Below are positions 1-64,000 of a DNA stretch of 64,000 nt, in pieces. Origin of the DNA: Phototrophicaceae bacterium. Lineage in GTDB: Bacteria > Chloroflexota > Anaerolineae > Aggregatilineales > Phototrophicaceae. A program made the translations under genes and the position numbers. A model generated the notes under the pieces. The model was not told the DNA's origin, searched no databases, and worked only from the letters and a program-made list of their open reading frames with translations. Location of the stretch: the NCBI GenBank assembly GCA_965262165.1, contig OZ253499.1, forward strand, positions 2,808,046 to 2,872,045. Direction: 5' to 3'. Position 1 is the stretch's first letter, and every line of letters starts with the position of its first letter.

Positions 1-893
1 AAGGCGGCGGCGAGCCCTGTCGTTAAGCGTTTCGGTAGGGCGAAGAGCATAACTGCTACCGCCACAGCTGTGCCCAGCCAGGCGCCGCGACTCCAGGATG
101 CAAGTAGCGCGGCCGAGAGCAACGCCGCCGCTATGCTGAAGCCGAACAAGAGCCAAAAGGACTTCGATTGAATCTTGCGCTTGGCGCGGTATGAATTCAA
201 AAGCGTTGAAAGCTGAGCATAGGCTCCCATGATGGCTAGCGGCAGCGTAATCCCCATGAAACCTGCAAAAGGATTCGGCTGTCCGAATGTGCCAAAAGCG
301 CGGAAAAATCGACCCAATATGGCAAGGTGGAGCGCGCCGCTTCCGCCAAAGAAAATATACAGCCCAACAAGCGCATTTGCTGAAGCGGCGACAAGCAGCG
401 CGTACACCAGCCAGCGCCAGTAACTGTGTCCCGAGAGGGTGAGGTGCCAGACAAATACGGCCATCAGAATCCATTTGAGCCACTCGCGCAGCCAGGCAGA
501 CAGCGACGCGCTTGTCCAAGCGCCGAGCGCGAAGACAACGCAGACAGACAAGACTGAAGACAATACGATGTCGCGTTGTAAGGTAACAACGGGTTTGCGT
601 TGAGCTATTCGATGGGCCACCCAGATCCCACCATATAGAACGAAGAGGATTTGGCCGATGTCCAGAGGAAGGTCGATACCGGATTCTGTCGCTATCAACG
701 TTCGCAGCGGCGCAAGAACCAACAACACGACGAGCATGGCAACTGGCGAGGTGAGTGCCGCCATCAAACACAGGCCAGCCAGGGTCAGGCCGAAGACTTC
801 GCTCGTGGGAAACAAGAGATTCGCAGTCGCGGTGATAAACGAAATGACAAGCCAGAAGATTCGACTTTGCAAAAGCTCCTGGAGCGTATGCAT
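1..893 (-). CDS. O-antigen ligase / Wzy_C-family polytopic membrane protein, N-terminal ~297 codons only (gene runs off the left window edge)
   Basis: Absent from the ORF track because no stop lies in the window. Manual minus-strand translation from ATG 893..891 gives MHTLQELLQSRIFWLVISFITATANLLFP...GRFFRAFGTFGQPNPFAGFMGITLPLAIMG...LLASWSRGAWLGTAVAVAVML, open to position 1. It has many hydrophobic helices and the FGxPNxxA and SRGAWLG motifs typical of O-antigen ligase-like proteins. The ATG is 1 nt after the TGA of the upstream gene. Confidence 0.6.
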   Translation of the reverse strand, partial: MHTLQELLQSRIFWLVISFITATANLLFPTSEVFGLTLAGLCLMAALTSPVAMLVVLLVLAPLRTLIATESGIDLPLDIGQILFVLYGGIWVAHRIAQRKPVVTLQRDIVLSSVLSVCVVFALGAWTSASLSAWLREWLKWILMAVFVWHLTLSGHSYWRWLVYALLVAASANALVGLYIFFGGSGALHLAILGRFFRAFGTFGQPNPFAGFMGITLPLAIMGAYAQLSTLLNSYRAKRKIQSKSFWLLFGFSIAAALLSAALLASWSRGAWLGTAVAVAVMLFALPKRLTTGLAAA

Positions 894-894
894 A

Positions 895-1842
895 TCAAGG
901 CGCGGCGGCGATTACTTGACGAAAATAGGCGATCGTGCGCGCGAGCCCATCCTCAAGTTCCACTTGCGGCGTCCAATCAAGCAGATCATGCGCGCGACTG
1001 GCATCCGGTTTGCGCGTTTGCGGATCGCCATCAATGCGCAGGCCTTCGTCGAAAACGATGCCGGCAGGATTCTCCGACACTCTGTTTACCACATTTGCAA
1101 AGTCCAGAATGCTCACCTCGCGCGTCGTACCGATATTGACCGGATCAACGAAACCGCTGTCGAGCAGGCGCACCACACCTTCAACCAGATCGTCAATGTA
1201 TTGAAAGCAGCGGGTTTGGCTGCCGTCGCCATAGACGGTCAGCGCTTCTCCACGGATTGCCTGACCAACGAAGTTAGGCACGACACGACCGTCGTCAAGG
1301 CGCATCCGCGGTCCATAGGTGTTAAATATGCGTACAATACGAGTGTCCATATCGTGCTGGCGGTGGTAGGCCATCACCAGCGCTTCCGCAAAGCGTTTCG
1401 CCTCATCATAAACGCCTCTTGGTCCAACCGGATCAACATTGCCGGCATAGTCCTCGCTCTGCGGATGTACCAGCGGATCGCCGTAGACCTCGGATGTGGA
1501 CGCAAGCAGAAAACGAGAGCGCTTCGCTCGCGCCAAACCCAGCGCGTTGTGCGTGCCGAGCGCGCCGACTTTCAGCGTCTGTATCGGATACTTTAGATAA
1601 TCAATTGGGCTGGCAGGTGAGGCGAAATGCAAAACCGCGTCAATCTGACCGGGGAGATGTATGAAGTTGCTGACATCGTGATACACGAACTCGAAATCCT
1701 GATTGCCGGCCAGGTGCGAAATATTGTCCTGCGTGCCAGTTATCAAGTTGTCCACAGCCACGACGCGATGACCACCGCTCAAGAATCGATCACACAAATG
1801 TGACCCGATGAATCCCGCTCCGCCTGTGATCAGTATACGCAA
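895..1842 (-). CDS. UDP-glucuronate decarboxylase (UDP-xylose synthase), extended SDR family
   Basis: 315 aa. N-terminal Rossmann motif [16 protein letters not shown]; a YDEAKR catalytic motif (YxxxK); strong end-to-end resemblance to UXS/ArnA-decarboxylase-type NAD-dependent epimerase/dehydratases. Confidence 0.85.
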
Positions 1843-1908
1843 GTTTGACTATCTCCCCCTTGATTGGCTGGGCAAAGTTTACCACAAATGGAACGTCCAA
1901 AGCACGGC

Positions 1909-4900
1909 TTAGGTTTGCTCATTTTCAGGGTCGCTATTGGATGCCGCAGCAGGTGTAAGTCCACCTAGGCGCACGGTAGCCGCCAGAAGGAACATGAAAA
2001 TAAATGCCAGATCGATGACAAAAATACTGTTGTCGATCAATCCATGTGCCAGAAGAGCGGTCATACTTCCCATCAGTCCCAAAACAATCGCGAAACCGAT
2101 ACTGTCACTGTTGCGCGTTCTGCTTAGTGTGAGCAGGGCGTATCGCCAGAATACGCCCTGGAGGATCAGAAAGAGGATCGGCCCGGCGATGCCCAGGCGG
2201 GTCCAAAGGTCCAAGACGAAGTTGTGCGGGTGCGAGAGATCCAAATCCCATATCGCATCCGGGCGCACGTATTCGCCGCTGTAAAAGTAGAGAAACTGGT
2301 CCAAGCCGATACCGGAAATCGGATGATTAAGTATGATTTCAATGGTGCTTTCCCAAAGGCGGAGACGAAGAAAACTGGTGCCACTGGTGAAGTCCAGTAT
2401 GTTGGCAAAACGCGCCGAAACCTGCGTCAACAAGGCTATTCCTGCCAGACCTGCAGCACCGATTCCAAGGATTGGGATGAAAGCCTTTCGTTGAGCGTAA
2501 CCTATCAGCACTACTGCGATTCCCAGCGGGATGCCGAGGAGAATCGCGCCGACACTTTGTGTCAATAGCGCGGTGATGCCCATGATGAGTAGCGCTGCTG
2601 CCCAGGTAAAGCGCAAGCGGAGACTTTGTCCGACCAGCAGAAGCGCCAGCGCGAAGGGTATTGCCCGGCCAAGCAATAAGCCAACATTATTGGGGGATCC
2701 ATAGACTGAAATCAGTCGACGTGCGCCCTCTTCGGCAACAATAACATCATTTCCCGCAAAGAATTTTAGTAAACCAATGACGCTGACGATCAGAGAAGCG
2801 GCAACTAGCCCATAGATGCAATGCAAAATAGTACGCCTGGATGGACGCACGACTCGGAAGATAATATAGAAGAGCAATGGTTCAAAAATGAGTGTACGCA
2901 ATTCATTCGTCGCAACATCCAGGCGGTTGGACCAGGAAAGCGATAGTATTGCGACAACGGCCATCGCGGCCACCGTAATGTCAATTAAAGTGATCTGATC
3001 ACGCAACGCTTTGGCACGGAGAGGATAGTCACTGTTTGCCATTTGATACTGTTTACCCAGCCAAGCGAGGAGCCTAAAGAAAGCCGCGACTGACGTTATC
3101 AATATAAGGATTTCCACCATTGGAATGGCAAACTGGTACAACTCAACTGGTGAGAGAAAGAAGGGCGCCCAAAACAAAGTCAAAATCAAGCCTGTTTCCA
3201 AGCGATGAAAGCAAAGAACAAATAGAACCAGACCCGAAACAATTGTCAAGAGAAACGACGGTGTTAGGTACAAGATACCGCCCGTGGCCAAAGCGACCAG
3301 GATATTGATCTCGTCGCGTAGCAGCAGGCCAGGTCGGTGACTTGTCCATGTCCACAGCATAGCAAAGAGAAGCGCCAGCGATGCTACACTGCTTATCGCC
3401 AGATGCGCTGTTGCTGTCACACCGGCAAAAACCAGTCCGATCGGTGGAATCCAGCGGCGCCACGGTGCGGTCATGAAAGACAGTAACACGAGGGGAAGAG
3501 ACAAGAGGATTGCGACGATTCCGAGCGCAATCTGCCGATCGAAGTCTGCCGCCAAATTGCCTGAACTCACGGCATAGCCGGCAATCGCCCAGCGGTCCCA
3601 GCCGCGGTCCGCCACTGCGCTCAAGGTGTGTGGACCCAGTGACAGGTCGCGCGCGATGCTTATCAGATTCTTCTCCGGACTGCGCGAATAGCTCCTGAGA
3701 AAGATATAGCTATTCCCATCCGAATCACGGGCTGTGGCGTTTGCCGGAACGCCGTCGACAGCGGGATAAAGGAAGGCAACATAGTCATCCTCTCGCAGAA
3801 GCATGGCGAGGTCTGTTCCGTAAAAGTTGAATTCGAACTGACTGTCGCTGGTCTCCAGCCAGCCGATATCCGCTCCCAACTCGCTGAATTGCCACACGCC
3901 ACTATAACGGGCGTGCTGTGTGCGCGCATGGTATAGCCCATTTTGCGCTTTTGCTGGAAACGGATAGCGCTGCACGGCCGCCAGCAATTCTGACGGCCCA
4001 TCGTCCTGGCGCGCCAGCGCGAATCCCCACTGTGCGCTTTCGGAGTCCACATTCGGCTGCCAATGGTGCAGGAACATGGCGCCGAGCCAGGGAAATTCGC
4101 GGTGGGCGCGATCGAAAGCTTGAAGCGTAAATGAGATCTGTTCGCCCGAGGTGACACTTCCCCAAATAGAAGCGTCGCCGGTCCATTCGCTGGGCAAGGC
4201 ATTCCAACCCCAATTGCTCGCCCAAAGCGGTGTTCGCCCATCGTCGTGCGCCAGCATGATCTCTCGCAAGGCAACAATCCGGGAAAAGTTAAGCAAGTTG
4301 TCGTCAACGCGTCTATCCAGGGGAGACGTAGAGAACCCATAGGGCTTTCCCGCCACGATGTCCATCAACTCTGCGGCGCCCAGTTGATACATCGCGTCAA
4401 GATAAAGCAAGTCGCTGATGTTTTGACCACTAGTCTCGGTGGTCGGGGCCAAGGCCGCTGCGATAATGTTTGCCGCAGGGTCCGCCCTGCGGATTGACTC
4501 TTCACCAGCGGCAAGGAGCGCCACGTATTCAGCTGGCCTGGGCTGAAGCGATCCCCAGGCATCATCGAGATTTGGCTCGTCCCAAATCTGATAGTAGTCC
4601 ACAAGGTCGCCATAGCGCCGCGCGAATGCTCCGGCAAAACGCGCGAAATCATCCAGGGATTGCGGCGGCGCAGTTTCCGTCACGTCTACTCCCGGCGGCT
4701 TGACACGTGCCCACACCGGGGTGTTCATAAGAACTATGACGGGTTCCAAGTGCGTGTATTCGCGCAATACATCAAAGATATCGTCCCATCGCGTCCAATC
4801 GTACTGGCCCCTGCGGGTTTCGATTTCATCCCAATAGACGAATTGCCGCAGCCACACGAATCCCGACTCGCTGATAAGGGAAAGATTCGCCGACAGGCTG

Positions 4901-5088
4901 TCAGGCTCATATTGGCGCAAATCAACGTTAACGCCTGGACGTGGCAACAAGAAAGGGAGGTTCTGATCCACAGTTGGATCGACATAGCCGCGAAGTTCGT
5001 AATCGCGCAATTGAAGCGTGCCGACGGTCGCTATCAGACTGCCTGAAAGCAAGATCAAACTGATAAGGACCAAGATCAATTGTCGCAT
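1909..5088 (-). CDS. Fusion protein: N-terminal clan GH-A-like (TIM-barrel glycosidase-like) exodomain plus C-terminal multi-TM O-antigen ligase (Wzy_C-like) domain
   Basis: ORF 1909..5100 (1063 aa). The likely start is ATG 5088, which overlaps the upstream TAA as TAATG; TTG 5100 is the alternative. It has a signal/anchor helix. The exodomain carries YQIWDEPN, an NEP-type acid/base motif as in GH5/GH39/GH42-like enzymes. The second half is >10 hydrophobic helices resembling O-antigen ligase/polymerase proteins. Confidence 0.7.
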   Translation of the reverse strand: MRQLILVLISLILLSGSLIATVGTLQLRDYELRGYVDPTVDQNLPFLLPRPGVNVDLRQYEPDSLSANLSLISESGFVWLRQFVYWDEIETRRGQYDWTRWDDIFDVLREYTHLEPVIVLMNTPVWARVKPPGVDVTETAPPQSLDDFARFAGAFARRYGDLVDYYQIWDEPNLDDAWGSLQPRPAEYVALLAAGEESIRRADPAANIIAAALAPTTETSGQNISDLLYLDAMYQLGAAELMDIVAGKPYGFSTSPLDRRVDDNLLNFSRIVALREIMLAHDDGRTPLWASNWGWNALPSEWTGDASIWGSVTSGEQISFTLQAFDRAHREFPWLGAMFLHHWQPNVDSESAQWGFALARQDDGPSELLAAVQRYPFPAKAQNGLYHARTQHARYSGVWQFSELGADIGWLETSDSQFEFNFYGTDLAMLLREDDYVAFLYPAVDGVPANATARDSDGNSYIFLRSYSRSPEKNLISIARDLSLGPHTLSAVADRGWDRWAIAGYAVSSGNLAADFDRQIALGIVAILLSLPLVLLSFMTAPWRRWIPPIGLVFAGVTATAHLAISSVASLALLFAMLWTWTSHRPGLLLRDEINILVALATGGILYLTPSFLLTIVSGLVLFVLCFHRLETGLILTLFWAPFFLSPVELYQFAIPMVEILILITSVAAFFRLLAWLGKQYQMANSDYPLRAKALRDQITLIDITVAAMAVVAILSLSWSNRLDVATNELRTLIFEPLLFYIIFRVVRPSRRTILHCIYGLVAASLIVSVIGLLKFFAGNDVIVAEEGARRLISVYGSPNNVGLLLGRAIPFALALLLVGQSLRLRFTWAAALLIMGITALLTQSVGAILLGIPLGIAVVLIGYAQRKAFIPILGIGAAGLAGIALLTQVSARFANILDFTSGTSFLRLRLWESTIEIILNHPISGIGLDQFLYFYSGEYVRPDAIWDLDLSHPHNFVLDLWTRLGIAGPILFLILQGVFWRYALLTLSRTRNSDSIGFAIVLGLMGSMTALLAHGLIDNSIFVIDLAFIFMFLLAATVRLGGLTPAAASNSDPENEQT

Positions 5089-6680
5089 TATCGTGCCCAA
5101 ACCGGATTACTTGCGCCACCGTCAAAAGTTATCTGGTGGCCTTCGCCGGATTCAATCTCCACTAGCCAAATGTCACCCAAATATACGATAGCGATGTGCC
5201 TCGAATCCGGGCTCCAGCTCATGTCAGTTGCAGTCAAACCGAAATCGCTTCTGCGAATGCCCGGCTGATCGGCGCGTGGAAAGATGACACGTTGATTGCT
5301 ACCGTCACGGTCGGCGACAACCAAATCGTATTCGCCATAAATGCTGTTGTAAGGTTCTCGCGCCTTTAACCAGGCCAGATAACCCTCGCTGCGCTCCGCA
5401 TCCGGCACTGCTGGGTTCGGTGAAAAAGTTGGAGCGGCCCACATCCCAACCGCCTGAATCATCGTCGCTTTGAATTCGCCATTTGCGCCGAGCACTGCCA
5501 GGTCAAAAACAGGACTGGTTCCGGCAGGTTCGCTTGCCAGCGGGGCGCCATGCACAGTGGCGGAAATCAGATTACCGTCCTGGGACCACGACAACTGAGA
5601 AAGCCATACCCAGGAACCCGAAGTGTTAAAAGCTGAATACTCCAGCAATGTGACGCGTTGCCTGTCCTCGATCTCCACAACACCGACGGACTCAGCATTG
5701 ACCCACGCTAGTCTGTCACCCCGTGGTGACCAAGCAAAGTCAGTACCCCACCATCCAAATGGTCCTCCCTCATGTTCACCAATGATCTCTTGTATGGAAA
5801 GTGTCCACCCGGTTTGGCGGCTGATCCGCATTAGCCACAGATTGTTTAGGGACTTCCATGGAGCCTGTCCCTGACCACGTTCGCCCGTCGAATATGCAAT
5901 GGTATTGCTAGTTCGCGGACGCCATTCTGCATATAGGACATCGGTCGGCGCTAGCTTGATCGGAGCTTCGTCACCGTCAACGGATATCATCCAAAGCTCA
6001 TTGAAGAATTTTTCTGTTGGTTCGCTGCTGACGGTGTAAAGGAGGTGGGAACTGTCGGCGCTCGGAGCGAATACCAGTGAGTCCAACCGCTCGGTCCTTC
6101 GCAACGGGCGCTTGTTGACCGCATCGTCGCGTATGGTCCAGGCAATACCGTTGTTGATGTAGCTTAGCCTGCCTGAAAACTCATATGGTTCGACCGATTG
6201 GGCGGGACCGACAATCACGATTTCATCCCGCGGCTCGGTGAGAATTGTGGGCTGGCCAATCGGGATACGCTGCGATTCCACATCGTTCTCCAAAACTGTG
6301 CGGTAACAAGCTTCCTGCAAGCCAGACCTACCGGCCTGGCTCAATTTTTGTTCGCCAGCGGCGATTCCCTCGTACGGGATCAGCTGACGCTGGAAGGGCA
6401 GGCTTTCGCGCTGGCAGACTTGCTCTTCACGGACGCGGCGCACGGTGACTAGCATTCCGTCTGCGAGTTGCAGGCTTAAGGGATGACTGACTCGATCCAG
6501 TTCACCTAAGACGATTTTAGCGTTCGCCAGCAATTCTTCGACAGATACATTGGAAACGTATGTGAATGTCTGCGTTCTCCCATCGGCCAGCAAGGATACG
6601 CTCACGGTAACTTCATTTATTGGCGCCCGACATGCGACCAGGACAAGCAACAACAACGACAGCGAGCAATTTCGAATCAA
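5088..6680 (-). CDS. Secreted/anchored DUF348-G5 domain protein fused to a TolB-like (PD40/WD40-like) beta-propeller
   Basis: 530 aa. N-terminal hydrophobic signal (LSLLLLVLVAC). A DUF348/G5-like segment (VTVRRVREEQVCQRESLPF...IVIVGP). Repeated WSPDG/WSQDG-type propeller motifs (WSPRGDRLAWV, WSQDGNLISA, WSPDSRHIAIV). Confidence 0.6.
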   Translation of the reverse strand: MIRNCSLSLLLLVLVACRAPINEVTVSVSLLADGRTQTFTYVSNVSVEELLANAKIVLGELDRVSHPLSLQLADGMLVTVRRVREEQVCQRESLPFQRQLIPYEGIAAGEQKLSQAGRSGLQEACYRTVLENDVESQRIPIGQPTILTEPRDEIVIVGPAQSVEPYEFSGRLSYINNGIAWTIRDDAVNKRPLRRTERLDSLVFAPSADSSHLLYTVSSEPTEKFFNELWMISVDGDEAPIKLAPTDVLYAEWRPRTSNTIAYSTGERGQGQAPWKSLNNLWLMRISRQTGWTLSIQEIIGEHEGGPFGWWGTDFAWSPRGDRLAWVNAESVGVVEIEDRQRVTLLEYSAFNTSGSWVWLSQLSWSQDGNLISATVHGAPLASEPAGTSPVFDLAVLGANGEFKATMIQAVGMWAAPTFSPNPAVPDAERSEGYLAWLKAREPYNSIYGEYDLVVADRDGSNQRVIFPRADQPGIRRSDFGLTATDMSWSPDSRHIAIVYLGDIWLVEIESGEGHQITFDGGASNPVWAR

Positions 6681-6716
6681 GGTTTTGGTCTCCTAGGAGT
6701 CCCTGGATGTTTCCTT

Positions 6717-7871
6717 CTATATCCTAGTCGATTTTCGTTTGAGGACAAATAAACGCGGATGCAAGCCGCTAAGCGTTATCTTGCTTTCCGAAATCGCGCG
6801 CCAATTTGATTGAGCGATGCATTTTCGCAGCAGATGGACTTCATGTGTCAGCATGATACAGACTGCATCTGGCTTGGAAACACGATCCGCTTCTCTCAAG
6901 GCAGCAGGGTAAAGGCGGAGATTGTCGGCATGTGAACCAACATACCCGCCAAAAGGCAGATCAGCATAGATTCGGTCAATAGAGTTTGAACGGAGGGGTG
7001 TGTGACCCGCGTCAGCATTCATAAGCGTGACGAAATTGGATACGGCGCTTGCTCTTAGATTACGAGAGGCAGCGTCCAGCATCAGCGGGCTATTGTCGAT
7101 CGCGACCAGTAGGTCAGAATCCTTTATGAGGGCATGTTCAATGAGAATGGTTGCAGAACCGCAGCATAAGTTAAGGACTTTTTCCTGTCTTTCTTGCCGT
7201 TGGATCTGTGTCATTGCAGAGGCAACAGTTGCGTTCAGCGCGCCGGGCACGTTGACTTCGCGCCAATTTCGCTTTGAGAGTGGCCGCGGCGTTAGTCGGA
7301 CCAGCACCTCCCAGCCACGTCGATCCGCTGGCCTTGCCAGGCGTAGAAAAAGTTCACCTTTGTTGTCTGCGTCTATTGGAACATCAAGCAACCCGGCTAT
7401 TTCTTGCTTTAATCGAGCTAACACCGAAGAGTTGGCTCCCGCGGCGCCAATACCGAGGCTGGGTTGCTGCGAATCCCATTGGCCAATGGTGAACCGCAAA
7501 ATATTGATCAGCCGCGTGAGATGCTGATGACCCAATAGAGCCTTGGGCCGGGGGATCTCGAATCGATGCACGCCATACATTGCGACTGTTAAACGAAGCG
7601 CTGAAAAAACCTGGGGACTTCCAGCAAAGCGAAAGCGAACGAAACCTGGTCTGGAGGTGACTAGGTTATGCGGAAGCACACCGTCGAACGAACGGAGTTC
7701 GTCAATTGCAAACGCTTCCAAACCGGGAATGCACTCCGCTTCATATTCGTCGGGCAGACTTTTCATATTGCGCTCGCGAAGCAATTCTTTCTTGCCGGGA
7801 TCAATTATCTTTGAGATACACTCCGAAATAGCATGCGACGTACGCGACGTCGCAAAGGAGCCTTCGTACAT
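6717..7871 (-). CDS. THUMP-domain class I SAM-dependent (RNA) methyltransferase
   Basis: 384 aa. SAM-binding motif I-like LNLCCGSATILIE and a DLPFG catalytic motif (DPPY-type). The N-terminal half is THUMP-like. The start may instead be the internal MKSLPDEY (about 7766). Confidence 0.6.
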   Translation of the reverse strand: MYEGSFATSRTSHAISECISKIIDPGKKELLRERNMKSLPDEYEAECIPGLEAFAIDELRSFDGVLPHNLVTSRPGFVRFRFAGSPQVFSALRLTVAMYGVHRFEIPRPKALLGHQHLTRLINILRFTIGQWDSQQPSLGIGAAGANSSVLARLKQEIAGLLDVPIDADNKGELFLRLARPADRRGWEVLVRLTPRPLSKRNWREVNVPGALNATVASAMTQIQRQERQEKVLNLCCGSATILIEHALIKDSDLLVAIDNSPLMLDAASRNLRASAVSNFVTLMNADAGHTPLRSNSIDRIYADLPFGGYVGSHADNLRLYPAALREADRVSKPDAVCIMLTHEVHLLRKCIAQSNWRAISESKITLSGLHPRLFVLKRKSTRI

Positions 7872-8076
7872 ATGCCGAATTTATCAGCCACGATATCACT
7901 ATATCGCGGTGGTCTTCAGAGACAGGAACTATACACTACTTTTGTGTCCAGAATGCGGCTATGCGCTAGGTGACGGGAGTCAAGTGTTGTAAAATAGCGC
8001 GCAAGTCGTCCGAACAGCGCAAAGCGCGCTGTCAGTATGACGCTAGTTTTAAGGGAAGTCAGCAACCGGAGCCTCA

Positions 8077-9042
8077 ATGAAGATCGCCATCCTCTTGTGC
8101 CTCGTGTTTTTTGCCACAGTCGTGAACGGCCAGGGCACCTCGCCCGCGGATTCGAGCAATGACCAAGCCTTGACTACCGAAACAACTGTGCCAGGCAACG
8201 ACGATGTTGATGAAAGCACTGCTATAGCACCGACGCCCCCTTTCTTGCAAGATGATTTGCGACTGCTGGTTGGCAACGTGCAGCGACCCAATGGCATGAT
8301 CTGGTTTGAGGATTATCTGTATACCGTCTGTAACGGCGACTGGACGATATACCGGGTTGATGATGAGAGCGGTGAAACGATCACTTACGTATTTGGCGTC
8401 AAGAATGGCCACAGCTTGCTCATGGAGAGTACCGATAACGGATTCGACATTTGGATTCCGGATCCAGACAGCGAGACGTTGTGGAAGGTCAATCAGGATC
8501 GGCTTGCTCCAGAAAGTATGTTAAGTGGGCTTAAAGCGCCATGGGGTATCGCCCGTATCGAGGATGCCTCCCTGCTGGTATCCGACACCAGAGCAAACGC
8601 AATCATTCAAATATCAAAGTCGGGTGAGGCAATTGCGATCGCGACTGAGTTGCGTTCGCCCACCGGCATCGCGGTCGACGAAAACCGGATTTATTTCGCC
8701 AACGGCGGCAGCGCGCGTCGTGGGATTGAATGGATCTTGATAGCGGACGACGGTACTTTCTCCGTTCCGAAACAACTGGTGACCGGCTTGCAAAATACAA
8801 CCAATATCATGCTCGGAAGCGACGGGCTTCTTTACTTCGGTTACGCCTTGGGCACACGCGGCGTCATCGGACGTGTAGATCCTGAAATCTGTTTGGAGGA
8901 CGGGTGTCGCGGAGACGAGACAGAAATGGTTGTCTTCTCGGATTTACCGGCACCGGTTTCGCTGACACTCTCGTCTGACCTGCGTATCTTCCTGCATAGC
9001 CGCTTTCGACCGGAGATATACTGGGTGCAGCTACCCGCTTGA
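8077..9042 (+). CDS. Secreted beta-propeller protein (NHL/SMP-30-like repeats)
   Basis: 321 aa. Clear signal peptide MKIAILLCLVFFATVVNGQG. Repeated P.GIA.D....Y.A-type blades (APWGIARIEDASLLVSD, SPTGIAVDENRIYFAN). Confidence 0.5.
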   Translation: MKIAILLCLVFFATVVNGQGTSPADSSNDQALTTETTVPGNDDVDESTAIAPTPPFLQDDLRLLVGNVQRPNGMIWFEDYLYTVCNGDWTIYRVDDESGETITYVFGVKNGHSLLMESTDNGFDIWIPDPDSETLWKVNQDRLAPESMLSGLKAPWGIARIEDASLLVSDTRANAIIQISKSGEAIAIATELRSPTGIAVDENRIYFANGGSARRGIEWILIADDGTFSVPKQLVTGLQNTTNIMLGSDGLLYFGYALGTRGVIGRVDPEICLEDGCRGDETEMVVFSDLPAPVSLTLSSDLRIFLHSRFRPEIYWVQLPA

Positions 9043-9068
9043 CGTAAAGGCGTTTGGGATGGTTGTGG

Positions 9069-10391
9069 TTACTCTGTGCTGTCGACAGCAAAGCGAAGAT
9101 AATAATCGCTGACCTGGCTTGGCATTGACAAAGTCAGGAGCCAGCCGTTCTCGTCCGTAGACTGGTGGCGAATATACCCCCGCTCGTACAGCTTCGAATA
9201 CTCACTGCCAGCTTGATAGGGCAATAGAACTTCAAGCGTGGTTTCTCGTTCTGCCAAGACTTCTCGCATTGTCAACAGTAGTTCGTCCATACCGGTTCCG
9301 TCTTTCGCGGAAACCGCGACGACGCTTCGATAGTTGTCGACGAGCGGCAGCTTTGGAAGGGGGCCGTTGAGCAGATCAGTCTTGTTTAACACAAGAATAC
9401 GAGGCATACCGGCGGCATCGATTTCCGCCAAAGTATCTTCCACCGCATCAATATGCTGCAAGGCATTTGCATGGCTGATATCGACGACGTGCAATAGCAG
9501 ATTGGCTTCTACGACCTCTTCCAGAGTCGCGCGGAATGCAGCAATCAATGTGGTCGGCAGTTTCTGGATGAAGCCGACGGTATCCGTAAGCAGGATATCG
9601 GCGTGATCGGGCAATTGAATACGCCGCGTCGTGGGATCCAGCGTCGCAAACAGTTGGTCGGCGGCATAAACATCGGAGTCCGACAGCGCATTTAGCACGC
9701 TTGATTTACCGGCGTTGGTATATCCCACCAGCGCAGCCAAAGGCAATCCGGAACCTCGACGCCGCTCACGGTGGAGACTGCGGTGCGAGCGTACTTGTTC
9801 GAGGGCTGCTTTGAGCTTTGTGATCTTCCGCGTGATCTCGCGACGATCGACTTCGAGTTGAGTTTCGCCGGGTCCCCGCAATCCAACGCCGCCGGAACCG
9901 CCACGCGCGCCCCCGCCCCCGGCTTGTCGCGCAAGGTGGGTCCACTGCCTAGTCAAGCGCGGCAAACGATATTCGTATTGTGCCAGTTCGACTTGCAACG
10001 CGCCTTCGCTGGTCCGAGCATGCTGCGCAAATATGTCCAGGATTAATGCCGATCGATCCAGTAGCCGGATCGTCTCGCCAAACTGCTTTTCCAGTTCCCT
10101 CTGGTGACGCGGCGACAATTCTTCGTCGAAAACGATGACGTTAACCCCAATAAGAGATATCTCATCGACAATCTCATTGACCTTACCGGAGCCGATAAAG
10201 GTTTTGGTATTGATCGTCCGCAGACGCTGAAACGTTTTCCCGACAACCTCCAAGCCTGCTGTCTTGGCGAGAAGAGCCAGCTCACTCAAGGAATCATCAA
10301 CTGAAAACAGCGATGCCGCCTTGTGCACCTCGATTCCGACGAGATAGGCGCGTTCAGCCTGTTCATTGGTGATTAACTCAGGTTTCGACAT
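9069..10391 (-). CDS. hflX: GTPase HflX
   Basis: 440 aa. HflX N-terminal domain, Gly-rich linker, G1 motif GYTNAGKSS, DTVGF (G3) and NKTD (G4). Confidence 0.9.
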   Translation of the reverse strand: MSKPELITNEQAERAYLVGIEVHKAASLFSVDDSLSELALLAKTAGLEVVGKTFQRLRTINTKTFIGSGKVNEIVDEISLIGVNVIVFDEELSPRHQRELEKQFGETIRLLDRSALILDIFAQHARTSEGALQVELAQYEYRLPRLTRQWTHLARQAGGGGARGGSGGVGLRGPGETQLEVDRREITRKITKLKAALEQVRSHRSLHRERRRGSGLPLAALVGYTNAGKSSVLNALSDSDVYAADQLFATLDPTTRRIQLPDHADILLTDTVGFIQKLPTTLIAAFRATLEEVVEANLLLHVVDISHANALQHIDAVEDTLAEIDAAGMPRILVLNKTDLLNGPLPKLPLVDNYRSVVAVSAKDGTGMDELLLTMREVLAERETTLEVLLPYQAGSEYSKLYERGYIRHQSTDENGWLLTLSMPSQVSDYYLRFAVDSTE

Positions 10392-11760
10392 GATGCTCCG
10401 TCTGGTTCAGTTCTAGATTTGCTTGAATCACCCGATCATCCAAATCCGCAAGAGCGGCAGACATTGCGTTTCGCGCGCGTTGGGCATAAGCCTGCTTGCG
10501 TTGCGCCTTGTTTTTGATCTTGATCGTCAGTGACGGTAGAATGCCCAGGTTTGCTTTCATGGGTTGAAATTCTTTTGGCGGGCTATTCGTTACGTAGTGA
10601 CACAGGGCGCCCAACATGGTCTCTTGCGGTGGCACCCATTCGGACAAGCCAGCCAACTGACGCGACATATTGAGCGCGGCAATGAATCCCGTGGCGGTAT
10701 TGCCAACGTAGCCTTCGATGCCGGTGATTTGACCCGCAAAATACAGATTCTGATTCTGACGAAACTGCATGGTTGCGTGCAGGAGTGCCGGCGCGTTCAA
10801 AAAAGTATTGCGGTGCATTTGTCCCATCCGTAAAAATTCGGCGTCTTCCAACCCCGGTACGAGCCTCAATATCTCTTTCTGCTGCTTCCAGCGGATGTTG
10901 GTTTGGAAACCAACGAGATTGTAGAGAGTGCCGGCGATGTTATCTTGCCGCAGTTGCACAACGGCGTAAGGACGACGACCTGTGTGCGGATCGGTCAAAC
11001 CGACCGGACGCATTGGACCATATGCCAAGGTATCATCACCGCGTTTCGCCAACTGCTCGATCGGTACGCAGCCCTCAAAAAAGTTCGGGTCCTCGCGCTC
11101 GAAGTCGCGCAGTTCGATCGTCTCTGCACTTTGCAAGGCGTGAACGAAGCGCAGGTACTGATCCTTGTCCATTGGACAGTTGATATAGTCGCCGCTGGCA
11201 TCCTCGCCTCTCCCGTAGCGATTTGCCGAGAAGGCTCGCTCCATATTGATGCTGCCGGCGTCAACAATGGGTGAGATGGCGTCGTAAAAGTATAAATAGT
11301 CCTCTCCCGTATATCGCGCGATCTCTTTGGCCATCGCCGGCGACGTCAAAGGACCTGTAGCGACGATCGTGGGTGTATGCCAGGGCAACTCGGTTACTTC
11401 CTCACGTTGGACCTCAACCTTAGGGTGCAAATACAATGCTTCGGTGACGCTTTCGGCAAACTTAGTTCGATCTACCGCCAAAGCGCCGCCGGCCGGCACC
11501 GCTGCCTCTTCGGCGCAGCGCAGAAGCAGCGAACCCAGCATTTTCATTTCCGCCTGCAAGATGCCGGTCGCGCGATCTGCCAACTTGGAACCGAGCGAAT
11601 TGCTGCAGACCAATTCCGCCAGTCGGTCACTTACGTGCGCACCGGTCGATCGATGGGGCCGCATTTCGTAGAGCAATACGCTGTGGCCGCGCTCAGCCAG
11701 TTGCCAGGCGGCTTCACAACCGGCCAATCCGCCGCCGATCACTGTCACTTGTTGGTTCAT
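10378..11760 (-). CDS. trmFO: Methylenetetrahydrofolate--tRNA-(uracil-5-)-methyltransferase TrmFO
   Basis: 460 aa. FAD motif VIGGGLAGCEAAWQLA and full-length resemblance to TrmFO/Gid. The 3' end overlaps the hflX start by 14 nt. Confidence 0.9.
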   Translation of the reverse strand: MNQQVTVIGGGLAGCEAAWQLAERGHSVLLYEMRPHRSTGAHVSDRLAELVCSNSLGSKLADRATGILQAEMKMLGSLLLRCAEEAAVPAGGALAVDRTKFAESVTEALYLHPKVEVQREEVTELPWHTPTIVATGPLTSPAMAKEIARYTGEDYLYFYDAISPIVDAGSINMERAFSANRYGRGEDASGDYINCPMDKDQYLRFVHALQSAETIELRDFEREDPNFFEGCVPIEQLAKRGDDTLAYGPMRPVGLTDPHTGRRPYAVVQLRQDNIAGTLYNLVGFQTNIRWKQQKEILRLVPGLEDAEFLRMGQMHRNTFLNAPALLHATMQFRQNQNLYFAGQITGIEGYVGNTATGFIAALNMSRQLAGLSEWVPPQETMLGALCHYVTNSPPKEFQPMKANLGILPSLTIKIKNKAQRKQAYAQRARNAMSAALADLDDRVIQANLELNQTEHHVET

Positions 11761-11775
11761 TTATGCTCTCATCTT

Positions 11776-13038
11776 TTAGAGCCGACGGATAATGATTGAA
11801 GCATTTTGTCCGCCAAGGCCAAAACTGTTGGACATGAGTGTATTGATGCCGGGCACGTCGCGCGCGTCATTGGGTACATAGTCCAAATCGCATTCGGGGT
11901 CCGGCGTATCGTAGTTGACGGTCGGGTGCAAGATTTCGCGTTCTAGCGACATCAGACAGGCCGACAATTCCAGGGAACCGCATCCTGCCATGGCATGTCC
12001 AATCATGCTTTTGGTTGAACTCACTGGAATGTCGTATGCGTATTCGCCAAAGACCTGCTTGATCGCCTTCGTTTCAATCAAATCATTGGCAGCCGTCGAG
12101 GAGCCATGCGCATTGATGTATTCAATCTCGGTCGGCTCGACGCGAGCATCGTCCAATGCCCACTGCATGGCGCGCTGGGCGCCGGCGCCTTCGGGATCGG
12201 GCGCGGCAACGTGGTAGGCGTCGGAAGAGGACGAATAGCCCAGGATCTCGGCATAGATCGCTGCGCCGCGTTGAAGCGCATGTTCCAGGCTTTCGACAAG
12301 AAATACGGCGCCGCCCTCTCCCAAAACGAAGCCGGAGCGATCGGCATCAAATGGCCGACTGGCTGCCGCAGGATTGTCGTTATATTGACGGGTCAAGGCG
12401 CGCGTTGCGCTGAAGCCAGCGAGTATATAATCAAACATCACCGCGTCCACTGCGCCTGCCATCGCGACATCGCATCTGCCAAACTGAATCAGATCTGTCG
12501 CGGTGCCCACCGCTTGAACGCCTGTGGCGCAGGCGACAGATGGCGTCACCAAGGGACCGACAGCGCCCATCATGCGGCTGACATAATGAGAGGGCATGTT
12601 GGGGAGCGCGTTGATAATGCTCATCGGATTGGCGCGCTTGTGTTCGGAATTACGCCAATCGCGTATTCCAGATTCTCCGATTTCGTAGCTGCCGAGCGTC
12701 GTGCCCAATATAGTGGCTACCCGATGTCCGATCTGGGAAATCTCTTCAACTGTAAATCCGGCGTCTTCTACTGCTTGCGCGGCTGCCACGATGGCAAATT
12801 GCGAGGCGCGACCCATACGACGAGCCTGCTTGGAAGGAATGTATTGAGACGAATCAAAGTCTAGAACTTCGGCGCCGATTTTGACGTTCAAGTGTTCCGT
12901 CTCAACATTTTGCAGACGCCGTACTCCGGATCGTCCCTGGCCGATTGCATCCCAGAAATCGTCTTTTGTCCCCAACGGAGAGACGACGCCTAGCCCGGTG
13001 ATAACAACTCGCTTGCGATTATGTCGTGTTAATTGCAT
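11776..13038 (-). CDS. fabF: Beta-ketoacyl-ACP synthase II
   Basis: The ORF reaches 13095, but ATG 13038 (MQLTRHNRKRVVITGLG) gives the canonical FabF N-terminus. It has the active-site Cys context (PSVACATG) and His motifs (NAHGSST, SMIGHAMAG). Confidence 0.9.
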   Translation of the reverse strand: MQLTRHNRKRVVITGLGVVSPLGTKDDFWDAIGQGRSGVRRLQNVETEHLNVKIGAEVLDFDSSQYIPSKQARRMGRASQFAIVAAAQAVEDAGFTVEEISQIGHRVATILGTTLGSYEIGESGIRDWRNSEHKRANPMSIINALPNMPSHYVSRMMGAVGPLVTPSVACATGVQAVGTATDLIQFGRCDVAMAGAVDAVMFDYILAGFSATRALTRQYNDNPAAASRPFDADRSGFVLGEGGAVFLVESLEHALQRGAAIYAEILGYSSSSDAYHVAAPDPEGAGAQRAMQWALDDARVEPTEIEYINAHGSSTAANDLIETKAIKQVFGEYAYDIPVSSTKSMIGHAMAGCGSLELSACLMSLEREILHPTVNYDTPDPECDLDYVPNDARDVPGINTLMSNSFGLGGQNASIIIRRL

Positions 13039-14053
13039 CCTGAGAGACTCCGGTAGGGGACGACTCCTGCGAGATTCCATCACGGATCGCGTCAATCACG
13101 TTTTCCTGCACCGCAGTGCGCGCCTGTTTGATAGCGTTCTTGATGCCAGTTGCAGAGTTCTGACCGTGACCAATTATGACTACGCCATTAACTCCCAAAA
13201 GGGGCGCCCCGCCAATCTCGGAAGTATCAACCCTGCGCCGGATACGATTGAACGCTGGCCGCGCAAGAGCACCGCCAACCGTTGAAATCGGGTCGTTGCG
13301 GATTTCCTGGCGAATCAGTGTGGCAACATACTGTGCAGTTGCTTCAAACATTTTGAGCACGATGTTTCCGACGAAACCATCCATTACGATGACATCCGCG
13401 ACCGAACCCATAAGTTGAACGGGTTCGACATTGCCGACGAAGTTCAGTTTGCTTCGGGTCAGTATATCCGCAGCTTCGCGAATGAGCAGGTTGCCTTTGG
13501 TATTTTCCGCGCCATTGGACAAAAGGGCAATGCGCGGCTGGGGATAACCGAGTACGCGCTGCGCATAGATACTTCCCATCACCGCAAACTGGGTGACCCA
13601 TTCGGCTTTGACATCGGTATTGGCGCCAACGTCGAGAAAAATCATGCGATGATCATTGATCGGAAACAAAGCAGAAAGCACCGGTCTTTTGACACCATGA
13701 ATCCGACGTAAGGTCTTCAATGTCGCGATCGCATGCACTGCGCCGGTATTGCCCATCGTGACAAAAGCGTCGACGTCACCCGTTTTGACAGCATCAAGCG
13801 CGACGAGAATTGACGAAGTCGCTTTCGACTTAAGAACGTCCGTCGGTTTCTCATCCATTGCGATATCGTGCGGCGCATGCAGTATCTCTACTTTGCCGTT
13901 GTTGACATCCAGCTTCTTTAATTCACTTTCGATTAAGGGCTGGTCGCCAACTAGCACAATGGTATCGCCAAACTCGTTTGCGGCCAGGACACCACCGGCG
14001 ACGTCCACAACTGGACGGGAATCCGTACCCATCGCATCCACAGCAATGCGCAT
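13019..14053 (-). CDS. plsX: Phosphate acyltransferase PlsX
   Basis: The ORF reaches 14122, but ATG 14053 gives MRIAVDAMGTDSRP, the canonical PlsX start. The resemblance is full-length. The classical plsX-fabF linkage is present. Confidence 0.9.
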   Translation of the reverse strand: MRIAVDAMGTDSRPVVDVAGGVLAANEFGDTIVLVGDQPLIESELKKLDVNNGKVEILHAPHDIAMDEKPTDVLKSKATSSILVALDAVKTGDVDAFVTMGNTGAVHAIATLKTLRRIHGVKRPVLSALFPINDHRMIFLDVGANTDVKAEWVTQFAVMGSIYAQRVLGYPQPRIALLSNGAENTKGNLLIREAADILTRSKLNFVGNVEPVQLMGSVADVIVMDGFVGNIVLKMFEATAQYVATLIRQEIRNDPISTVGGALARPAFNRIRRRVDTSEIGGAPLLGVNGVVIIGHGQNSATGIKNAIKQARTAVQENVIDAIRDGISQESSPTGVSQDAINTT

Positions 14054-14203
14054 GTATCCATGACTTTCTCTGGAACAGCCAAATTCAACAGGACCCAATA
14101 ATAAGGCAGGAAGTGGGCTCACTCAAGATCAATTAAGGACAATAGGGGAATGTGCAGAGGATTGACAATGGCAACGAAAACAAGTTATTATGCGCACCAT
14201 GTT

Positions 14204-14285
14204 GCCCTGATGGCGGAACTGGCAGACGCGCACGGTTGAGGGCCGTGTCCCTAACGGGGTGGAGGTTCGAGTCCTCTTCAGGGCA
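14204..14285 (+). tRNA. tRNA-Leu (anticodon GAG), class II with long variable arm
   Basis: Hand-folded. Acceptor GCCCTGA/TCAGGGC plus discriminator A. Anticodon arm CACGG-TTGAGGG-CCGTG. Long variable arm. T-arm GGAGG-TTCGAGT-CCTCT. No encoded CCA. Confidence 0.9.
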
Positions 14286-14294
14286 TCCTATCCG

Positions 14295-14320
14295 GCTTGC
14301 CGTTGTTGGCAAGCTTTTTT
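14295..14320 (+). terminator. Rho-independent terminator after tRNA-Leu
   Basis: GCTTGCC-gttgtt-GGCAAGC is a perfect 7-bp stem, followed directly by TTTTTT. Confidence 0.8.
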
Positions 14321-14388
14321 GTTGCGCACAATATGAAGCAGATGTAAACTGCCTTTGGAGAAACCGGGCCTTTAAGAAGGACACTTGC

Positions 14389-15453
14389 ATGAGTGAATCC
14401 ACCGACGCGATATTGCGCCGGGCGCACCAGTTGATTGAAGGCAATCAGCTTGAGCGAGCGCAAGAAGTATTGGCGCCTTTGCTTGAGACCGAGAGCAACA
14501 ACCCGGCGGTATGGTGGGTATATTCTCATGCAGCTACCGACAGCGCAATCGGTCTCGCCGCGCTTGAACGTGTGCTGCAGTTGGATCAAACCTATCCCGG
14601 CGCTCGTGAACTCAAAGCGGATGCTCTATCCGCGCAAGGTCTTGTAGCGAGCGAACTGGACACTGAGTTCGAATTGGCGAGTGCCCACTCGTCACCGCTC
14701 GACGAAAACGGCATTGACGATTGGGAATCCATAAAACCCGCGGTCGAAGGTGTATCTACTGGTCCGCGAACGGGACGCGGTTTTGTGCTGATAATCGTGG
14801 CGCTCTTGGCTTTGGCATCTGGCGCCGTGCTTGTCCTATCGGGCGCCATAAATATCGATGAGATCGTGTCGCTGTTTACAGAACCGACAGACGAGCCAAT
14901 CATTGTGGTTGCGGCGCCAACCGATGAAGCAACCGCTACCTCATTGCCCGTGCAGCCCGAATCGACTGACGAGCCGACCGTTGTGGCAACAGACATCGCG
15001 CCAACCGCCACCGGCGAACCCGCTGGAGAGCCAACGCCGCAGCCGACAGATGAAACGGAATCGCTGTCTGAGCCGACAATGGTCGCTACAATGTCTCCCT
15101 CAGCGGTAACGACATTCATCGAACGTGTCGCTGGGCAGCTCACTGACTTTTCGATAGACGAGTCTCAGAGCGCAGCAAGAGAGACACAACTCGGTATGAC
15201 TATCGATATTCTCGTGTGTGCTGCGCCTGGGCCAGAATTCAACCTGCGGCTTAACGGCGTCATGGATGCAGCGGTAAGCGTACATGAGAGCATCCCCGCG
15301 CAAACCGAGGCCTTCGCGGTGAGCCTGGTCAATTGCGATGACCCAAACGCAAGTGTACGGACAATTGGAGTGGCGCGTAGCATCCTGGATGATTTCGCCG
15401 AGGGTGAGATAGACGCCAAAACGTTCCAGCGAGCTTGGCGCCCCTTAGCCTAA
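14389..15453 (+). CDS. Membrane-anchored protein: N-terminal TPR-like helical domain, one TM helix, acidic Pro/Thr/Glu linker, C-terminal globular domain
   Basis: The ORF-track start (14152) runs through the tRNA-Leu gene and its terminator. The first in-frame ATG after the terminator is 14389 (MSESTDAILRRAHQLIEGNQLERAQ). The TM segment is FVLIIVALLALASGAVLVL. The linker is PTDEPIIVVAAPTDEATATSLPVQPESTDEPT. Confidence 0.6.
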   Translation: MSESTDAILRRAHQLIEGNQLERAQEVLAPLLETESNNPAVWWVYSHAATDSAIGLAALERVLQLDQTYPGARELKADALSAQGLVASELDTEFELASAHSSPLDENGIDDWESIKPAVEGVSTGPRTGRGFVLIIVALLALASGAVLVLSGAINIDEIVSLFTEPTDEPIIVVAAPTDEATATSLPVQPESTDEPTVVATDIAPTATGEPAGEPTPQPTDETESLSEPTMVATMSPSAVTTFIERVAGQLTDFSIDESQSAARETQLGMTIDILVCAAPGPEFNLRLNGVMDAAVSVHESIPAQTEAFAVSLVNCDDPNASVRTIGVARSILDDFAEGEIDAKTFQRAWRPLA

Positions 15454-15620
15454 TATTTTAGACATTTCCTTGTGTTCGATATGCTTAGTATCGAGCCTAT
15501 GTAAATTGCCGTGAATGAATAGAATATCTTGTGGGCAACAGCCTGTGATTCGTCTTGCAACGCCGATTCCAATTGTGGCAAACAGCGGGACATGTGCATG
15601 CAGATATCAAGAGAAGCATC

Positions 15621-16079
15621 ATGACGGACGGACGAAAAGTCATCAGCAAGAATCGCAAGGCGCACCGAGACTATTTGATCAATGATCGCTATGATGCCGG
15701 TATGGTGCTCTTGGGGTCGGAGATTAAATCGATTCGCGCGCATCGTATCAGCATTGGCGATGGCTTTGTGCAAGAGAAAGACCGCGAACTCTGGCTGATG
15801 AATACGCATATCGCCCCGTATGAGCAGGCGCGGCATTTCGGACATACCGATCCGCGGCGACCTCGTAAACTCTTGCTGCATCGACGCGAGATCAACCGGA
15901 TCATTACTCGAATTCGGCAATACGGCATGACTGCTATTCCCTTGCAAGTCTATCTGGAGCGGGGGCGGGCAAAGGTTGAGATCGGCGTTGCAAAAGGCAA
16001 GCGACAGTATGACAAGCGCGCTGACTTGGCAAAACGCGATGCCGATCGCCAAATTGCGAGAGCGCTTAAGGAGCGTTAG
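15621..16079 (+). CDS. smpB: SsrA-binding protein SmpB
   Basis: Starting at ATG 15621 gives MTDGRKVISKNRKAHRDY...GSEIKS...RKLLLHRREI, the canonical SmpB sequence. Confidence 0.92.
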   Translation: MTDGRKVISKNRKAHRDYLINDRYDAGMVLLGSEIKSIRAHRISIGDGFVQEKDRELWLMNTHIAPYEQARHFGHTDPRRPRKLLLHRREINRIITRIRQYGMTAIPLQVYLERGRAKVEIGVAKGKRQYDKRADLAKRDADRQIARALKER

Positions 16080-16171
16080 TGGCCCGGCAGACGACACGAC
16101 CGTTGAATGGCGTTCTGTAGAATGTTAGAATCGCCACACTTAAACAGGCCTTCCAGAGACTAAACCAAGCT

Positions 16172-17191
16172 ATGGCAAACTCCAACAACCAGAAGCCCCG
16201 GGTATTGTCGGGGATTCAGCCTTCAGGCAACTTGACAATCGGTAACTACCTTGGCGCCTTGAAGCAGTGGGTCGAAGTCCAGCGGGACTATGATTGCTTT
16301 TATTGCGTGGTCGATCTTCACGCTATCACCGTTGCGCAGGATCCCGTCGAGCTGCGGCAGAAAACCCGCGAAAGCGCCGCCATGTATATTGCGGCAGGCA
16401 TTGACCCTGAAGTCTCGACGATTTTTGTACAGTCGCACATTCCCGCACATTCCGAATTGGCTTGGATGATGACTTGTATGGCGCCGCTGGGATGGCTTCA
16501 GCGCATGACGCAGTTCAAGGACAAGGCGGCAAAGCAAAACCAGGACTCTATAGGCGCCGGCTTGCTCAGTTATCCTTCGCTGATGGCGGCCGATATTCTG
16601 CTTTATCACGCCAATCTGGTACCGGTAGGGGACGATCAACGGCAGCACCTCGAATTCACTCGCGATCTGGCACAGCGGTTCAACCATTTGTATGGCGAGA
16701 CCTTTACATTGCCCGAGGTCATGACACCCAAAGCGGGCGCTCGGGTCATGGGTCTGGACAATCCAACGGCAAAAATGTCCAAGAGCGATGACTCGGAAAA
16801 CCACGCCGTCTATCTGCTTGATGATTTGTCACGCGCCAGAAAAAAGATCATGCGTGCGGTCACCGATTCTTTTCGCGAGATCCGCTTCAGTGACGAACGG
16901 GAACGCGCCGGGGTCAACAATTTGCTGACCATTTATCAGGCGATCAGCAACGATTCGCGCGAGGTTATCGAGCAGGACTTCGCAGATAAGGGTTATGGCG
17001 ACTTAAAGAAAGCTGTCGCTGAATCTGTTTTGTCGACGCTCGAGCCCTTGCAAGCGCGCTACAACGAACTGATGAACGAAGCGGGATATCTGGATTCTGT
17101 ACTCAAGCTGGGTCGAGAGAAGGCGAGCGCAGTCGCGGAACAGACGCTGAAACTCGCGAAGGATCGCATGGGAATCCTGGCGCCATCTTGA
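16172..17191 (+). CDS. trpS: Tryptophan--tRNA ligase
   Basis: 339 aa. Class I signature region (SGIQPSGNLTIGNYLG), the KMSKS motif (AKMSKSD) and full-length TrpRS resemblance. Confidence 0.92.
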   Translation: MANSNNQKPRVLSGIQPSGNLTIGNYLGALKQWVEVQRDYDCFYCVVDLHAITVAQDPVELRQKTRESAAMYIAAGIDPEVSTIFVQSHIPAHSELAWMMTCMAPLGWLQRMTQFKDKAAKQNQDSIGAGLLSYPSLMAADILLYHANLVPVGDDQRQHLEFTRDLAQRFNHLYGETFTLPEVMTPKAGARVMGLDNPTAKMSKSDDSENHAVYLLDDLSRARKKIMRAVTDSFREIRFSDERERAGVNNLLTIYQAISNDSREVIEQDFADKGYGDLKKAVAESVLSTLEPLQARYNELMNEAGYLDSVLKLGREKASAVAEQTLKLAKDRMGILAPS

Positions 17192-17226
17192 CCGTTGCTT
17201 TATGCTGAATTAAAATCTTTGCTCAA

Positions 17227-17299
17227 GCCCCATTCGTCTAGTGGCCTAGGACGTGGCCCTCTCAAGGCCAAAACAGGAGTTCGACTCTCCTATGGGGCA
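17227..17299 (+). tRNA. tRNA-Glu (anticodon CTC)
   Basis: Hand-folded. Acceptor GCCCCAT/ATGGGGC plus A. Anticodon arm TGGCC-CTCTCAA-GGCCA. T-arm AGGAG-TTCGACT-CTCCT. The 5' half GCCCCATTCGTCTAGTGGCCTAGGAC is typical of tRNA-Glu. Confidence 0.9.
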
Positions 17300-17623
17300 C
17301 AAAAGGTGTGAACCCTAAACGCCGCAATTCTTTGCCGCAGCGATCCGGACGGTCCCGCCTGCACAATCTGACAAACCTCACCGTACAATATCAGCCGGCG
17401 CACGATTGATTTGGTCCTCAAGTTCCTCCCGAGTCACATAAACGGCATCGGATCTTTGCAGAGTGAATCATCATGCATCATCTGGACCGGATATATCAAA
17501 TGTTAAGTCTATAGAAACAGATGTATAAAGAGTTAAATAGTGCTTACGCTTGTGATCTAGGAAGACTGAGACGAGATCCTCTGTCCGACAGCTTCCAGAA
17601 TCCAGAATAGGAATTCATTGCGG

Positions 17624-18235
17624 ATGACCTCTAGCTATTTGATCCCCGCTGGACAGGCTCGAACGGAGATTGTCATCAAGAAATCGCGATTCATAACGAC
17701 TGTGCAACTTGCGGCCTCAGTTCAAGATGCTCGCGCTGTGATCGCGGGCGTGCGCGCCGAAATGCCGGATGCAAGTCACCACGTTTACGCGTTCCGCGTC
17801 GGCTTCGGAAATTCCGTGACGGAGGGAATGAGCGACGATGGCGAACCAAAGGGCACATCAGGCCCTCCCACTCTGGCGGTGGTTCGTGGTTCGGGCATAG
17901 GCGACATCGCGTTGGTGACCACTCGTTACTTTGGCGGAACCAAGCTAGGAACAGGTGGCTTGGTCCGCGCCTATACGGAGTCTGCGCAGGAAGCGTTGTC
18001 AATGTTGAAAACGGAGCTCAAAGTCGAGAAGCGAGTGGTCGGTCTAGAGATGCCCTATTCACTCTATGACATTGTCAAACGGCTGATCGCGACCTACCAC
18101 GGAGAGATCCAGGAAGAAGAATTTGGTATCCAGGTCTTGATCATAGTGAGATTCGTCACTCATGATTTGTCGGCGTTTTCCGGGGACCTGCAGGAGCGCA
18201 CCTCTGCGCAGGTTTCCGTGGTCAATCTGTCGTAA
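17624..18235 (+). CDS. yigZ: YigZ / IMPACT-family (UPF0029) protein
   Basis: IKKSRFITTV...HHVYAF...DDGEPKGTSGPP...TRYFGGTKLG are the conserved IMPACT N-terminal motifs. ATG 17624 lies 6 nt inside the TTG-initiated ORF. Confidence 0.8.
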   Translation: MTSSYLIPAGQARTEIVIKKSRFITTVQLAASVQDARAVIAGVRAEMPDASHHVYAFRVGFGNSVTEGMSDDGEPKGTSGPPTLAVVRGSGIGDIALVTTRYFGGTKLGTGGLVRAYTESAQEALSMLKTELKVEKRVVGLEMPYSLYDIVKRLIATYHGEIQEEEFGIQVLIIVRFVTHDLSAFSGDLQERTSAQVSVVNLS

Positions 18236-18237
18236 CT

Positions 18238-20256
18238 TTAGTCTGGCATGCTCTCGGCGATGAAGCGCCTCAATTGCATCAGCGCGCCGTGTGATGGCGC
18301 AATACTCTCCGCCCGCTCGATGTATTGTTTGGCGTCCCCAAGCTGTCCGTTTTCAACCAAATAGCTCGCTGTTTGCGCCAACAACGAAACATTGTTGGGG
18401 AAATCGACAATCCCGGCATTCAACGTTTCGATGGCGTCTTCGCGCCTCATGCGAGACCACTGGCTCTGCGCCAAACTCAGGACGATGCGAGGATGGTTAC
18501 CAGCTCGATTGTTTGCTTCGTTCAGCACCTCGATGGCACTGTCGCTATCTTGCCAGCTCAAATAGCAGCGTGACAATATGACATAGAGGTCAACCATTTT
18601 TGGAGCGATTTCAATGGCTTCTTCCAGCAGTTCCACATCGCTTTCGCGAATGGGACGCTTCGCATTTAGCAGTACTTTGATCTCGGCAAAACTCTGCTCA
18701 AAATCCGGTCGATCGGCATATAGTTCCAGCCTCTGCAATTCCAATTCCACTTCATCATCAATGTCTTCAATCGATTGCCTGCATTCTTGCAGTTGTTGCT
18801 TCGCCATTTCATAGTTGCCGTCGACTATCGCTAGTTGCGCGAGATTGGTATACGCGTAAAGATTCTCTTCGGCCTCGCTTATGGCATTTTGCAGGATTTC
18901 ATACGCCGGCCTCAGCGGTTCGACATCGGCCAACCGTTCGATAATCTCGCCGACGTACATTGAGCTCTCATCACGTTTGACTAGGTGCTCGAAATACTCC
19001 CACAATTGAAGGTCTCCGATGTCAATCATGTACATCAATGACAATTGCAAAGCTTGCAGATTGTCTGGGTTCAGATCCAGCAGTCTTTTCAGCGCGTCGA
19101 CGATCTCGCTGGGAATCTGTTGACCGTCTTCGATGTCCTCCGGATCAATCAACAGCACATCTTCGATCATCCAGTCGTTCGCTTCAGACATAATCAAGAG
19201 CTCGGCATACTTCCAGTACAATGCATGATGCTCGATTCCGGCTTCTAACGCTCGTTGGCAGGCGTCGATCGCGTCCGAAGCCATTCCGGCATCGAGACAG
19301 ATCGAAATCAACGTATACCAGACGCTTGGTTCTGTATTATCTGCCACCAGATCCTCGAGCATCGCTACCGTGCCATCAACATAGCCCAACCTGCTCATGC
19401 CCAGCGCTGCCAGTGCCTTGCCTTGCGCGGCCGAGTCTTCGTCCCCAAACGCACGATCAATGTGAGGTACGATGACTTCGCCGATTTCCTCCAGACCCAA
19501 TTGCATCACTTGCTGGCAAATCATCCCCAAGCACCAGTAGGCGAAACCAGTGCCAATCTGGCGACAGACTGCGGCCAGCGACAGGAATTGTGTCTCGATT
19601 TCGCCGGCCGGCCACTCGACACCCCAGTTGCTCAGATAAAGATCCAGATTCCATCCAAACACATCTTCGAGCATGCTATGAAGCACTGTAGATTCCTGTT
19701 CGAACTGAGGGTATCCAAGCGCGAGATGAAGTGGCTCCTGGTCAAACAGATTCGCCACAAGATCGGCGGCAACACTTGGCAGCGCCCCAATAAGCTCCGG
19801 TATACTCTGATAGCTGAAGGTCAGACGAGCTTCGACGTCCGTGTTGATCAAGCTCGTGTCGAGGTATAGTTGCAGTTTTGTCGTCGCCTCTTCAAAGATT
19901 GCGGACCCGTAGAGCGCCACGTTATCGTCGAGTCCTTCAAATTCCCAGTCCGCTGGTGTGAACTGGTAGTCTTCGCTGCTGATGTCGCTGTCGTCATCTT
20001 CCGCTTCGATCTTGGCAAAGCAGCGGTATACCTTGATTCCCGGACACTGCTCCAGCATGTAACAGAGACAGGATGCGATCCCCATCGCCAGGTCGGGCCT
20101 TCTATCGCAAATGATTGGATAGACGGCGATGCGATAGGGATCCTCAGTATTGATGGTGTCCGCGAGAATCGCTGTGCTGCCAAAAATCGAGGAAGCCGCT
20201 TGACCGGGGACAGCGCGCCGGCCTACCGACTTTATTCTCTCTGCTGCGTTCAACAT
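18238..20256 (-). CDS. TPR-repeat protein (cytoplasmic, acidic)
   Basis: 672 aa. The C-terminal two-thirds has recurrent 34-aa TPR-like helices (e.g. YEMAKQQLQECRQS, AIEVLNEANNRAGNHPR, LGDAKQYIERAESIAPSH). No signal peptide. Confidence 0.6.
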   Translation of the reverse strand: MLNAAERIKSVGRRAVPGQAASSIFGSTAILADTINTEDPYRIAVYPIICDRRPDLAMGIASCLCYMLEQCPGIKVYRCFAKIEAEDDDSDISSEDYQFTPADWEFEGLDDNVALYGSAIFEEATTKLQLYLDTSLINTDVEARLTFSYQSIPELIGALPSVAADLVANLFDQEPLHLALGYPQFEQESTVLHSMLEDVFGWNLDLYLSNWGVEWPAGEIETQFLSLAAVCRQIGTGFAYWCLGMICQQVMQLGLEEIGEVIVPHIDRAFGDEDSAAQGKALAALGMSRLGYVDGTVAMLEDLVADNTEPSVWYTLISICLDAGMASDAIDACQRALEAGIEHHALYWKYAELLIMSEANDWMIEDVLLIDPEDIEDGQQIPSEIVDALKRLLDLNPDNLQALQLSLMYMIDIGDLQLWEYFEHLVKRDESSMYVGEIIERLADVEPLRPAYEILQNAISEAEENLYAYTNLAQLAIVDGNYEMAKQQLQECRQSIEDIDDEVELELQRLELYADRPDFEQSFAEIKVLLNAKRPIRESDVELLEEAIEIAPKMVDLYVILSRCYLSWQDSDSAIEVLNEANNRAGNHPRIVLSLAQSQWSRMRREDAIETLNAGIVDFPNNVSLLAQTASYLVENGQLGDAKQYIERAESIAPSHGALMQLRRFIAESMPD

Positions 20257-20272
20257 ATGTCGTGCCCCAATA

Positions 20273-20302
20273 AATACACCCCATCGGATGATGGGGTGTA
20301 TT
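20273..20302 (-). terminator. Strong hairpin (13-bp perfect stem) between the SH3b gene and the TPR gene; probable intrinsic terminator or attenuator
   Basis: AATACACCCCATC-ggat-GATGGGGTGTATT. On the minus strand it is followed by TTATT. It lies 36 nt downstream of the SH3b gene stop and 17 nt upstream of the TPR gene ATG. Confidence 0.5.
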
Positions 20303-20337
20303 CTATCTGTAGTGCTGAAGATAAGCCAGAACGCTGT

Positions 20338-21456
20338 TTAGCCAGTTACAGGTACCTGACTAAAGTCGCCACGGAAGACAACGAAATCGTTGTTGAGCCA
20401 GCCTTGCCCAAAACTGCCCTGCACGCGATACCAGATGCGGTTGCTGGATAGACCGAGTACTGCAAGCGTCGTACCCCCTTGCACGCTAGTGATAACACCA
20501 TGCGCAACACCCGGGCCGGAACGAATATTCAGCCGGGATGTATTGACCACTGCACGTGGCGTAGTACCCGTCAACACTGGCGACGTCTGAACGGGCGCAT
20601 TTGTTGAACTCAAGCGAGAGAAATCGCCGCGAGTGACTGCGTAATAGGAATTGACCCATCCATTACCTGCAGGGCTCGCCACCTCGTACCAGAGCCGGTC
20701 GGCATGAATGGATATCACAGGTAATTCGGTCCCACCCCCTACTGATGTTAGAACAGGATGTCCAACACCAGGACCACTCCTGACATTGAGTCGATAAGTA
20801 TTTACAACCAAACGAGGCGTACCTGCATCCGTTATTACAGGTATCGACGCTGTGTCGTCCGCCACCTCGGCGCCGACAGTTGGTATGCCGGAGAAATTGC
20901 CGCGGGCTACGGTATAATACGAATTTACCCAGCCTGTACCGGCCGTGCTGTTTACTTGATACCAGACGCGGCCCGAATCACGACCGGATACCGGCAACTC
21001 GGTGCCGCCGCTGACAGTGAGAATGACATGGTAACTTACGCCGGGACCGCTTCTTATATTCAAGTAGCTCACGTTCACCACAAGACGCGGACTGCCGGCC
21101 GGTATAGCGATCGTCGATTCAGGTTGAGTATCCCTCTGGGCGCCTACCGTGGGTACGCCAGTGAAATTCCCTCGTCCTACGGTATACTGAGTATTGACCC
21201 ACCCTGTTCCTGCACCACTAGAGACTTGAAACCAGAGGCCTCCACTGTCCTTACCCATAACGGGCAACTGTGTGCCCCCGGCAACAGACGTGACAATACT
21301 GTAACCGACACCAGGTCCGCTGCGTACATTCAGTCGATGTGTATTGACAACTAGATGAGGCGCTGCTTGCGCTTGAATTACAGTTGGCAGTACTGCAAGC
21401 AGCATCAAGGCAAAAAGTCGAACAAGGCGCACGCGGTAACACATAATTGACTTCAT
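20338..21456 (-). CDS. Secreted protein with four tandem bacterial SH3 (SH3b) domains
   Basis: ATG 21456 is preceded by GGGGGAGGAAAG (a strong RBS). Signal peptide LFALMLLAVLPTVIQAQA. There are four ~85-aa repeats of the form LVVNT.RLNVRSGPGVG..V.T.V.GGT.LPV.G......W..V....G.GWVN..Y....G.F. Confidence 0.8.
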   Translation of the reverse strand: MKSIMCYRVRLVRLFALMLLAVLPTVIQAQAAPHLVVNTHRLNVRSGPGVGYSIVTSVAGGTQLPVMGKDSGGLWFQVSSGAGTGWVNTQYTVGRGNFTGVPTVGAQRDTQPESTIAIPAGSPRLVVNVSYLNIRSGPGVSYHVILTVSGGTELPVSGRDSGRVWYQVNSTAGTGWVNSYYTVARGNFSGIPTVGAEVADDTASIPVITDAGTPRLVVNTYRLNVRSGPGVGHPVLTSVGGGTELPVISIHADRLWYEVASPAGNGWVNSYYAVTRGDFSRLSSTNAPVQTSPVLTGTTPRAVVNTSRLNIRSGPGVAHGVITSVQGGTTLAVLGLSSNRIWYRVQGSFGQGWLNNDFVVFRGDFSQVPVTG

Positions 21457-21619
21457 CTTTCCTCCCCCAAAAAACGTTAATTCGCAAATGACACGCTTGA
21501 TGTGTGAGCAACGCAAGTGTCAGAAGCATTTTCAGTATAGGATTAGTAAATATTTTGCGCAAACGATAATTGGCGCAGTAGAGGCGTTGACCGGAAGACT
21601 AATTTGTGGAACAGTTAAA

Positions 21620-21648
21620 TTGACACCTTATCTGACCTATGTTAAACT
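21620..21648 (+). promoter_or_regulatory. Sigma-70-type promoter candidate for the erpA/iscA-like gene
   Basis: TTGACA (21620..21625), a 17-nt spacer, then TAAACT (21643..21648) preceded by TGT (extended -10-like). It lies about 35 nt upstream of the GGGAGAGGAAAG RBS and ATG 21682. Confidence 0.45.
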
Positions 21649-21681
21649 GACGACGGATCTGAAACAGGGAGAGGAAAGACA

Positions 21682-22107
21682 ATGGCGCTCGCTCAGCATA
21701 CGCAGGCAGGAATTCAAGTAGAAAGTTCCGTACTGACGGTGACGCCGTCAGCAGTTTCCATCATTAAGAATCTGCTGGAACAGCGCGAGATTCCCGATCA
21801 CGCCCTGCGGGTATTTGTGACAGGCGGTGGTTGTTCGGGCATGCAATACGGCATGGCGTTTCAGGAGTCTGCAGAGGCTGGCGATACCGTCGTATCAGCC
21901 GAAAGCGTCCGCCTGTTGGTTGATCCGACCAGTATGATGTATCTGCGCGGAGCAACGATCGATTATGTCGATACCTTGATCGGCGGGGGTTTTCGCATTG
22001 ACAATCCCAACGCAGCTTCCAGTTGCGGCTGCGGACATTCCTTTAAGTCTTCTGATGATCAGAGCGGTGAAGCCACGGAAGGTTGTGGCACCTGCAGCAG
22101 CTATTAG
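21682..22107 (+). CDS. erpA: Iron-sulfur cluster insertion/A-type carrier protein (HesB/IscA/ErpA family) with a short Cys-containing C-terminal extension
   Basis: 141 aa. VFVTGGGCSGMQYGMAF and the C-terminal SCGCGHSF are the three conserved Cys of A-type carriers. Confidence 0.85.
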   Translation: MALAQHTQAGIQVESSVLTVTPSAVSIIKNLLEQREIPDHALRVFVTGGGCSGMQYGMAFQESAEAGDTVVSAESVRLLVDPTSMMYLRGATIDYVDTLIGGGFRIDNPNAASSCGCGHSFKSSDDQSGEATEGCGTCSSY

Positions 22108-22193
22108 ATCAAGCGCAGTCCATCAGATTCAAAATTCTTCGCTAGAAGCGACCTTCTGGTGACTTTGCTAGGTCAGTTTGCCTCGACCGAATG

Positions 22194-22961
22194 TTATTGA
22201 CGTATCAAGTTGATCAATAGTCCAATTAATCCGAATCCAGCAAGCATCACAATCGGAAACAGCGGCGGCAATTCCGACCGCTGAAGCGCGCGTCTATCGA
22301 TTTCGTTTGTCATCTCTTGTCCGACATGGCTGGTCGGTATGAGTGCGGGCAAATCTGGTGGACGGGTAAAGGTTGGCAATGGAGAGGCAATTCTCTCTGA
22401 CTCGGAACGTCCTGCCCGGCCATCAGCAGTGGAAACAACCAATATACGAGAATCCTCGCCTGAGTCCGCCGCCGCCCCGCCATCTCCAGCTTGAACGTTC
22501 TCATCGGCTGCTGCAATGACACTGATATCTGCAAAGTTCTCCACTACTTGAATGCGATTTAGATCACCCGTCACGTCTACCAATTCCCCGTAAACCCACG
22601 CTCTACCGTTTGGCGAGGGCTCATAGCCAAGTTCGTACCATTGAAAGTATCGCCGCAAAGCCGGATACAGAGTGCCAAAGGAAATCGTACCGAGTACATC
22701 ACTATCAAGATTGGGAGCGGCTCGGACGTTAATGTTGCCGGCTGTTTCGGGCGCCTGCAAAAACGTCGGACCAGGCAATGTCACGGTAGGCGGAGCTGTT
22801 ACAGTTGGGGGGAACGATTGGACTCCAAATGGTGTAGCGGTAACGAGTCTTACTGTGATCGGCGTGGCGGCTCGTGGCGCCTGTGCGCCCACGACAAAGT
22901 TTGGCGACACCAGGATGCACATGACTACAGTCGAGCTGAGGAACCGCAACAATTCTTGCAC
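22194..22961 (-). CDS. SH3b-domain protein with N-terminal signal and C-terminal TM anchor
   Basis: 255 aa. Signal MCILVSPNFVVGAQA. SH3b-like NINVRAAPNLDSDVLGTISFGTLYPAL...GRAWVYGELV. C-terminal helix LPPLFPIVMLAGFGLIGLLINLI. Confidence 0.55.
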   Translation of the reverse strand: MQELLRFLSSTVVMCILVSPNFVVGAQAPRAATPITVRLVTATPFGVQSFPPTVTAPPTVTLPGPTFLQAPETAGNINVRAAPNLDSDVLGTISFGTLYPALRRYFQWYELGYEPSPNGRAWVYGELVDVTGDLNRIQVVENFADISVIAAADENVQAGDGGAAADSGEDSRILVVSTADGRAGRSESERIASPLPTFTRPPDLPALIPTSHVGQEMTNEIDRRALQRSELPPLFPIVMLAGFGLIGLLINLIRQ

Positions 22962-22986
22962 CTTGAATATTCAGGTCCAAAGCTTT

Positions 22987-24681
22987 TTACCATGATATTT
23001 GATTAATATTGGTATTTCTACCCTGCTCGGCAACCACACTGCGATTATCCTGTAGGTTGACCATGAATCCCTGGTACGGTTGATTTCTCAATCCGACAAC
23101 CTGCCAACTGCTCATGACAAAGGCTGGAACGTTTCGCAAGGAAAGGCAATTGACACAGTCGGCAGGTATCCACTCCCCATTGTAGCGCCGGGCAATATGA
23201 AGATGAGTCGCTGTTGAATATCCGCCTTCGCAAGAGGGATAACCCAAAACCTCGCCCTCTTCTACGACCTGTCCTACGCTCACGGACTCCACGCGGCTGG
23301 TATGCAAATAAAGGATTGTCCAACCGCTGCCCTCGTTGCCATCAAGATCGAGATCCAAGACCACGACCCCGTTGGACAGTCTGGCGATTTTGCCGCGAGC
23401 AACAGCCGTTACCGGATAGGTGCTGGTATAACAGTGGGATACGGGAATTTCTTCTTGAGGCGGCGCGAAATCTACCGATGCCCAGGCGCTGCCAATGCCC
23501 CAGCCGCCATGGTACCCGCCCGTGAATAACCAAACCTTTCCCGGTCGAAACGGCAGGGTTAACTTTGGCTGAGTCAACGGGGCGGCGTCGCGCTCCTCGA
23601 AGTCCGCAAGCGGGTCATCAAACAAGGAGCGATACACGAGATAGAAGCCCTCGTCACTGACATCGTACTCCCAGCTTGATCCGGCGGTTAATCTGGCAAA
23701 TACATGCTGGATCGCGGCGGAAGCGGCGTTTAGATCTTTGTGATAAAGCAGCCGATTACCGTCAGCGAATTCGACAATCTCGTCGCCGCGATACTTTTTG
23801 CCGTAATATCCATAATTGAGCTGGTCTGCCAGCCAAATCAGTTGGGCATATAACCCGGGTCGGTCAAGTCCGCCCGAGGTTTCTGGAGAAAACAACGGAT
23901 ATACCAATAGCTCTTCGGCAACATCAAGGCGTGAGACAAGCCCGGCTCGATATTCCAGGAAGGCAAGCAGGACACGCGGATCGACGCTGAAATCCAAAGA
24001 CACTCGCTGAATGACTTCGCTTGCCGTCAAAGAGAGATCGACCGTACTGCCGTCTGCCTGCCGCGAGACAACAGTGCCACCCATTTTTCTTAGCACGCCA
24101 GCATGGGATTGAACAAACCCTTCAACATCGAAGGATTGCGCGTTAGTGGATCTCACCAGCCTCGTATCCGGCATTACGCGAAAAGATGGTCCAAATGAGT
24201 CGGGCGGCGGAGGCAGCTTGAGGACCTGCCCTACCTCAAGCAAGTCCGGGTTTTGCAACTGATTTGTCTCCATAAGGGTTTCAATCGAAAGGCCGTAAAC
24301 GGCGGCAATCTGTGATAATGTATCGCCCCAGGCAACGACATGCTCGAAAACGACGGTTGAGGGTTGAGCGTTGACCGCCGCGATTCCCGAGCTCACGCTT
24401 GCGCTGGAAAAACGGGATGCAATCTGCGCAGGCAGTGTCGCGGTTGCAGACTTTATTTCGCGCATTTCCGCTTGGACTTCGTTGGGGGTGGGCAACGGAT
24501 GGAGTCGCTCTGTCAATATTGTTGAGCTGGCAAAAGGCACATTTGTCGCAGTGGCCCTATACTCTCCACTAGCAGTTGCGGCTTGCGCAGGTAGTGCATC
24601 TTCTGTCGAGCCAGGAAAGCTACAACCTGAAACCACGAGACATAGTATCAAACTGGCAATGATGGACAGTCGCATTGGCAT
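22987..24681 (-). CDS. Lipoprotein: LysM domain plus M23-family (LytM-like) peptidoglycan metallopeptidase
   Basis: 564 aa. Lipobox LVVSGC. LysM VVAWGDTLSQIAAVYGLSIETLMETNQLQNPDLLEVGQVLKLP. M23 motifs near the C-terminus (GYPSCEGGYSTATHLHIA). Confidence 0.8.
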   Translation of the reverse strand: MPMRLSIIASLILCLVVSGCSFPGSTEDALPAQAATASGEYRATATNVPFASSTILTERLHPLPTPNEVQAEMREIKSATATLPAQIASRFSSASVSSGIAAVNAQPSTVVFEHVVAWGDTLSQIAAVYGLSIETLMETNQLQNPDLLEVGQVLKLPPPPDSFGPSFRVMPDTRLVRSTNAQSFDVEGFVQSHAGVLRKMGGTVVSRQADGSTVDLSLTASEVIQRVSLDFSVDPRVLLAFLEYRAGLVSRLDVAEELLVYPLFSPETSGGLDRPGLYAQLIWLADQLNYGYYGKKYRGDEIVEFADGNRLLYHKDLNAASAAIQHVFARLTAGSSWEYDVSDEGFYLVYRSLFDDPLADFEERDAAPLTQPKLTLPFRPGKVWLFTGGYHGGWGIGSAWASVDFAPPQEEIPVSHCYTSTYPVTAVARGKIARLSNGVVVLDLDLDGNEGSGWTILYLHTSRVESVSVGQVVEEGEVLGYPSCEGGYSTATHLHIARRYNGEWIPADCVNCLSLRNVPAFVMSSWQVVGLRNQPYQGFMVNLQDNRSVVAEQGRNTNINQISW

Positions 24682-24782
24682 TGTTCGTCTGGTAGGGTTA
24701 ATTTATCCGGCTATTGGGCGGTAGAGGCAACAAATGTATACTAATCCAGGAATAAAATACGCGAAACGTATTCAAGGAGTTT

Positions 24783-25115
24783 GTGATGGCTGGCGCCGAG
24801 GAAGTAAAGAATATTTTCCCAAACATGGTCGACAGATTCCTGCCAGAGAAGGCTGACGGCATAAATGCATCGATCCTCTTTGACCTTAGCGGAGACAACG
24901 GAGGCATGTTCTGGTTGAAGATTGGCGGTGGAACGATCGAACACGGCGAAGGCGAGATAAGCGATCCGGCCATGACCCTGAAGGCCAGCGCGGACGACTG
25001 GCACGCAGTCTCCACCGGCCAACTTAATGCCATGCAAGCGTTCATGACCGGCAAGCTCAAGATTCTGGGCGAGATGAGCCTGGCTATGAAGTTACAAACC
25101 ATGTTTGAGCAATGA
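24783..25115 (+). CDS. SCP2 sterol-carrier-like domain protein
   Basis: 110 aa. FDLSGDNGGMFWLKIGGG...ADDWHAVSTGQLNAMQAFMTGKLKILGEMSLAMKL matches the SCP-2 fold signature. Confidence 0.75.
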   Translation: MMAGAEEVKNIFPNMVDRFLPEKADGINASILFDLSGDNGGMFWLKIGGGTIEHGEGEISDPAMTLKASADDWHAVSTGQLNAMQAFMTGKLKILGEMSLAMKLQTMFEQ

Positions 25116-25218
25116 TCTTATGTCGGCCGTTTCCCCGGATTACTGAATTCCTTCCCGGGCGATTGAGGAGCAAATGATACGGTTGAAAGACAGGGGCACA
25201 ATTGTGTGCAGCTTGCGC

Positions 25219-26211
25219 CTACAAACTGTCAAACTCCAAGTCGAGCGATGACATACTCAGGCTGAAACTTGCGGCATCGACAGCCTCTTCAGCTGCTTCC
25301 TGGATTGCCCCGTCTTCATTTAACTCTGCCAGATCGCAAAGGATTTCGTAAGCGCGTTTTCCGCCGATCTCACCGAGCGCCCAAATAGCCATCAACTGAA
25401 TCTCTCGGTCATCTCCGGCTATTAGGTCCCCGATCAATCGAACACTTTCTTCCAGTTGAAGCCATCCGCAGGCTTGAATTGATTCATAAACAATCTGGTT
25501 GTCGCTGCTTTCGAGCTCTTCAAGAACGATATCCCGCCATATCTTGTTGCATGTTCGGCCCATGGCATATATGGCGCTGATTTTTAACAAGTGGTTGCCG
25601 TCTTCATAGGCTTCCCGGATTAACCCTTCCGTGGTCGGAAGACTTGAGTTGCCTATCGCTTCCAGCGACCGGCTGCGTATTTCGATCGGCTCACGATCAT
25701 CCTTAAATGTCGTTAGTGCCAACTGTTGCGCTTCGTGCGCATCTTGCGGCGGAATGTCCCCGTATTCTCCTAATAATATGAACCGACCCAAACCCGCCAA
25801 AGCCTGGGCACGCACTTCATAAGAAGTGTCATTTTGAGCCAGGTCCATAAGCTGCCGCATAGTTGAAACGGACTCGTCGGACCAAAGCAAATCGATCGCT
25901 GCGGCCCGAACAAAACTACTGTCGTTCGTCAGATTCCAAGATGCAAATGCGTCGAAATTCAGCCCAAAATCGGCTTCGCTGTTTTCGATAAGTAGTTTGA
26001 GGGTTCGGTGTTTGAAGGTCGCAGGCATGCCTCGCCATACAGGCGCCAACCGATCCAATTCAGGCTCGGACAAGTCGGATAATCCGTAGATCACGGTAGC
26101 CGAGTGAGTTGATGTATCAGACTGTGCCTCGCTTCGCAGTGCGCTGATGACTTCGGTCAACTCGGGCTTTCTAAAACCTAAGTCTTCATGCGCGTACTCC
26201 GCTTTTGTCAT
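25219..26211 (-). CDS. HEAT-repeat protein
   Basis: 330 aa. Recurrent HEAT/PBS-lyase-like units (VRAAAIDLLW, EVRAQALAGLGRF, IRSRSLEAIG, MAIWALGEIGG). Confidence 0.6.
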   Translation of the reverse strand: MTKAEYAHEDLGFRKPELTEVISALRSEAQSDTSTHSATVIYGLSDLSEPELDRLAPVWRGMPATFKHRTLKLLIENSEADFGLNFDAFASWNLTNDSSFVRAAAIDLLWSDESVSTMRQLMDLAQNDTSYEVRAQALAGLGRFILLGEYGDIPPQDAHEAQQLALTTFKDDREPIEIRSRSLEAIGNSSLPTTEGLIREAYEDGNHLLKISAIYAMGRTCNKIWRDIVLEELESSDNQIVYESIQACGWLQLEESVRLIGDLIAGDDREIQLMAIWALGEIGGKRAYEILCDLAELNEDGAIQEAAEEAVDAASFSLSMSSLDLEFDSL

Positions 26212-26228
26212 CGCTTTGCCTCGCTGAA

Positions 26229-27731
26229 TTAAGTAATGCTGGGCGGATCCAAAAGATCAATGATCATGATGATCACTCCTAGGACAAGCAGTAGCATGAT
26301 CCCGATCTGGTGGACACGGGCTTCAATCTTGGGATTGATTGGCTTACCGCGAAGCATCTCCAGCAAAACAAACACGATTCGGCCGCCGTCAAGCGCAGGT
26401 ATTGGCAGCAGATTGCTGATCCCCAGGAAAATACTGATAAGCGCGATGAAGTTCAACATCAGAGCTGGACCCTCTTGCAAGCTGCGCTGGAGGAATTCGC
26501 CGCCAATCTTGCTAATGCCGATAATACTGATCGGTCGCGCATCTCTGCCGCTTAGTGACCCATCAATCAGCCGACCCGGTATCGAGGCAATTAACGCAAA
26601 AGTATTGCGCGTCGTCCGCAGGCTATGCGAAATTGCTGACGAAATCGTTTGAGGAATCAGTTCCGTTTTGTAACCCGCATTTGCAAAGCGAGTCTCGTCA
26701 TGCAAACCGAACTGGGATCGAATTGCGACGCCGAGGCGGCCTTCTCCTTCCGGCGGGTTGACACGCGGCACAACACGTAGATCAATCGTCTGTCGTCCAC
26801 CGTCGTCCTGGTCGCGCAGGAACGTCAAGCCCATGACGCGGCCTTCGTATTTGAGTGTTGTTTCCCTGAGCACTGCTACCGCGTCTCCTGTGGCCGGAAT
26901 ACGCGCTGAATTAATGTGCGTAACGAGATCTCCAGGTTGGATTCCTACCTCGAACGCAGGCGAATCCTCTTGCACGCCAACTACCTGCACGAAGGCATTT
27001 CGTTGTTCAAAACTTGGCCGGACAGTAACAGTATACGGCTCGGCCGTCTCTTGTCGCAGCAGCGAAAAGGTTATCGCATCCCCTCGGTACGATTCCAGAA
27101 TCTCGTAAAATGCCTCGAAATCGTCGAAATGCTCGCCATTTATCATTTCGATGGCGTCACCGACTTCTGCAGAAGAATCCGCAAACAGAGAGCCGTCCGG
27201 TATTGCAACCAATTGTGCCAAACCACCAACTTCAATCGGCAAGCCAATTAATGCGACAACAGTGAAAAGTATCATGGCGGTGGCGAAATTCGCCAGCGCG
27301 CCCGCTGACATAAATAATATCCTCGCCAACGGAGGCGCTTCGTTTACTGACATCATTCGGCGGTCGTTGACGCCGCGCAATCGCAATTGCTCTCGCTCTG
27401 TCAGGTGTCTTACACCATGGTCCTGTCGCTCTTCCAATGTTTCGCGATCCCGCTTGACTTTGTCATCGCCGGCCGGACCGATCATGTCCTCGCCGAGCGG
27501 ACGTACAAACCCGCCGATGGGAAGTAGGTTGATGGTGAATTCGGTTTCGCCCCACGTGAAAAGTCTTCCCAATCGAGGCGGGAATCCAATTCCGAATTCC
27601 AAGACATTAATGCCAACCAATTTGGCTGCAAAGAAGTGACCCAATTCGTGAATGATGATGGCGGGAATCAAGATGATTCCAAACGCTATCACTGCTAAAA
27701 TGATGTCGCTACCTACTGCGGAGATGATCAT
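26229..27731 (-). CDS. rseP: RIP site-2 metalloprotease RseP (M50 family) with PDZ domains
   Basis: 500 aa. HELGHFFAAK (HExxH) in the first TM region, PDZ-like middle region, C-terminal NLLPIPALDGG motif. Confidence 0.9.
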   Translation of the reverse strand: MIISAVGSDIILAVIAFGIILIPAIIIHELGHFFAAKLVGINVLEFGIGFPPRLGRLFTWGETEFTINLLPIGGFVRPLGEDMIGPAGDDKVKRDRETLEERQDHGVRHLTEREQLRLRGVNDRRMMSVNEAPPLARILFMSAGALANFATAMILFTVVALIGLPIEVGGLAQLVAIPDGSLFADSSAEVGDAIEMINGEHFDDFEAFYEILESYRGDAITFSLLRQETAEPYTVTVRPSFEQRNAFVQVVGVQEDSPAFEVGIQPGDLVTHINSARIPATGDAVAVLRETTLKYEGRVMGLTFLRDQDDGGRQTIDLRVVPRVNPPEGEGRLGVAIRSQFGLHDETRFANAGYKTELIPQTISSAISHSLRTTRNTFALIASIPGRLIDGSLSGRDARPISIIGISKIGGEFLQRSLQEGPALMLNFIALISIFLGISNLLPIPALDGGRIVFVLLEMLRGKPINPKIEARVHQIGIMLLLVLGVIIMIIDLLDPPSIT

Positions 27732-27802
27732 GAATTATCACCTTGTTCTAGCTTCAGCTTACTTACATTATAGGGCTTACGGTCGAAATCGCGCAAGCAA
27801 GA

Positions 27803-28801
27803 CTAATTCGTCCGGCCAATCGGATCCAATAGCTGCGCGCCTTTCCCAACAGACGAACGAATAACGTCGATACCCGGCTCTAGCGCTTGAAGCCGAATGG
27901 CAACCGTACTCGCATCGTCTTTTGCGCAGATGCAATGAACATTCGGGCCGGCATCCAGCGTATAACAGACTTGTAAGCCATCACGCCGCCACTCTTGAAC
28001 CGCAAGCATGATTCTAAGGGACGTCGGCATCCAATAAAAAAGCGATGGCTTGCTTGTCATCATGACAGCATGCATCAGATTGCTATCTTCTTCTACTACG
28101 GATGCCAATTGCTCAAAGTCGCGTGCTAGAATGGCGCGCTTTGCGCCGGCAAGTCGATCGTGAGCGGTTTCGACCCGAACTGTTTGTAAGATGCTTGTAT
28201 CAGCAGTGGCATGTCCTGTCGTTGAATCCACCCGCTTATGATCTCGGCTGATTACCGCGATCACATCTTCGATATTCCAGTATTCCGGACTTGCGAAAGA
28301 TTCCGCGTAAGAGTCGTGATCCGTTCTGCCAGCGTACCATTCAACGAAACCGGCAGGAACCGAGCGTGAGGCAGAACCGGATCCCCGCCGGGCCATTGCG
28401 CTCAATTCCCGCTCTGAAAGCTGCTTGCCGAGTGCAGCCGTCGCCGCCAGGGTTAGCGCAGCAAACGCCGATGCCGATGAAGCAATTCCGGCACCCATTG
28501 GGAAGTTGTTGTTCGAAGATACCTCGGCATACAAGGTCGAACCGAGTTTTTGACGCAACATGTCAAGATGCGCGCAAACCCTTTGAAACGCAGCTGGCGT
28601 CGTGGGCTTGTCGTTGATCGTCAGATGATCTGCTTCCAATGACTCAGACCACTTTACTCTTGTCGTGGTATGCAAAGCTGCAAGATTCATACTAAGCGAA
28701 GAATTCGCCGGAAGCCGAATCGCAGCGTCCCTATTGCCCCAATACTTGACAAATGCAATATTCGAATGTGCTCTGGCGGTAGCAGACAGATCAGTGAACA
28801 T
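27803..28801 (-). CDS. GHMP-family mevalonate (di)phosphate decarboxylase; substrate (MVAPP vs MVAP) not assignable from sequence alone
   Basis: 332 aa. SNIAFVKYWGNRD...NSSLSMNL...GAGIASSASAFAAL are the MVD-family motifs. Confidence 0.85.
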   Translation of the reverse strand: MFTDLSATARAHSNIAFVKYWGNRDAAIRLPANSSLSMNLAALHTTTRVKWSESLEADHLTINDKPTTPAAFQRVCAHLDMLRQKLGSTLYAEVSSNNNFPMGAGIASSASAFAALTLAATAALGKQLSERELSAMARRGSGSASRSVPAGFVEWYAGRTDHDSYAESFASPEYWNIEDVIAVISRDHKRVDSTTGHATADTSILQTVRVETAHDRLAGAKRAILARDFEQLASVVEEDSNLMHAVMMTSKPSLFYWMPTSLRIMLAVQEWRRDGLQVCYTLDAGPNVHCICAKDDASTVAIRLQALEPGIDVIRSSVGKGAQLLDPIGRTN

Positions 28802-28897
28802 AATTCCAAATCACAGACTAAGCTGTTACTGTGGTAAATGCATCTGGCAAAGCCGGACGATAACACTAAACTATTAGACCTGTCTACTGTCTAAGTA

Positions 28898-29791
28898 GTG
28901 AGGCCAATTTTGGACACGCTTAGCGCCCTAGTTCGGTCCATGCGCCCTCAACAATGGACGAAGAACGTCTTTTTTGTCTTTCCGGCGATTCTGTTCGACG
29001 CCAAGCTGTTGCAATCAGAATTACTGATTCGGGTCATCGCCGCTTCTGGATTGCTCGTTCTTGTCTCCGGCAGTGTCTACATCATCAACGACTTGATGGA
29101 CCGGGAACAGGACAAAGCACATCCAAACAAACGTCATCGACCCATCGCTTCGGGCAGCCTTTCCGTCTCCGTCGCGCAACTGGCCGCCGCCGCCCTCGCC
29201 GTCGTTGCGTTGGCCCTGGCCTACGGCTTGGACTTCGAGCTATTTCTTCTGCTGGCTTTGTACTTGCTGCTCCAGATCGTGTATTCGCTGCGACTAAAAC
29301 ACGTCGCTTTGCTTGATGTACTTGTCGTCGCCGCCGGCTTCGTCATTCGTGTCATGGTGGGCGGCGTCGTCATTGACGTGGAAGTCTCGCCATGGCTGTA
29401 CGCCTTTACAGGTTTGCTTGCATTATTCCTTGTGGTCGGGAAACGCCGTCAGGAGCTGGTCAAGCTTGGTGATCAAGCCGAAAATACGCGCCCGATCTTT
29501 CGGCAATACAACCTTCCCCTGCTCGACGACATGCTCAGACTTGTCACGACTTCGACGCTCATTACCTACATTTTGTATACAATTGAGGTCGAGACCATGA
29601 CCAAGCATGGCGCCAACCTGGGCCTGATTACAGTGCCGTTTGTGCTATATGGCTTGCTACGCTATCTATACCTGCTCCATGTAGAAGAAACTGACAGCGC
29701 GCCAGAAGAAATTCTGCTCGCTGACAGACCAATCCAGATTACGGTTATGTTGGCCGGCGTCGCCTATTTCATTATCCTGTATGCCTTGTAA
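28898..29791 (+). CDS. UbiA-superfamily prenyltransferase, decaprenyl-phosphate phosphoribosyltransferase (DPPR synthase)-like
   Basis: 297 aa with about 8-9 TM helices. RPQQWTKN at the N-terminus and NDLMDREQDKAHPNKRHRPIASG (NDxxDxxxD...HPxKxxRPIAxG) as in the Rv3806c-type subfamily. Confidence 0.7.
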   Translation: MRPILDTLSALVRSMRPQQWTKNVFFVFPAILFDAKLLQSELLIRVIAASGLLVLVSGSVYIINDLMDREQDKAHPNKRHRPIASGSLSVSVAQLAAAALAVVALALAYGLDFELFLLLALYLLLQIVYSLRLKHVALLDVLVVAAGFVIRVMVGGVVIDVEVSPWLYAFTGLLALFLVVGKRRQELVKLGDQAENTRPIFRQYNLPLLDDMLRLVTTSTLITYILYTIEVETMTKHGANLGLITVPFVLYGLLRYLYLLHVEETDSAPEEILLADRPIQITVMLAGVAYFIILYAL

Positions 29792-30728
29792 GAAGTCCCG
29801 ATTCAATTCAAGCGCTCCAGCAAAGATTATCCTCTTTGGAGAGCACGCCGTTGTCTACGGTATACCGGCGATTGCCGCCCCGATTCCCTCCTTGCGCGCT
29901 TATGTTTCTGCCGAGCGCACGGACCAACCGCTCAGCATTCGGTCGCTCGAGCTTGACGAAAGTATTGCAATTGACTCGCCCGAACCTAGCGCGTCGGCAC
30001 TCCCCATGCAACGGTTGCTGCGGCTGGCTTCCGAATATTTCGGCTTGAGCAATCCGAAAGGTGACCTTGCCATAAGATCGGACATCCCAATTGCGGGAGG
30101 GTTAGGAAGTGGCGCTGCCGTATCCGCCGCTGCTATCCGAGCCTTAGCCTCACTTTTTGGCCGAGAAATCACAAACGACGAATTGAACCGGCTAATATTC
30201 GAAGTAGAGAAGATTCACCACGGTACACCTAGCGGGATTGACAATACTGTCGTGGTTTATGAACGGCCAGTCTATTACAGAAAGGGAAACGAGCTTCGAT
30301 TCTTGACTGTCGGGCAACGCTGCCATTTCGTGATTGCGGATACGGGACGCGCATCAATGACGCGTGAAGCCGTCAACCTCGTTCGTCAAGGTTATGACAA
30401 ACAAGGATCAGAGACCGAGGCGATATTCCAGAAAATCAGCAGCGTTGTGGTCAACGCTCTAAGCGCTCTTGAGCGGGGCATGCATTCACAAGTTGGCGAA
30501 TTAATGAGCGAGAACCATCTATTGCTCCAGCAGCTTGGGGTATCATCTAATGAACTGGACCAGCTTGTTGACGTCAGCGTTACGGCTGGAGCCATGGGAG
30601 CCAAGCTCTCGGGCGGCGGACTGGGAGGCAACATGATCGCCTTGGTAGACGCCTCCGGCGTAGAAGCGGTTAAGCGAGCGCTAGTCCTTGCGGGCGCGCT
30701 CAAAGTCATTGACTTTGAACTACGCTGA
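29781..30728 (+). CDS. mvk: Mevalonate kinase
   Basis: 315 aa. APAKIILFGEHAVVYG and the GHMP motif PIAGGLGSGAAVSAA. The start overlaps the UbiA-like gene end by 11 nt. Confidence 0.85.
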   Translation: MPCKKSRFNSSAPAKIILFGEHAVVYGIPAIAAPIPSLRAYVSAERTDQPLSIRSLELDESIAIDSPEPSASALPMQRLLRLASEYFGLSNPKGDLAIRSDIPIAGGLGSGAAVSAAAIRALASLFGREITNDELNRLIFEVEKIHHGTPSGIDNTVVVYERPVYYRKGNELRFLTVGQRCHFVIADTGRASMTREAVNLVRQGYDKQGSETEAIFQKISSVVVNALSALERGMHSQVGELMSENHLLLQQLGVSSNELDQLVDVSVTAGAMGAKLSGGGLGGNMIALVDASGVEAVKRALVLAGALKVIDFELR

Positions 30729-30742
30729 AAGCATGATCCGAT

Positions 30743-31534
30743 ATGACAACTTTTATTAAACTTGGTGGCTCGCTCATTACAGACAAGCACAAAGCGCGAA
30801 CGTATCGGCAGGACGCCACTCGAATAATCGCTCGCCAGATCAAGACGGTATGGGAGACCGAGCCAGGCTTGCCCCTGGTCATCGGACATGGGAGTGGTTC
30901 TTTTGGGCACTTTGAAGCGAGATCTCATGACACAATTGCCGGGGCAACGACTGCGGAGCACTGGCTGGGTTTTGCCAAAGTCGCCGAGGCGGCCCTGGCG
31001 CTCAGCCACCTGCTTCTCGAAGAATTGATCCAGCAAGGATTGCCAGTAATGCGCTTTCAGCCTTCGTCGCTGATCAAATCAGCTAGTGGCAATATCGTGG
31101 AAATGCAAACAAGCTTGATCTCTCAAGCTTTGGAGCGCGGTCTCATCCCACTTGTACATGGGGACGTTGCTCTCGATAGTCAAATTGGCGGCACAATCAT
31201 TTCTACCGAGCGCATATTTGTACACTTGGCTAAGTCGCTGCCCGTAAGCAGAATCATCCTGCTTGGCGAAGTCGATGGTGTCCTGGACGTGGACGGCAGC
31301 GTGATTTCGTCGATCACAGCCGCAAGTTTCCCATCGCTAAAGCCTGTCATGGGTCGCGCTTCTGGCGTTGATGTCACCGGCGGCATGCTGCAAAAGGTAG
31401 AAGAAATGTTGGCTCTGGTTGCGGCACATCCAGGTCTGGAGGTCGTAATTGCAAATGGCCGCCAGCCGAATGCGCTGACAAATCTGATTTGTCGTAATCA
31501 GCCAATGGGCACGAGAATCGCTAGACATCCCTAG
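30743..31534 (+). CDS. Isopentenyl phosphate kinase (amino-acid-kinase fold)
   Basis: 263 aa. FIKLGGSLITDK...IGHGSGSFGH...HGDV...DVTGGM are the IPK-family motifs. It lies immediately downstream of mvk. Confidence 0.8.
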   Translation: MTTFIKLGGSLITDKHKARTYRQDATRIIARQIKTVWETEPGLPLVIGHGSGSFGHFEARSHDTIAGATTAEHWLGFAKVAEAALALSHLLLEELIQQGLPVMRFQPSSLIKSASGNIVEMQTSLISQALERGLIPLVHGDVALDSQIGGTIISTERIFVHLAKSLPVSRIILLGEVDGVLDVDGSVISSITAASFPSLKPVMGRASGVDVTGGMLQKVEEMLALVAAHPGLEVVIANGRQPNALTNLICRNQPMGTRIARHP

Positions 31535-31535
31535 A

Positions 31536-33140
31536 TCAATTGCCGTTGAGCCGCAGGTTGTAGAGCAGTGGATAGAAGCCATACGCGTCAAAACGCAGGT
31601 CGCGCACGTCCGATTGTACTAGGCGCAGGCGCACACTCTCACGTATAGGCAAGATCAGTGCATTTGTCATGATATGTGCTTGAATGTCGTAATATTGGCT
31701 GCGCCGTGCGGTGGGATCTTGCTCTTCCGCTGCCCGTAGCAACAGGTCACTCAATGTAGTGTCCTCAGCTCTGGAACTCGCAAATATTGCTTGGCTTGAG
31801 AAAATGTTGCTAAGAATAGCGGGATCGAGCCCGTAACTCTCTACTGCCACCAAGTCGTGTTCGCCCGCCTGGATGATTTCGACGAGCCGTCCAAAGCCAG
31901 GAACCGAACTAACTTCGAGATGCACGCCAATTTGTCGCCATTGTTCACGAATGAACTCAATAACTTCGGGCAACTGTCCCCAAGGCGGCGCCGCAACTGA
32001 GAGCTTGAGTGGCAGGCCATCTCGTTCCAGGATACCGTCCGCATCCAAGTCTTGATATCCGCGTTGCGCAAGTACCTCTTGTGCGAGTCCCAGATCAAAC
32101 GCCAGTTCGTTGACAAATCCAGTGTGCGAATATCCCGTGGAAACGGCGAGGGGCGCCCAGGCCACCGGTGAGTAATTGCCGAATACGTTGTTGGCAATGG
32201 CCACGCGATTGGTAGCGACAATCAACGCTCGCCTAACGTCTATATCATTGACGTGTTCGCGCTGGGTGTTGAATAGCAACTGGACCGCTTGTCCTGGAAT
32301 TTCAACGGGCAAAACCTGGACACGACTGTTGCCGGCGAGGTTTACCGCCGTCTCAGGCTCAACGTCGTCGAGAATGTCGAACGACTCGTTGAGGACGCGT
32401 TGCGCAGTCGCGCTTTGTCCTTCCACTATGTAGAACTCGACCCGCAGAACCTCGCCGCCAATTATAGGAGAGTAGATTCCCGAATTAGTTTTGTAGTCGT
32501 CGAAGCGTCGCAAAACGATTCGGTCCCCAGGCAAGTACTTTTCCAGCGCGAAAGGCCCGGTTCCTGACTGATGGAACTGAAATCTTAAGCTATTGTATGA
32601 TGCGAGCGCATGTTCGCTTGCCATGCCTAGAAAGGGCTGTGCCAAGCTGTCAAGCAAGGGAGCGAAGGGTGAATGAAAAATCAAACGAACCGTTTGCGCA
32701 TCTACGACTTCGTAATGACTAACGGGACCAAGAAGACTTCGAGCGCGACGGGAAACGGTGGCTGGATCCAGGATCCGGTCTAAATTTGCTGCGACTGACG
32801 CCGCCGAGAAAGGCGTGCCGTCATGAAACCAGATATCGTCGCGTAAATGAAACGTATACACCAGCCCATCCGATGATTTGCTCCACGAGTTTGCCAAGCC
32901 GGGGAGGAAATCTCTCGTCCGCGCATCTCGATAAACGAGCGTATCATATAGCTGTCGGAAGATTATGCCGGCTTCGGGGAGTTCCGCAATGTGGGGATCC
33001 AGAATCGGGATATCTGCGGTTAGGGCATATTTGACGCAGCGGCTATCTTGCTCACATGGCACGGGGTCTCTGTCACTGACACAACTAGAAATGGCCGACA
33101 TAATGCAGACTGCTACGGCCATAAAATAAAATTGATTCAT
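31536..33140 (-). CDS. ABC transporter substrate-binding protein, family 5 (peptide/nickel type), lipoprotein
   Basis: The ORF reaches 33272, but ATG 33140 gives MNQFYFMAVAVCIMSAISSC (signal plus lipobox Cys). It shows SBP_bac_5-like resemblance throughout. No cognate permease genes are adjacent. Confidence 0.75.
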   Translation of the reverse strand: MNQFYFMAVAVCIMSAISSCVSDRDPVPCEQDSRCVKYALTADIPILDPHIAELPEAGIIFRQLYDTLVYRDARTRDFLPGLANSWSKSSDGLVYTFHLRDDIWFHDGTPFSAASVAANLDRILDPATVSRRARSLLGPVSHYEVVDAQTVRLIFHSPFAPLLDSLAQPFLGMASEHALASYNSLRFQFHQSGTGPFALEKYLPGDRIVLRRFDDYKTNSGIYSPIIGGEVLRVEFYIVEGQSATAQRVLNESFDILDDVEPETAVNLAGNSRVQVLPVEIPGQAVQLLFNTQREHVNDIDVRRALIVATNRVAIANNVFGNYSPVAWAPLAVSTGYSHTGFVNELAFDLGLAQEVLAQRGYQDLDADGILERDGLPLKLSVAAPPWGQLPEVIEFIREQWRQIGVHLEVSSVPGFGRLVEIIQAGEHDLVAVESYGLDPAILSNIFSSQAIFASSRAEDTTLSDLLLRAAEEQDPTARRSQYYDIQAHIMTNALILPIRESVRLRLVQSDVRDLRFDAYGFYPLLYNLRLNGN

Positions 33141-33385
33141 TTCAAGTTTACCTTTTCCTGCAATGAGCTTACCATAAGCGCCGGTTGTGCGTAGCGACCT
33201 TCGAGGGAAACCCAGGCAGGTAAGGACATGCTCGTCAAATCGTCCATTCTTCGCAGGCGCCCGCATGATCAAAAGGATTCTGGTGTCTTCCTGCTGCGTT
33301 GCTTTCCATTTTACAAGTCCGTCACATTTGCGTAGCTTTTTGATATGATTGAATTGTTGCCGGGTGTTCTATTTTTGGTGCAGAT

Positions 33386-34297
33386 GTGACGGAGGCTTAT
33401 CAAGGGCTGTGGTCGTCCAGCGAGGACGCGCGCCTTAAGACAGTACCTGTATGGCGTGGTGTGGTGATACAGTTCGCCATGATAATCCCGCTCTGTCTAC
33501 TCCTGGTTGTCTTATCGGAAGCGCTGGCACTGAAACCGGAAGACGATGTCAGCCGTATTCTCACAGCTGTTTTGCTTCTGTTTGTGCCTGGCGTTTGGTT
33601 AGCAGTCGCAGTAGCTCCGGAATCTCGAAGTACCCAGCCAAGGCGACGCCTGGTTGGCGTTGCTGTGCTCTCCGCTTTGGCGGCGGCTGCCGTCGGTCTG
33701 CCGCTCGTGCAGGATTTCTTTCGTGTAGAAGAGTGGTTGCCGCTGGAGACGGTATTCCGTCGGATCATTGGATTTGCTCTGACGGCTGGCGTAGTAGATG
33801 CCTGCTTAAGGTTTTTGATTCTGAGGTTCACTATATATCCAAACGAACTGCGAAGTCGTGGTGATGCTGTTGCCTATTGCATGGCGAGCGCAATAGGCTA
33901 CGGCTCTTACCTCAATCTTGCAATGGTTTGGCAGCTTGAGCCATCACTGGCAATTGCGGCGGCCTATGTCCTGGCCAATCTTGCGATTCAATTTGCATCG
34001 GCAATGTTCATGGCTCTGGGCATTTCGGAATCCTATTTTGGCAACGCCTTTCCTCTTGTGCTTCCGATGAACCTGCTCGCCGCGGCGGCAACCACCGGGC
34101 TAATCACCCCGGTCTTCACTGGGGTAATGAGCGGACCACTTGGCACCGCGGGAAACGTAGATCGGCCACTCTTCGGCGTACTGTTTCTTGTTGCTGCAAT
34201 ATGTCTGACTGGAGCGCTGACCTTTTTCTTGTATAACGCGTCCGAGAGACGAGAACGAGAAGCGTTTGTGAGCAGCAGAGGCAATAATGGCGATTGA
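33386..34297 (+). CDS. Polytopic membrane protein (7-8 TM), function unknown; faint PrsW-like flavour only
   Basis: 303 aa, GTG start. Hydrophobic helices run throughout. I cannot identify intact catalytic motifs. Confidence 0.45.
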   Translation: MTEAYQGLWSSSEDARLKTVPVWRGVVIQFAMIIPLCLLLVVLSEALALKPEDDVSRILTAVLLLFVPGVWLAVAVAPESRSTQPRRRLVGVAVLSALAAAAVGLPLVQDFFRVEEWLPLETVFRRIIGFALTAGVVDACLRFLILRFTIYPNELRSRGDAVAYCMASAIGYGSYLNLAMVWQLEPSLAIAAAYVLANLAIQFASAMFMALGISESYFGNAFPLVLPMNLLAAAATTGLITPVFTGVMSGPLGTAGNVDRPLFGVLFLVAAICLTGALTFFLYNASERREREAFVSSRGNNGD

Positions 34298-34886
34298 TAC
34301 GGGTAGTGCGGCGGCCAACTTGTTGACGCCGCGCCAGCGGTGGTCAATGGTCTTCAGTTTCCTATTGATAGGTGTCGGTCTGATCGCAGGCATAAACCTG
34401 CGGGACAGCAGCCTCAGCCAGTCACTGATTTACAGCAATGTCGAGGCAGGTATCACAGCGCGCTACCCTTTCCGCTGGCTCCTCGATGAAGGCGAAGACT
34501 ACATTTTTCGCGTAGAGGACACTGCCCTACTGGGCTTCAACACGCTTATACAAGTCAGCACATTGCCAGTTGGGCCTAACACAACCGAGCGCAATCTTTT
34601 GGACCGTTTGACGCTTCGTCGTTCCCAGACGCTTATTGACTACACGGTACTCGGTTATGATATCTACGTATTGCCAGATGAAACGTCAGCGGTGACGATG
34701 TCATATTCATTCGTCTCTAGAGATTCGAGCCCCTTCCTGGAAGGCGTATCGTCGATTGTCGCAGGCCTGGACGTGCTCACGATCAGCCGCGGGCAAGCTG
34801 TCATCATTTCCTTTCGCGCCGACGCGAGTATATTTCAGCGTGAATTGGCAACTCTGGATCGGTTCATTCAAAGCCTTGAGTATTGA
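34287..34886 (+). CDS. Single-pass membrane-anchored protein, unknown function
   Basis: 199 aa. TM segment WSMVFSFLLIGVGLIAGI. It overlaps both neighbours, by 11 nt upstream and 4 nt downstream. Confidence 0.45.
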   Translation: MAIDTGSAAANLLTPRQRWSMVFSFLLIGVGLIAGINLRDSSLSQSLIYSNVEAGITARYPFRWLLDEGEDYIFRVEDTALLGFNTLIQVSTLPVGPNTTERNLLDRLTLRRSQTLIDYTVLGYDIYVLPDETSAVTMSYSFVSRDSSPFLEGVSSIVAGLDVLTISRGQAVIISFRADASIFQRELATLDRFIQSLEY

Positions 34887-37099
34887 CTATCGAAACGAAA
34901 ACGCTCTCAAAACTTGCTCTTGGCGGACTGCTATTTTTGCTGTTGGCGACTTCATTTACATACGCCCAAACTGATCAAGATGCCATCAAACGGGCGACCG
35001 TCTTCGTTTATCAAGTACAAAGTCTAAGCAACGATCTGATCGTGAAGTGTGTCAGTTCAGGGACCTTAATCAGCGCGGATGGATTGATCGTTACCAGTGC
35101 CCATAGCGTCCTGCCAAGCCCCAGCTGCGACGGTGAAACGCTTATCATTTCAATGAACGTCGATTTGAACGAACCGCCCGTACCAAAATATCGCGCCGAG
35201 ATCGCCAACGCCGACCAAGGTCTCGACATCGCGGTTCTGCGCATCACACGTGAACTCGACGGTCGCTTGATCGCTGCGGGCGCGCTTCCGGTACTTCCAT
35301 TTGTTGAGATCGGCGCCTCGCCTGACATTATGATCGACGACAATATATTCGTCGCGGGTTATCGCGATCTGGGCAATCAAGCGGTTGCCATTGCTCGCGG
35401 TACGATCACGGCCTTCATCTCTGAACCACGTGGCGGTGCGCGCGCTTGGTTCAAGACTCGGGCCGAACTACCCGGGACCATGTCGGGAGGAGGCGCCTAT
35501 GACAGCGCAGGACATTTAATTGGCATCCCGACCAGCGCAAAGTATGGTCGCCCGGCGGCTCAAGGTAGCTGTCGCTATATCGAAGATACCAATGCGGACG
35601 GACTTATCAACAACAGCGATCATTGCGTCCCCACTGGCGACTTTATCAGTACGATACGGCCGATTCGCTTGGCGCAACACCTGATACGCGGGGCTTCTCT
35701 GGATTTGCATGTAGAGATCCATACGGTGCCTGCCAGTGCGCTTCTTCCGGTCGACCCTCCCTCTGTCTCGCGACTCTTGTTTTCACCATCAGTGGTCGAT
35801 GGATTACCTTCAACTGTCGTCGGTTCTCTGCCCGCGAATACCAACAGCCTATACTTGTTTTTTGACTACAGAAACATGACCCCTGAAGCGGTATACGAAT
35901 TGCGAGTGACACGTGATGGCATACCGGACTCCACATTTAGCTTGCCAGCCGTGCACTGGAGTGGCGAGCAGAATGGTATGTGGTATATCGGCAGTCGCGA
36001 TCAGCCGTGGCCAAACGGGACTTATCAGTTCACGCTGCTTATCAACGGCTTGGCGGCCGGCAGCCAGCAAATCGTCGTCGGTGGAGGTGCGGATGCTTCT
36101 GCCCGGTTTAGCAATATCGTATTTGGCTTGCTCGATAACCAGGCCAACCTTGTTGGCAACGGCTATATCTTGCCCGTAGGCACCATTGCGAACGCTCGAT
36201 TTCTATTTGCCAATCTGGACAACGGAACACCATGGAGCACAATCTGGTATTACGGCGGTACGGAGGTCGGACGCACAAACGACCTATGGTCACATGGCGC
36301 AAATGGGTCTTACGTCGTTCAACTGCGACCGGTCGGCGGGCTGATTCCCGGTTCGTATCGGCTGGAACTCTACCTCGATCGCGTACTCTCCGCTACTTCG
36401 GAGTTTATCGTCGCCGGCAGTACTGGTGGCCCCTTGCCCGCTGTTTTCACTAACGGTCGTTATGCCTCGGCCTCAAGCGTGTTTGAAGCGAGAACTTCGG
36501 CAGCATCTTCAAGCTTTGCCGAAGCTGTCTCGTCCGTTTTTGCCCTTTTTGATTGGCAGCGGATCGCCGCGGGTACCGACTGGACGATTCGCTGGCTAGT
36601 TGATGATTTGCCATTTTATGAATCGACCAGTCCCTGGGTGACGGTAGAAAGTGGTTCCAACTTTGTGTTGTCTGTAGACTCACCGCCGGACGGAACATAT
36701 GAATTGCAGTTGCTGGTGAATAATTTGCAAATATTGGCTATAGAAGGCACTGTTGGCATTGGGCAGCTGCCGATTGATCGTTTGGCAGAATTCGAAGGCA
36801 CGTTGCTCAGTGGCCGCGTGCTGGATGCCGCAACCTTGAAAGGCATAGCCAGCGTAACAATTGTGTTGATCAGCGAGGACTATTCGGCAAACGAGTTTGA
36901 ATGGAAGCAAGAACAAGTATTTGCCACATCAATGACTGACCGGAATGGGAACTTCCAGTTTGCCAGACCGCTGCTCGCCGACACGCCTTACAGCATCATC
37001 GTAGTTGCAGACCGGTACCTGCCAATTAGCGCAGACAGCTTCCAGTTTAAAGCCGACCAGCGCACGGCCGATATCACCATGGAATTGGTGCGCGGGTAG
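34883..37099 (+). CDS. Secreted trypsin-like (S1/S1C) serine protease with large beta-rich middle region and C-terminal carboxypeptidase-regulatory-like domain
   Basis: 738 aa. Signal LALGGLLFLLLATSFTYAQ. Triad contexts GLIVTSAHSV (His), LDIAVLRI (Asp) and GTMSGGGAYD (Ser). C-terminus LSGRVLDAATLKGIASVTIVLIS...TDRNGNFQF. Confidence 0.7.
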   Translation: MTIETKTLSKLALGGLLFLLLATSFTYAQTDQDAIKRATVFVYQVQSLSNDLIVKCVSSGTLISADGLIVTSAHSVLPSPSCDGETLIISMNVDLNEPPVPKYRAEIANADQGLDIAVLRITRELDGRLIAAGALPVLPFVEIGASPDIMIDDNIFVAGYRDLGNQAVAIARGTITAFISEPRGGARAWFKTRAELPGTMSGGGAYDSAGHLIGIPTSAKYGRPAAQGSCRYIEDTNADGLINNSDHCVPTGDFISTIRPIRLAQHLIRGASLDLHVEIHTVPASALLPVDPPSVSRLLFSPSVVDGLPSTVVGSLPANTNSLYLFFDYRNMTPEAVYELRVTRDGIPDSTFSLPAVHWSGEQNGMWYIGSRDQPWPNGTYQFTLLINGLAAGSQQIVVGGGADASARFSNIVFGLLDNQANLVGNGYILPVGTIANARFLFANLDNGTPWSTIWYYGGTEVGRTNDLWSHGANGSYVVQLRPVGGLIPGSYRLELYLDRVLSATSEFIVAGSTGGPLPAVFTNGRYASASSVFEARTSAASSSFAEAVSSVFALFDWQRIAAGTDWTIRWLVDDLPFYESTSPWVTVESGSNFVLSVDSPPDGTYELQLLVNNLQILAIEGTVGIGQLPIDRLAEFEGTLLSGRVLDAATLKGIASVTIVLISEDYSANEFEWKQEQVFATSMTDRNGNFQFARPLLADTPYSIIVVADRYLPISADSFQFKADQRTADITMELVRG

Positions 37100-37103
37100 C
37101 TAA

Positions 37104-37898
37104 ATGACAAAAAAGCGAAGGCTGGATGTTTTGCTGTTTGAACGTGACCTTGCAGACAGCCGCAACAAAGCTGCGGCCATGATTATGGCTGCCGAAGTGA
37201 ATGTCGACGGCAAAGTTGTTGACAAACCTGGAACTTTATTCCCCGACACCGTGTCTATAAAATTAAAAGAGAAAAGGCGCTACGTCAGTCGCGGAGGATT
37301 AAAACTGGAAGCGGCGCTGCTCGAATTCAACATCGCCGCAAACGGCAAAGTTTGCGCCGATGTCGGCGCGAGCACTGGCGGATTCACGGACTGCCTGCTG
37401 CAATCGGGCGCTGCCCGAATCCACGCAATCGATGTCGGCAGCGGAATCCTCGACTATCGGATAAGACAGGATACGCGCGTTCGCCTGCTCGAACGGACTA
37501 ATGCCCGGTATCTCGATTCTCTGGGAGAATTTGTCGAATTAGTCGTCGTGGACGTTTCATTTATCTCCCTGCGGCTGATATTGCCGTCCGTAAAACGATG
37601 GCTGTTTCCGCGATCTGATGTCGTTGTCCTTGTCAAACCACAGTTCGAAGCAGGCAAGTCGGATGTTGGCAAGGGCGGAATCGTCAAAGATCCTGCGGTG
37701 CACAAGCGCGTTCTTCAAGAAATAGGAAAATATGCCATTTCTCAAGGATTGTCGGTAAGAGATCTGATGCGGTCGCCGATTACCGGACAAAAGGGAAATA
37801 TTGAATTCTTGATGTGGCTTCGCAATGACGAGGATAATGGAATCGACACCAATTATCTCGATACCATCCAGCGTTTGGTAGCTCCCAATCCTAGCTAG
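37104..37898 (+). CDS. tlyA: TlyA-family 16S/23S rRNA (cytidine-2'-O)-methyltransferase
   Basis: 264 aa. S4 RNA-binding N-terminus (RRLDVLLFERDLADSRNKAAAMI), FtsJ-like SAM motif DVGASTGGFTD, VKPQFE. Confidence 0.88.
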   Translation: MTKKRRLDVLLFERDLADSRNKAAAMIMAAEVNVDGKVVDKPGTLFPDTVSIKLKEKRRYVSRGGLKLEAALLEFNIAANGKVCADVGASTGGFTDCLLQSGAARIHAIDVGSGILDYRIRQDTRVRLLERTNARYLDSLGEFVELVVVDVSFISLRLILPSVKRWLFPRSDVVVLVKPQFEAGKSDVGKGGIVKDPAVHKRVLQEIGKYAISQGLSVRDLMRSPITGQKGNIEFLMWLRNDEDNGIDTNYLDTIQRLVAPNPS

Positions 37899-37961
37899 CC
37901 CTACACCGCCACCTGATAATCGATGATAATGAGTGCGCTACAGTCCGCAACAGAGACAACT

Positions 37962-39761
37962 ATGAATATCGATTACATTCGCAACTTCTGCATCATAGCG
38001 CACGTCGATCACGGCAAAAGTACGCTGGCAGACCGCTTGCTGGAACTGACCAACACAGTTGCCGCGCGCGAGATGCAAGAGCAACTGCTGGACAGTATGG
38101 CGCTGGAACGCGAACGAGGCGTTACCATAAAAGCATCTGCAGTACGAATGCTTTACGACGCGGGGGACGGCAACCAATATACGATCAATCTAATTGACAC
38201 TCCTGGCCACGTCGATTTCACCTACGAAGTGAGTAGAGCGTTGCAAGCCTGCGAAGGCGCGATTCTGGTCGTCGATGCCAGCCAGGGAATCGAAGCGCAG
38301 ACGCTTTCTAATGTCTATCTGGCCTTGGAACAAGACTTGGAGATCATTCCAGTTATCAACAAGATCGATCTTCCCGCAGCACAGCCTGATGACGTAGCGC
38401 AAGAAGTCGAAGAGCTCTTGGGTACGTCAGCGACCGAAATGTCCTGCATTTCGGCCAAGAACGGCGTCGGCGTGCGTGACCTCCTGGAAAAAGTTCTGGC
38501 CGAAGTGCCTCCCCCATCAACCGATAGCGATGAGCCATTCCGCGCGCTGGTATTTGACTCGCACTACGATGTATACAAAGGGGTCATCGCGTACGTTCGC
38601 GTAATCGATGGCGCGATCAATCGGCGTCAGATGCTAAAGCTCTTCGCGACAAGCGCGCGTTTTGAGCCCGTGGAAATCGGTGTCTTCGACCCAGTCATGC
38701 GCCCCGTGGAAGCATTGCGCGCGGGAGAGGTGGGGTACATCGCTACTGGCTTGAAGACCGTCCAAGAATGTCGTGTTGGCGATACCATTACCTTGGCGAA
38801 CAAAGGCAGCCAAACGCCCTTGCCTGGCTACAAGACGGTAAAGCCAATGGTGTTTGCCGGCATCTACCCTACCAATAACGAAGACTATGCCGATTTGCGT
38901 GATGCGCTTGACAAGCTGCAGCTCAACGACGCCTCGCTGGTCTTTCAACCGGAAACTTCACAAGCGCTTAATTTCGGTTTTCGGATGGGCTTTCTGGGTT
39001 TGTTCCACATGGAAATCGTGCAAGAGCGGCTGGAACGTGAATATGACCTGGACATCTTGGCGACTGCGCCAAGCGTCGAGTACCGGGTGCTACAAAATAA
39101 CGGCGAGACGGTCTTGATAGACAGCCCGGCTCTCTTGCCCGAAGAGAACGCGGTAATCGAGATTCAGGAACCGTGGATGAAGATCCAGATCTACGTGCCG
39201 CAAACATATATTGGCGCGGTCATGGACTTGGTAATCAACAAGCGTGGTCTCTACGAAACTACGGAATATCTCGATACGTCGCGCGTAATCTTGCATTTCT
39301 CGATACCGCTGTCTGAAATCATCATCGACTTCTATGACAAACTCAAAAGTGTGACCCAGGGTTATGCCAGCCTCGACTATCAGTTTCAGGAATATCGGTC
39401 CGGCGACCTGGTCAAGGTTGACGTCTTGGTTAATGGTGAGCCTGTAGACGCTTTGGCGATGATTTGCCATCGCGACGACGCCTATCACCGGGGTCAACGC
39501 CTGGTTTCCAGGCTGAAAAAGCTGATTCCAAGGCAGATGTTCACTGTGCCAGTACAGGCTGCCGTCGGCAAACGGGTTATCTCACGCGCAAACGTCAAAG
39601 CGCTAAGAAAAGATGTGCTTGCAAAGTGTTATGGCGGAGATGTGACGCGGAAGAAAAAGCTGCTGGAAAAGCAGAAAAAAGGCAAAAAGCGCATGAAAAT
39701 GATCGGCTCTGTTGAATTGCCGCAGGAGGCATTCATGGCGCTCTTGAGCCTGGATGAATAA
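37962..39761 (+). CDS. lepA: Translation elongation factor 4 (LepA)
   Basis: ATG 37962 gives MNIDYIRNFCIIAHVDHGKSTLADRLL. DTPGH and NKID GTPase motifs are present, together with the LepA-specific C-terminal domain. Confidence 0.93.
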   Translation: MNIDYIRNFCIIAHVDHGKSTLADRLLELTNTVAAREMQEQLLDSMALERERGVTIKASAVRMLYDAGDGNQYTINLIDTPGHVDFTYEVSRALQACEGAILVVDASQGIEAQTLSNVYLALEQDLEIIPVINKIDLPAAQPDDVAQEVEELLGTSATEMSCISAKNGVGVRDLLEKVLAEVPPPSTDSDEPFRALVFDSHYDVYKGVIAYVRVIDGAINRRQMLKLFATSARFEPVEIGVFDPVMRPVEALRAGEVGYIATGLKTVQECRVGDTITLANKGSQTPLPGYKTVKPMVFAGIYPTNNEDYADLRDALDKLQLNDASLVFQPETSQALNFGFRMGFLGLFHMEIVQERLEREYDLDILATAPSVEYRVLQNNGETVLIDSPALLPEENAVIEIQEPWMKIQIYVPQTYIGAVMDLVINKRGLYETTEYLDTSRVILHFSIPLSEIIIDFYDKLKSVTQGYASLDYQFQEYRSGDLVKVDVLVNGEPVDALAMICHRDDAYHRGQRLVSRLKKLIPRQMFTVPVQAAVGKRVISRANVKALRKDVLAKCYGGDVTRKKKLLEKQKKGKKRMKMIGSVELPQEAFMALLSLDE

Positions 39762-39770
39762 ACTTGTGCC

Positions 39771-41003
39771 CTAGTTACACCCTCTGTTTTCACTCTTGAG
39801 CATACGCCAGAGATTCGCAAGTCCCCAGCGCGACAACCAGTCGCGTGCCAGATTGGATCGCGCGCCGAATCCGTAGGCGCGATACGCTGTTCCACTGGCG
39901 GTCGCGATGGCGACGGCGCTGCCCTGCTCTACATCGGAATTGTCGTCCAGATCGGGATAGCTCAACAGGACGATGCAGGCATCCGCCCTTTTCTCTTGTC
40001 GAAAACGCTGCACCGCATCCACGGCACACTCACTCAATGAGTTTTCTACCGGATCCCGTTCCAGTTTTACGAATACCTCGTCTGGATGAGCAAATGTCTC
40101 CGAACTCACGAGCGAAAGTCCCGAATCAAGTCGCTCGCTGATGACGCCCGGCAAGCCGGCTTCCACAATGTGAATCGAAACGTGACACTCCTGAATCATT
40201 TGCGAAACCACGTCTTCCAGTGTCACATCGTCGGTACCGAAGACATGCTCACCGACTCGGTCACAAAGCCGTCGCTGCATCGCGTCCAAGAGAGACTCTG
40301 CCTCGTCTCGGTTTTTTGCCTTGGCAGTCAGACGGATATCGACACAGCCATGGTGCGCTGCCAGACCGACACTTGGATTGCGCTCGTTCAGAATATCCGC
40401 GCCGATCATATCATCTAGCGAACTCTCGCCGATACCAGCGGTCCGCAAAGTCCTGGCCACGATAATGCCCAGGTCGAACTTTCGAAGCAAAAACGGTACA
40501 ACGGATTCGGTCAGCAAGTACTTCATTTCCCGCGGGACACCGGGCAGACTGATAATAATGCCTGCATCCGACTCGACAATGAAGGACGGCGCGGTGCCTA
40601 CGGGATTCTCTATTAATATAGCGTCTTGCGGCAAGTAGGCTTGTTGCCGGTTGTTATCGGTCATGCGAACGCCGAATCCACGAAATCGTTCGGCGATGGT
40701 GTCAAATAACGATTGATGAAACTCCAAGGGTCGATCTGTGGCGTCGGCAATGGCTTGACGGGTCACGTCGTCTACAGTAGGTCCCAGCCCGCCGCATGTA
40801 ATGACGATCCCCGCGCGGCTAAGGGCGGCCTCTATCGAATCTGCGATTCGTCCAAGGTTGTCGCCCACCGTTGTCATGACGTACACATTGACGCCGATGT
40901 TGCGCAACTGCCTCGCCATGAAGACCGAATTGGTATCAGTGATCTCCCCCAGAAGCAATTCCGTTCCGATTGCAATGATTTCTGCATTTGGGTTATCAGG
41001 CAT
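39771..41003 (-). CDS. cinA: CinA-family protein (MoCF-binding domain plus nicotinamide-nucleotide amidase domain)
   Basis: 410 aa. AEIIAIGTELLLGEITDTNSVFMARQL...ITCGGLGPTVDDVT, canonical CinA. Confidence 0.88.
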   Translation of the reverse strand: MPDNPNAEIIAIGTELLLGEITDTNSVFMARQLRNIGVNVYVMTTVGDNLGRIADSIEAALSRAGIVITCGGLGPTVDDVTRQAIADATDRPLEFHQSLFDTIAERFRGFGVRMTDNNRQQAYLPQDAILIENPVGTAPSFIVESDAGIIISLPGVPREMKYLLTESVVPFLLRKFDLGIIVARTLRTAGIGESSLDDMIGADILNERNPSVGLAAHHGCVDIRLTAKAKNRDEAESLLDAMQRRLCDRVGEHVFGTDDVTLEDVVSQMIQECHVSIHIVEAGLPGVISERLDSGLSLVSSETFAHPDEVFVKLERDPVENSLSECAVDAVQRFRQEKRADACIVLLSYPDLDDNSDVEQGSAVAIATASGTAYRAYGFGARSNLARDWLSRWGLANLWRMLKSENRGCN

Positions 41004-41061
41004 GGTTTATTCGTTCTCCAGTGCAAATTTATGGAAATTTTACATCAATTCGCCAAATTGT

Positions 41062-41089
41062 TTGCAAAATCGGAAAAAACAGCTATAAT
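41062..41089 (+). promoter_or_regulatory. Sigma-70-type promoter candidate for the ABC ATPase gene
   Basis: TTGCAA (41062..41067), a 16-nt spacer, then TATAAT (41084..41089), in an AT-rich divergent intergenic region. Confidence 0.35.
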
Positions 41090-41180
41090 TGCCACTACAA
41101 AAGTATTTTACTGTCAAGTAAGGTCTTTGTGCAGTTTTAACAGTATTTTCGTCTATCTTGCTATTCGATCGGAGGCTCTC

Positions 41181-42314
41181 GTGGCTGGTGTTACATTCAT
41201 TCATGTTTCAAAGGATTTTGGCGATCAACGTGTTGTATCGGACTTGAACATTGAGGTCGCTGACAAGGAATTCCTGGTTTTCGTCGGACCATCTGGATGC
41301 GGAAAGTCGACGAGCTTGCGTATGCTCGCAGGTTTGGAAGAGATCACCGAAGGCGAAATCTTGATTGGCGACCGCGTCGTCAACAATGTCGCGCCGAAAG
41401 ATCGCGATGTGGCTATGGTGTTCCAGAGTTACGCCTTGTATCCGCATATGACCGTATATGATAACATGGCTTTCGGTTTGAAGCTGCGTAAGACCCCCAA
41501 GAAGATCATCGACGAGCGAGTTCGCGAATCCGCAAACGAATTGGGTATCGGCCACTTGCTGGATCGTCGTCCTCGGCAACTGTCCGGTGGTCAGCGTCAA
41601 CGTGTGGCGGTCGGCCGGGCAATTGTACGTGAGCCTGCCGTCTTCTTGATGGACGAGCCTCTTTCCAATCTTGACGCCAAGTTGCGCGTTGAGGCAAGGT
41701 CGTTTATCAGCCGGCTGCACCAACGCCTGGAAACAACCTTCATCTACGTGACGCATGACCAGGTCGAGGCCATGACCATGGGAACACGTATTTGTGTACT
41801 CAATGAAGGCAAATTGCAGCAGATCGATTCACCCTACAATTTGTATCACAATCCACAAAATGTTTTCGTCGCCGGTTTCATTGGCAGCCCATCTATGAAC
41901 TTCTTTGATGCGACGCTCAGGCCAGATGGCGACAATATTGTTGTGGACTTGGGTGCTTTCAAGCTGCGCATGCCCGCTAGCAAGAATGCCACCTACAGCA
42001 GCCATGTTGGCTCAGAAGTTGTTTGCGGCATACGTCCGGAAGACGTTCATGACGCGAATTACTTGCCACAAGGCATAATCCCGGCCAGTCTCGCGTCCAC
42101 TGTCGAGGTTGTAGAGCAGATGGGTAATGAAGTGATTATCTACCTCGAAAGTGGCGGAAAGAATTTCATAGCCCGTACCGATCCGCGGACCGATGCATCT
42201 GTTGGCAATGAAATGAACGTTACCTTCAATCTGGATAACATCCACATCTTTGATGCCGATACAGAAGTTTCGCTGGCATACGACGAGAAGCGCAAGGTTG
42301 CGTCGAACGTTTAG
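41181..42314 (+). CDS. Carbohydrate-type ABC transporter ATP-binding protein (MalK/UgpC/MsmX-like), orphan
   Basis: GTG 41181 lies 6 nt after GGAGG. Walker A GPSGCGKST, signature LSGGQRQR, Walker B FLMDEPLSNLD and a C-terminal MalK-like regulatory/TOBE domain. The track ORF start (40713) is an antisense read-through of cinA. Confidence 0.88.
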   Translation: MAGVTFIHVSKDFGDQRVVSDLNIEVADKEFLVFVGPSGCGKSTSLRMLAGLEEITEGEILIGDRVVNNVAPKDRDVAMVFQSYALYPHMTVYDNMAFGLKLRKTPKKIIDERVRESANELGIGHLLDRRPRQLSGGQRQRVAVGRAIVREPAVFLMDEPLSNLDAKLRVEARSFISRLHQRLETTFIYVTHDQVEAMTMGTRICVLNEGKLQQIDSPYNLYHNPQNVFVAGFIGSPSMNFFDATLRPDGDNIVVDLGAFKLRMPASKNATYSSHVGSEVVCGIRPEDVHDANYLPQGIIPASLASTVEVVEQMGNEVIIYLESGGKNFIARTDPRTDASVGNEMNVTFNLDNIHIFDADTEVSLAYDEKRKVASNV

Positions 42315-42334
42315 CAGTGTTCTTCAACAGCAAT

Positions 42335-42372
42335 CAAAACAAAAGCCGCTTACACGAGCGGCTTTTGTTTTG
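42335..42372. terminator. Bidirectional rho-independent terminator between convergent genes
   Basis: A 16-bp perfect inverted repeat CAAAACAAAAGCCGCT-tacacg-AGCGGCTTTTGTTTTG. The GC core is flanked by an A-tract and a T-tract, so it gives a U-tail on both strands. Confidence 0.8.
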
Positions 42373-42396
42373 CTTTGCGATGGCCTGGCCGACCCG

Positions 42397-42708
42397 CTAG
42401 AATACCGGGCGAAACTTGTATCCGTAGACGATCATACCTTGTGATCCGTCAGTCGTAAGCTTTCGGGTCACCATCTCTACGCGATCGCCAATCTGTACGG
42501 ACCCATCGATATCGGTCAATTGCGCGGTCACCAGTTGTCCGTCATCAAGCTCCACCAATGCCAAGTAGAATGGCGCTTGCGATTCGAAATCCGCTGGTGG
42601 CTCCTGCAACAGGGTATAACTGTATATCCTGCCGCTAGTGACTAGTTGATCGCCCCTAACACGCGAATACTTCGTTTCCGGATCTTGCGATTCTTTGTCA
42701 AGCATCAA
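42397..42708 (-). CDS. DUF35-type OB-fold protein (thiolase/HMG-CoA-synthase partner), lacking the usual N-terminal Zn-ribbon cysteines
   Basis: 103 aa. OB-fold core PFYLALVELDDGQLVTAQLTDIDGSVQIGDRVEMV and the C-terminal YGYKFRPV typical of DUF35. The protein has no Cys at all. Confidence 0.7.
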   Translation of the reverse strand: MMLDKESQDPETKYSRVRGDQLVTSGRIYSYTLLQEPPADFESQAPFYLALVELDDGQLVTAQLTDIDGSVQIGDRVEMVTRKLTTDGSQGMIVYGYKFRPVF

Positions 42709-42887
42709 GCCGTTTCTGCTTTCAGCAAGGCGGCGCGACGCAGCGACAACTTCGGCGCCTCTTCAGTTCTGTGCCGGATAATACGCTTACGGCCTTCAGC
42801 CTCAGCACTTCTCATCAGGCGGTAGCGCAACTTGTTGTTGCGCCAATATTTAGCAACCCGCATCTCGATTCTCCTTATGCCCCCCAA
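42705..42887 (-). CDS. Small, highly basic hypothetical protein (52-60 aa)
   Basis: The ORF fills most of the thiolase-DUF35 gap and overlaps the DUF35 start as ATGA. Rich in Arg/Lys (KYWRNNKLRYRLMRSAEAEGRKRIIRHR). No family recognised, and coding status is uncertain. Confidence 0.3.
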   Translation of the reverse strand: MGGIRRIEMRVAKYWRNNKLRYRLMRSAEAEGRKRIIRHRTEEAPKLSLRRAALLKAETA

Positions 42888-42965
42888 ACCAAGTACCCGC
42901 CATCACTGTACGTTCCACCGCCTATCAAAAGCTATCGTAATAGCAAATGACACTGTCAGAGCCTA

Positions 42966-44135
42966 TCAGGCTACGTCCGGTTTTGTCTGCAGGATATGGG
43001 TGACCACCGTGCTTGCTAACCCACCGATGTTTTGGATGAGTGCCCGTCGGGCGTTCGGAACCTGGTTCGAGCCTGCAGCCTGGCGCAATTGCAGCACCGC
43101 TTCCACGGCTTGATAGATGCCAGTAGCTCCACTTGGATTTCCACGGCTCTTTAGGCCTCCGAAGGTGCTAAGCGGAAGATCGCCATCCAGTGATATGCTC
43201 GCTCCAGAGTCTGAAGCGAGAGCCCAAGCTTCGCCCCGACTGCTGTATCCCATGGCTTCCAGCGCAAGAGTTGTCATTATGGTATAGGCGTCATGCAGTT
43301 CCAGCAGGTCAATTTGCTCCCGCTCAATCTTGGCCTGTTCTAGCGCATGTGAAAACGACTTGGCGATGGCGGTCAAGTGCAAAGGGTCATCGCGATCCTG
43401 TAACATGAATCGGTCCGTAGCAACTGCGCCTGCACAGATATCTACCGGCCGAGGCACCATATCAGCGGCAAGGTCTGACCCAACCAATATGACGGCGGCC
43501 GCCCCGTCGCCATCTGGCGCACAATCGAACAAGCTTACCGGATCGGCTAGCATCGGGGCTTTAGCAAATGCCCCTTCACGCAATCTATTGCGATACATCG
43601 CCAAGGGATTGACGGCGCCGTTTTGATGTGCGTTGAAACTAAAGCCTTCAAAGTGTGACAGAGGCACGCCGTACTGGACCATGTACCGCCGCATCAACAG
43701 CGCGGCCAAGGCAGTTATTGTTACGCCGTTAACCGATTCCAGGTCGGCATCGAGACTGACGCTGCGCGCGCTGACACGAGCAGAACCAACGATGTCCGTC
43801 GCCTTTTCGACCCCGATGACCAAGGCGGACCTGACCAATCCTGATTCCAAAGCGAGACAAGCCGTCCGCAGCGCGACACCACCTGACGCATCGCCGGCCT
43901 CACATGTGAACGCCTCAATGCCGTGCAATCCCACTTCGTCGGCGATCAAGCTACCCAACTGTGTCTGCTGATTGTAAGTCGCTCCAAAGGCATTGCCGAC
44001 GTACAAGGCGTCGACATTAGCGATTCCCGCATCTTCAAGCGCGTATCCGGCTGCTTCCGCGGCTAACTCCCGTATGCCCTTTGACCAGTGTTCGCGTACC
44101 GGGATCATGCCTACGCCGATGATCGATACATTCAT
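42966..44135 (-). CDS. Archaeal-type (SCP-x-like) acetyl-CoA acetyltransferase / thiolase
   Basis: 389 aa. Active-site Cys context EAFTCEAGDASG; C-terminal GGLKSRGNPSGATG and NIGGLAST motifs. Confidence 0.85.
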   Translation of the reverse strand: MNVSIIGVGMIPVREHWSKGIRELAAEAAGYALEDAGIANVDALYVGNAFGATYNQQTQLGSLIADEVGLHGIEAFTCEAGDASGGVALRTACLALESGLVRSALVIGVEKATDIVGSARVSARSVSLDADLESVNGVTITALAALLMRRYMVQYGVPLSHFEGFSFNAHQNGAVNPLAMYRNRLREGAFAKAPMLADPVSLFDCAPDGDGAAAVILVGSDLAADMVPRPVDICAGAVATDRFMLQDRDDPLHLTAIAKSFSHALEQAKIEREQIDLLELHDAYTIMTTLALEAMGYSSRGEAWALASDSGASISLDGDLPLSTFGGLKSRGNPSGATGIYQAVEAVLQLRQAAGSNQVPNARRALIQNIGGLASTVVTHILQTKPDVA

Positions 44136-44141
44136 ATCTCT

Positions 44142-45209
44142 CTATTCCTTCAGCTTGTCGCGATATCGAACATAAGTGGCATAGTCAATTTGGGTACGGC
44201 GATCGATGTAATGGCGGACGGACGCCAAACCTTTCGGTTTCTTGTCAATCCTGTCTGTAACGAGCAAGTCAAATGCGTCCGAACCGGCGCCACTGCCATA
44301 ACTCACCATGAGAATCCGGTCTCCCGGACGCGCTCGCTCGAGGATGGCGGTCAAACCGATCATGCACGAGCCTGAATAGACATTGCCAATTTCATTTGCG
44401 AGCAAGCCATCTGAAATCTGCTCCGTCGTAAAGCCAAGTGATTTTGCAGCGCGGACAGGAAACTTGACGTTGGGCTGATGAAAAACGGCATGTCTATAGT
44501 CATTTGCGCTACTTCCCATCATTTCCATTAGCGCGGAAGCGGCTGCCATCGTATGGGCGAAGTAGGCTGGTTCACCTGTAAAGCGATCTCCATGGCTGGG
44601 ATACGTTTCACCGGACCTGCGCCAGAAATCGGGCGTATCGGTTACGTAACTATAGCTGGCTTGATACACGGCATAGCTTTCGTCCGCCGGTCCCAGTATG
44701 AACGCAGCGCCACCAGAGCCAGCTGTAAACTCCAGCGCATCGCCAGGTCTGCCTTGGGCAGTGTCCATGCCGATACTTAAGGTATAGCGCGCCATGCCGC
44801 TGCCGACGATCCCAATCGACGCTTGCACGGCTTCGGTACCCGCTTTGCAAGCGAACTCCCAATCTGCAGCCAGAATATTTGGTGACGCCCCAATACTTTC
44901 AGCGACGATCGTGCTTGAAGGCTTAACCGCGTAAGGGTGGCTCTCGCTGCCAACCCAAACCGCGCGAATATCTTCTGCGTCAATTTCGGCGCAGGCAATA
45001 GCGTTACGAGCCGCCTCGATGGACATAGTTATGACGTCTTCGTCTATGCCTGCCACTGCCTTTTCCTGTACCGGCGCAGCAGCGCGCCCGTTTGTCCATA
45101 TTCGTGATATTTCGCGGCCGGGCAATCGATAGCGCGGTACGTATGAGCCATATCCGACGATGCCCACGCCTCGGTCCGGCTCCATTAGCCAATGTGAATC
45201 CTTGCTCAT
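44142..45209 (-). CDS. Hydroxymethylglutaryl-CoA synthase (archaeal-type, ~350 aa)
   Basis: 355 aa. [15 protein letters not shown]-terminus, catalytic Cys context [16 protein letters not shown] and GNVYSGS motifs. There is a 6-nt gap to the thiolase gene. Confidence 0.85.
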
Positions 45210-46498
45210 GTTCGTGACTTTCGTTGATTGACCAATTCTTTTGCACGCTGCAACCGAATCTTGCCTTCCGCTTCCATCTGTTGCGCAATCGCCGCTACGT
45301 CATTTGCATCCGCCCCGGCAGCACTTGCCAGCTGGCGGGCGTGCATGCGCATGTGCCCGCTTTGGATGCCATCGGTAGCCAACGCCCTCATTGCCGCCAG
45401 GTTTTGCGCAAGGCCCACGGCCGCCGCCACTTGCGCCAGTTGCCGCGCCGACTCAACCCCAAGAATCTTAAGCGCGGTTTGCGCCAGGCGATGGACACGT
45501 GTCGCTCCACCGACGATGCCGACCGCTAAAGGCATTTCAATTCGTCCTAGCAAGTCGCCTCGCTCGTTCTTCCACCAGCGAGAAAGGCTTGTATAGCGGC
45601 CGTCTCGCGCAGCGTAGGCATGGGCGCCTGCTTCGACTGCTCGCCAGTCGTTTCCTGTTGCGATCAGCAGCGCATCGACGCCGTTCATAATGCCTTTGTT
45701 GTGTGTGGCCGCGCGGTAGGGATCCAGTTCGGCGAACAATGCGGCCTCCAGAATCGCATCAACGACTTCAGGCCCGCTCGCATATTCGGTAATCAGGGCA
45801 GAGGCCGGAATGCAACCTTCGGCCCACGCTTTCCTGGTATCGGATAGGTTGCTGAGAATCCGAAGATTGACACGACCGCCGGTGATCCTTTCAATGAGTG
45901 GCGAGACATGTTCCAGCGCCGTATTGATGGCGTTCGCGCCCATTGCATCGCGCGTATCGTACGCGAGATGTACGACAATCATGTCTCCGACAGACGTATC
46001 AGTAAACGCGCGAGTCTGCACATCGACGGCTCCGCCTCCGCGCTGCTTGATGCTGCCTGCCCTTTCATTCGCTCTGTCGATGATCTCCGCCCTATGCTGC
46101 TCAATAGTCTCGACGGCGCGCGCCCTGTCCTGAACGTCGAGAAGTTGCATCTGGCCCGTCATTATTGACTCGTCGCTCGATGCCCGGAAGCCGCCACCCG
46201 CGCGGAATAGCTTTGCCGCAAAGCTGCAGGCGGCAACTACTGATGGTTCTTCGATGACCATGGGAATCAAATAGTTGATGTCATTGATCAAGAAGTTAGT
46301 GGCAACGCCAAAAGGCAAAGCATATCGTCCGATGACGTTTTCAATCATCAGATCCGCCTCTTGCAGAGACAGGCCGCCTTTTTCCAAGGCTTGCAGATCC
46401 TCGTCAGACAGCTCGCCCCAATCACGGACTATTGTCTGCCTCTCGGCTAGAGGCTGATTGTACAAGCCTGATAATGTTGATTGGCGTTTTCGCTGCAT
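45206..46498 (-). CDS. mvaA: HMG-CoA reductase, class II (NAD(P)H-dependent, MvaA-like)
   Basis: 430 aa. ENVIG...EEPSVVAA...DAMGAN...[15 protein letters not shown]...[16 protein letters not shown]...[12 protein letters not shown] closely follows the Pseudomonas mevalonii-type class II sequence. It overlaps the HMGS start by 4 nt. Confidence 0.9.
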
Positions 46499-46612
46499 AG
46501 GGATCAGGTTACCCTTGGTCTGCTCGCAAAATCTATCACCGCTGTCGCGATAGCTATCAACTTTCGCGATGACAGAACCTGGCCCTGGACGTTGGAGGAA
46601 GTCTTTTTAGCA

Positions 46613-46641
46613 CAAAGAAAAAAGCCCACGCTCGGGTGGAC
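46613..46641 (-). terminator. Rho-independent terminator after the small membrane-protein gene
   Basis: The minus strand reads GTCCAC-CCGAGC-GTGGGC (6-bp stem including one G-U), followed by TTTTTTCTTT. Confidence 0.55.
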
Positions 46642-46665
46642 TTTGTCGCTGTAAAACCAGAACAT

Positions 46666-46914
46666 CTAGTCTGGCAAAATGCGAGTGCCCATAAACGCAT
46701 CCAACCAGATCACAAAAACAAGACCAATCGGGATTGAGGTAAAGAGGTAGTAGATAGTCCCATATTCTTCAATGGAGACGCCCTGTGGCGTCTGCACTGC
46801 GCTAAAGAGAGGCAGCATATCGAAGCCGACCGTAATGATCCCATAGCCAACGAGTAAACCAAGCACCATCGAGATCACCCAAACAACCAGGCGGCGAATC
46901 GTAAGACTTGACAT
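46666..46914 (-). CDS. Small membrane protein (2-3 TM), unknown function
   Basis: 82 aa. Hydrophobic segments LVVWVISMVLGLLVGYGIITVGF and IYYLFTSIPIGLVFVIWL. A terminator follows. Confidence 0.5.
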   Translation of the reverse strand: MSSLTIRRLVVWVISMVLGLLVGYGIITVGFDMLPLFSAVQTPQGVSIEEYGTIYYLFTSIPIGLVFVIWLDAFMGTRILPD

Positions 46915-47127
46915 ATCTCGCTCCGTATAAGGGCTAGCTTAATGCCTGCTATTGTACGACGATTTGGCGGCAGTGCGCAAGTGAACGATTGCACAAGTAC
47001 GGCCTTCGTGTGTCGATTATATGTTGTTAATCGTTGGCCAGCCTGTTACACTCTTGGAGATTCGATCACGCTCCAAAACGTTTGTTTCTTCGTTTCCACG
47101 CTACTGTCACAAGACCGGGAGAATAAT

Positions 47128-48327
47128 GTGGCTGATTTATTTGACAAGCTAGCGGGATTCACGGTTGCCAGAGAAGCCATGGAGATGGGCATATACCCTT
47201 TCTTCCGCGCACTGAGCGATTCCGAAGGAACGACAGCGACCTTTGAAGACAAAGAAGTGGTTATGTTGGGATCCAACAATTATTTGGGCCTGACAACTGA
47301 CAGCCGTGTTCAGGCTGCGGCTATCGAGGCGACGCAGCGTTATGGCACTAGTGTAACCGGATCGCGTTTCCTCAATGGCACTCTCGAATTGCACCTCGAG
47401 GCGGATCGGCGCTTGGCCGAGTTTGTCGGCAAAGAAGCTGCGCTGGTTTTTTCCACCGGATACCAGACGAATCTTGGGACTGTCTCTGCCCTACTCGGCA
47501 AGAACGACGTAGCGATATTAGACAAAGACGTACACGCGTCAGTGGTTGATGGCGTGTCTATGTCGCGCGGAATGATGAAACGCTTCAAACACAATGACGT
47601 CGATGACCTTGAGCGTGTATTGAGCCTGATACCGGATGAGCATGGCAAACTTGTCTTGGTCGACGGTGTCTATAGCATGGGCGGTGACTTCGCCCTGTTG
47701 CCACAGATCGTGGAAGTTTGCAAAAAATATGAGGCGCGTATTCTCGTTGATGACGCGCATGGTATCGGGGTGGCCGGTGGCGGCCGTGGAACAGCGGCGC
47801 ATTTTGGCTTAACCGATCAAGTCGACCTAATAATGGGCACCTTTAGCAAAAGCTTCGCCTCGATTGGGGGATTCATCGCTGGGTCGGCGGATGTCATCCA
47901 CTATATCCAGCATCACGCCCGTTCATTGATATTTTCCGCTGCATTGCCTGCCCCGAATCTGGCGGCGGTCCTGGTGGCGCTGGAAATCATCGAAAACGAA
48001 CCTGAGCATGTACAGCAGGTTTGGAAAAACGCGGAATACATGCGCAAGGGTTTGAAAGAGCTCGGCTATGACACCTTCAATAGCCAGACGCCGATCATTC
48101 CCGTCAAGATTGGAGAGCAGTTTCGCACTGGCTTGACCTGGATGGCATTGATCGAAGAAGGCGTATACACCAACCCGGTCGTGCCGCCGGCAACGCCGCC
48201 AAATCAAGCCCTCTTGCGCACGAGCTATATCGCGACTCACCGCCAGAAGCACCTTGATCGCGCTTTAGTTGCCTTTGAAAGAGTAGGCAAAAACCTCGAT
48301 TTGATCCCGGCTCGCGAGACCGTTTGA
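47128..48327 (+). CDS. PLP-dependent alpha-oxoamine synthase (serine palmitoyltransferase / KBL / BioF family)
   Basis: GTG 47128 is preceded by GGGAG. SNNYLGL, the DDAHG motif and the PLP-lysine motif GTFSKSFASIGGF are present. The upstream part of the track ORF (46942..47127) has no family resemblance. Confidence 0.8.
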   Translation: MADLFDKLAGFTVAREAMEMGIYPFFRALSDSEGTTATFEDKEVVMLGSNNYLGLTTDSRVQAAAIEATQRYGTSVTGSRFLNGTLELHLEADRRLAEFVGKEAALVFSTGYQTNLGTVSALLGKNDVAILDKDVHASVVDGVSMSRGMMKRFKHNDVDDLERVLSLIPDEHGKLVLVDGVYSMGGDFALLPQIVEVCKKYEARILVDDAHGIGVAGGGRGTAAHFGLTDQVDLIMGTFSKSFASIGGFIAGSADVIHYIQHHARSLIFSAALPAPNLAAVLVALEIIENEPEHVQQVWKNAEYMRKGLKELGYDTFNSQTPIIPVKIGEQFRTGLTWMALIEEGVYTNPVVPPATPPNQALLRTSYIATHRQKHLDRALVAFERVGKNLDLIPARETV

Positions 48328-48369
48328 ATTGAGTCGCTAGCAAGTCTCCCGGACTTGGCTAACGCCGGT

Positions 48370-49425
48370 TTAGGTACCAGAGACTATTAGTCTGCCGTCA
48401 CCTGCTACAACATCGCCAATTATCGCCGCATTGTCTCCGTTTTGGTGTAAATCCTCGAGTAGGCCTGTTGCGCGTTCCGCCGCCAACGACATCAACAATC
48501 CGCCTGATGTCTGCGGATCGAATAATAGCGCCCGCCGATTCGCATCGCTGCTGTCCACAAATGACAGCCAAGGTGAAAAGTAGTCACGATTACGTTCCAT
48601 GCCGCCGGGGAAAATGCCCCGGCTCGCATACTTCCTCGTGCCCGGCAGCCAGTCAAGCGACGCAAAGTTCAAGCGGAAATCAACTTGGCTCAAGCGAGCC
48701 ATCTCATATGCATGACCAGCCAAGCCAAATCCTGTGATGTCAGTCATCGCACGCACGCCATGACGTTGCGCACACTCGGCCGCGCGACGGTTGAGACGAG
48801 ACATCACGGCAACGGCGCTTTCGACATCCGCCGAGGAAGCCAGCCCGCGTTTCAAGGCAGTCGTAATGACACCCGTGCCCAAAGGCTTGCTCAAAACAAG
48901 TTTGTCGCCAGTTCTCGCGCCAGATTTGCGAATGATCTTGGCAACCGAAACCTCACCGGTCACTGACAAGCCGTATTTTGGCTCCTCATCGCTTATCGAG
49001 TGCCCGCCTGCGATAACCGCGCCGGATTCTCGGACCTTTTCGGCCCCACCGCGCAGGATTTCTTGAAGGATATCGAGACCGAGACTTTCCGGATAGGCGA
49101 CTAGATTAATCGCGAGCAGAGGGCGTCCGCCCATCGCATATACATCACTTAGCGCATTGGCAGCGGCGATCGCGCCAAAATCGTATGGGGTATCGACGAC
49201 GGGCGGGAAAAAATCTGTTGTGCTTATGATCGCACGTTCGTCGTCCAATTGGAAAACCGCGGCGTCATCCGGCTCTGACAGGCCGACCAAGACCTGCGGA
49301 AAGTCGGCAGGTATAAAGTTGTCACTGAGTGGCTGCAAAACTTGCGCCAAATCGCCCGGATTGAGCTTGGACGCTCAACCGGCACATTTGGCCAAGCTCG
49401 TCAGCTTGATTTCGCTTTCGCTCAT
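48370..49425 (-). CDS. selD: Selenide, water dikinase SelD; selenocysteine-containing form (in-frame TGA at 49375..49377)
   Basis: The track ORF starts at TTG 49350, but reading upstream in the same frame gives ATG 49425: MSESEIKLTSLAKCAG-TGA-ASKLNPGDLAQVLQPL. The TGA aligns with the catalytic Cys/Sec of the SelD N-terminal glycine-rich loop (E. coli GAGCGCK). The remainder is canonical AIR-synthase-fold SelD. A GGAAGG RBS lies upstream. Confidence 0.8.
49330..49349 (-). promoter_or_regulatory. Candidate bacterial SECIS hairpin downstream of the selD UGA
   Basis: On the mRNA, 25 nt after the UGA: UGGCGCAA-GUU-UUGC(A)GCCA. This is an 8-bp stem with one bulged A and a GU-containing apical loop. 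Hand-folded only. Confidence 0.35.
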
Positions 49426-49443
49426 CACGATCCGCCTTCCATA

Positions 49444-49470
49444 CAAAAGGGCTCACTGTCTCGTGAGCCC
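49444..49470 (-). terminator. Rho-independent terminator after tRNA-Pro
   Basis: GGGCTCAC-gagaca-GTGAGCCC (8-bp perfect stem) followed by TTTTG on the minus strand, between the tRNA-Pro 3' end and the selD RBS. Confidence 0.7.
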
Positions 49471-49482
49471 TGTACGTGCAAG

Positions 49483-49557
49483 TCGGGGTACCCGGATTCG
49501 AACCGGGGACCTCTTACACCCCATGCAAGCGCGCTAGCCGGACTGCGCCATACCCCG
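49483..49557 (-). tRNA. tRNA-Pro (anticodon GGG)
   Basis: Hand-folded from the reverse complement. Acceptor CGGGGTA/TACCCCG plus A. Anticodon arm CTTGC-ATGGGGT-GTAAG. T-arm CCCGG-TTCGAAT-CCGGG. Confidence 0.88.
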
Positions 49558-49629
49558 AACATAACATTATCATAACACAGTTATGGCAATCTGCCACCTT
49601 TCGGTCGATGGCGGATACTACCTGAGACC

Positions 49630-51213
49630 TTACCTGTCGATCGGCAATACGCCATAAGTACATGACTCATAATCCTGACCGACTATGACCTGGTAGTCAG
49701 TTTGGCGCGCCGGGTCTGCCTGTGTCTCAACCTGTTTCCTGGTCATGTTCAGCGCCTTTGTGATACCCGGTACTAAACTCCCCTTGCTCGCAGCTACATA
49801 ATCAACCAGCCGGCTCGATTCTACAGTCTCACCATTTGCTACCGGTCCAAGCGCCACGGAGTTGTAGCCATCCCAGCGCAATCGTTCGCTCGCAACCAGG
49901 TCCCAATACTCGTTGCCGGAACCGTTGTAAACGGCGATGGAAGGACCTGCCAATCCCACTTGGTTCTCCGACGGTGGTGTATAGAAGTCTCGCATTAGCT
50001 TCGTTACGGTTTCGTTTATTGGCAACAGGACAGATTCTCCGCTCGGCGTCCGCCAGTTCTGCGTATGGTATATGCGTCTAAAGGTGAAGTTTTGAATGCG
50101 GTCGAGATCAAGCTCGACCAAGTGTGGCAGAAGGCGCAGCATCGCGTCAAATGGAAAATTGGTATCGACTACCCCTTCCAGTTCGCCCCACAGCGAAGGC
50201 ACTGTGCTGATTAACCCATTGCTGCGCGCCTTGCGCCACATAGCTCGCAACAGTAATTGTTGGCGACGTCCGCGGTCCAGATCATCTGTATAGCGACGGG
50301 TGCGGGCATACCACAATGCGTCAAACCCATCAAAGGTATAATATCCGACATTCAGCGTTCGCCAGTCATATGCGCTGTTTTCTGCAACGCCAGTTTCTGT
50401 CCGAGTGACTGGATAATAATCCCGGTACGTGCAATCGACCGCGATGTCTACGCCACCGAGGCGATCTATGATGGACTTGAAGCCGGAAAAATTGGCCAGT
50501 GCGTAATAATGCACGTTGATGCCAAAATTGTAAAAAATCGTTTGCCGCAAGAGGCCGAATCCTCCGCCAGGCTGCCAACCAATATTTCTGCCGATCCCGA
50601 ACGCGGTGTTCAGCCGTCCCATTTTCCCGCTGGGAATGTAGACAAAGAGGTCTCGTGGCAAGTTTATCATCGATACTGTACCGGTTTCCGTGTTTAACGA
50701 TGCGATGATCATGGTATCTGTCCGCACGAAATTGTCCTCTGTCAGCTCATCATCGCCGCCTAGGAGTATGACATTTACCAAATCGTAGTCGCGACGAACG
50801 ACGGGTACCCGTGTGGGCACGGCAGTGCCGGAATGAACGAGACCCGCTCTTGGATCCGTGGGAAGGATTAGCCGAGGGAGATCTACAGGCTGGGGCGTTC
50901 CAGGAATGCCCGTAGCAACTGCTTCTGGCGATGGCGTAGGGGGACCTGGAGTACTGGTTAAGAATACCTGCTGCATCAAAAAGAGCCGGGATTCGTTCCG
51001 CAAACTGGCGCCGGATGCGTCTTCCGCCAGCGCTGTTCCTGTCGCCCGATATTCCTGCTGGCGAGCACTGCTGGTCGCGCCCATTTCACGCTGGCTATTC
51101 CAGAGATCCAAAACCTGAGACACTGTCCAGATCGTAGCCAGAAACAGGATAATGATGATCAGATAGAGGCTGAGTTTTAGCGATAGCCAAAGTAAGTTAC
51201 GAAGATTTCGCAT
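49630..51213 (-). CDS. LCP (LytR-CpsA-Psr) family glycopolymer-peptidoglycan ligase with C-terminal LytR_C domain
   Basis: 527 aa. N-terminal TM anchor. LCP core NVILLGGDDE...RTDTMIIASLN...VSMINLPRDLFV. C-terminal IAVYNGSGNEYWDLVASERL is LytR_C-like. Confidence 0.85.
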   Translation of the reverse strand: MRNLRNLLWLSLKLSLYLIIIILFLATIWTVSQVLDLWNSQREMGATSSARQQEYRATGTALAEDASGASLRNESRLFLMQQVFLTSTPGPPTPSPEAVATGIPGTPQPVDLPRLILPTDPRAGLVHSGTAVPTRVPVVRRDYDLVNVILLGGDDELTEDNFVRTDTMIIASLNTETGTVSMINLPRDLFVYIPSGKMGRLNTAFGIGRNIGWQPGGGFGLLRQTIFYNFGINVHYYALANFSGFKSIIDRLGGVDIAVDCTYRDYYPVTRTETGVAENSAYDWRTLNVGYYTFDGFDALWYARTRRYTDDLDRGRRQQLLLRAMWRKARSNGLISTVPSLWGELEGVVDTNFPFDAMLRLLPHLVELDLDRIQNFTFRRIYHTQNWRTPSGESVLLPINETVTKLMRDFYTPPSENQVGLAGPSIAVYNGSGNEYWDLVASERLRWDGYNSVALGPVANGETVESSRLVDYVAASKGSLVPGITKALNMTRKQVETQADPARQTDYQVIVGQDYESCTYGVLPIDR

Positions 51214-51283
51214 GGAGACTCCATAGTGTTACACGAGAAAAACTTACGCGACCCCAGAACCCTGATACTAGCGGATTGTAATG

Positions 51284-54200
51284 CTAGGGAGCCAGGAACA
51301 AAACAGGTATGTCGCAATAGCCATCTGTCGTAGGTTGGCCCGCTCTATCGACAATGCTAATACGTAGCCTGTGCAATCCAATGCCAAATATTTCGCTATT
51401 GAGTAACCCGAGAACATCGCTACTAACGGGTGCATATCCCTCAACATATTCGAAGTACTTATCCGACCAGGCGGGACGGATATCAATACGGTACATGGAC
51501 GTTTCGTGTAGTACAACTGAGCCAATGACCTCGATTATCCCGCGAATCTCTTGCATGGCAACCGGCGAAGTGATTTGCGCCAACTCTGTTTCGCAACCGA
51601 TCGCTTCTGGAGAATCGCTTTCGTTCGGAAATACAGGAATCGCTGTCGCCGGCGGAACGCTGGGGGTTGCAGGTAGCAGGAGGCTCTCCCCAGCCAATAC
51701 GCCTCGGATCGGTTCAAAGCAGTTGCCTTCTTGAATCTCGACAAGACTTGTGTTGATGCTTTCGGCAATGGCAAGCAGGGTGTCGCCCACCGCAACTTGG
51801 TACGATTGCCAATCAGGCGCCGCTTCACACGATTCAGTTTCGACCGCCCGGACGAACCCAACCGCAGTCGGCGTTGGCACCAATCTTGAATAGACAAATG
51901 GTAACATCGACGCTGTGGCACTCGGTTGAATCGTAGGCGTCGCGGTGGGCTGTAGCACAGGATCGATTTCCGTGACATTCGTGGAAGGTGTCGCCGTTTG
52001 ATCCATCGAAACAGCCTTTGTTGCAATTGCAGCTTCAGTTGCGCGTTCATCTGCTGTCGGCGTCAAACCGCTGCTCGCCGGCAAGGATTTCGTAACGGTT
52101 ACCGGGATTTTGGTCACGGTTTCGGGGACAGCGGCCGTGACGGAGTTTTCTGGAGTCTCGAACGCCGCGCCGATCTCTGCGGGTGTCTGTGCAGGCACCT
52201 CCACGACAGCGGTGCGTCCAATTGTTGTCGGTGGAACACCTCTGATTGCCGATCCGGGTGTCGGGCTAGCTTCCGCAGTCGAAGCCGCCGTGGCAGCAGA
52301 AATCGTTGATGTTGCCGTCCTATGCACAAGGGCGGTACGGCTCGCCCGTATCTCGCGCTGAACGCTTGTCGCTGTCTCCACTATGTCCAGATTGGCGATT
52401 GGGCTAGGAATGTCCGTCGTGGTTGGCGAAGCAGTGGGAGTCTCGGTCGCCGTGCGCTTGACCAGAGCCGTGCGGCTCGCTCGAATATCGCGCTGGCTCG
52501 TTTCCGTTGTAGCCACAATATCGTCAGTTGTGGTGGGGCTCGGCAATTCCGTCGTGAATGGCAAAGCTGTGGGAGTTGCGGTCGCAGTACGCTTGGCCAG
52601 AGCCGTGCGACTCGCTCGAATATCAGGTTCTACGCTTGTTGCTGTCCCCGGAGCTTCGTCGGTCGCGGTGGACAATGGAACTTCGGTCGTGGTTGGCGAA
52701 GCGGCGGGAGTTGCGGACGCTGTGCGCTTGACCAGAGCCGTGCGACTCGCTCGAATATCAGGTTCCACGCTTGTCGCTGTCCCCGGAGCTTCGTCAGTCT
52801 CAGTGGACAATGGAACTTCGGTGATGGTTGCTGCAGCGGAATAGGTTGCGGTCGCCATGCGCTTGACAAGAGCCGTGCGACTCGCTTGAATCTCCGATTC
52901 TACGCTTATTGCTGTACCCGTAGCTTCACCAGTCTCGGTGGACAATGGAATTCCGGTGGTGGTTGCATCAGCGGCGAGAGTTGCGGTCGCTGTGCGCTTG
53001 ACCAGAGCCGTGCGGCTCGCTCGAATCTCCGGTTCTACGTTTGTTGCTGTCCCCGGAGCTTCGTCAGTCGCGGCGGACAATGGAACTTCGGTCGTGGTAG
53101 GCGAAGCGGTGGGAGTTGCGGTCGCTGTACGCTTGGCCAAAGCCGTGCGACTCGCTCGAATATCGCGCTGGCTCGTTTGCGCTGTAACCACAATATCCTC
53201 AGTTGCGGTGGGGCTCGGAACTTCCGTGTCGGTTGGCGAAGCGGTGGGAGTTGCGGTCGCAGTGCGCTTGACCAAAGCCGTGCGGCTCGCTCGAATATCG
53301 CGCTGGCTCGTTTCCGTTGTAGCCACAATAGCGTCAGTTGTGGAGGGGCTCGGAACTTCGGTGGTGGTTGGCGAAGCGGTGGGAGTTTCGGTCGCTGTGC
53401 GCTGGATCAGAGCCGTTCGACTCGCTTGAATCTCCGATTCTACGCTTATAGCTGTACCCGTAGCTTCACCAGTCTCGGTGGACAATGGAATTCCGGTGGT
53501 GGTTGCATCAGCGGCGAGAGTTGCGGTCGCCATGCGCTTGGCCAGAGCCGTGCGACTCGCTCGGATATCGCGTTGGCTTGTTTCCGTTGTAGCCACAATA
53601 TCGGCAGTTGCGGTGGGGCTCGGAACTTCCGTTTCGGTCGCTGCAGCGGTGGGAGTGGCGGTCGCTGTGCGCTTGACCAGAGCCGTGCGACTCGCTCGAA
53701 TCTCAGGTTCTGCGCTTGTTGCAGTCGCCGTAACTTCGTCAGTCGCGGTGGACAATGGAACTTCGCTGATGGTTGGCGAAGCGGTATGCGTTGCGGTCGC
53801 TGTGCGCTTGATGAGAGCCGTGCGGCTCGCTCGAATCTCCGGTTCTACGCTTGTTGCAGTCCCAGAGACTTCGTTAGGCTCGGTGGACAATGGAATTCCG
53901 GTCGTGGTTGCTGCAGCGGTGGGAGTTGCGGTCGCCATGCGCTTGACAAGAGCCGTGCGACTCGCTTGAATCTCCGATTCTACGCTTATTGCTGTACCCG
54001 TAGCTTCACCAGTCTCGGTGGACAATGGAATTCCGGTGGTGGTTGCATCAGCGGCGAGAGTTGCGGTCGCCATGCGCTTGACAAGAGCCGTGCGACTCGC
54101 TCGGATATCGCGTTGGCTTGTTTCCGTTGTAGCCACAATATCGGCAGTTGCGGTGGGGCTCGGAAGTTCCGTTTCGGTCGCTGTGTGCTTGATGAGAGCC

Positions 54201-57200
54201 GTGCGGCTCGCTCGAATATCGCGCTGGCTTGTTTCCGTTGAAACCACAGTTTCCGCAGTTTCGGTGGGGCTCGGAACTTCGGTCTTGGTTGCAGCAGCGG
54301 CGGGAGTTGCGGTCGCTGTGCGCTTGGCCAGAGCCGTGCGACTCGCCCGGATATCGCGTTGGCTTGTTTCCGTTGTAGCCACAATATCGTCAGTTGCGGT
54401 GGGGCTCGGAACTTCCGTTTCGGTTGCAGCAGCGGTATGGGTCGCGGTTGCTGTGCGCTTAACCAGAGCCGTGCGACTCGCTCGAACATCGCGCTGGCTT
54501 GTTTCCGTTGTAACCACAAATTCGTCAGTTGCAGTGGGACTCGGCAATTCCGTCGTGAATGGCAAAGCGGTGGGAGTTGCGGTCGCTATGCGCTTGATCA
54601 GAGCTGTGCGACTTGCGCGAATATCGCGCTGGCTTGTTTCCGTCGTAAACACAGATTCCTCAGTTTCGGTGGGGCTCGGAACTGCGGTATCGGTTGCAGC
54701 AGCGGTATGAGTTGCGGTCGCCGTGCGCTTGACCAGAGCCGTGCGACTCGCTCGAATCTCAGGTTCTGCGCTTGTTGCAGTCGCCGTAACTTCGTCAGTC
54801 GCGGTGGACAATGGAACTTCGCTGATGGTTGGCGAAGCGGTATGCGTTGCGGTCGCTGTGCGCTTGACCAGAGCCGTGCGACTCGCTCGAATGTCGCGCT
54901 GGCTTGTTTCCGTTGAAACCGCAATATCGTCAGTTGCAGTCGGGCTCGGAACTGCGGTGCTGGTTGGCGAAGCGGTATGCGTTGCGGTCGCCGTGCGCTT
55001 GACCAAAGCCGTGCGGCTCGCTCGAATATCGCGCTGGCTTGTTTCTGTTGTTACCAGAGTTTCCTCAGTTTCGGTAGGACTTGGAACTTCCGTCGTGGTT
55101 GCAGCAGCGGGTAGGGTTGCGGTCGCTGTCCCTTTGACCTGAGCCGTTCGACTCGCTCTAATATCGCGCTGGCTTGATTCCGTTGTTACCACAATATCCT
55201 CAGTTTCGGTGGGGCTCGGAACTTCGGTCGCGGTTGCTACAGAGGTATGCGTTGCGGTCGCTGTGCGCTTGACGAGAACCGTGCGACTTGCTCGAATATC
55301 GCGCTGGCTTGTTTCCGTCGTAAACACAGATTCCTCAGTTTCGGTTGGGCTCGGAACTTTCGTTTCGGTTGCTGCAGCGGTATAGGTTGCGGTCGCTATG
55401 CGCTTGATCAGAGCTGTGCGACTCGCGCGAATATCGCGCTGGCTTGTTTCCGTCGTAAACACAGATTCCTCAGTTTCGGTGGGGCTCGGAATGTCCGTCT
55501 CGGTTGCTGCAGCGGTGGGAGTTGCGGTTGCTGTACGCTTGGCCAGAGCCGTGCGGCTCGCTCGAATCTCCGGTTCTACGTTTGTTGCTGTCCCAGAAAC
55601 TTCGTCAGTCTCGGTGGACAATGGAATTCCGGTGGTGGTTGCATCAGCGGCGAGAGTTGCGGTCGCCATGCGCTTGACAAGAGCCGTGCGACTCGCTCGG
55701 ATATCGCGTTGGCTTGTTTCCGTTGTAGCCACAATATCGGCAGTTGCGGTGGGGCTCGGAAGTTCCGTTTCGGTCGCTGTGTGCTTGATGAGAGCCGTGC
55801 GGCTCGCTCGAATATCGCGCTGGCTTGTTTCCGTTGAAACCACAGTTTCCGCAGTTTCGGTGGGGCTCGGAACTTCGGTCTTGGTTGCAGCAGCGGCGGG
55901 AGTTGCGGTCGCTGTGCGCTTGGCCAGAGCCGTGCGACTCGCCCGGATATCGCGTTGGCTTGTTTCCGTTGTAGCCACAATATCGTCAGTTGCGGTGGGG
56001 CTCGGAACTTCCGTTTCGGTTGCAGCAGCGGTATGGGTCGCGGTTGCTGTGCGCTTAACCAGAGCCGTGCGACTCGCTCGAACATCGCGCTGGCTTGTTT
56101 CCGTTGTAACCACAAATTCGTCAGTTGCAGTGGGACTCGGCAATTCCGTCGTGAATGGCAAAGCGGTGGGAGTTGCGGTCGCTATGCGCTTGATCAGAGC
56201 TGTGCGACTTGCGCGAATATCGCGCTGGCTTGTTTCCGTCGTAAACACAGATTCCTCAGTTTCGGTGGGGCTCGGAACTGCGGTATCGGTTGCAGCAGCG
56301 GTATGAGTTGCGGTCGCCGTGCGCTTGACCAGAGCCGTGCGACTCGCTCGAATCTCAGGTTCTGCGCTTGTTGCAGTCGCCGTAACTTCGTCAGTCGCGG
56401 TGGACAATGGAACTTCGCTGATGGTTGGCGAAGCGGTATGCGTTGCGGTCGCTGTGCGCTTGACCAGAGCCGTGCGACTCGCTCGAATGTCGCGCTGGCT
56501 TGTTTCCGTTGAAACCGCAATATCGTCAGTTGCAGTCGGGCTCGGAACTGCGGTGCTGGTTGGCGAAGCGGTATGCGTTGTAACCACAATATCGTCAGTT
56601 GCGGTGGGGCTCGGAACTGCGGTGGTGGTTGCTGCAGCGGTGGGAGTTGCGGTCGCTGTTCGCTTGGCCAGAGCCGTGCGGCTCGCTTGAATCTCAGGTT
56701 CCACGCTTGTTGCAGTCCCAGAGACTTCGTCAGTCTCGGTGGACAATGGAACTTCGCTGGGGGTTAGCGAAGCTGTGGGAGTTGCGGTCGCTGTGCGCTT
56801 GGCCAGAGCCGTGCGGCTCGCTCGAATCTCAGCTTCTACGCTTTTTGCAGTCTCCGGAGCTTCGTCGGTCGCGGTGGACAATGGAATTCTGGTGATGGTT
56901 GCAGCAGCGGTATGGGATGGGCTCGCTGTAAGCTTGACCAGCGCCGTGCGGCTCGCTTGAATCTCAGGCTCCACGCTTGTTGCAGTCTCCGAAACTTCGT
57001 CAGTCGCGGTAGACAATGGAACTACAGTCGTGGTAGGCGAAGCGGTGGAAGTTGCGGTCGCTGTGCGCTTGACCAGAGCCGTGCGGCTCGCTCGAATCTC
57101 TCGTTCTACGCTTGTTACAGTCTCCGGAGCTGCGTCGGTCGCGGTGGACAATGGAATTTTGGACGTGGTTGCAGCAGCGGTGGGAGTTGCGGTCGCTGTG

Positions 57201-60200
57201 CGCTTGGCCAGAGCCGTGCGGCTCGCTCGAATCTCCGGATCTACGCTTGTTGCTGTCCCAGAAACTTCGTCAGTCTCGGTGGACAATGGAATTTTGGACG
57301 TGGTTGCAGCAGCGGTGGGAGTTGCGGTCGCTGTCCGCTTAACCACAGCCGTGCGACTCGCTTGAATATCAGGTTCTACGCTTGTCGCAGTCTCCGAAAC
57401 TTCGTCAGTCGCGGCAGACAATGGAACTTCCGTCGTGGTTGGCGAAGCGGTGGGAGTTGCGGTCGCTGTGTGCTTGATGAGAGCCGTGCGGCTCGCTCGA
57501 ATCTCAGGCTCCACGCTTGTTGCAGTCTCCGAAACTTCGTCAGTCGCGGTAGACAATGGAACTACAGTCGTGGTAGGCGAAGCGGTGGAAGTTGTGGTCG
57601 CTGTGCGCTTGACCAGAGCCGTGCGGCTCGCTCGAATCTCTCGTTCTACGCTTGTTACAGTCTCCGGAGCTGCGTCGGTCGCGGTGGACAATGGAACTTC
57701 GATCGTGGTTGGCGAAGCGGCGGGAGTTGCGGACGCTGTGCGCTTGGCCAGAGCCGTTCGACTCGCTCGAATATCGCGCTGGCTCGTTTCTGTTGTTACC
57801 ACAGTTTCCTCGCTTACGGTGGGGCTCGGAATGTCCGTCGTGGTTGCCGCAGCAGGTTGGGTTGCGGTCGCTGTCATTTTCACTGGAGCCGTGCGACTCG
57901 CTCGAATCTCAGGTTCTACGCTTGTTGCAGTCCCCGAAACTTCGTCAGTCGCGGTGGACAATGGAACTTCGCTGGGGGTTGGCGATGCGGTGGGAGTTGC
58001 GGTCGCTGTGCGCTTAACCAGAGCCGTGCGTCTTGCGCGAATATCGCGCTGGCTTGTTTCCGTTGTAACCACAATATCGTCAGTTGCGGTGAGGCTCGGA
58101 ATGCCCGTCTCGGTTGCAGCAACTGTATGGGTTGCGGTCGCCGTGCGCTTGACCAGAGCCGTGCGACTCGCTCGAATATCGCGCTGGCTTGTTTCCGTTG
58201 TAACCACAATATCGTCAATTGCGGTGAGGCTCGGAATGCCCGTCTCGGTTGCAGCAACTGTATGGGTTGCGGTCGCCGTGCGCTTGACCAGAGCCGTGCG
58301 ACTCGCGCGAATATCGCGCTGGCTTGTTTCCGCTGGACCCACAATTTCCGCGGTTTCGGTGGGGCTCGGCACTTCCGTCGCTGTGCGCTTGGCCAGAGCC
58401 GTGCGACTCGCCCGGATATCGCGTTGGCTTGTTTCCGTTGTAACCACAATATCCTCAGTTGCGGTGGGGCTCGGAACTTCCGTGTCGGTTGGCGAAGCGG
58501 TGGGAGTTGCGGTCGCAGTGCGCTTGACCAGAGCCGTGCGGCTCGCGCGAATATCGCGCTGGCTTGTTTCTGTTGTTACCAGAGTTTCCTCAGTTTCGGT
58601 GGGACTTGGAACTTCCGTCGTGGTTGGCGAAGCGGTGGGAGTTGCGGTCGCTGTACGCTTGGCCAAAGCCGTGCGACTCGCGCGAATATCGTGCTGGCTT
58701 GTTTCGGCTGACTCCCCAGTTTCTTCAGTCGTCGGGCTCGGAATGTCCGTCGTGGTTGCCGTAGCGGTAGGAGTTGTGGTCACTGTCCTTCTCAAGAGCG
58801 CCGTTCGACTCGCGGGAATCTCCGGTTCTGCGCTTGTTGCAGTCTCCGGAGCTTCGTCAGTCTCGGTGGACAATGGAATTCCGGTGGAGGTTGCATCAGC
58901 GGCGAGAGTTGCGGTCGCCGTGCGCTTGACCAGAGCCGTGCGACTCGCTCGAATATCGCGCTGGCTCGTTTCCGCTGGACCCACAATTTCCGCAGTTTCG
59001 GTGGGGCTCGGAATGGCAGTCGTGGTTGCATCAGCGGGTTGGGTTGCGGTTGCTGTGCGCTTGACCAAAGCCGTGCGGCTCGCTCGAATATCGCGCTGGC
59101 TTGTTTCTGTTGTTACCACAGTTTCCTCAGTTTCGGTGGGGTTCGGAAATCCCGTCGTGGTTGCAGCAGCGGGTTGGGTTGCGGTCGCTGTGCGCTTGGC
59201 CAGAGCCGTGCGGCTCGCGCGAATCTCCGGTTCTACGCTTGTTGCAGTTTCCGAAACTTCGTCAGTCGCCGTTGTGCTCGAAATGTCCGTCGCGGTCTCT
59301 GCAGCGGCGTGAGTTGCGGTCGCCGTCTTTTTCACCAGAGCCGTGCGACTCGCTTGAATCTCATGTTCTACGCTTGTTGCATTCCCCGAAACTTCGTCAG
59401 CCGCGGTTGGGCTCGGAATGTCCGTCTCGGTTGCTGCAGCGGTACGTGTTGCGGCCGCCGTCCTTTTCACTAGCGCCGTGCGACTCGCTCGAATCTCAGA
59501 TTCTACGCTTGTTGCTGTCCCCGAAACTTCGCCAGTCGGGGTAGACAATGGAATTTCCGTCTTGGTTGGCGAAGCCGTGGGAGTTGCGGTCGCTGTGCGC
59601 TTGACCAGAGCCGTGCGACTCGCGCGAATATCGCGTTGGCTTGTTTCCGTTGTAGCCACAATATCGTTAGTTGCCGTGGGGCTCGGAACTTCCGTTTCGG
59701 TCGCTGCGGCAGGTTTGGTAGCGGTCGCTGTGCGCTTGACCAAAGCTGTGCGGCTCGCTCGAATCTCCGGTTCTAGGCTTGTTGCTGTCCCAGAAACTTC
59801 GTCAGTCATGGTGGACAATGGCACTTCGGTCGTGGTTGCAGCAGCGATTTGGGTTGCGGTAGCTGTCCTTTTCACTGGAGCCGTGAGACTCGCTTGAATC
59901 TCAGGTTCTACGCTTGTTGCAGTCCCAGAGACTTCGTCAGTCGCGGTGGACAATGGAACTTCGGTCTTGGTCGGCGATGCGGTGGGAGTTGCGGTAGCTG
60001 TGTGCTTGACTAGAGTCGTCACGGCCTCGTCCGTTTGCGTGGGCATCTTGGAGGAGGTTGCAACCGTCTCAATCTCCGTGGCCAGCAGTTTGACTACTGG
60101 CGTGCGTCTAATGGGCGCCGCAGTGCCTCTGGTCGCAGCAGGCTCCGTCGCAACGAGAGTATCGGTCGCCGGTTGGTCGACTTTCAGATCGACATCAGTT

Positions 60201-60802
60201 GGGCCAATACTGGAAACTGGCACAACTGTTGTCGTTCCATCGCGCGAGACAGACTTTTCGTCCGGCGAGTCCGTGGGCAGTATCGTTTCCGAGTCTATCT
60301 CTGGCGTAACTTGAGTTGGATTCTCAATCTCGTTGGGCTTTCGCGTTGAGAACGCGGTTGCGGCAGATGCGTCTTCAGTTGCTTTCTTCGCAAGCGCCGT
60401 CCGCTTTTCCGCTGTCGAGATAGCACGAATGTCGACAGGCGTTTCCGTCGCCCCTGCCGCCGTCGCGACAGGTGTTGCGCTTTCGCTCGGGAATGCGGAA
60501 GCGGAGCTGATGATTTCAGGCGAAGTTGTGCTTAGGGTTTCCGTAGCCGGTGGCAAATCACTCGCGATTGGCGCAATTGTCATAGGCGGCTGCGTCTCAG
60601 CGGCCGTCGTCGTTGGCGGTTCAACAGTGATTGTCACGGCAATTGCTGTGGCTGAAGGAAGCCCAGTTGCGACCGGCGTAGACGTCGGCGCAGGCAGGCT
60701 ACGGGTAGAGATCGCTAGAAGAACTGCAAAAAGCAGTGCGAATATGAGAGCCGCCAATGCAAATAGCGCGACAACGAACTCATTGCCAATGTCGCGTTGC
60801 AT
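51284..60802 (-). CDS. Giant (3,172 aa) envelope repeat protein: N-terminal TM anchor, ~57 tandem 45-aa repeats (basic core plus Thr/Pro/Glu linker), C-terminal LysM and terminal ~100-aa domain
   Basis: A single uninterrupted 9,519-nt ORF. TM helix FVVALFALAALIFALLFAVLLAI. Repeat core [DE]IRASRTAL[VAI]KRTATAT. LysM motif YQVAVGDTLLAIAESINTSLVEIQEGNCFEPIRGVLAGESLLLP at about 51671..51802. The ATG is 2 nt after the stop of the upstream kinase-like gene. Confidence 0.75.
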   Translation of the reverse strand: MQRDIGNEFVVALFALAALIFALLFAVLLAISTRSLPAPTSTPVATGLPSATAIAVTITVEPPTTTAAETQPPMTIAPIASDLPPATETLSTTSPEIISSASAFPSESATPVATAAGATETPVDIRAISTAEKRTALAKKATEDASAATAFSTRKPNEIENPTQVTPEIDSETILPTDSPDEKSVSRDGTTTVVPVSSIGPTDVDLKVDQPATDTLVATEPAATRGTAAPIRRTPVVKLLATEIETVATSSKMPTQTDEAVTTLVKHTATATPTASPTKTEVPLSTATDEVSGTATSVEPEIQASLTAPVKRTATATQIAAATTTEVPLSTMTDEVSGTATSLEPEIRASRTALVKRTATATKPAAATETEVPSPTATNDIVATTETSQRDIRASRTALVKRTATATPTASPTKTEIPLSTPTGEVSGTATSVESEIRASRTALVKRTAAATRTAAATETDIPSPTAADEVSGNATSVEHEIQASRTALVKKTATATHAAAETATDISSTTATDEVSETATSVEPEIRASRTALAKRTATATQPAAATTTGFPNPTETEETVVTTETSQRDIRASRTALVKRTATATQPADATTTAIPSPTETAEIVGPAETSQRDIRASRTALVKRTATATLAADATSTGIPLSTETDEAPETATSAEPEIPASRTALLRRTVTTTPTATATTTDIPSPTTEETGESAETSQHDIRASRTALAKRTATATPTASPTTTEVPSPTETEETLVTTETSQRDIRASRTALVKRTATATPTASPTDTEVPSPTATEDIVVTTETSQRDIRASRTALAKRTATEVPSPTETAEIVGPAETSQRDIRASRTALVKRTATATHTVAATETGIPSLTAIDDIVVTTETSQRDIRASRTALVKRTATATHTVAATETGIPSLTATDDIVVTTETSQRDIRARRTALVKRTATATPTASPTPSEVPLSTATDEVSGTATSVEPEIRASRTAPVKMTATATQPAAATTTDIPSPTVSEETVVTTETSQRDIRASRTALAKRTASATPAASPTTIEVPLSTATDAAPETVTSVEREIRASRTALVKRTATTTSTASPTTTVVPLSTATDEVSETATSVEPEIRASRTALIKHTATATPTASPTTTEVPLSAATDEVSETATSVEPDIQASRTAVVKRTATATPTAAATTSKIPLSTETDEVSGTATSVDPEIRASRTALAKRTATATPTAAATTSKIPLSTATDAAPETVTSVEREIRASRTALVKRTATATSTASPTTTVVPLSTATDEVSETATSVEPEIQASRTALVKLTASPSHTAAATITRIPLSTATDEAPETAKSVEAEIRASRTALAKRTATATPTASLTPSEVPLSTETDEVSGTATSVEPEIQASRTALAKRTATATPTAAATTTAVPSPTATDDIVVTTHTASPTSTAVPSPTATDDIAVSTETSQRDIRASRTALVKRTATATHTASPTISEVPLSTATDEVTATATSAEPEIRASRTALVKRTATATHTAAATDTAVPSPTETEESVFTTETSQRDIRASRTALIKRIATATPTALPFTTELPSPTATDEFVVTTETSQRDVRASRTALVKRTATATHTAAATETEVPSPTATDDIVATTETSQRDIRASRTALAKRTATATPAAAATKTEVPSPTETAETVVSTETSQRDIRASRTALIKHTATETELPSPTATADIVATTETSQRDIRASRTALVKRMATATLAADATTTGIPLSTETDEVSGTATNVEPEIRASRTALAKRTATATPTAAATETDIPSPTETEESVFTTETSQRDIRASRTALIKRIATATYTAAATETKVPSPTETEESVFTTETSQRDIRASRTVLVKRTATATHTSVATATEVPSPTETEDIVVTTESSQRDIRASRTAQVKGTATATLPAAATTTEVPSPTETEETLVTTETSQRDIRASRTALVKRTATATHTASPTSTAVPSPTATDDIAVSTETSQRDIRASRTALVKRTATATHTASPTISEVPLSTATDEVTATATSAEPEIRASRTALVKRTATATHTAAATDTAVPSPTETEESVFTTETSQRDIRASRTALIKRIATATPTALPFTTELPSPTATDEFVVTTETSQRDVRASRTALVKRTATATHTAAATETEVPSPTATDDIVATTETSQRDIRASRTALAKRTATATPAAAATKTEVPSPTETAETVVSTETSQRDIRASRTALIKHTATETELPSPTATADIVATTETSQRDIRASRTALVKRMATATLAADATTTGIPLSTETGEATGTAISVESEIQASRTALVKRMATATPTAAATTTGIPLSTEPNEVSGTATSVEPEIRASRTALIKRTATATHTASPTISEVPLSTATDEVTATATSAEPEIRASRTALVKRTATATPTAAATETEVPSPTATADIVATTETSQRDIRASRTALAKRMATATLAADATTTGIPLSTETGEATGTAISVESEIQASRTALIQRTATETPTASPTTTEVPSPSTTDAIVATTETSQRDIRASRTALVKRTATATPTASPTDTEVPSPTATEDIVVTAQTSQRDIRASRTALAKRTATATPTASPTTTEVPLSAATDEAPGTATNVEPEIRASRTALVKRTATATLAADATTTGIPLSTETGEATGTAISVESEIQASRTALVKRMATATYSAAATITEVPLSTETDEAPGTATSVEPDIRASRTALVKRTASATPAASPTTTEVPLSTATDEAPGTATSVEPDIRASRTALAKRTATATPTALPFTTELPSPTTTDDIVATTETSQRDIRASRTALVKRTATETPTASPTTTDIPSPIANLDIVETATSVQREIRASRTALVHRTATSTISAATAASTAEASPTPGSAIRGVPPTTIGRTAVVEVPAQTPAEIGAAFETPENSVTAAVPETVTKIPVTVTKSLPASSGLTPTADERATEAAIATKAVSMDQTATPSTNVTEIDPVLQPTATPTIQPSATASMLPFVYSRLVPTPTAVGFVRAVETESCEAAPDWQSYQVAVGDTLLAIAESINTSLVEIQEGNCFEPIRGVLAGESLLLPATPSVPPATAIPVFPNESDSPEAIGCETELAQITSPVAMQEIRGIIEVIGSVVLHETSMYRIDIRPAWSDKYFEYVEGYAPVSSDVLGLLNSEIFGIGLHRLRISIVDRAGQPTTDGYCDIPVLFLAP
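54010..54984. repeat. Copy A of a 975-bp identical block (higher-order duplication inside the array)
   Basis: The sequence matches 55606..56580 at a 1,596-nt offset. I checked both boundaries base by base (mismatch at 54009/55605 and at 54985/56581). Overlapping ORF translations in several frames are identical (e.g. 54359..54916 vs 55955..56512). Confidence 0.85.
55606..56580. repeat. Copy B of the 975-bp identical block
   Basis: Same evidence as copy A. Its upper junction (about 56575..56600) creates an aberrant repeat unit lacking the basic core (protein ...TATDDIVVTT|HTASPTSTAVPSPTATDDIAVSTE...). Confidence 0.85.
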
Positions 60803-60804
60803 GG

Positions 60805-63800
60805 CTATTCCTCGACTGTTGGCATCAGTCGCGTCGGTAAAGCGAGGTGAAAGACGCTGCCTTCGCCGGCTTTACTGTCGATCCACAGATCTCCAGCATG
60901 TGCGCGTGCAAAGGCTCTGGCAACTGTCATTCCAACACCGGTATCGCTGAGTCCTTCAATCTTGGGGTTTTCGTGCAGATACTTGCGGGCAAAGACACGA
61001 GGCAGATCATTTGCTGAGATTCCGCCACCGTAGTCTTTAATACTTATTCGAATCGTTTCGACGGCCAGGTCACGTTCTGGCGACTGCATCGAAACCAACG
61101 CCACCGTAACCAAGACGGGCGCTCCTTCAGCAGAAACATCACATGCGTTTCGAAGCAGGTGAAGCAAGACTTGCTTAATGCAATCCGGATCTACGGCGAT
61201 TCTTGGCAGATCATCGTCGACAGTCAATTCGAGCGCTAGTCGCTTATCACGGATATTAGCGGACAGCGAATTGACTGTCTCATCCAGCAGTTCCACGAGA
61301 TCAACTTCTTCATACGACAATACAAAGCTGACATGATCGTCGTGCTTTTGGCTCATCAATTCTTCGAGCATGTCCGTCAGCCGTCCCAAATTTAAGGAGA
61401 CGCGCTGCAAGACTTCGTGTTGCGCCGCGCCAAGTATCCCTATCGACTCCTTCAACAGAATATCCGTGCATTCCGATATCGCCGTTAAGGGAGCCTGTAT
61501 TGCGCGAACAAGCCCAAACGTTTCTTCCATATCGGCGAGCCGGTTTGCCGATGTAGCTCCTTCGCTTTGGTCATTTTTCTCCAGTTGAACCTGGTGAGCG
61601 GCCGTCAGGGCGGCTTGCGCGTCACCGAGTTCCAGCGTTAGCTTCTCCCGCTGTTCATTCAACAGCGAAACTGTATCTTGCAGTTCCTGCAGCCGCGCTC
61701 GGAGCGCAGCCTCACCGGACGATTCCGCAGATTCGGACAAGGATTCAGCCAAACGCGCGGTTAATTGATCGCGAATACGAAGAAGGTTGTCTCTTTCGCT
61801 AGAAAGGCCAGCGATGCCGCGTTGCAATTGCGTCCGCTGTTGAAAGCCTGTCTCGAGCTGAGCTTGCATATTTCGTATTCGACTTTCTAGTTCGCGATTG
61901 TCGTTGTCACGAGATTCGAACCGCCCCAGAATGTCTTGGTAGTCGCGCCGCATTTCTTCGCGCAGGTTTAGCAGCGAATCGTGATCCGCGCTCAAGCGTT
62001 TCAGTTGATGTTGCAAAACATCATGGGTTCGGCCATCACCTTCGACGAGTTTGGCGTTTTCACTTGCCAGGATATCGCGCTCATGCCAAATCTCAGCGGC
62101 CCCGCGTTTCAAGGCCTTTCGCTCGGCATAGAGTTGGATGAGCACCTGTGTCATGCTGCTCAGTTCGACTTCTACGCCCAGCGTTCGCAGTTTCGTCACA
62201 ATAGCGGTCAATCGCCGTTGCAATTGCTCGCGCTCCATTTCTAATTGGCGGGTTTCGGCAGAAAGCTGTTCGAGAATCGCATTCGGATCAGTGGCGGAAA
62301 TCGACTCGTTCTGGGCTCGCAGATTGTTGATTTGACGTCGCAGTTGATCGCAAACTGTTGACTGGAGGTTTTGGGTCTTTTGGGCGTATTCTCGTATGAC
62401 TTGCGCCAAGGCATCGTCGCTAACGGCACTGTAGACTTGCACGACGGTTTCGGCGTCCAAGACCAGTTTGGCATGCGCGCCGCATCGTTCCATAAGTTGA
62501 GATTGCTCATCGAACACGGTGGTTATCTGTTGCGATACGGCAACATCGTCGATTCGGTCACTCAAGTTGTTCAACATTGCGATCCGCTCGTTGTGCAATT
62601 GCGCGCGTAAGTCGGCAATTTGCAGGCGGCGCCTCACTATTTGACCCGCGCTATCTTCCAGGCTAGCTGCCAACTCACGGCGAGCCTTTTCTCGCATCTC
62701 GCTGCCATCATCTCGCGACGGCACTCGATCTAAAATGGACTGTATGGCGTGCTCTTCCGCCAGAAATGCCGCAGCCTCAGCATCAAAGCTCCAAGCCAGG
62801 ATATGACCGGCCATTTGGCAAAGATCGCCCAAAACTGCACGTTGCTGACGAGAAAACTCCCTTTGTCGATAAGGCATACAAGCAAGCATCAAAGCCAGGA
62901 CTTCATCGTTAACAGATATTGGCTGAACATACACCGTACCGGTAGCGCCGACATTCAAACTACGGAATAGCGCTTCAACTTCTTGGCTATGTTGATCAGG
63001 TTCAAGAATCCTTTGTTCGCGTCGCATCGCAGCGTCAACTAATGTAGGCTGACTGCCCAGATTTAGAGTCATGTCATCGAGACTCTTCCCGGTCACCGCG
63101 TCAAGGCCGGCGATGATGTTGGCATAATCTTCACCTTCTATGCGGAGCAACATGCAGACTTCGGCGTCCAATAGCTCGAGGGCAGTAGCGACCACCTGCT
63201 GCGGGATTCCAGAGTTCTCCCGCGTATCCATCATCATGCCCAGCGCCCTCACCAAATGACCTTGCTCAACGGGTCCTTGCGATGGGACACCTTGCGCGGA
63301 CGCGTCAGGCTCCTCAATAATAAGCGCGTCCAATCCTGGTCCCGGCGCAACAGCTCCCCCATGGACAGACCTAGGATGTGATGTTGGCTCGATTCCTTGA
63401 TCCAGGCCATGCTCGAGCGCTGCAACAAAATGCCGATGTATGACCACCGGCACTAATGCAAGCGCAGCGAGATAGGCCCAGCGAGCGCTTCCAAGATAAC
63501 TCCCTGTCACCCCGGATTCTACGAATTGCCAAGTATCCCATCCGTTGCCCAAAACAATTAGAAGAAAGAAAAGACACTTTAGAGGCGCATCGACAATTCG
63601 CCCGATATTGAATAGGGCAGCCAAAAACCCGAATAGCCCGATGGCTACAGTTAATCCAGACCATATTGGCGCCAGATCGCTTGCATTGAACATCACGTCT
63701 GTTTCAAATTCGCGAAACCATTCGTTGACGGTGTGAGCAAACAGGATCAGGATTAGGATAATCGCTACTGTCAACAAGAGGTTTGCGCGCACGCCCCGTT

Positions 63801-63954
63801 TCGCATCGCTTGAAACAAGGAACGCCCAAGAGATAATCACAATCGAGAGAGTCTGTGCTAGCCTCTCCAAAGGAGGCATAAGCAAGGACGGTTCATATGA
63901 TGAAACCAGAGAGAATAATGCGGCCACCATCATCGCTATCCAAGTGCCTACCAA
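60805..63954 (-). CDS. Sensor histidine-kinase-like protein: multi-TM N-terminus, GAF domain, ~430-aa coiled coil, degenerate HisKA (no phospho-acceptor His), intact HATPase_c
   Basis: 1049 aa from TTG 63954. The frame stays open to the window edge (64000), so the true start may lie outside. N-box LLHLLRNACDVS, G1 IKDYGGGIS and G2 DTGVGMTVA are present. The H-box reads FGLVRAIQAPLTAI, where SHELRTPLTAI is expected. Confidence 0.75.
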   Translation of the reverse strand: MVGTWIAMMVAALFSLVSSYEPSLLMPPLERLAQTLSIVIISWAFLVSSDAKRGVRANLLLTVAIILILILFAHTVNEWFREFETDVMFNASDLAPIWSGLTVAIGLFGFLAALFNIGRIVDAPLKCLFFLLIVLGNGWDTWQFVESGVTGSYLGSARWAYLAALALVPVVIHRHFVAALEHGLDQGIEPTSHPRSVHGGAVAPGPGLDALIIEEPDASAQGVPSQGPVEQGHLVRALGMMMDTRENSGIPQQVVATALELLDAEVCMLLRIEGEDYANIIAGLDAVTGKSLDDMTLNLGSQPTLVDAAMRREQRILEPDQHSQEVEALFRSLNVGATGTVYVQPISVNDEVLALMLACMPYRQREFSRQQRAVLGDLCQMAGHILAWSFDAEAAAFLAEEHAIQSILDRVPSRDDGSEMREKARRELAASLEDSAGQIVRRRLQIADLRAQLHNERIAMLNNLSDRIDDVAVSQQITTVFDEQSQLMERCGAHAKLVLDAETVVQVYSAVSDDALAQVIREYAQKTQNLQSTVCDQLRRQINNLRAQNESISATDPNAILEQLSAETRQLEMEREQLQRRLTAIVTKLRTLGVEVELSSMTQVLIQLYAERKALKRGAAEIWHERDILASENAKLVEGDGRTHDVLQHQLKRLSADHDSLLNLREEMRRDYQDILGRFESRDNDNRELESRIRNMQAQLETGFQQRTQLQRGIAGLSSERDNLLRIRDQLTARLAESLSESAESSGEAALRARLQELQDTVSLLNEQREKLTLELGDAQAALTAAHQVQLEKNDQSEGATSANRLADMEETFGLVRAIQAPLTAISECTDILLKESIGILGAAQHEVLQRVSLNLGRLTDMLEELMSQKHDDHVSFVLSYEEVDLVELLDETVNSLSANIRDKRLALELTVDDDLPRIAVDPDCIKQVLLHLLRNACDVSAEGAPVLVTVALVSMQSPERDLAVETIRISIKDYGGGISANDLPRVFARKYLHENPKIEGLSDTGVGMTVARAFARAHAGDLWIDSKAGEGSVFHLALPTRLMPTVEE

Positions 63955-64000
63955 AGCGATAGATGCAAGAGAATAACGCCGTGACGATACTTCAGCCGGA

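Follow-up and report, generated by a model that had tools for sequence, protein, structure and literature searches.

Gene layout and the LCP gene

Three adjacent genes lie on the minus strand towards the end of the window, i.e., the whole 64,000-nucleotide stretch of DNA that was analysed: a histidine-kinase-like gene, a very long middle gene and a gene for a LytR-CpsA-Psr (LCP) glycopolymer transferase. ORF calling gave 60805..63954 (1049 aa), 51284..60802 (3172 aa) and 49630..51213 (527 aa), in agreement with the coordinates in a preliminary description of this DNA. That description also had the kinase-like gene start at 63954, but the frame is still open at base 63999, and the extra residues past 63954 align with homologues that have ~55 more N-terminal residues. 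Thus, the gene is cut by the window end, and 1064 of its codons are visible (60805..63999, minus strand).

The first two genes nearly touch. Their junction (60800..60816, minus strand) reads GAGGAA-TAG-cc-ATG, with the kinase-like TAG at 60807..60805 placed, as first described, 2 nt from the ATG at 60802..60800, and the two Glu codons that end the kinase-like frame double as the Shine-Dalgarno sequence of the middle gene. The gap between the stop of the middle gene (51284) and the start of the LCP gene (51213) is indeed 70 nt (51214..51283, minus strand); it carries GGAG 7 nt before the LCP ATG and has no significant structure, its folding being on a par with that of shuffled controls (z = 0.25). 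A minus-strand scan of both gaps found no terminator hairpin, as had been reported. Terminator-like hits inside the middle gene lie on the plus strand, where every repeat unit contains a 15-nt palindrome that produces them; they were rejected as operon terminators. A promoter-like site within the middle gene (51561..51534, minus strand) could drive the LCP gene separately; promoter-like hits are no commoner here than in shuffled sequence. The transcription unit is closed by a tRNA-Pro(GGG) gene (49482..49557) and an intrinsic-terminator-like hairpin with a 9-bp stem and a T-run (49471..49448), together spanning 49448..49557 on the minus strand, which matches the tRNA and terminator noted previously.

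The LCP domain (residues 164-330) matches PF03816 over model positions 1-149 of 150 (E = 2.4e-29; 102.9 bits versus a cut-off of 24.6) and TIGR00350 (73.6 bits versus a cut-off of 62.3), and there is a weak LytR_C match. A hydrophobic segment, LWLSLKLSLYLIIIILFLATIWTV (residues 8-31), lies ahead of the domain; we infer that it anchors the N-terminus in the membrane and that the catalytic domain is extracytoplasmic. Relatives in the PDB include MsrR, TagT and Cps2A, and the motifs RTD (164-166), RD (187-188), YARTRR (302-307) and RRQQ (316-319) align with MsrR and the uncharacterised entry 3pe5, with the roles of the Arg residues being as described for Actinomyces oris LcpA (PMC6381275). The protein shares with TagTUV, Cps2A, MsrR and A. 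oris LcpA not only the LCP domain but also the N-terminal TM anchor and Arg motifs. Its setting differs: known LCP genes adjoin glycopolymer-synthesis genes or a sortase substrate, whereas this one follows the kinase-like gene and a gene for a TM-LysM protein.

The kinase-like protein and its phospho-acceptor site

We collected ~100 full-length homologues of the kinase-like protein. It consists, in order, of a 7-TM domain, a GAF domain, a ~500-residue helix, a DHp-like segment and a HATPase_c (CA) domain, and the AF2 model of the fragment (pLDDT 74) contains TM helices, the GAF domain, the 500-residue helix and the CA domain. Six TM helices of the membrane domain are visible (63391..63999, minus strand; helices 2-203 in the AF2 model) and the seventh lies beyond the window. 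Its alignment columns include the invariant motifs PPLERL, FNAS, DAPLK and GNGWD, and a profile of the 7-TM domain retrieved 402 cluster representatives, in nearly all of which the match lies at the N-terminus of an HK-like protein. The GAF domain (fragment residues 246-375; 62875..63264, minus strand) has only weak Pfam matches (GAF and GAF_2, E about 1e-3), and the AF2 model gives this region an alpha/beta fold at pLDDT 80-88. It is followed by a nearly continuous, coiled-coil-like helical region that includes the DHp-like segment (61348..62850, minus strand; DSSP helices 384-884).

At the position of the HisKA phospho-acceptor His, the alignment places Arg832 of the fragment (codon CGC, 61504..61506, minus strand). 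The H-box reads LV-R-AIQAP, compared with S-H-ELRTP in canonical kinases, and Pfam HisKA has no match in the protein. In 81 relatives the same column holds Gln (36), Arg (16), Gly (8), Glu (7), Asp (7), His (4) and other residues (3); more distant relatives of 790-920 aa have Gln as well. The HATPase_c domain (60835..61302, minus strand; PF02518, E = 1.6e-17) retains the N box (LLRNA), G1 (DYGGGI) and G2 (GVGMTVA). Its Asn, DxGxG and GxGxG columns are invariant in the alignment, and the G1 box is present in 81 of 81 relatives, the N-box motif in 72 and the G2 motif in 70. Measured against HisKA-type sensor kinases, the protein has the HATPase_c boxes and lacks both the phospho-acceptor His and an adjacent receiver. 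Where the phospho-acceptor should be, the alignment thus shows a pseudokinase, and the initial description of the protein as a kinase-like sensor needs revision, since Arg832 replaces a His that only 4 of 81 relatives keep.

Without this His the protein should be unable to run a His-Asp phosphorelay, so that the missing partner response regulator is expected rather than anomalous, although an unlinked regulator is conceivable. The preliminary description had seen no receiver gene nearby, and this stands for the wider neighbourhood: none was found in the 10 kb downstream (from the annotation of a near-identical, 98.5%-identical strain), in six genes that one relative carries in the conserved block upstream, or in 20 other ORFs scanned, a subset of those in the window. 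An upstream STAS protein was considered as a target for Ser phosphorylation by the ATPase domain, as in partner-switching, and rejected; by eye, the position of the phospho-Ser of SpoIIAA-type proteins appears to hold Asp in one relative (L008).

The HisKA phosphatase activity uses an E/DxxT/N motif. Most relatives read Q-E-L-R-T-P; since the E and T are retained in these Gln-type members, some of them might yet work on a response regulator encoded elsewhere. This bears on an alternative that we regard as unlikely but not negligible, namely that the genes have nothing to do with one another functionally and are neighbours merely because this part of the chromosome is highly syntenic: a phosphatase-only or regulator-binding kinase-like protein with an orphan response regulator encoded elsewhere, a Thr-rich surface or host-interaction protein, and a housekeeping LCP. 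The Q-E-L-R-T-P of most relatives favours it, but the R-A-I-Q-A-P of the window is also without the E and T, which makes a phosphatase role unlikely here.

There is precedent for loss of the phospho-acceptor His. In Caulobacter DivL the HK fold is likewise kept and the His replaced, and pseudo-histidine kinases of this type have been repurposed as non-phosphorelay signalling or scaffold proteins (PMC4211667, PMC9430884). In DivL, a cytoplasmic or polar protein whose partners are DivK and CckA, the residue is Tyr, whereas members of the present family have Gln, Arg or other residues at the site, are 7-TM proteins and are paired with an extracytoplasmic LysM protein.

The middle protein and the growth of its spacer

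The middle gene (51284..60802, minus strand) encodes a signal-anchored TM protein of 3172 aa, judged from its translation and from orthologues with the same N-terminus in 62 loci. From N- to C-terminus it comprises an MQRDIGNE motif and TM helix, a Thr/Ala/Pro-rich repeat spacer, a LysM domain and an Ig-like domain. The N-terminal part, a cytoplasmic octapeptide M[QR]R[DN]xGxE and a 23-residue TM anchor (60707..60802, minus strand), is conserved in the N-termini from about 65 loci. Pfam and NCBIfam scans of the whole protein gave no matches because the repeats swamp the scan, and the C-terminus was therefore scanned separately. A homologue search with the 339-aa C-terminus gave 11 matches, a poor yield probably caused by Thr-rich words filling the candidate list. 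Searching with a profile built from the 210-aa domain was more productive.

The LysM-like domain (residues ~2999-3043; 51674..51808, minus strand), with a conserved Cys on both sides, scores below threshold against PF01476 in the window protein (15-16 bits versus a cut-off of 20.9; E = 0.011-0.02). It is matched at E <= 0.05 in 13 of 21 homologues (best 1.2e-5), and AF2 predicts a beta-alpha-alpha-beta arrangement (E37-40, H47-53, H58-65, E78-81; pLDDT ~70); support for the LysM assignment thus comes from homologues and the predicted fold. The protein ends in a predicted beta-sandwich of Ig/Fn3/CBM-like type with a conserved Cys pair (51287..51604, minus strand; AF2 pLDDT 82-92), and the two domains together have four conserved Cys. 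Foldseek found no match to the sandwich model in the PDB at E <= 1e-3; the best sub-threshold matches are Ig-like domains, Fn3 and a porphyran-binding CBM, generic sandwiches that point to no particular function. An LPXTG signal or hydrophobic tail is absent from the C-terminus, which ends in ...GYCDIPVLFLAP, and the anchor is the N-terminal TM helix. The suggestion that the giant protein is a wall-associated polymer accordingly gives way to that of a signal-anchored membrane protein that is not evidently linked to the wall.

Most of the spacer is a tandem array found by TRF (52250..60019, minus strand), in which a 135-bp unit (45 aa, core IRASRTALVKRTATAT) is repeated ~55-57 times and exists as two subtypes. 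Parsing into units gave 55 motif matches, with one doubled interval and one 68-aa interval, and 54-55 copies are spaced at 135 nt. A 975-bp stretch (54010..54984, minus strand) recurs exactly at 55606-56580. The offset of 1596 bp corresponds to 12 repeat units, one of them short (37 aa), seven units lie inside the copied stretch, and the exact duplication is either recent and segmental or an effect of assembly.

We therefore considered whether the 9.5-kb ORF could be an assembly artefact, with the array mis-assembled or expanded in silico, or a decaying gene. Apart from the exact duplication, two observations point this way: two near-identical strains (L001 and L002) show the region in several frames and ~430 bp shorter, and ~25 short-read contigs break just past the kinase gene. 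However, a single uninterrupted frame of 3172 codons joins the conserved N-terminal anchor in phase to the conserved C-terminal LysM/Ig domain, intact orthologues of 1,000-2,915 aa occur in independent long-read genomes of other species, and the shifts of frame seen in L001 and L002 are as expected from indel errors, both being long-read assemblies of low coverage (20x and 3.3x by their contig names). An artefact or decaying gene is thus very improbable. When the giant gene was compared with L001 by blastn, long blocks with >=95% identity were absent, which made a unit-by-unit comparison impossible.

In distant relatives, orthologues of the middle protein are only 320-540 aa long. Spacer length varies across the family between ~100 and ~2,700 residues, with repeat periods and units that differ by lineage; at ~2,500 residues, the spacer of this genome belongs to the longest member seen. 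Here the spacer is expanded by tandem and segmental duplication of the 45-aa unit, and the family comparison indicates that the giant size is a lineage-specific spacer expansion of an ordinary 320-540 aa TM-LysM protein. It is this shorter protein, rather than the giant repeat protein proposed at first as a component of the unit, that is conserved. A universal functional repeat motif was also rejected, since 'IAPANLTLTAIRET' occurs in one subclade and 'IRASRTALVKRTA' in the clade of the window, the units of other lineages are unrelated, and short orthologues are without any.

The bacteria with a rapidly lengthening spacer are apparently host-associated; judged by isolate names, the expanded-spacer lineages appear to live with sponges or corals.

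Conservation of the module and its possible function

That the synteny should be conserved in relatives was a check proposed in the preliminary description. Among related Anaerolineae-type loci with >=9 kb of downstream sequence (n = 47), the order kinase-like protein, TM-LysM protein, LCP is kept in 46. In 62 of 80 loci, no more than 12 nt separate the start of the middle gene from the stop of the kinase gene; its Shine-Dalgarno sequence lies inside the last kinase codons for 50 of the 64 middle-gene starts examined, and this arrangement is conserved across HK identities of 29-66%. In most loci the LCP gene starts 14-80 nt past the middle gene; the gene after it differs between loci, so that the block ends at LCP. 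In distant Chloroflexota the pseudokinase and TM-LysM genes are paired without an adjacent LCP gene, amid unrelated flanks and with overlapping stop and start codons. These distant partners are Thr/Pro-rich and have two strong LysM domains (E about 1e-20). The ancient core, as far as sequence comparison reaches, is the pseudokinase and TM-LysM pair, with the LCP link restricted to the Anaerolineae-type clade.

These observations cut both ways for the independent-neighbours explanation. In its favour, unrelated housekeeping genes around the module share the extended synteny (nuoBCDI, thrB, mrp and others are strongly syntenic within the clade), so that gene order alone overstates the functional linkage of LCP. 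Moreover, the parts are separable: LCP is missing beside the pair in the distant lineages and from two loci (L078 and L081), and one locus (L031) keeps LCP without the middle gene. Against it, the <=12-nt junction with its embedded Shine-Dalgarno sequence has persisted over the whole range of HK identities, and the stop/start overlap amid different flanks would be hard to account for unless at least the first two genes were co-expressed. The proposal that the three genes form one envelope unit therefore stands in part: the order is kept within the clade, whereas distant relatives keep only the pair. An envelope role is plausible given the LCP Arg motifs, the LysM domain and the disulfide-bracketed ectodomain.

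LCP could also have a more direct relationship with its neighbour. A. oris LcpA glycosylates the genetically linked surface protein GspA, dependent on conserved Arg residues (PMC6381275). By analogy, the LCP enzyme might move a lipid-linked glycan onto the Thr-rich spacer, creating a mucin-like surface layer whose length would be tuned in host-associated lineages, with the pseudokinase as assembly scaffold or chaperone. Besides this precedent, the retained Arg motifs and the short distance between the two genes in most loci, such a glycoprotein coat would suit a spacer that is 23% Thr, 9% Ser and 7% Pro and is judged extracytoplasmic by its disulfide-bracketed end domains. However, GspA is sortase-anchored and the middle protein has no LPXTG, the distant Thr/Pro-rich partners have no adjacent LCP, L031 has LCP without the middle gene, and neither glycosyltransferase nor flippase genes occur within the block in the near-identical strain and related loci examined. 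On balance, we consider this pathway rather doubtful.

Taken together, the comparisons and structure models incline us towards an envelope module with a two-protein membrane core that would serve wall-contact sensing or scaffolding independently of a phosphorelay. The cytoplasmic octapeptide tail and TM helix of the middle protein would dock onto the 7-TM domain, and its LysM and Ig-like head, carried on a flexible Thr/Pro/Ala-rich spacer, would bind peptidoglycan or attached glycan. Wall contact, or its loss, would be relayed across the membrane to the GAF/rod/ATPase part, which would not donate phosphate but serve as a switch or scaffold that depends on ATP. The LCP gene, probably added downstream in the Anaerolineae clade, would provide an enzyme that attaches a lipid-linked glycopolymer, with the wall as the acceptor or, possibly, the Thr-rich spacer.

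Literature searches did not find a published description of such a module, which is conserved and previously undescribed in Anaerolineae-type Chloroflexota. In the WalK-YycH/YycI (WalH/WalI) system of Bacillota, an HK-type membrane protein is likewise encoded in an operon with single-pass membrane proteins; YycH and YycI have extracytoplasmic domains and act on WalK via TM contacts, the theme being cell-wall homeostasis (PMC7355866, PMC4801191). In sequence the middle protein resembles neither YycH nor YycI and carries LysM and Ig-like domains instead, the kinase-like protein differs from WalK in its seven TM helices, GAF domain, 500-residue helix and missing phospho-acceptor His, and there is no WalR-like regulator. 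As an analogy only, plant LysM receptor kinases (CERK1, NFR1, LYK4/5) also combine a Cys-bracketed LysM ectodomain, a TM helix and a kinase-type cytoplasmic module, and the distant LysM partners have a weak match to PF23473 (LYK4/5 LysM3). Here the parts are divided between two polypeptides, and the fold is GHKL rather than that of a Ser/Thr kinase.

We also entertain, as an improbable reading, the idea that the pair is a split, phosphorelay-independent wall receptor that serves as a tether or ruler at the molecular scale. Its LysM/Ig head would grip the wall or an outer glycan layer, and the length of the spacer would set or report the distance from membrane to layer. Engagement would pass through the 7-TM pseudokinase to an ATP-dependent change of the long coiled-coil scaffold, which would then position wall-building enzymes such as LCP. 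If so, the repeated, independent origin of 1,000-3,000-residue spacers would be an adaptation to life in a host, with the thickness of the envelope or sheath, or a mucin-like coat, as the adapted trait.

Little is understood about the envelopes of Chloroflexota, and most lineages of the Anaerolineae type have yet to be cultured. The presence of the three-gene block across dozens of species, with HK identity down to 29%, and of a deeper two-gene core makes a central envelope function a candidate role for the module. Given the 402 cluster representatives retrieved with the 7-TM profile, the family may be among the larger families of histidine-less kinases, and since the pseudokinase has an apparently obligatory partner that can be named from sequence, the role of pseudo-histidine kinases becomes directly testable. 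The growth of the spacer from ~100 to ~2,700 residues with unrelated units represents rapid, probably adaptive, evolution of surface-protein length, and also accounts for the breaks of short-read MAG contigs at this locus. The module is thus a candidate entry point to the envelope biology of Chloroflexota.

Gene layout and junctions

In transcription order, the three minus-strand genes encode a kinase-like protein (60805..63954 as first called, 1049 aa), a giant middle protein (51284..60802, 3172 aa) and an LCP (LytR-CpsA-Psr) glycopolymer transferase (49630..51213, 527 aa). ORF calling agrees with the positions in the preliminary description except for the kinase-like start at 63954, where the frame is still open at 63999. 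Fifteen additional residues (PAEVSSRRYSLASIALV..., 63955-63999, minus strand) can be aligned to homologues, which extend ~55 residues further N-terminally. Thus, the gene is cut by the window end and its true start lies beyond base 64000. The 2-nt spacing proposed between the kinase-like and giant genes is confirmed by the junction sequence, GAGGAA-TAG-cc-ATG, as is the 70-nt distance from the giant stop to the LCP start. This 70-nt gap contains GGAG seven bases upstream of the LCP ATG, and its folding is not above that of shuffled sequence (z = 0.25). Minus-strand terminator-like sites were searched for and none was found in either gap, as had been described; the tRNA-Pro with its own terminator was likewise recovered downstream as tRNA-Pro(GGG) at 49482..49557, followed by a 9-bp stem and T-run at 49471..49448. 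Directly upstream of the tRNA gene lies an extended -10 promoter-like site (GTGGCA-17-TG-TATGAT; 49569-49597, minus strand). A promoter of its own may drive the tRNA, whose terminator would also serve read-through from the LCP gene.

Elsewhere in the window, mevalonate-pathway genes occupy two blocks (27803-31534 and 42966-46498). One comprises an MVD-like decarboxylase, a UbiA prenyltransferase, a GHMP kinase and an amino-acid-kinase-family (isopentenyl-phosphate-kinase-like) gene; the other comprises thiolase, HMG-CoA synthase and HMG-CoA reductase. Further envelope genes at 1909-6680 and 22194-24681 encode a 1063-aa Wzy_C (O-antigen-ligase-like) membrane protein and G5/DUF348, SH3_3 and LysM-Peptidase_M23 proteins.

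The kinase-like protein and its phospho-acceptor site

In Pfam, the kinase-like protein matches HATPase_c (the CA domain; E = 1.6e-17), weakly matches GAF and has no match to HisKA. The AlphaFold model, built on 62 homologues (mean pLDDT 74), comprises six TM helices, a disordered linker, a GAF fold, ~500 residues of near-continuous helix and the CA domain; a seventh TM helix is expected beyond the window. The canonical H-box of histidine kinases is S-H-E-L-R-T-P, and alignment to canonical H-boxes places V-R-A-I-Q-A-P at this site. In the "kinase-like sensor" first described, Arg thus replaces the phospho-acceptor His. Among 81 family members the residue is Gln in 36, Arg in 16, Gly in 8, Glu and Asp in 7 each, His in 4, and Phe, Ala or Lys in one each. 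Most relatives (Q-E-L-R-T-P) retain the HisKA phosphatase-motif residues E and T, which the clade of the window organism has also lost. When used alone, the 7-TM domain profile matched 402 cluster representatives among 1.84 billion proteins. The weaker matches are 790-920-aa proteins with 7TM, GAF, (PAS), HisKA and HATPase_c domains, and they too have Gln at the His site, the sole exception being the His-containing P0257. The scarcity of His in both the 81 family members and the 790-920-aa relatives indicates that loss of the phospho-acceptor is old and family-wide. The G1 box is present in 81/81 family members and N- and G2-box motifs in most, and the alignments show no variation in the key columns of the N, G1 and G2 boxes; retention of these motifs despite loss of the His indicates that the ATP-binding domain is still under constraint. 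On the basis of the missing His, we predict that the protein is a pseudokinase at the phospho-acceptor site. The lack of an adjacent receiver gene, noted earlier, held for 10 kb downstream, six upstream-block genes of a relative and 20 other window ORFs, and is explained by the missing His.

The middle protein, its spacer and the LCP

The giant protein begins with MQRDIGNE and a hydrophobic helix of 23 residues, continues as an array of ~55-57 repeat units of 45 aa (135 bp) in two subtypes, and closes with 210 residues in which four Cys are conserved. In the AlphaFold model this C-terminal region has two parts, a beta-alpha-alpha-beta unit resembling LysM and a confidently predicted beta-sandwich (pLDDT 82-92); among PDB structures the sandwich has no match at E <= 1e-3, its neighbours being generic Ig, Fn3 and CBM-like folds. 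LysM is below threshold in the window copy and detectable in 13 of 21 homologues, and the giant protein has no LPXTG sorting signal. An exact 975-bp duplication (54010-54984 = 55606-56580), offset by 1596 bp or 12 repeat units, seven of them inside the copied stretch, points to segmental duplication in the very recent past or else to an effect of assembly. That the giant ORF as a whole is an assembly artefact is unlikely, since a single 3,172-codon frame links two conserved ends in phase. Each "SQRDIRAS" unit holds a near-perfect 15-nt palindrome (GCGCGAATATCGCGC; 54615-59636, plus strand, e.g., 54615-54629), which might favor slippage or recombination. Nine plus-strand terminator-like matches in the giant gene are spurious products of this palindrome, and its long antisense ORFs (e.g., 52322-54241, 56912-58711 and 57435-59312) result from repeat composition.

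Orthologues are 319-544 aa long in most relatives at 29-33% kinase identity and about 900-2,900 aa in the group at 35-66%; the short forms have no repeat units, and no middle protein seen is longer than the 3,172-aa window copy. Repeat periods vary by species (26, 31, 43, 45, 48, 53, 55, 56, 60, 61, 67 and 73 aa) and unit families are unrelated: "IRASRTALVKRTATAT" in the window clade, "IAPANLTLTAIRET" in another subclade and plain Thr/Pro elsewhere. Because both differ by lineage, the anchor-to-LysM spacer has expanded repeatedly and independently, and sequence comparison indicates that the giant size is lineage-specific. In two near-identical strains (L001, 839-10000; L002, 620-6698) the LCP is 98.5% identical, and the giant gene is shorter by ~430 bp, with its sequence distributed among all three frames. 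The names of these contigs give 20x and 3.3x, and long-read indel errors therefore probably account for the broken gene; decay is possible. About 25 short-read MAG contigs among L003-L051 stop 0.3-2 kb past the kinase-like gene (e.g., L003, L004, L015, L026, L032, L045 and L051), as expected from a repeat-rich downstream gene. The repeat gene breaks assemblies systematically, so most public MAGs lack it or carry only part of it.

The LCP protein matches PF03816 over the whole model (E = 2.4e-29) and exceeds the TIGR00350 cut-off, and its nearest solved structures are MsrR, TagT/U/V and Cps2A. It retains the RTD, RD, YARTRR and RRQQ motifs; LCP activity needs such Arg residues (PMC6381275). The third gene is thus predicted to encode a standard, catalytically plausible transferase, an ordinary member of its family.

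Conservation and proposed function of the module

Scanning the kinase profile against one genome per species yielded 80 loci, all from MAGs of Anaerolineae, Aggregatilineales or "Phototrophicaceae", whose identity to the query ranges from 29 to 66%; isolate names point to a sponge or coral habitat for many. Co-occurrence in relatives, set as a check in the preliminary description, was found: the LCP gene follows the middle gene in 46 of the 47 loci whose downstream sequence extends for 9 kb or more. The middle gene starts within 12 nt of the kinase-like stop in 62/80 loci, mostly at 3 nt, its Shine-Dalgarno is built from the last Glu codons of the kinase-like protein in 50/64, and M[QR]R[DN]xGxE plus a TM helix forms the N-terminus of the middle protein at all loci listed. 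In the window, the Shine-Dalgarno (GAGGA) coincides with the C-terminal Glu-Glu/Asp codons (60805-60816, minus strand), whose conservation may in part reflect this overlapping signal. The gene beyond the LCP is variable (AIRS-family in some loci, others elsewhere), so the conserved block stops at the LCP. Exceptions are L031, which has no middle gene, and L078 and L081, which have no LCP gene. In L031, a long-read genome, the LCP gene lies ~150-240 nt after the kinase-like gene (13111-13348; 152 nt by ORF call).

Upstream, relatives carry a divergent pair encoding a membrane-anchored Beta-lactamase2-family (S-x-x-K) protein and a NUDIX hydrolase, and beyond it a STAS protein, mrp, nuoBCDI and thrB. 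The STAS gene and divergent pair lie at 6930-9463 in L008 and recur at 50-71 other loci; by eye, the L008 STAS protein has an apparent Asp in place of the SpoIIAA-type phospho-Ser. This broad synteny weakens arguments for linkage from gene order only, and a rival explanation is that the three genes are independent neighbours and the response regulator is unlinked. Three distant, GC-rich relatives have unrelated flanks. In each, the kinase-like gene abuts or overlaps a gene for a 347-403-aa TM protein (L083, 3398-4609; L084, 9679-10731; L085, 9520-10563) with two strong LysM domains (E about 1e-20) in mid-protein and a Thr/Pro-rich C-terminal tail, the reverse of the window layout. Gene callers overlooked this partner in L083 and L085. 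There is no LCP gene near the pair in any of the three, which suggests that the ancient core is the pseudokinase plus the TM-LysM protein and that the LCP joined them later and is stably kept within its clade.

The comparisons establish, at the level of sequence, (i) conserved coupling of a His-less 7-TM histidine-kinase-like protein with retained ATP-binding motifs to a signal-anchored LysM/Ig protein and (ii) clade-wide gain of a catalytically plausible LCP. We propose that the 7-TM and middle proteins form a complex via the conserved tail and TM helix, and that peptidoglycan or an attached glycan is the ligand of the LysM/Ig head. Engagement of the head would be relayed to the GAF, rod and ATPase part, whose role as switch or scaffold would involve no phosphotransfer, and the LCP would link a secondary polymer to the wall. 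Another possibility is that the LCP acceptor is the Thr-rich spacer of the middle protein, by analogy with Actinomyces oris, in which LcpA attaches polymer to GspA (PMC6381275); a rival to the proposed switch or scaffold is that the module is a glycoprotein-coat pathway.

A literature search returned no description of the module, consistent with the earlier statement that no system of this composition was known, and homologues are named only "ATP-binding protein" or "hypothetical protein" in databases. Unlike two-component kinases, the module has neither the defining His nor a regulator gene in the neighbourhood searched; the closest conceptual analogues of the kinase-like protein are DivL-type pseudo-histidine kinases (PMC4211667). 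WalK with YycH/YycI is the closest functional analogue (PMC7355866, PMC4801191); the module shows no homology to YycH/YycI. The evidence for its conservation is strong. In kind, it may be a variation on known wall-homeostasis systems in which an extracytoplasmic accessory protein accompanies a kinase-type membrane protein.

Follow-up and report, generated by a model that had tools for sequence, protein, structure and literature searches.

Giant low-complexity surface proteins anchored in the cell wall are of a familiar kind. Serine-rich repeat glycoproteins, such as Fap1, GspB and SraP, display SxSx dipeptide repeats and an LPXTG/sortase anchor, and are accompanied by an accessory SecA2/Y2 and glycosyltransferase locus. 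LysM wall proteins, for instance AcmA-type autolysins, LytE, LytN and a protein related to the Thermus P60 endopeptidase (4uz2), attach non-covalently to peptidoglycan through a β-α-α-β LysM module. In the fungal wall-integrity sensors Wsc1 and Mid2, a wall-binding head that contains Cys is joined by a long, mannosylated Ser/Thr-rich rod or spring to one transmembrane (TM) segment, with a link to signalling (PMC2885430), while the surface protein GspA of Actinomyces oris has a functional link to an enzyme of the LytR-CpsA-Psr (LCP) family (PMC6381275). The envelope of filamentous Chloroflexota can be multilayered, with a membrane, peptidoglycan, an inner layer and a shared, protein-decorated outer layer (PMC13319060), and sponge Anaerolineae encode peptidoglycan synthesis, with CBM50/LysM as their top carbohydrate-binding module family (PMC6306507).

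The window, a 64,000-nucleotide stretch of the genome of a Phototrophicaceae bacterium, contains a minus-strand gene (51284-60802, stop codon included) whose product of 3,172 residues can be compared with each of these systems. With serine-rich repeat glycoproteins the giant has in common its very long tandem repeats rich in hydroxy-amino acids, a monoderm surface, strain-variable copy number and expected glycosylation. However, its unit is 45 residues long with a basic core, and it combines a LysM with a TM helix; SxSx repeats and a SecA2/Y2 locus are absent, the translation lacks an LPXTG motif, and the neighbouring genes are a kinase, an LCP, a tRNA and an AIR-synthase-related gene. In contrast with LysM wall proteins, the giant has a single LysM, with a Cys ahead of it and another within, as a profile alignment to fungal Ecp6 suggests; an Ig-like domain that is uncharacterised adjoins it, a catalytic domain is absent, and an N-terminal membrane anchor and a repeat array of 2,560 residues precede it. 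The Ser/Thr-rich region of Wsc1 is roughly ten times shorter than the spacer of the giant. Polarity relative to Wsc1 and Mid2 is also opposite, the head being C-terminal and a LysM instead of a WSC domain, and the resemblance is one of analogy, with no homology. Pfam detects no WSC domain, the giant has four Cys against eight in WSC, and its cytoplasmic part of 8 residues means that signalling would need a separate kinase. GspA is a small sortase substrate, whereas the giant lacks both LPXTG and homology to it, and its LCP link is one of gene adjacency.

The open reading frame starts with ATG and extends over 9,519 nt with no internal stop, as an earlier note on this DNA had reported. Exact look-ups of the giant and of the neighbouring LCP in a public gene index, a collection without the source assembly, returned no record; the top identity to the tail of the giant among species-representative genomes was 71%, and a literature search on the protein or its module in Chloroflexota found nothing specific. 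The one hydrophobic segment of the protein (residues ~4-39, Kyte-Doolittle peak 3.11) corresponds to the single N-terminal helix previously described, and includes the predicted membrane anchor (60710-60778, minus strand, residues ~9-31, FVVALFALAALIFALLFAVLLAI), which follows an 8-residue stub, MQRDIGNE. The first 35 residues are 51-71% identical across orthologues, on par with the LysM and above the Ig-like domain. The stub does not clearly obey the positive-inside rule, so that the LysM and the Cys pairs are the main basis of the predicted topology. Residues 32-300 (59903-60709, minus strand) form a non-periodic region rich in Thr, Pro, Ala and Glu, which holds the core-like relics DIRAISTAEKRTALAKKAT and PIRRTPVVKLLAT, in agreement with the decayed unit copies seen there before; the elements STAE[EK]RTALAKT and PIRRTPVVKP recur in two orthologues (loci L006 and L008). 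An NCBIfam search with the head and N-terminal region gave nothing meaningful, DipM (E 0.0016) being far under its cut-off.

The array occupies residues 301-2861 (52220-59902, minus strand) and comprises 57 tandem units, a loose regular expression for the core [DE]IRASRTAL[VAI]KRTATAT matching exactly the number counted in the earlier note. Units are spaced by 45 residues in 52 cases and by 35, 37, 37, 44 and 68 residues in the remainder. At the DNA level, Tandem Repeats Finder identified arrays with a period of 135 nt (also 270 and 405) between ~52413 and 60019, with matches of 72-79%, where GC content reaches 0.58-0.60 against 0.51-0.56 in most of the window and AT skew on the plus strand is -0.25 to -0.34. 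Each unit consists of the basic 17-residue core and an acidic 28-residue Thr/Pro/Ala/Glu linker, which occurs in two subtypes, ...PSPTETEE.VVTTETSQR and ...PLSTATDEVSGTATSVEP. Thr (24.6%), Ala (18.0%), Ser (9.3%) and Pro (6.8%) are abundant in the array, Thr plus Ser amounting to 34%, with 254 Lys+Arg, 300 Asp+Glu, 12 aromatic residues and no Cys. Across units, pN/pS is 0.29 in the core and 0.98 in the linker; the core, which displays variable third positions beneath invariant residues, is under purifying selection and the linker is not. In-frame units differ by ~25% at the DNA level. Identical copies do exist, because of one exact 975-nt internal duplication revealed by self-comparison of the coding sequence (copy 1, 55606-56580; copy 2, 54010-54984; minus strand; offset 1,596 nt), but the proposed contrast between near-identical central and degenerate edge copies held only in part, mean pairwise unit identity being 0.55-0.68 throughout the array.

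The earlier statement that the unit belongs to no named repeat family stands. Pfam shows no match of the unit to named extracellular repeat families (Ig/Big, FN3, cadherin, collagen, RHS/YD, PKD and others), and a search with 600 residues of the array at E up to 10 retrieved FOP_dimer (E 2.2e-8) and no other family; this candidate was rejected, as its score was summed over repeats with no individual stretch significant. A hidden Markov model of the unit found 10 matches among 1.84 billion representative proteins, namely 7 ortholog fragments and 3 unrelated repeats. Of the AlphaFold models of four units, built on an alignment of paralogues, one reached a mean pLDDT of 57 and four others 28-36. 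The former, too weak to rely on, is a β-hairpin meander rather than a disordered chain, with the basic core paired to the acidic linker. Unit consensuses scanned for hydrophobic moments showed no consistent periodicity of helix or strand type.

The C-terminal tail starts with a non-repetitive spacer (51812-52219, minus strand, residues 2862-2997) that contains the conserved family motif LPFVYSRLVPTPTA and Cys2992, alignment A1 showing columns that are invariant or almost so. It is followed by the LysM (51671-51811, minus strand, residues 2998-3044), bracketed by the invariant Cys2992 before it and Cys3028 inside it. The LysM proposed near 51671 falls below the Pfam cut-off when a single sequence is used (PF01476/CBM50, E=0.02, 15.2 bits versus 20.9, model positions 1-30 of 43), but its position is supported by the family profile: the tail aligned with 12 homologues matches solved LysM structures at E 1.2e-13 to 1e-3, including Ecp6 (4b8v, E=1.2e-13), 4uz2 (5e-11), LytN and LytE, with LysM wall-protein structures at 1e-13 to 1e-8. 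Precomputed PF01476 matches also exist for the homologues P0011 and P0012. AlphaFold predicts a β-α-α-β arrangement for this module (strand 56-60, helices 67-73 and 78-85, strand 98-102 of the 230-residue tail) at pLDDT ~64-70.

The last ~104 residues (51287-51598, minus strand, residues 3069-3172), recognised previously as a final domain of ~100 residues, are modelled by AlphaFold as an all-β sandwich of 8 strands at pLDDT 76-91, with invariant Cys3070 and Cys3163. Foldseek against the PDB returned generic E-set matches (best E 3e-4, TM-score normalised to target length ~0.5) scattered over NPC2, a CBM, CARDB, FN3-like and Y_Y_Y domains; the model thus supports the Ig-like/E-set fold class and no particular family. 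Pfam gave no significant family for this domain, and a profile search with it found merely 10 further small proteins or fragments. One of the profile matches, P0025, sits in an unrelated Min-system context. The tail carries four invariant Cys (C50, C86, C128 and C221 in tail numbering; alignments A1 and A5), which are the only four of the giant and point to an extracytoplasmic, disulfide-bonded head. Over its 230 residues dN/dS is 0.29-0.42 relative to conspecific contigs, and the tail is therefore under purifying selection.

Two small proteins, P0011 (394 residues) and P0012 (478 residues), display a similar layout: an N-terminal hydrophobic segment, a plain, aperiodic Pro/Thr-rich linker of ~250-300 residues, a LysM and the same terminal domain. 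Their tails are 29-30% identical to that of the giant, with E-values of 2.7e-11 for P0011 and 3.3e-9 for P0012. P0011 lies directly after a full-length kinase orthologue (28% identity over 1,086 residues, E 6e-114), and P0012 directly before an LCP. The order of the parts, the terminal domain, the four invariant Cys and a kinase or LCP neighbour are common to P0011, P0012 and the giant, while the aperiodic linker sets the small proteins apart; no function has been described for the family. The giant has all its features, namely a hydrophobic N-terminus, a low-complexity linker, the LysM Cys and a ~104-residue sandwich with a second Cys pair, and the family context of an adjoining GAF histidine kinase and/or LCP. 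Since the small relatives keep anchor, Pro/Thr linker, LysM, Ig-like domain and a kinase or LCP neighbour, sequence comparison identifies the giant as a probable expanded-linker orthologue of a conserved Chloroflexota protein of 394-478 residues.

Taken together, we favour, with a probability of about 0.5, the reading that the giant is a bitopic envelope protein, an expanded orthologue of this small family that tethers the membrane to peptidoglycan through a brush- or matrix-like chain. The cytoplasmic stub and single TM helix would keep the N-terminus in the membrane, leaving ~2,960 presumably extracytoplasmic residues that are rich in Thr, Ala, Ser, Pro and Glu, Cys-free up to the head and almost free of aromatics. 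The Cys-bracketed LysM, followed by the Ig-like sandwich, should fasten the C-terminus to the glycan strands of peptidoglycan. In the lineage of the giant, the linker of a small protein would have turned into a tandem array, giving a long hydrophilic, probably O-glycosylated polyampholyte that may loop across the multilayered envelope or beyond it, with copy number shifting by unequal recombination and units being homogenised within each genome; the giant, the kinase and the LCP enzyme would be made jointly. Previously suggested roles as tether or matrix component are compatible with these data and strengthened by the kinase and LCP neighbours, but a taut ruler fits poorly, because of the ~2,560 repeat residues and the variable number of copies (~50-57 in strains, 19-40 in species). 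Some observations speak against the tether. If the membrane and peptidoglycan ends lie near each other, a linker of ~2,560 residues and such strong conservation of its core would be hard to account for, and core conservation suggests a specific binding partner, which the tether reading does not name. In addition, the only AlphaFold unit model above pLDDT 50 is a β-hairpin meander, at odds with a disordered chain.

The locus, with kinase, array and LCP, was found in 20 other assemblies, represented by three conspecific loci (L001, L003 and L004) and 17 more (L002, L005-L019 and L024). Array regions of the conspecific loci measure 9,090-9,491 nt with ~50-55 cores, and unit order and linker subtype diverge from that of the giant from about nt 1,000 onwards. 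Six loci (L006, L008, L012, L013, L018 and L019), of which two lie on complete chromosomes, encode intact orthologues of 1,573-2,394 residues with 19-40 units. Across genomes, unit periods range from 41 to 74 residues, and the core consensus is IRASRTALVKR in clade A, RETVRQIRASVTPEIKR in L002 and ANLTLTAIRETVVARRELA in clade B, having drifted to APANLTLTAIR in the distant clade. Each genome has its own unit consensus and units are alike inside one genome. It is mainly this pattern that supports the concerted evolution previously proposed, and not the centre-to-edge gradient on which the proposal was built.

The giant is preceded by a sensor histidine kinase of 1,049 residues (60805-63954, minus strand), the first gene of the conserved trio. 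Hydropathy places ~5-6 TM helices within its first 180 residues; a GAF domain (residues 252-386), ~400 residues of coiled-coil-like sequence and a catalytic HATPase_c end follow. Pfam identifies HATPase_c at 1.6e-17, GAF matches being weak and under curated cut-offs, and NCBIfam matches cover the kinase core and remain under equivalog cut-offs. The kinase stop is separated by 2 nt from the ATG of the giant, with GAGGA just 5' (...GAGGAATAGCCATG...), an arrangement that suggests translational coupling of the two genes. Wherever a locus extends beyond the start of the repeat gene, the gene immediately before it encodes a full-length kinase orthologue, with kinase identity as low as 39%. The giant might therefore be a co-sensor of the kinase, in which, by analogy with Wsc1 and its Cys-rich wall-binding head, mannosylated Ser/Thr-rich nanospring and TM segment (PMC2885430), the head would grip the wall, the Thr-rich glycosylated repeats would serve as spring or tether, and strain or the state of the wall would reach the kinase through the conserved TM helix. 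Kinase, LysM-Ig protein and LCP would then form a hitherto undescribed bacterial module that senses envelope strain or thickness, a prokaryotic analogue of the Wsc1 nanospring, with the tether extended to 19-57 units in this lineage to span a thick, multilayered envelope. The pairing of kinase and small protein at P0011, a PMT-family glycosyltransferase near P0011, the conservation of the anchor at the level of the LysM, and the short loops of the kinase N-terminus, which is of the intramembrane-sensing type with no sizeable extracytoplasmic domain, are consistent with this proposal. It is however unlikely, if worth entertaining, given that no response regulator adjoins the kinase, upstream of which lie divergent NUDIX and β-lactamase-like genes, that P0012 has no kinase neighbour, and that the N-terminus of P0011, as read from its sequence, resembles a cleavable signal peptide instead of an anchor. 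Furthermore, 19-57 units with fast turnover are ill-suited to a calibrated spring, and the Ala/Leu/Val/Phe-rich composition of the helix inflates anchor identity.

Downstream of the giant, after 70 nt, lies an LCP glycopolymer transferase (49630-51213, minus strand, 527 residues; Pfam LytR_cpsA_psr 2.4e-29, TIGR00350 above its cut-off) with an N-terminal TM helix at residues 4-38 (hydropathy). A promoter/terminator scan and the intergenic sequence revealed no terminator-like site between the two, and the kinase-giant-LCP arrangement appears operon-like. An LCP gene immediately follows the repeat gene in all related loci, another adjoins P0012, and LcpA glycosylates the surface protein GspA in A. 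oris (PMC6381275), which raises the possibility that the LCP places a lipid-linked glycopolymer on the repeats, a third of whose residues are Thr or Ser, or on LysM-adjacent peptidoglycan, the giant being its acceptor or scaffold and a mucin-like, heavily glycosylated wall protein. We consider this improbable, since glycosylation of the GspA type is tied to LPXTG/sortase anchoring, peptidoglycan is the main target of LCP enzymes, gene adjacency by itself names no substrate, and P0011 has no LCP neighbour.

Related loci all belong to Chloroflexota, Anaerolineae or 'Phototrophicaceae' genome bins, several with sponge-bin names (APA, COS, RHO), APA_bin denoting symbionts of Aplysina aerophoba (PMC11706023). 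The lineage is an uncultured one of Anaerolineae-type Chloroflexota, and its named relatives are genome bins derived from sponges. The provenance of these bins, the strong differences in length and unit sequence between genomes, and the recurrence of repeat proteins in sponge symbionts (PMC6306507) could fit a host-facing symbiosis factor, held in the wall by its LysM-Ig head only, whose outward array serves in the sponge matrix to adhere, to camouflage the cell or to ward off phage and phagocytosis, and turns over rapidly under diversifying pressure. This reading is improbable: selection on the core is purifying, not diversifying, the conserved hydrophobic segment of 23 or more residues resembles an anchor, not a signal peptide, and Pfam detects no eukaryotic adhesion- or ELP-like domain in array and tail.

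Frameshifts break the gene in the conspecific long-read contigs L001, L003 and L004 (17, 4 and 13 frame segments, respectively), in which all flanking genes are intact; in L004, one is a clean single-base deletion in the unique N-terminal part. They could be consensus errors in repeats or real inactivation in part of the population. An alignment of array DNA with these contigs to call homopolymer errors was uninterpretable, its indels being alignment artefacts. The array itself is not an assembly artefact, as the locus was assembled independently in the three conspecific contigs and 17 further loci, and the 975-nt duplicate is the sole stretch whose assembly deserves re-checking. A non-functional array, be it an artefact from a mis-join at that duplicate, a pseudogene decaying as the frameshifts would indicate, or a multi-core peptide precursor, which 57 cores of 17 residues with a dibasic KR superficially resemble, is very improbable in view of 9.5 kb kept in frame despite unit divergence, synonymous variation beneath invariant core residues, six intact orthologues and a tail under purifying selection, the precursor being rejected because the conserved neighbourhood has no maturation protease, cyclase or transporter and the TM anchor and LysM head speak against it.

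Placed always between a membrane sensor kinase and a wall-polymer transferase, the giant is part of an uncharacterised cell-envelope module and not a new kind of biology. What is new is the family of 45-residue units, which is restricted to one Chloroflexota lineage, has no Pfam entry and is practically missing from the representative proteins searched, and the giant as the extreme member of an unnamed anchor-linker-LysM-Ig family with a novel Ig-like domain. Short-read bins break within the gene, and three of the four broken long-read contigs have antisense calls or gene fragments in its place, so that catalogues of symbiont genes miss it systematically. The conserved association of the protein with a polytopic GAF kinase and an LCP marks out an envelope module, in a phylum where work on envelope architecture is still in progress. 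If the giant signals to the kinase, it would represent a new wall-sensing mechanism and, if its chain is glycosylated and exposed, it would be a candidate for a main surface determinant of sponge symbionts that are abundant, with a bearing on recognition by host or phage.

The minus-strand ORF at 51284..60802, which encodes a protein hereafter termed the giant, was confirmed by translation to be uninterrupted, as the earlier note had claimed, and comprises 9,519 nt and 3,172 residues with no stops. Long antisense ORFs, the largest of 639 aa, also occur on the plus strand opposite its repeat array; those of 599-639 aa identified by ORF scan lie at 52322-54241, 56912-58711 and 57435-59312 (+). 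They arise from the periodic composition. Three observations identify the minus strand as the coding strand: the ORF there has no interruption, homologues exist for both ends, and the pattern across codon positions agrees. Antisense calling nevertheless constitutes a systematic mis-annotation hazard at the giant locus: in relatives whose sense frame is broken, the gene-caller annotation presents an antisense ORF instead of the real gene, as observed in the conspecific contigs L001 (871 aa, 5755-8370, minus strand) and L003 (1,212 aa, 5519-9157, minus strand).

Tandem Repeats Finder revealed overlapping arrays with a period of 135 nt (also 270 and 405 nt) over ~52413-60019, with 72-79% matches. 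GC content in the array is 0.58-0.60 vs 0.51-0.56 across most of the window, and the AT skew of the plus strand is strongly negative. A loose regular expression matched exactly 57 cores, the number counted previously, and units are spaced by 45 aa in 52 cases, the exceptions being 35, 37, 37, 44 and 68 aa. The array is rich in Thr (24.6%), Cys-free, nearly aromatic-free and polyampholytic (254 Lys plus Arg, 300 Asp plus Glu), and its linkers fall into two subtypes, ...PSPTETEE.VVTTETSQR/D and ...PLSTATDEVSGTATSVEP/E, where the last letter opens the next unit. In the 51 units whose next core begins exactly 45 aa further on (no core comes after the last unit), pN/pS is 0.29 for the 17-residue core and 0.98 for the 28-residue linker. 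Third-codon positions are free to vary beneath invariant core residues such as Ser5, Thr7, Ala14 and Thr17, which, together with the low core pN/pS, indicates that the core peptide is kept by selection; core conservation thus reflects more than recent gene conversion. The proposal that central copies are nearly identical and edge copies degenerate was borne out only in part, since mean pairwise unit identity is 0.55-0.68 array-wide with no centre-to-edge gradient. The exception is a 975-nt segment at 55606-56580 that is perfectly identical to 54010-54984 (offset 1,596 nt); a segmental duplication of very recent date may have produced it, or else this is the single place where the assembly is in doubt. 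AlphaFold produced one model of the array units with a mean pLDDT of 57, a β-hairpin ribbon in which the basic core pairs with the acidic linker strand, while the other four models score 28-36.

The repeat is indeed unrecognised, with no Pfam family and no named home in a profile search of 1.84 billion representative proteins. The unit HMM, built from 46 distinct units and applied at E<=0.001, returned ten matches, comprising seven frameshift fragments of orthologues and three unrelated repeats. Pfam FOP_dimer was ruled out as the identity of the array, as no single stretch was significant. Scanning one genome per species identified 17 related loci, within which L020 and L021 are short LysM-level matches only, and all derive from genome bins labelled Chloroflexota, Anaerolineae or “Phototrophicaceae”. 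The names of several are those of sponge bins; the prefix APA_bin is in use for Aplysina aerophoba symbionts (PMC11706023). At 8 of the 17 loci the contig stops within the array with the open frame reaching the contig edge, and most such contigs appear, from their record names, to be short-read assemblies. Six orthologues are intact and full-length (L006, 1,722 aa; L008, 1,573 aa; L012, 2,296 aa; L013, 1,582 aa; L018, 1,945 aa; L019, 2,394 aa), two of them in complete chromosomes. The unit consensus is genome-specific: in clade A, which includes the window, it is IRASRTALVKRTATATAT...SVERD (period 41-47 aa), in L002 it is KRPTRETVRQIRASVTPEIKRTATAS, and in clade B it is ANLTLTAIRETVVARRELATVRPSPTA (period 45-74 aa). 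All three forms share a RETV...R element, and in each of them cores that are basic or hydrophobic alternate with acidic Thr/Pro/Ala linkers; the pattern amounts to concerted evolution of one homologous unit, as suggested earlier. The clade B core (L011, L013, L015, L018 and L019) displays in nearly every unit an N-x-T sequon whose middle residue varies among hydrophobic ones (ANLT, ANMT, ANVT, ANIT), while the clade A core, window included, lacks Asn. Conservation of this motif may be structural or may mark an N-glycosylation site.

Three long conspecific contigs (L001, L003 and L004), whose flanking proteins are 95-99% identical to those of the window, contain the same kinase-array-LCP (LytR-CpsA-Psr glycopolymer transferase) locus. 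Their array regions extend over 9,090, 9,144 and 9,491 nt, respectively, and the comparison of copy number that the earlier note had proposed gives about 50, 51 and 55 cores vs 57 in the window. Independent assemblies thus reproduce the array, with slight differences in copy number. The giant’s frame is divided into 17, 4 and 13 segments in L001 (2264-11353), L003 (1676-10819) and L004 (1746-11236), with all flanking genes intact, and the orthologue in L002 (5311-11041), like the other three a long metagenome contig, is likewise frameshift-split between intact neighbours. One L004 lesion, the loss of a single base at nt 660 (GCC to GC), lies in the unique N-terminal region. The frameshifts could be consensus errors in repeats (13-20x coverage), or real alleles, inactivation or phase variation. 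Measured against the conspecific contigs, dN/dS is 0.29-0.42 for the tail vs 0.11-0.23 for the LCP, and the tail value argues for a functional gene.

At the N-terminus, the single hydrophobic helix described previously corresponds to the sole strongly hydrophobic segment of the protein, at residues about 4-39. The LysM assignment was supported by a profile of the tail family, which matched solved LysM domains (Ecp6, 1.2e-13; 4uz2, 5e-11; also LytN, LytE and others), although the single sequence remains below the Pfam cut-off (E=0.02; 15.2 vs 20.9 bits). The last 340 aa retrieved 12 homologues: ten fragments from Chloroflexota assemblies and two short but complete proteins, P0011 (394 aa) and P0012 (478 aa), both containing PF01476. 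AlphaFold predicts the LysM β-α-α-β pattern in the tail with a pLDDT of about 64-70, followed over the last ~104 aa by a confidently predicted eight-stranded β-sandwich (pLDDT 76-91). For this terminal domain no matching Pfam family was found, and the Foldseek matches were all generic (Ig-like, E-set, FN3-like, CARDB and CBM; best E 3e-4). The whole giant has four Cys, all invariant in the family: Cys2992 just ahead of LysM, Cys3028 inside it and two in the terminal domain. This arrangement fits a putative disulfide-bonded, extracytoplasmic head. At L025 591-1103, a 170-aa protein consisting essentially of LysM and the giant-type β-sandwich adjoins minCDE and a WXG100 gene; the head module thus also exists without anchor, linker, kinase or LCP.

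The giant ATG lies 2 nt from the stop of a sensor histidine kinase gene, with GAGGA just 5', and the LCP gene follows 70 nt 3' with no terminator-like site between, the first such site on the minus strand lying beyond tRNA-Pro. The kinase comprises about 5-6 TM helices within residues 1-180, a GAF domain, a long coiled-coil-like region and the catalytic end. Wherever a locus reaches far enough, the kinase is followed in conserved order by the giant, the LCP, the AIR-synthase-related gene, the aminotransferase and HMG-CoA reductase, down to 39% kinase and 58% LCP identity. Coupling of the membrane kinase and the LCP to the giant is conserved. P0011 lies 29 nt 3' of a full-length kinase orthologue (28% identity over 1,086 aa, E 6e-114), and P0012 immediately 5' of an LCP, with upstream NUDIX and beta-lactamase-like genes as in L002. 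Since these small proteins retain parts of the context, the giant is the orthologue, with an expanded linker, of an envelope protein conserved in Chloroflexota. The P0011 linker is Pro/Thr-rich, and a GT-C gene of the PMT/PMT_2 type (protein O-mannosyltransferase-like) is located about 1 kb away (L022 8249-10402, minus strand), which hints that linkers of the family may be O-glycosylated.

Elsewhere in the window, genes for a thiolase, an HMG-CoA-synthase-like protein and HMG-CoA reductase stand in a row at 42966-46498 (-), as also in L001 16138-20239, followed in relatives by an OB_ChsH2_C/DUF35 gene; this row resembles the archaeal-style thiolase/HMGCS/DUF35 start of the mevalonate pathway, encoded in this case by a bacterium. 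ARAGORN called an 86-nt tRNA-Leu(gag) at 14203-14288 (+), within the ORF 14152..15453 (+). The Rfam tRNA model did not report this tRNA at gathering score and the 433-aa ORF has no Pfam match; either the tRNA call or the ORF is spurious. Envelope genes are abundant (1909-6680, 20338-24681 and 26229-27731, minus strand), encoding a 1,063-aa Wzy_C (O-antigen-ligase-like) protein, a DUF348+G5 protein, a protein with four SH3_3 domains, an M50 site-2 protease with a PDZ domain and a LysM+Peptidase_M23 protein (LysM 6e-13).

The preferred interpretation, with a probability of about 0.5, is that the giant tethers the membrane to the wall, its chain making up a hydrophilic brush or matrix either inside the envelope or outside it. 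The N-terminus would lie inside, the LysM-Ig head would grip peptidoglycan, and the array, probably O-glycosylated, would be extended or disordered. Filamentous Chloroflexota can possess a multilayered envelope (PMC13319060), and the genomes of sponge Anaerolineae carry peptidoglycan synthesis genes along with numerous LysM modules (PMC6306507). By analogy with Wsc1, whose layout has been described (PMC2885430), the giant might instead be a co-sensor of the neighbouring kinase. The kinase-partner pair is deeply conserved, and the anchor region (51-71% identity) is as conserved as LysM, with the Ig domain at 39-66%; however, repeat copy number varies, no response regulator was seen next to the kinase in the gene neighbourhoods inspected, and the P0011 N-terminus resembles a signal peptide; these points weaken the case, and this role is unlikely. 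That the giant is a glycoprotein acceptor for the LCP, as LcpA acts on GspA (PMC6381275), is doubtful, and a host-facing adhesin or camouflage coat slightly more so. The in-frame giant gene is under selection, and an artefact, pseudogene or peptide precursor is very improbable.

Wall-anchored giant repeat surface proteins are already known, and the giant is not categorically new. What is new is the undescribed repeat, the undescribed terminal domain and the undescribed three-gene envelope module, which are of relevance to research on Chloroflexota envelopes and sponge symbionts.
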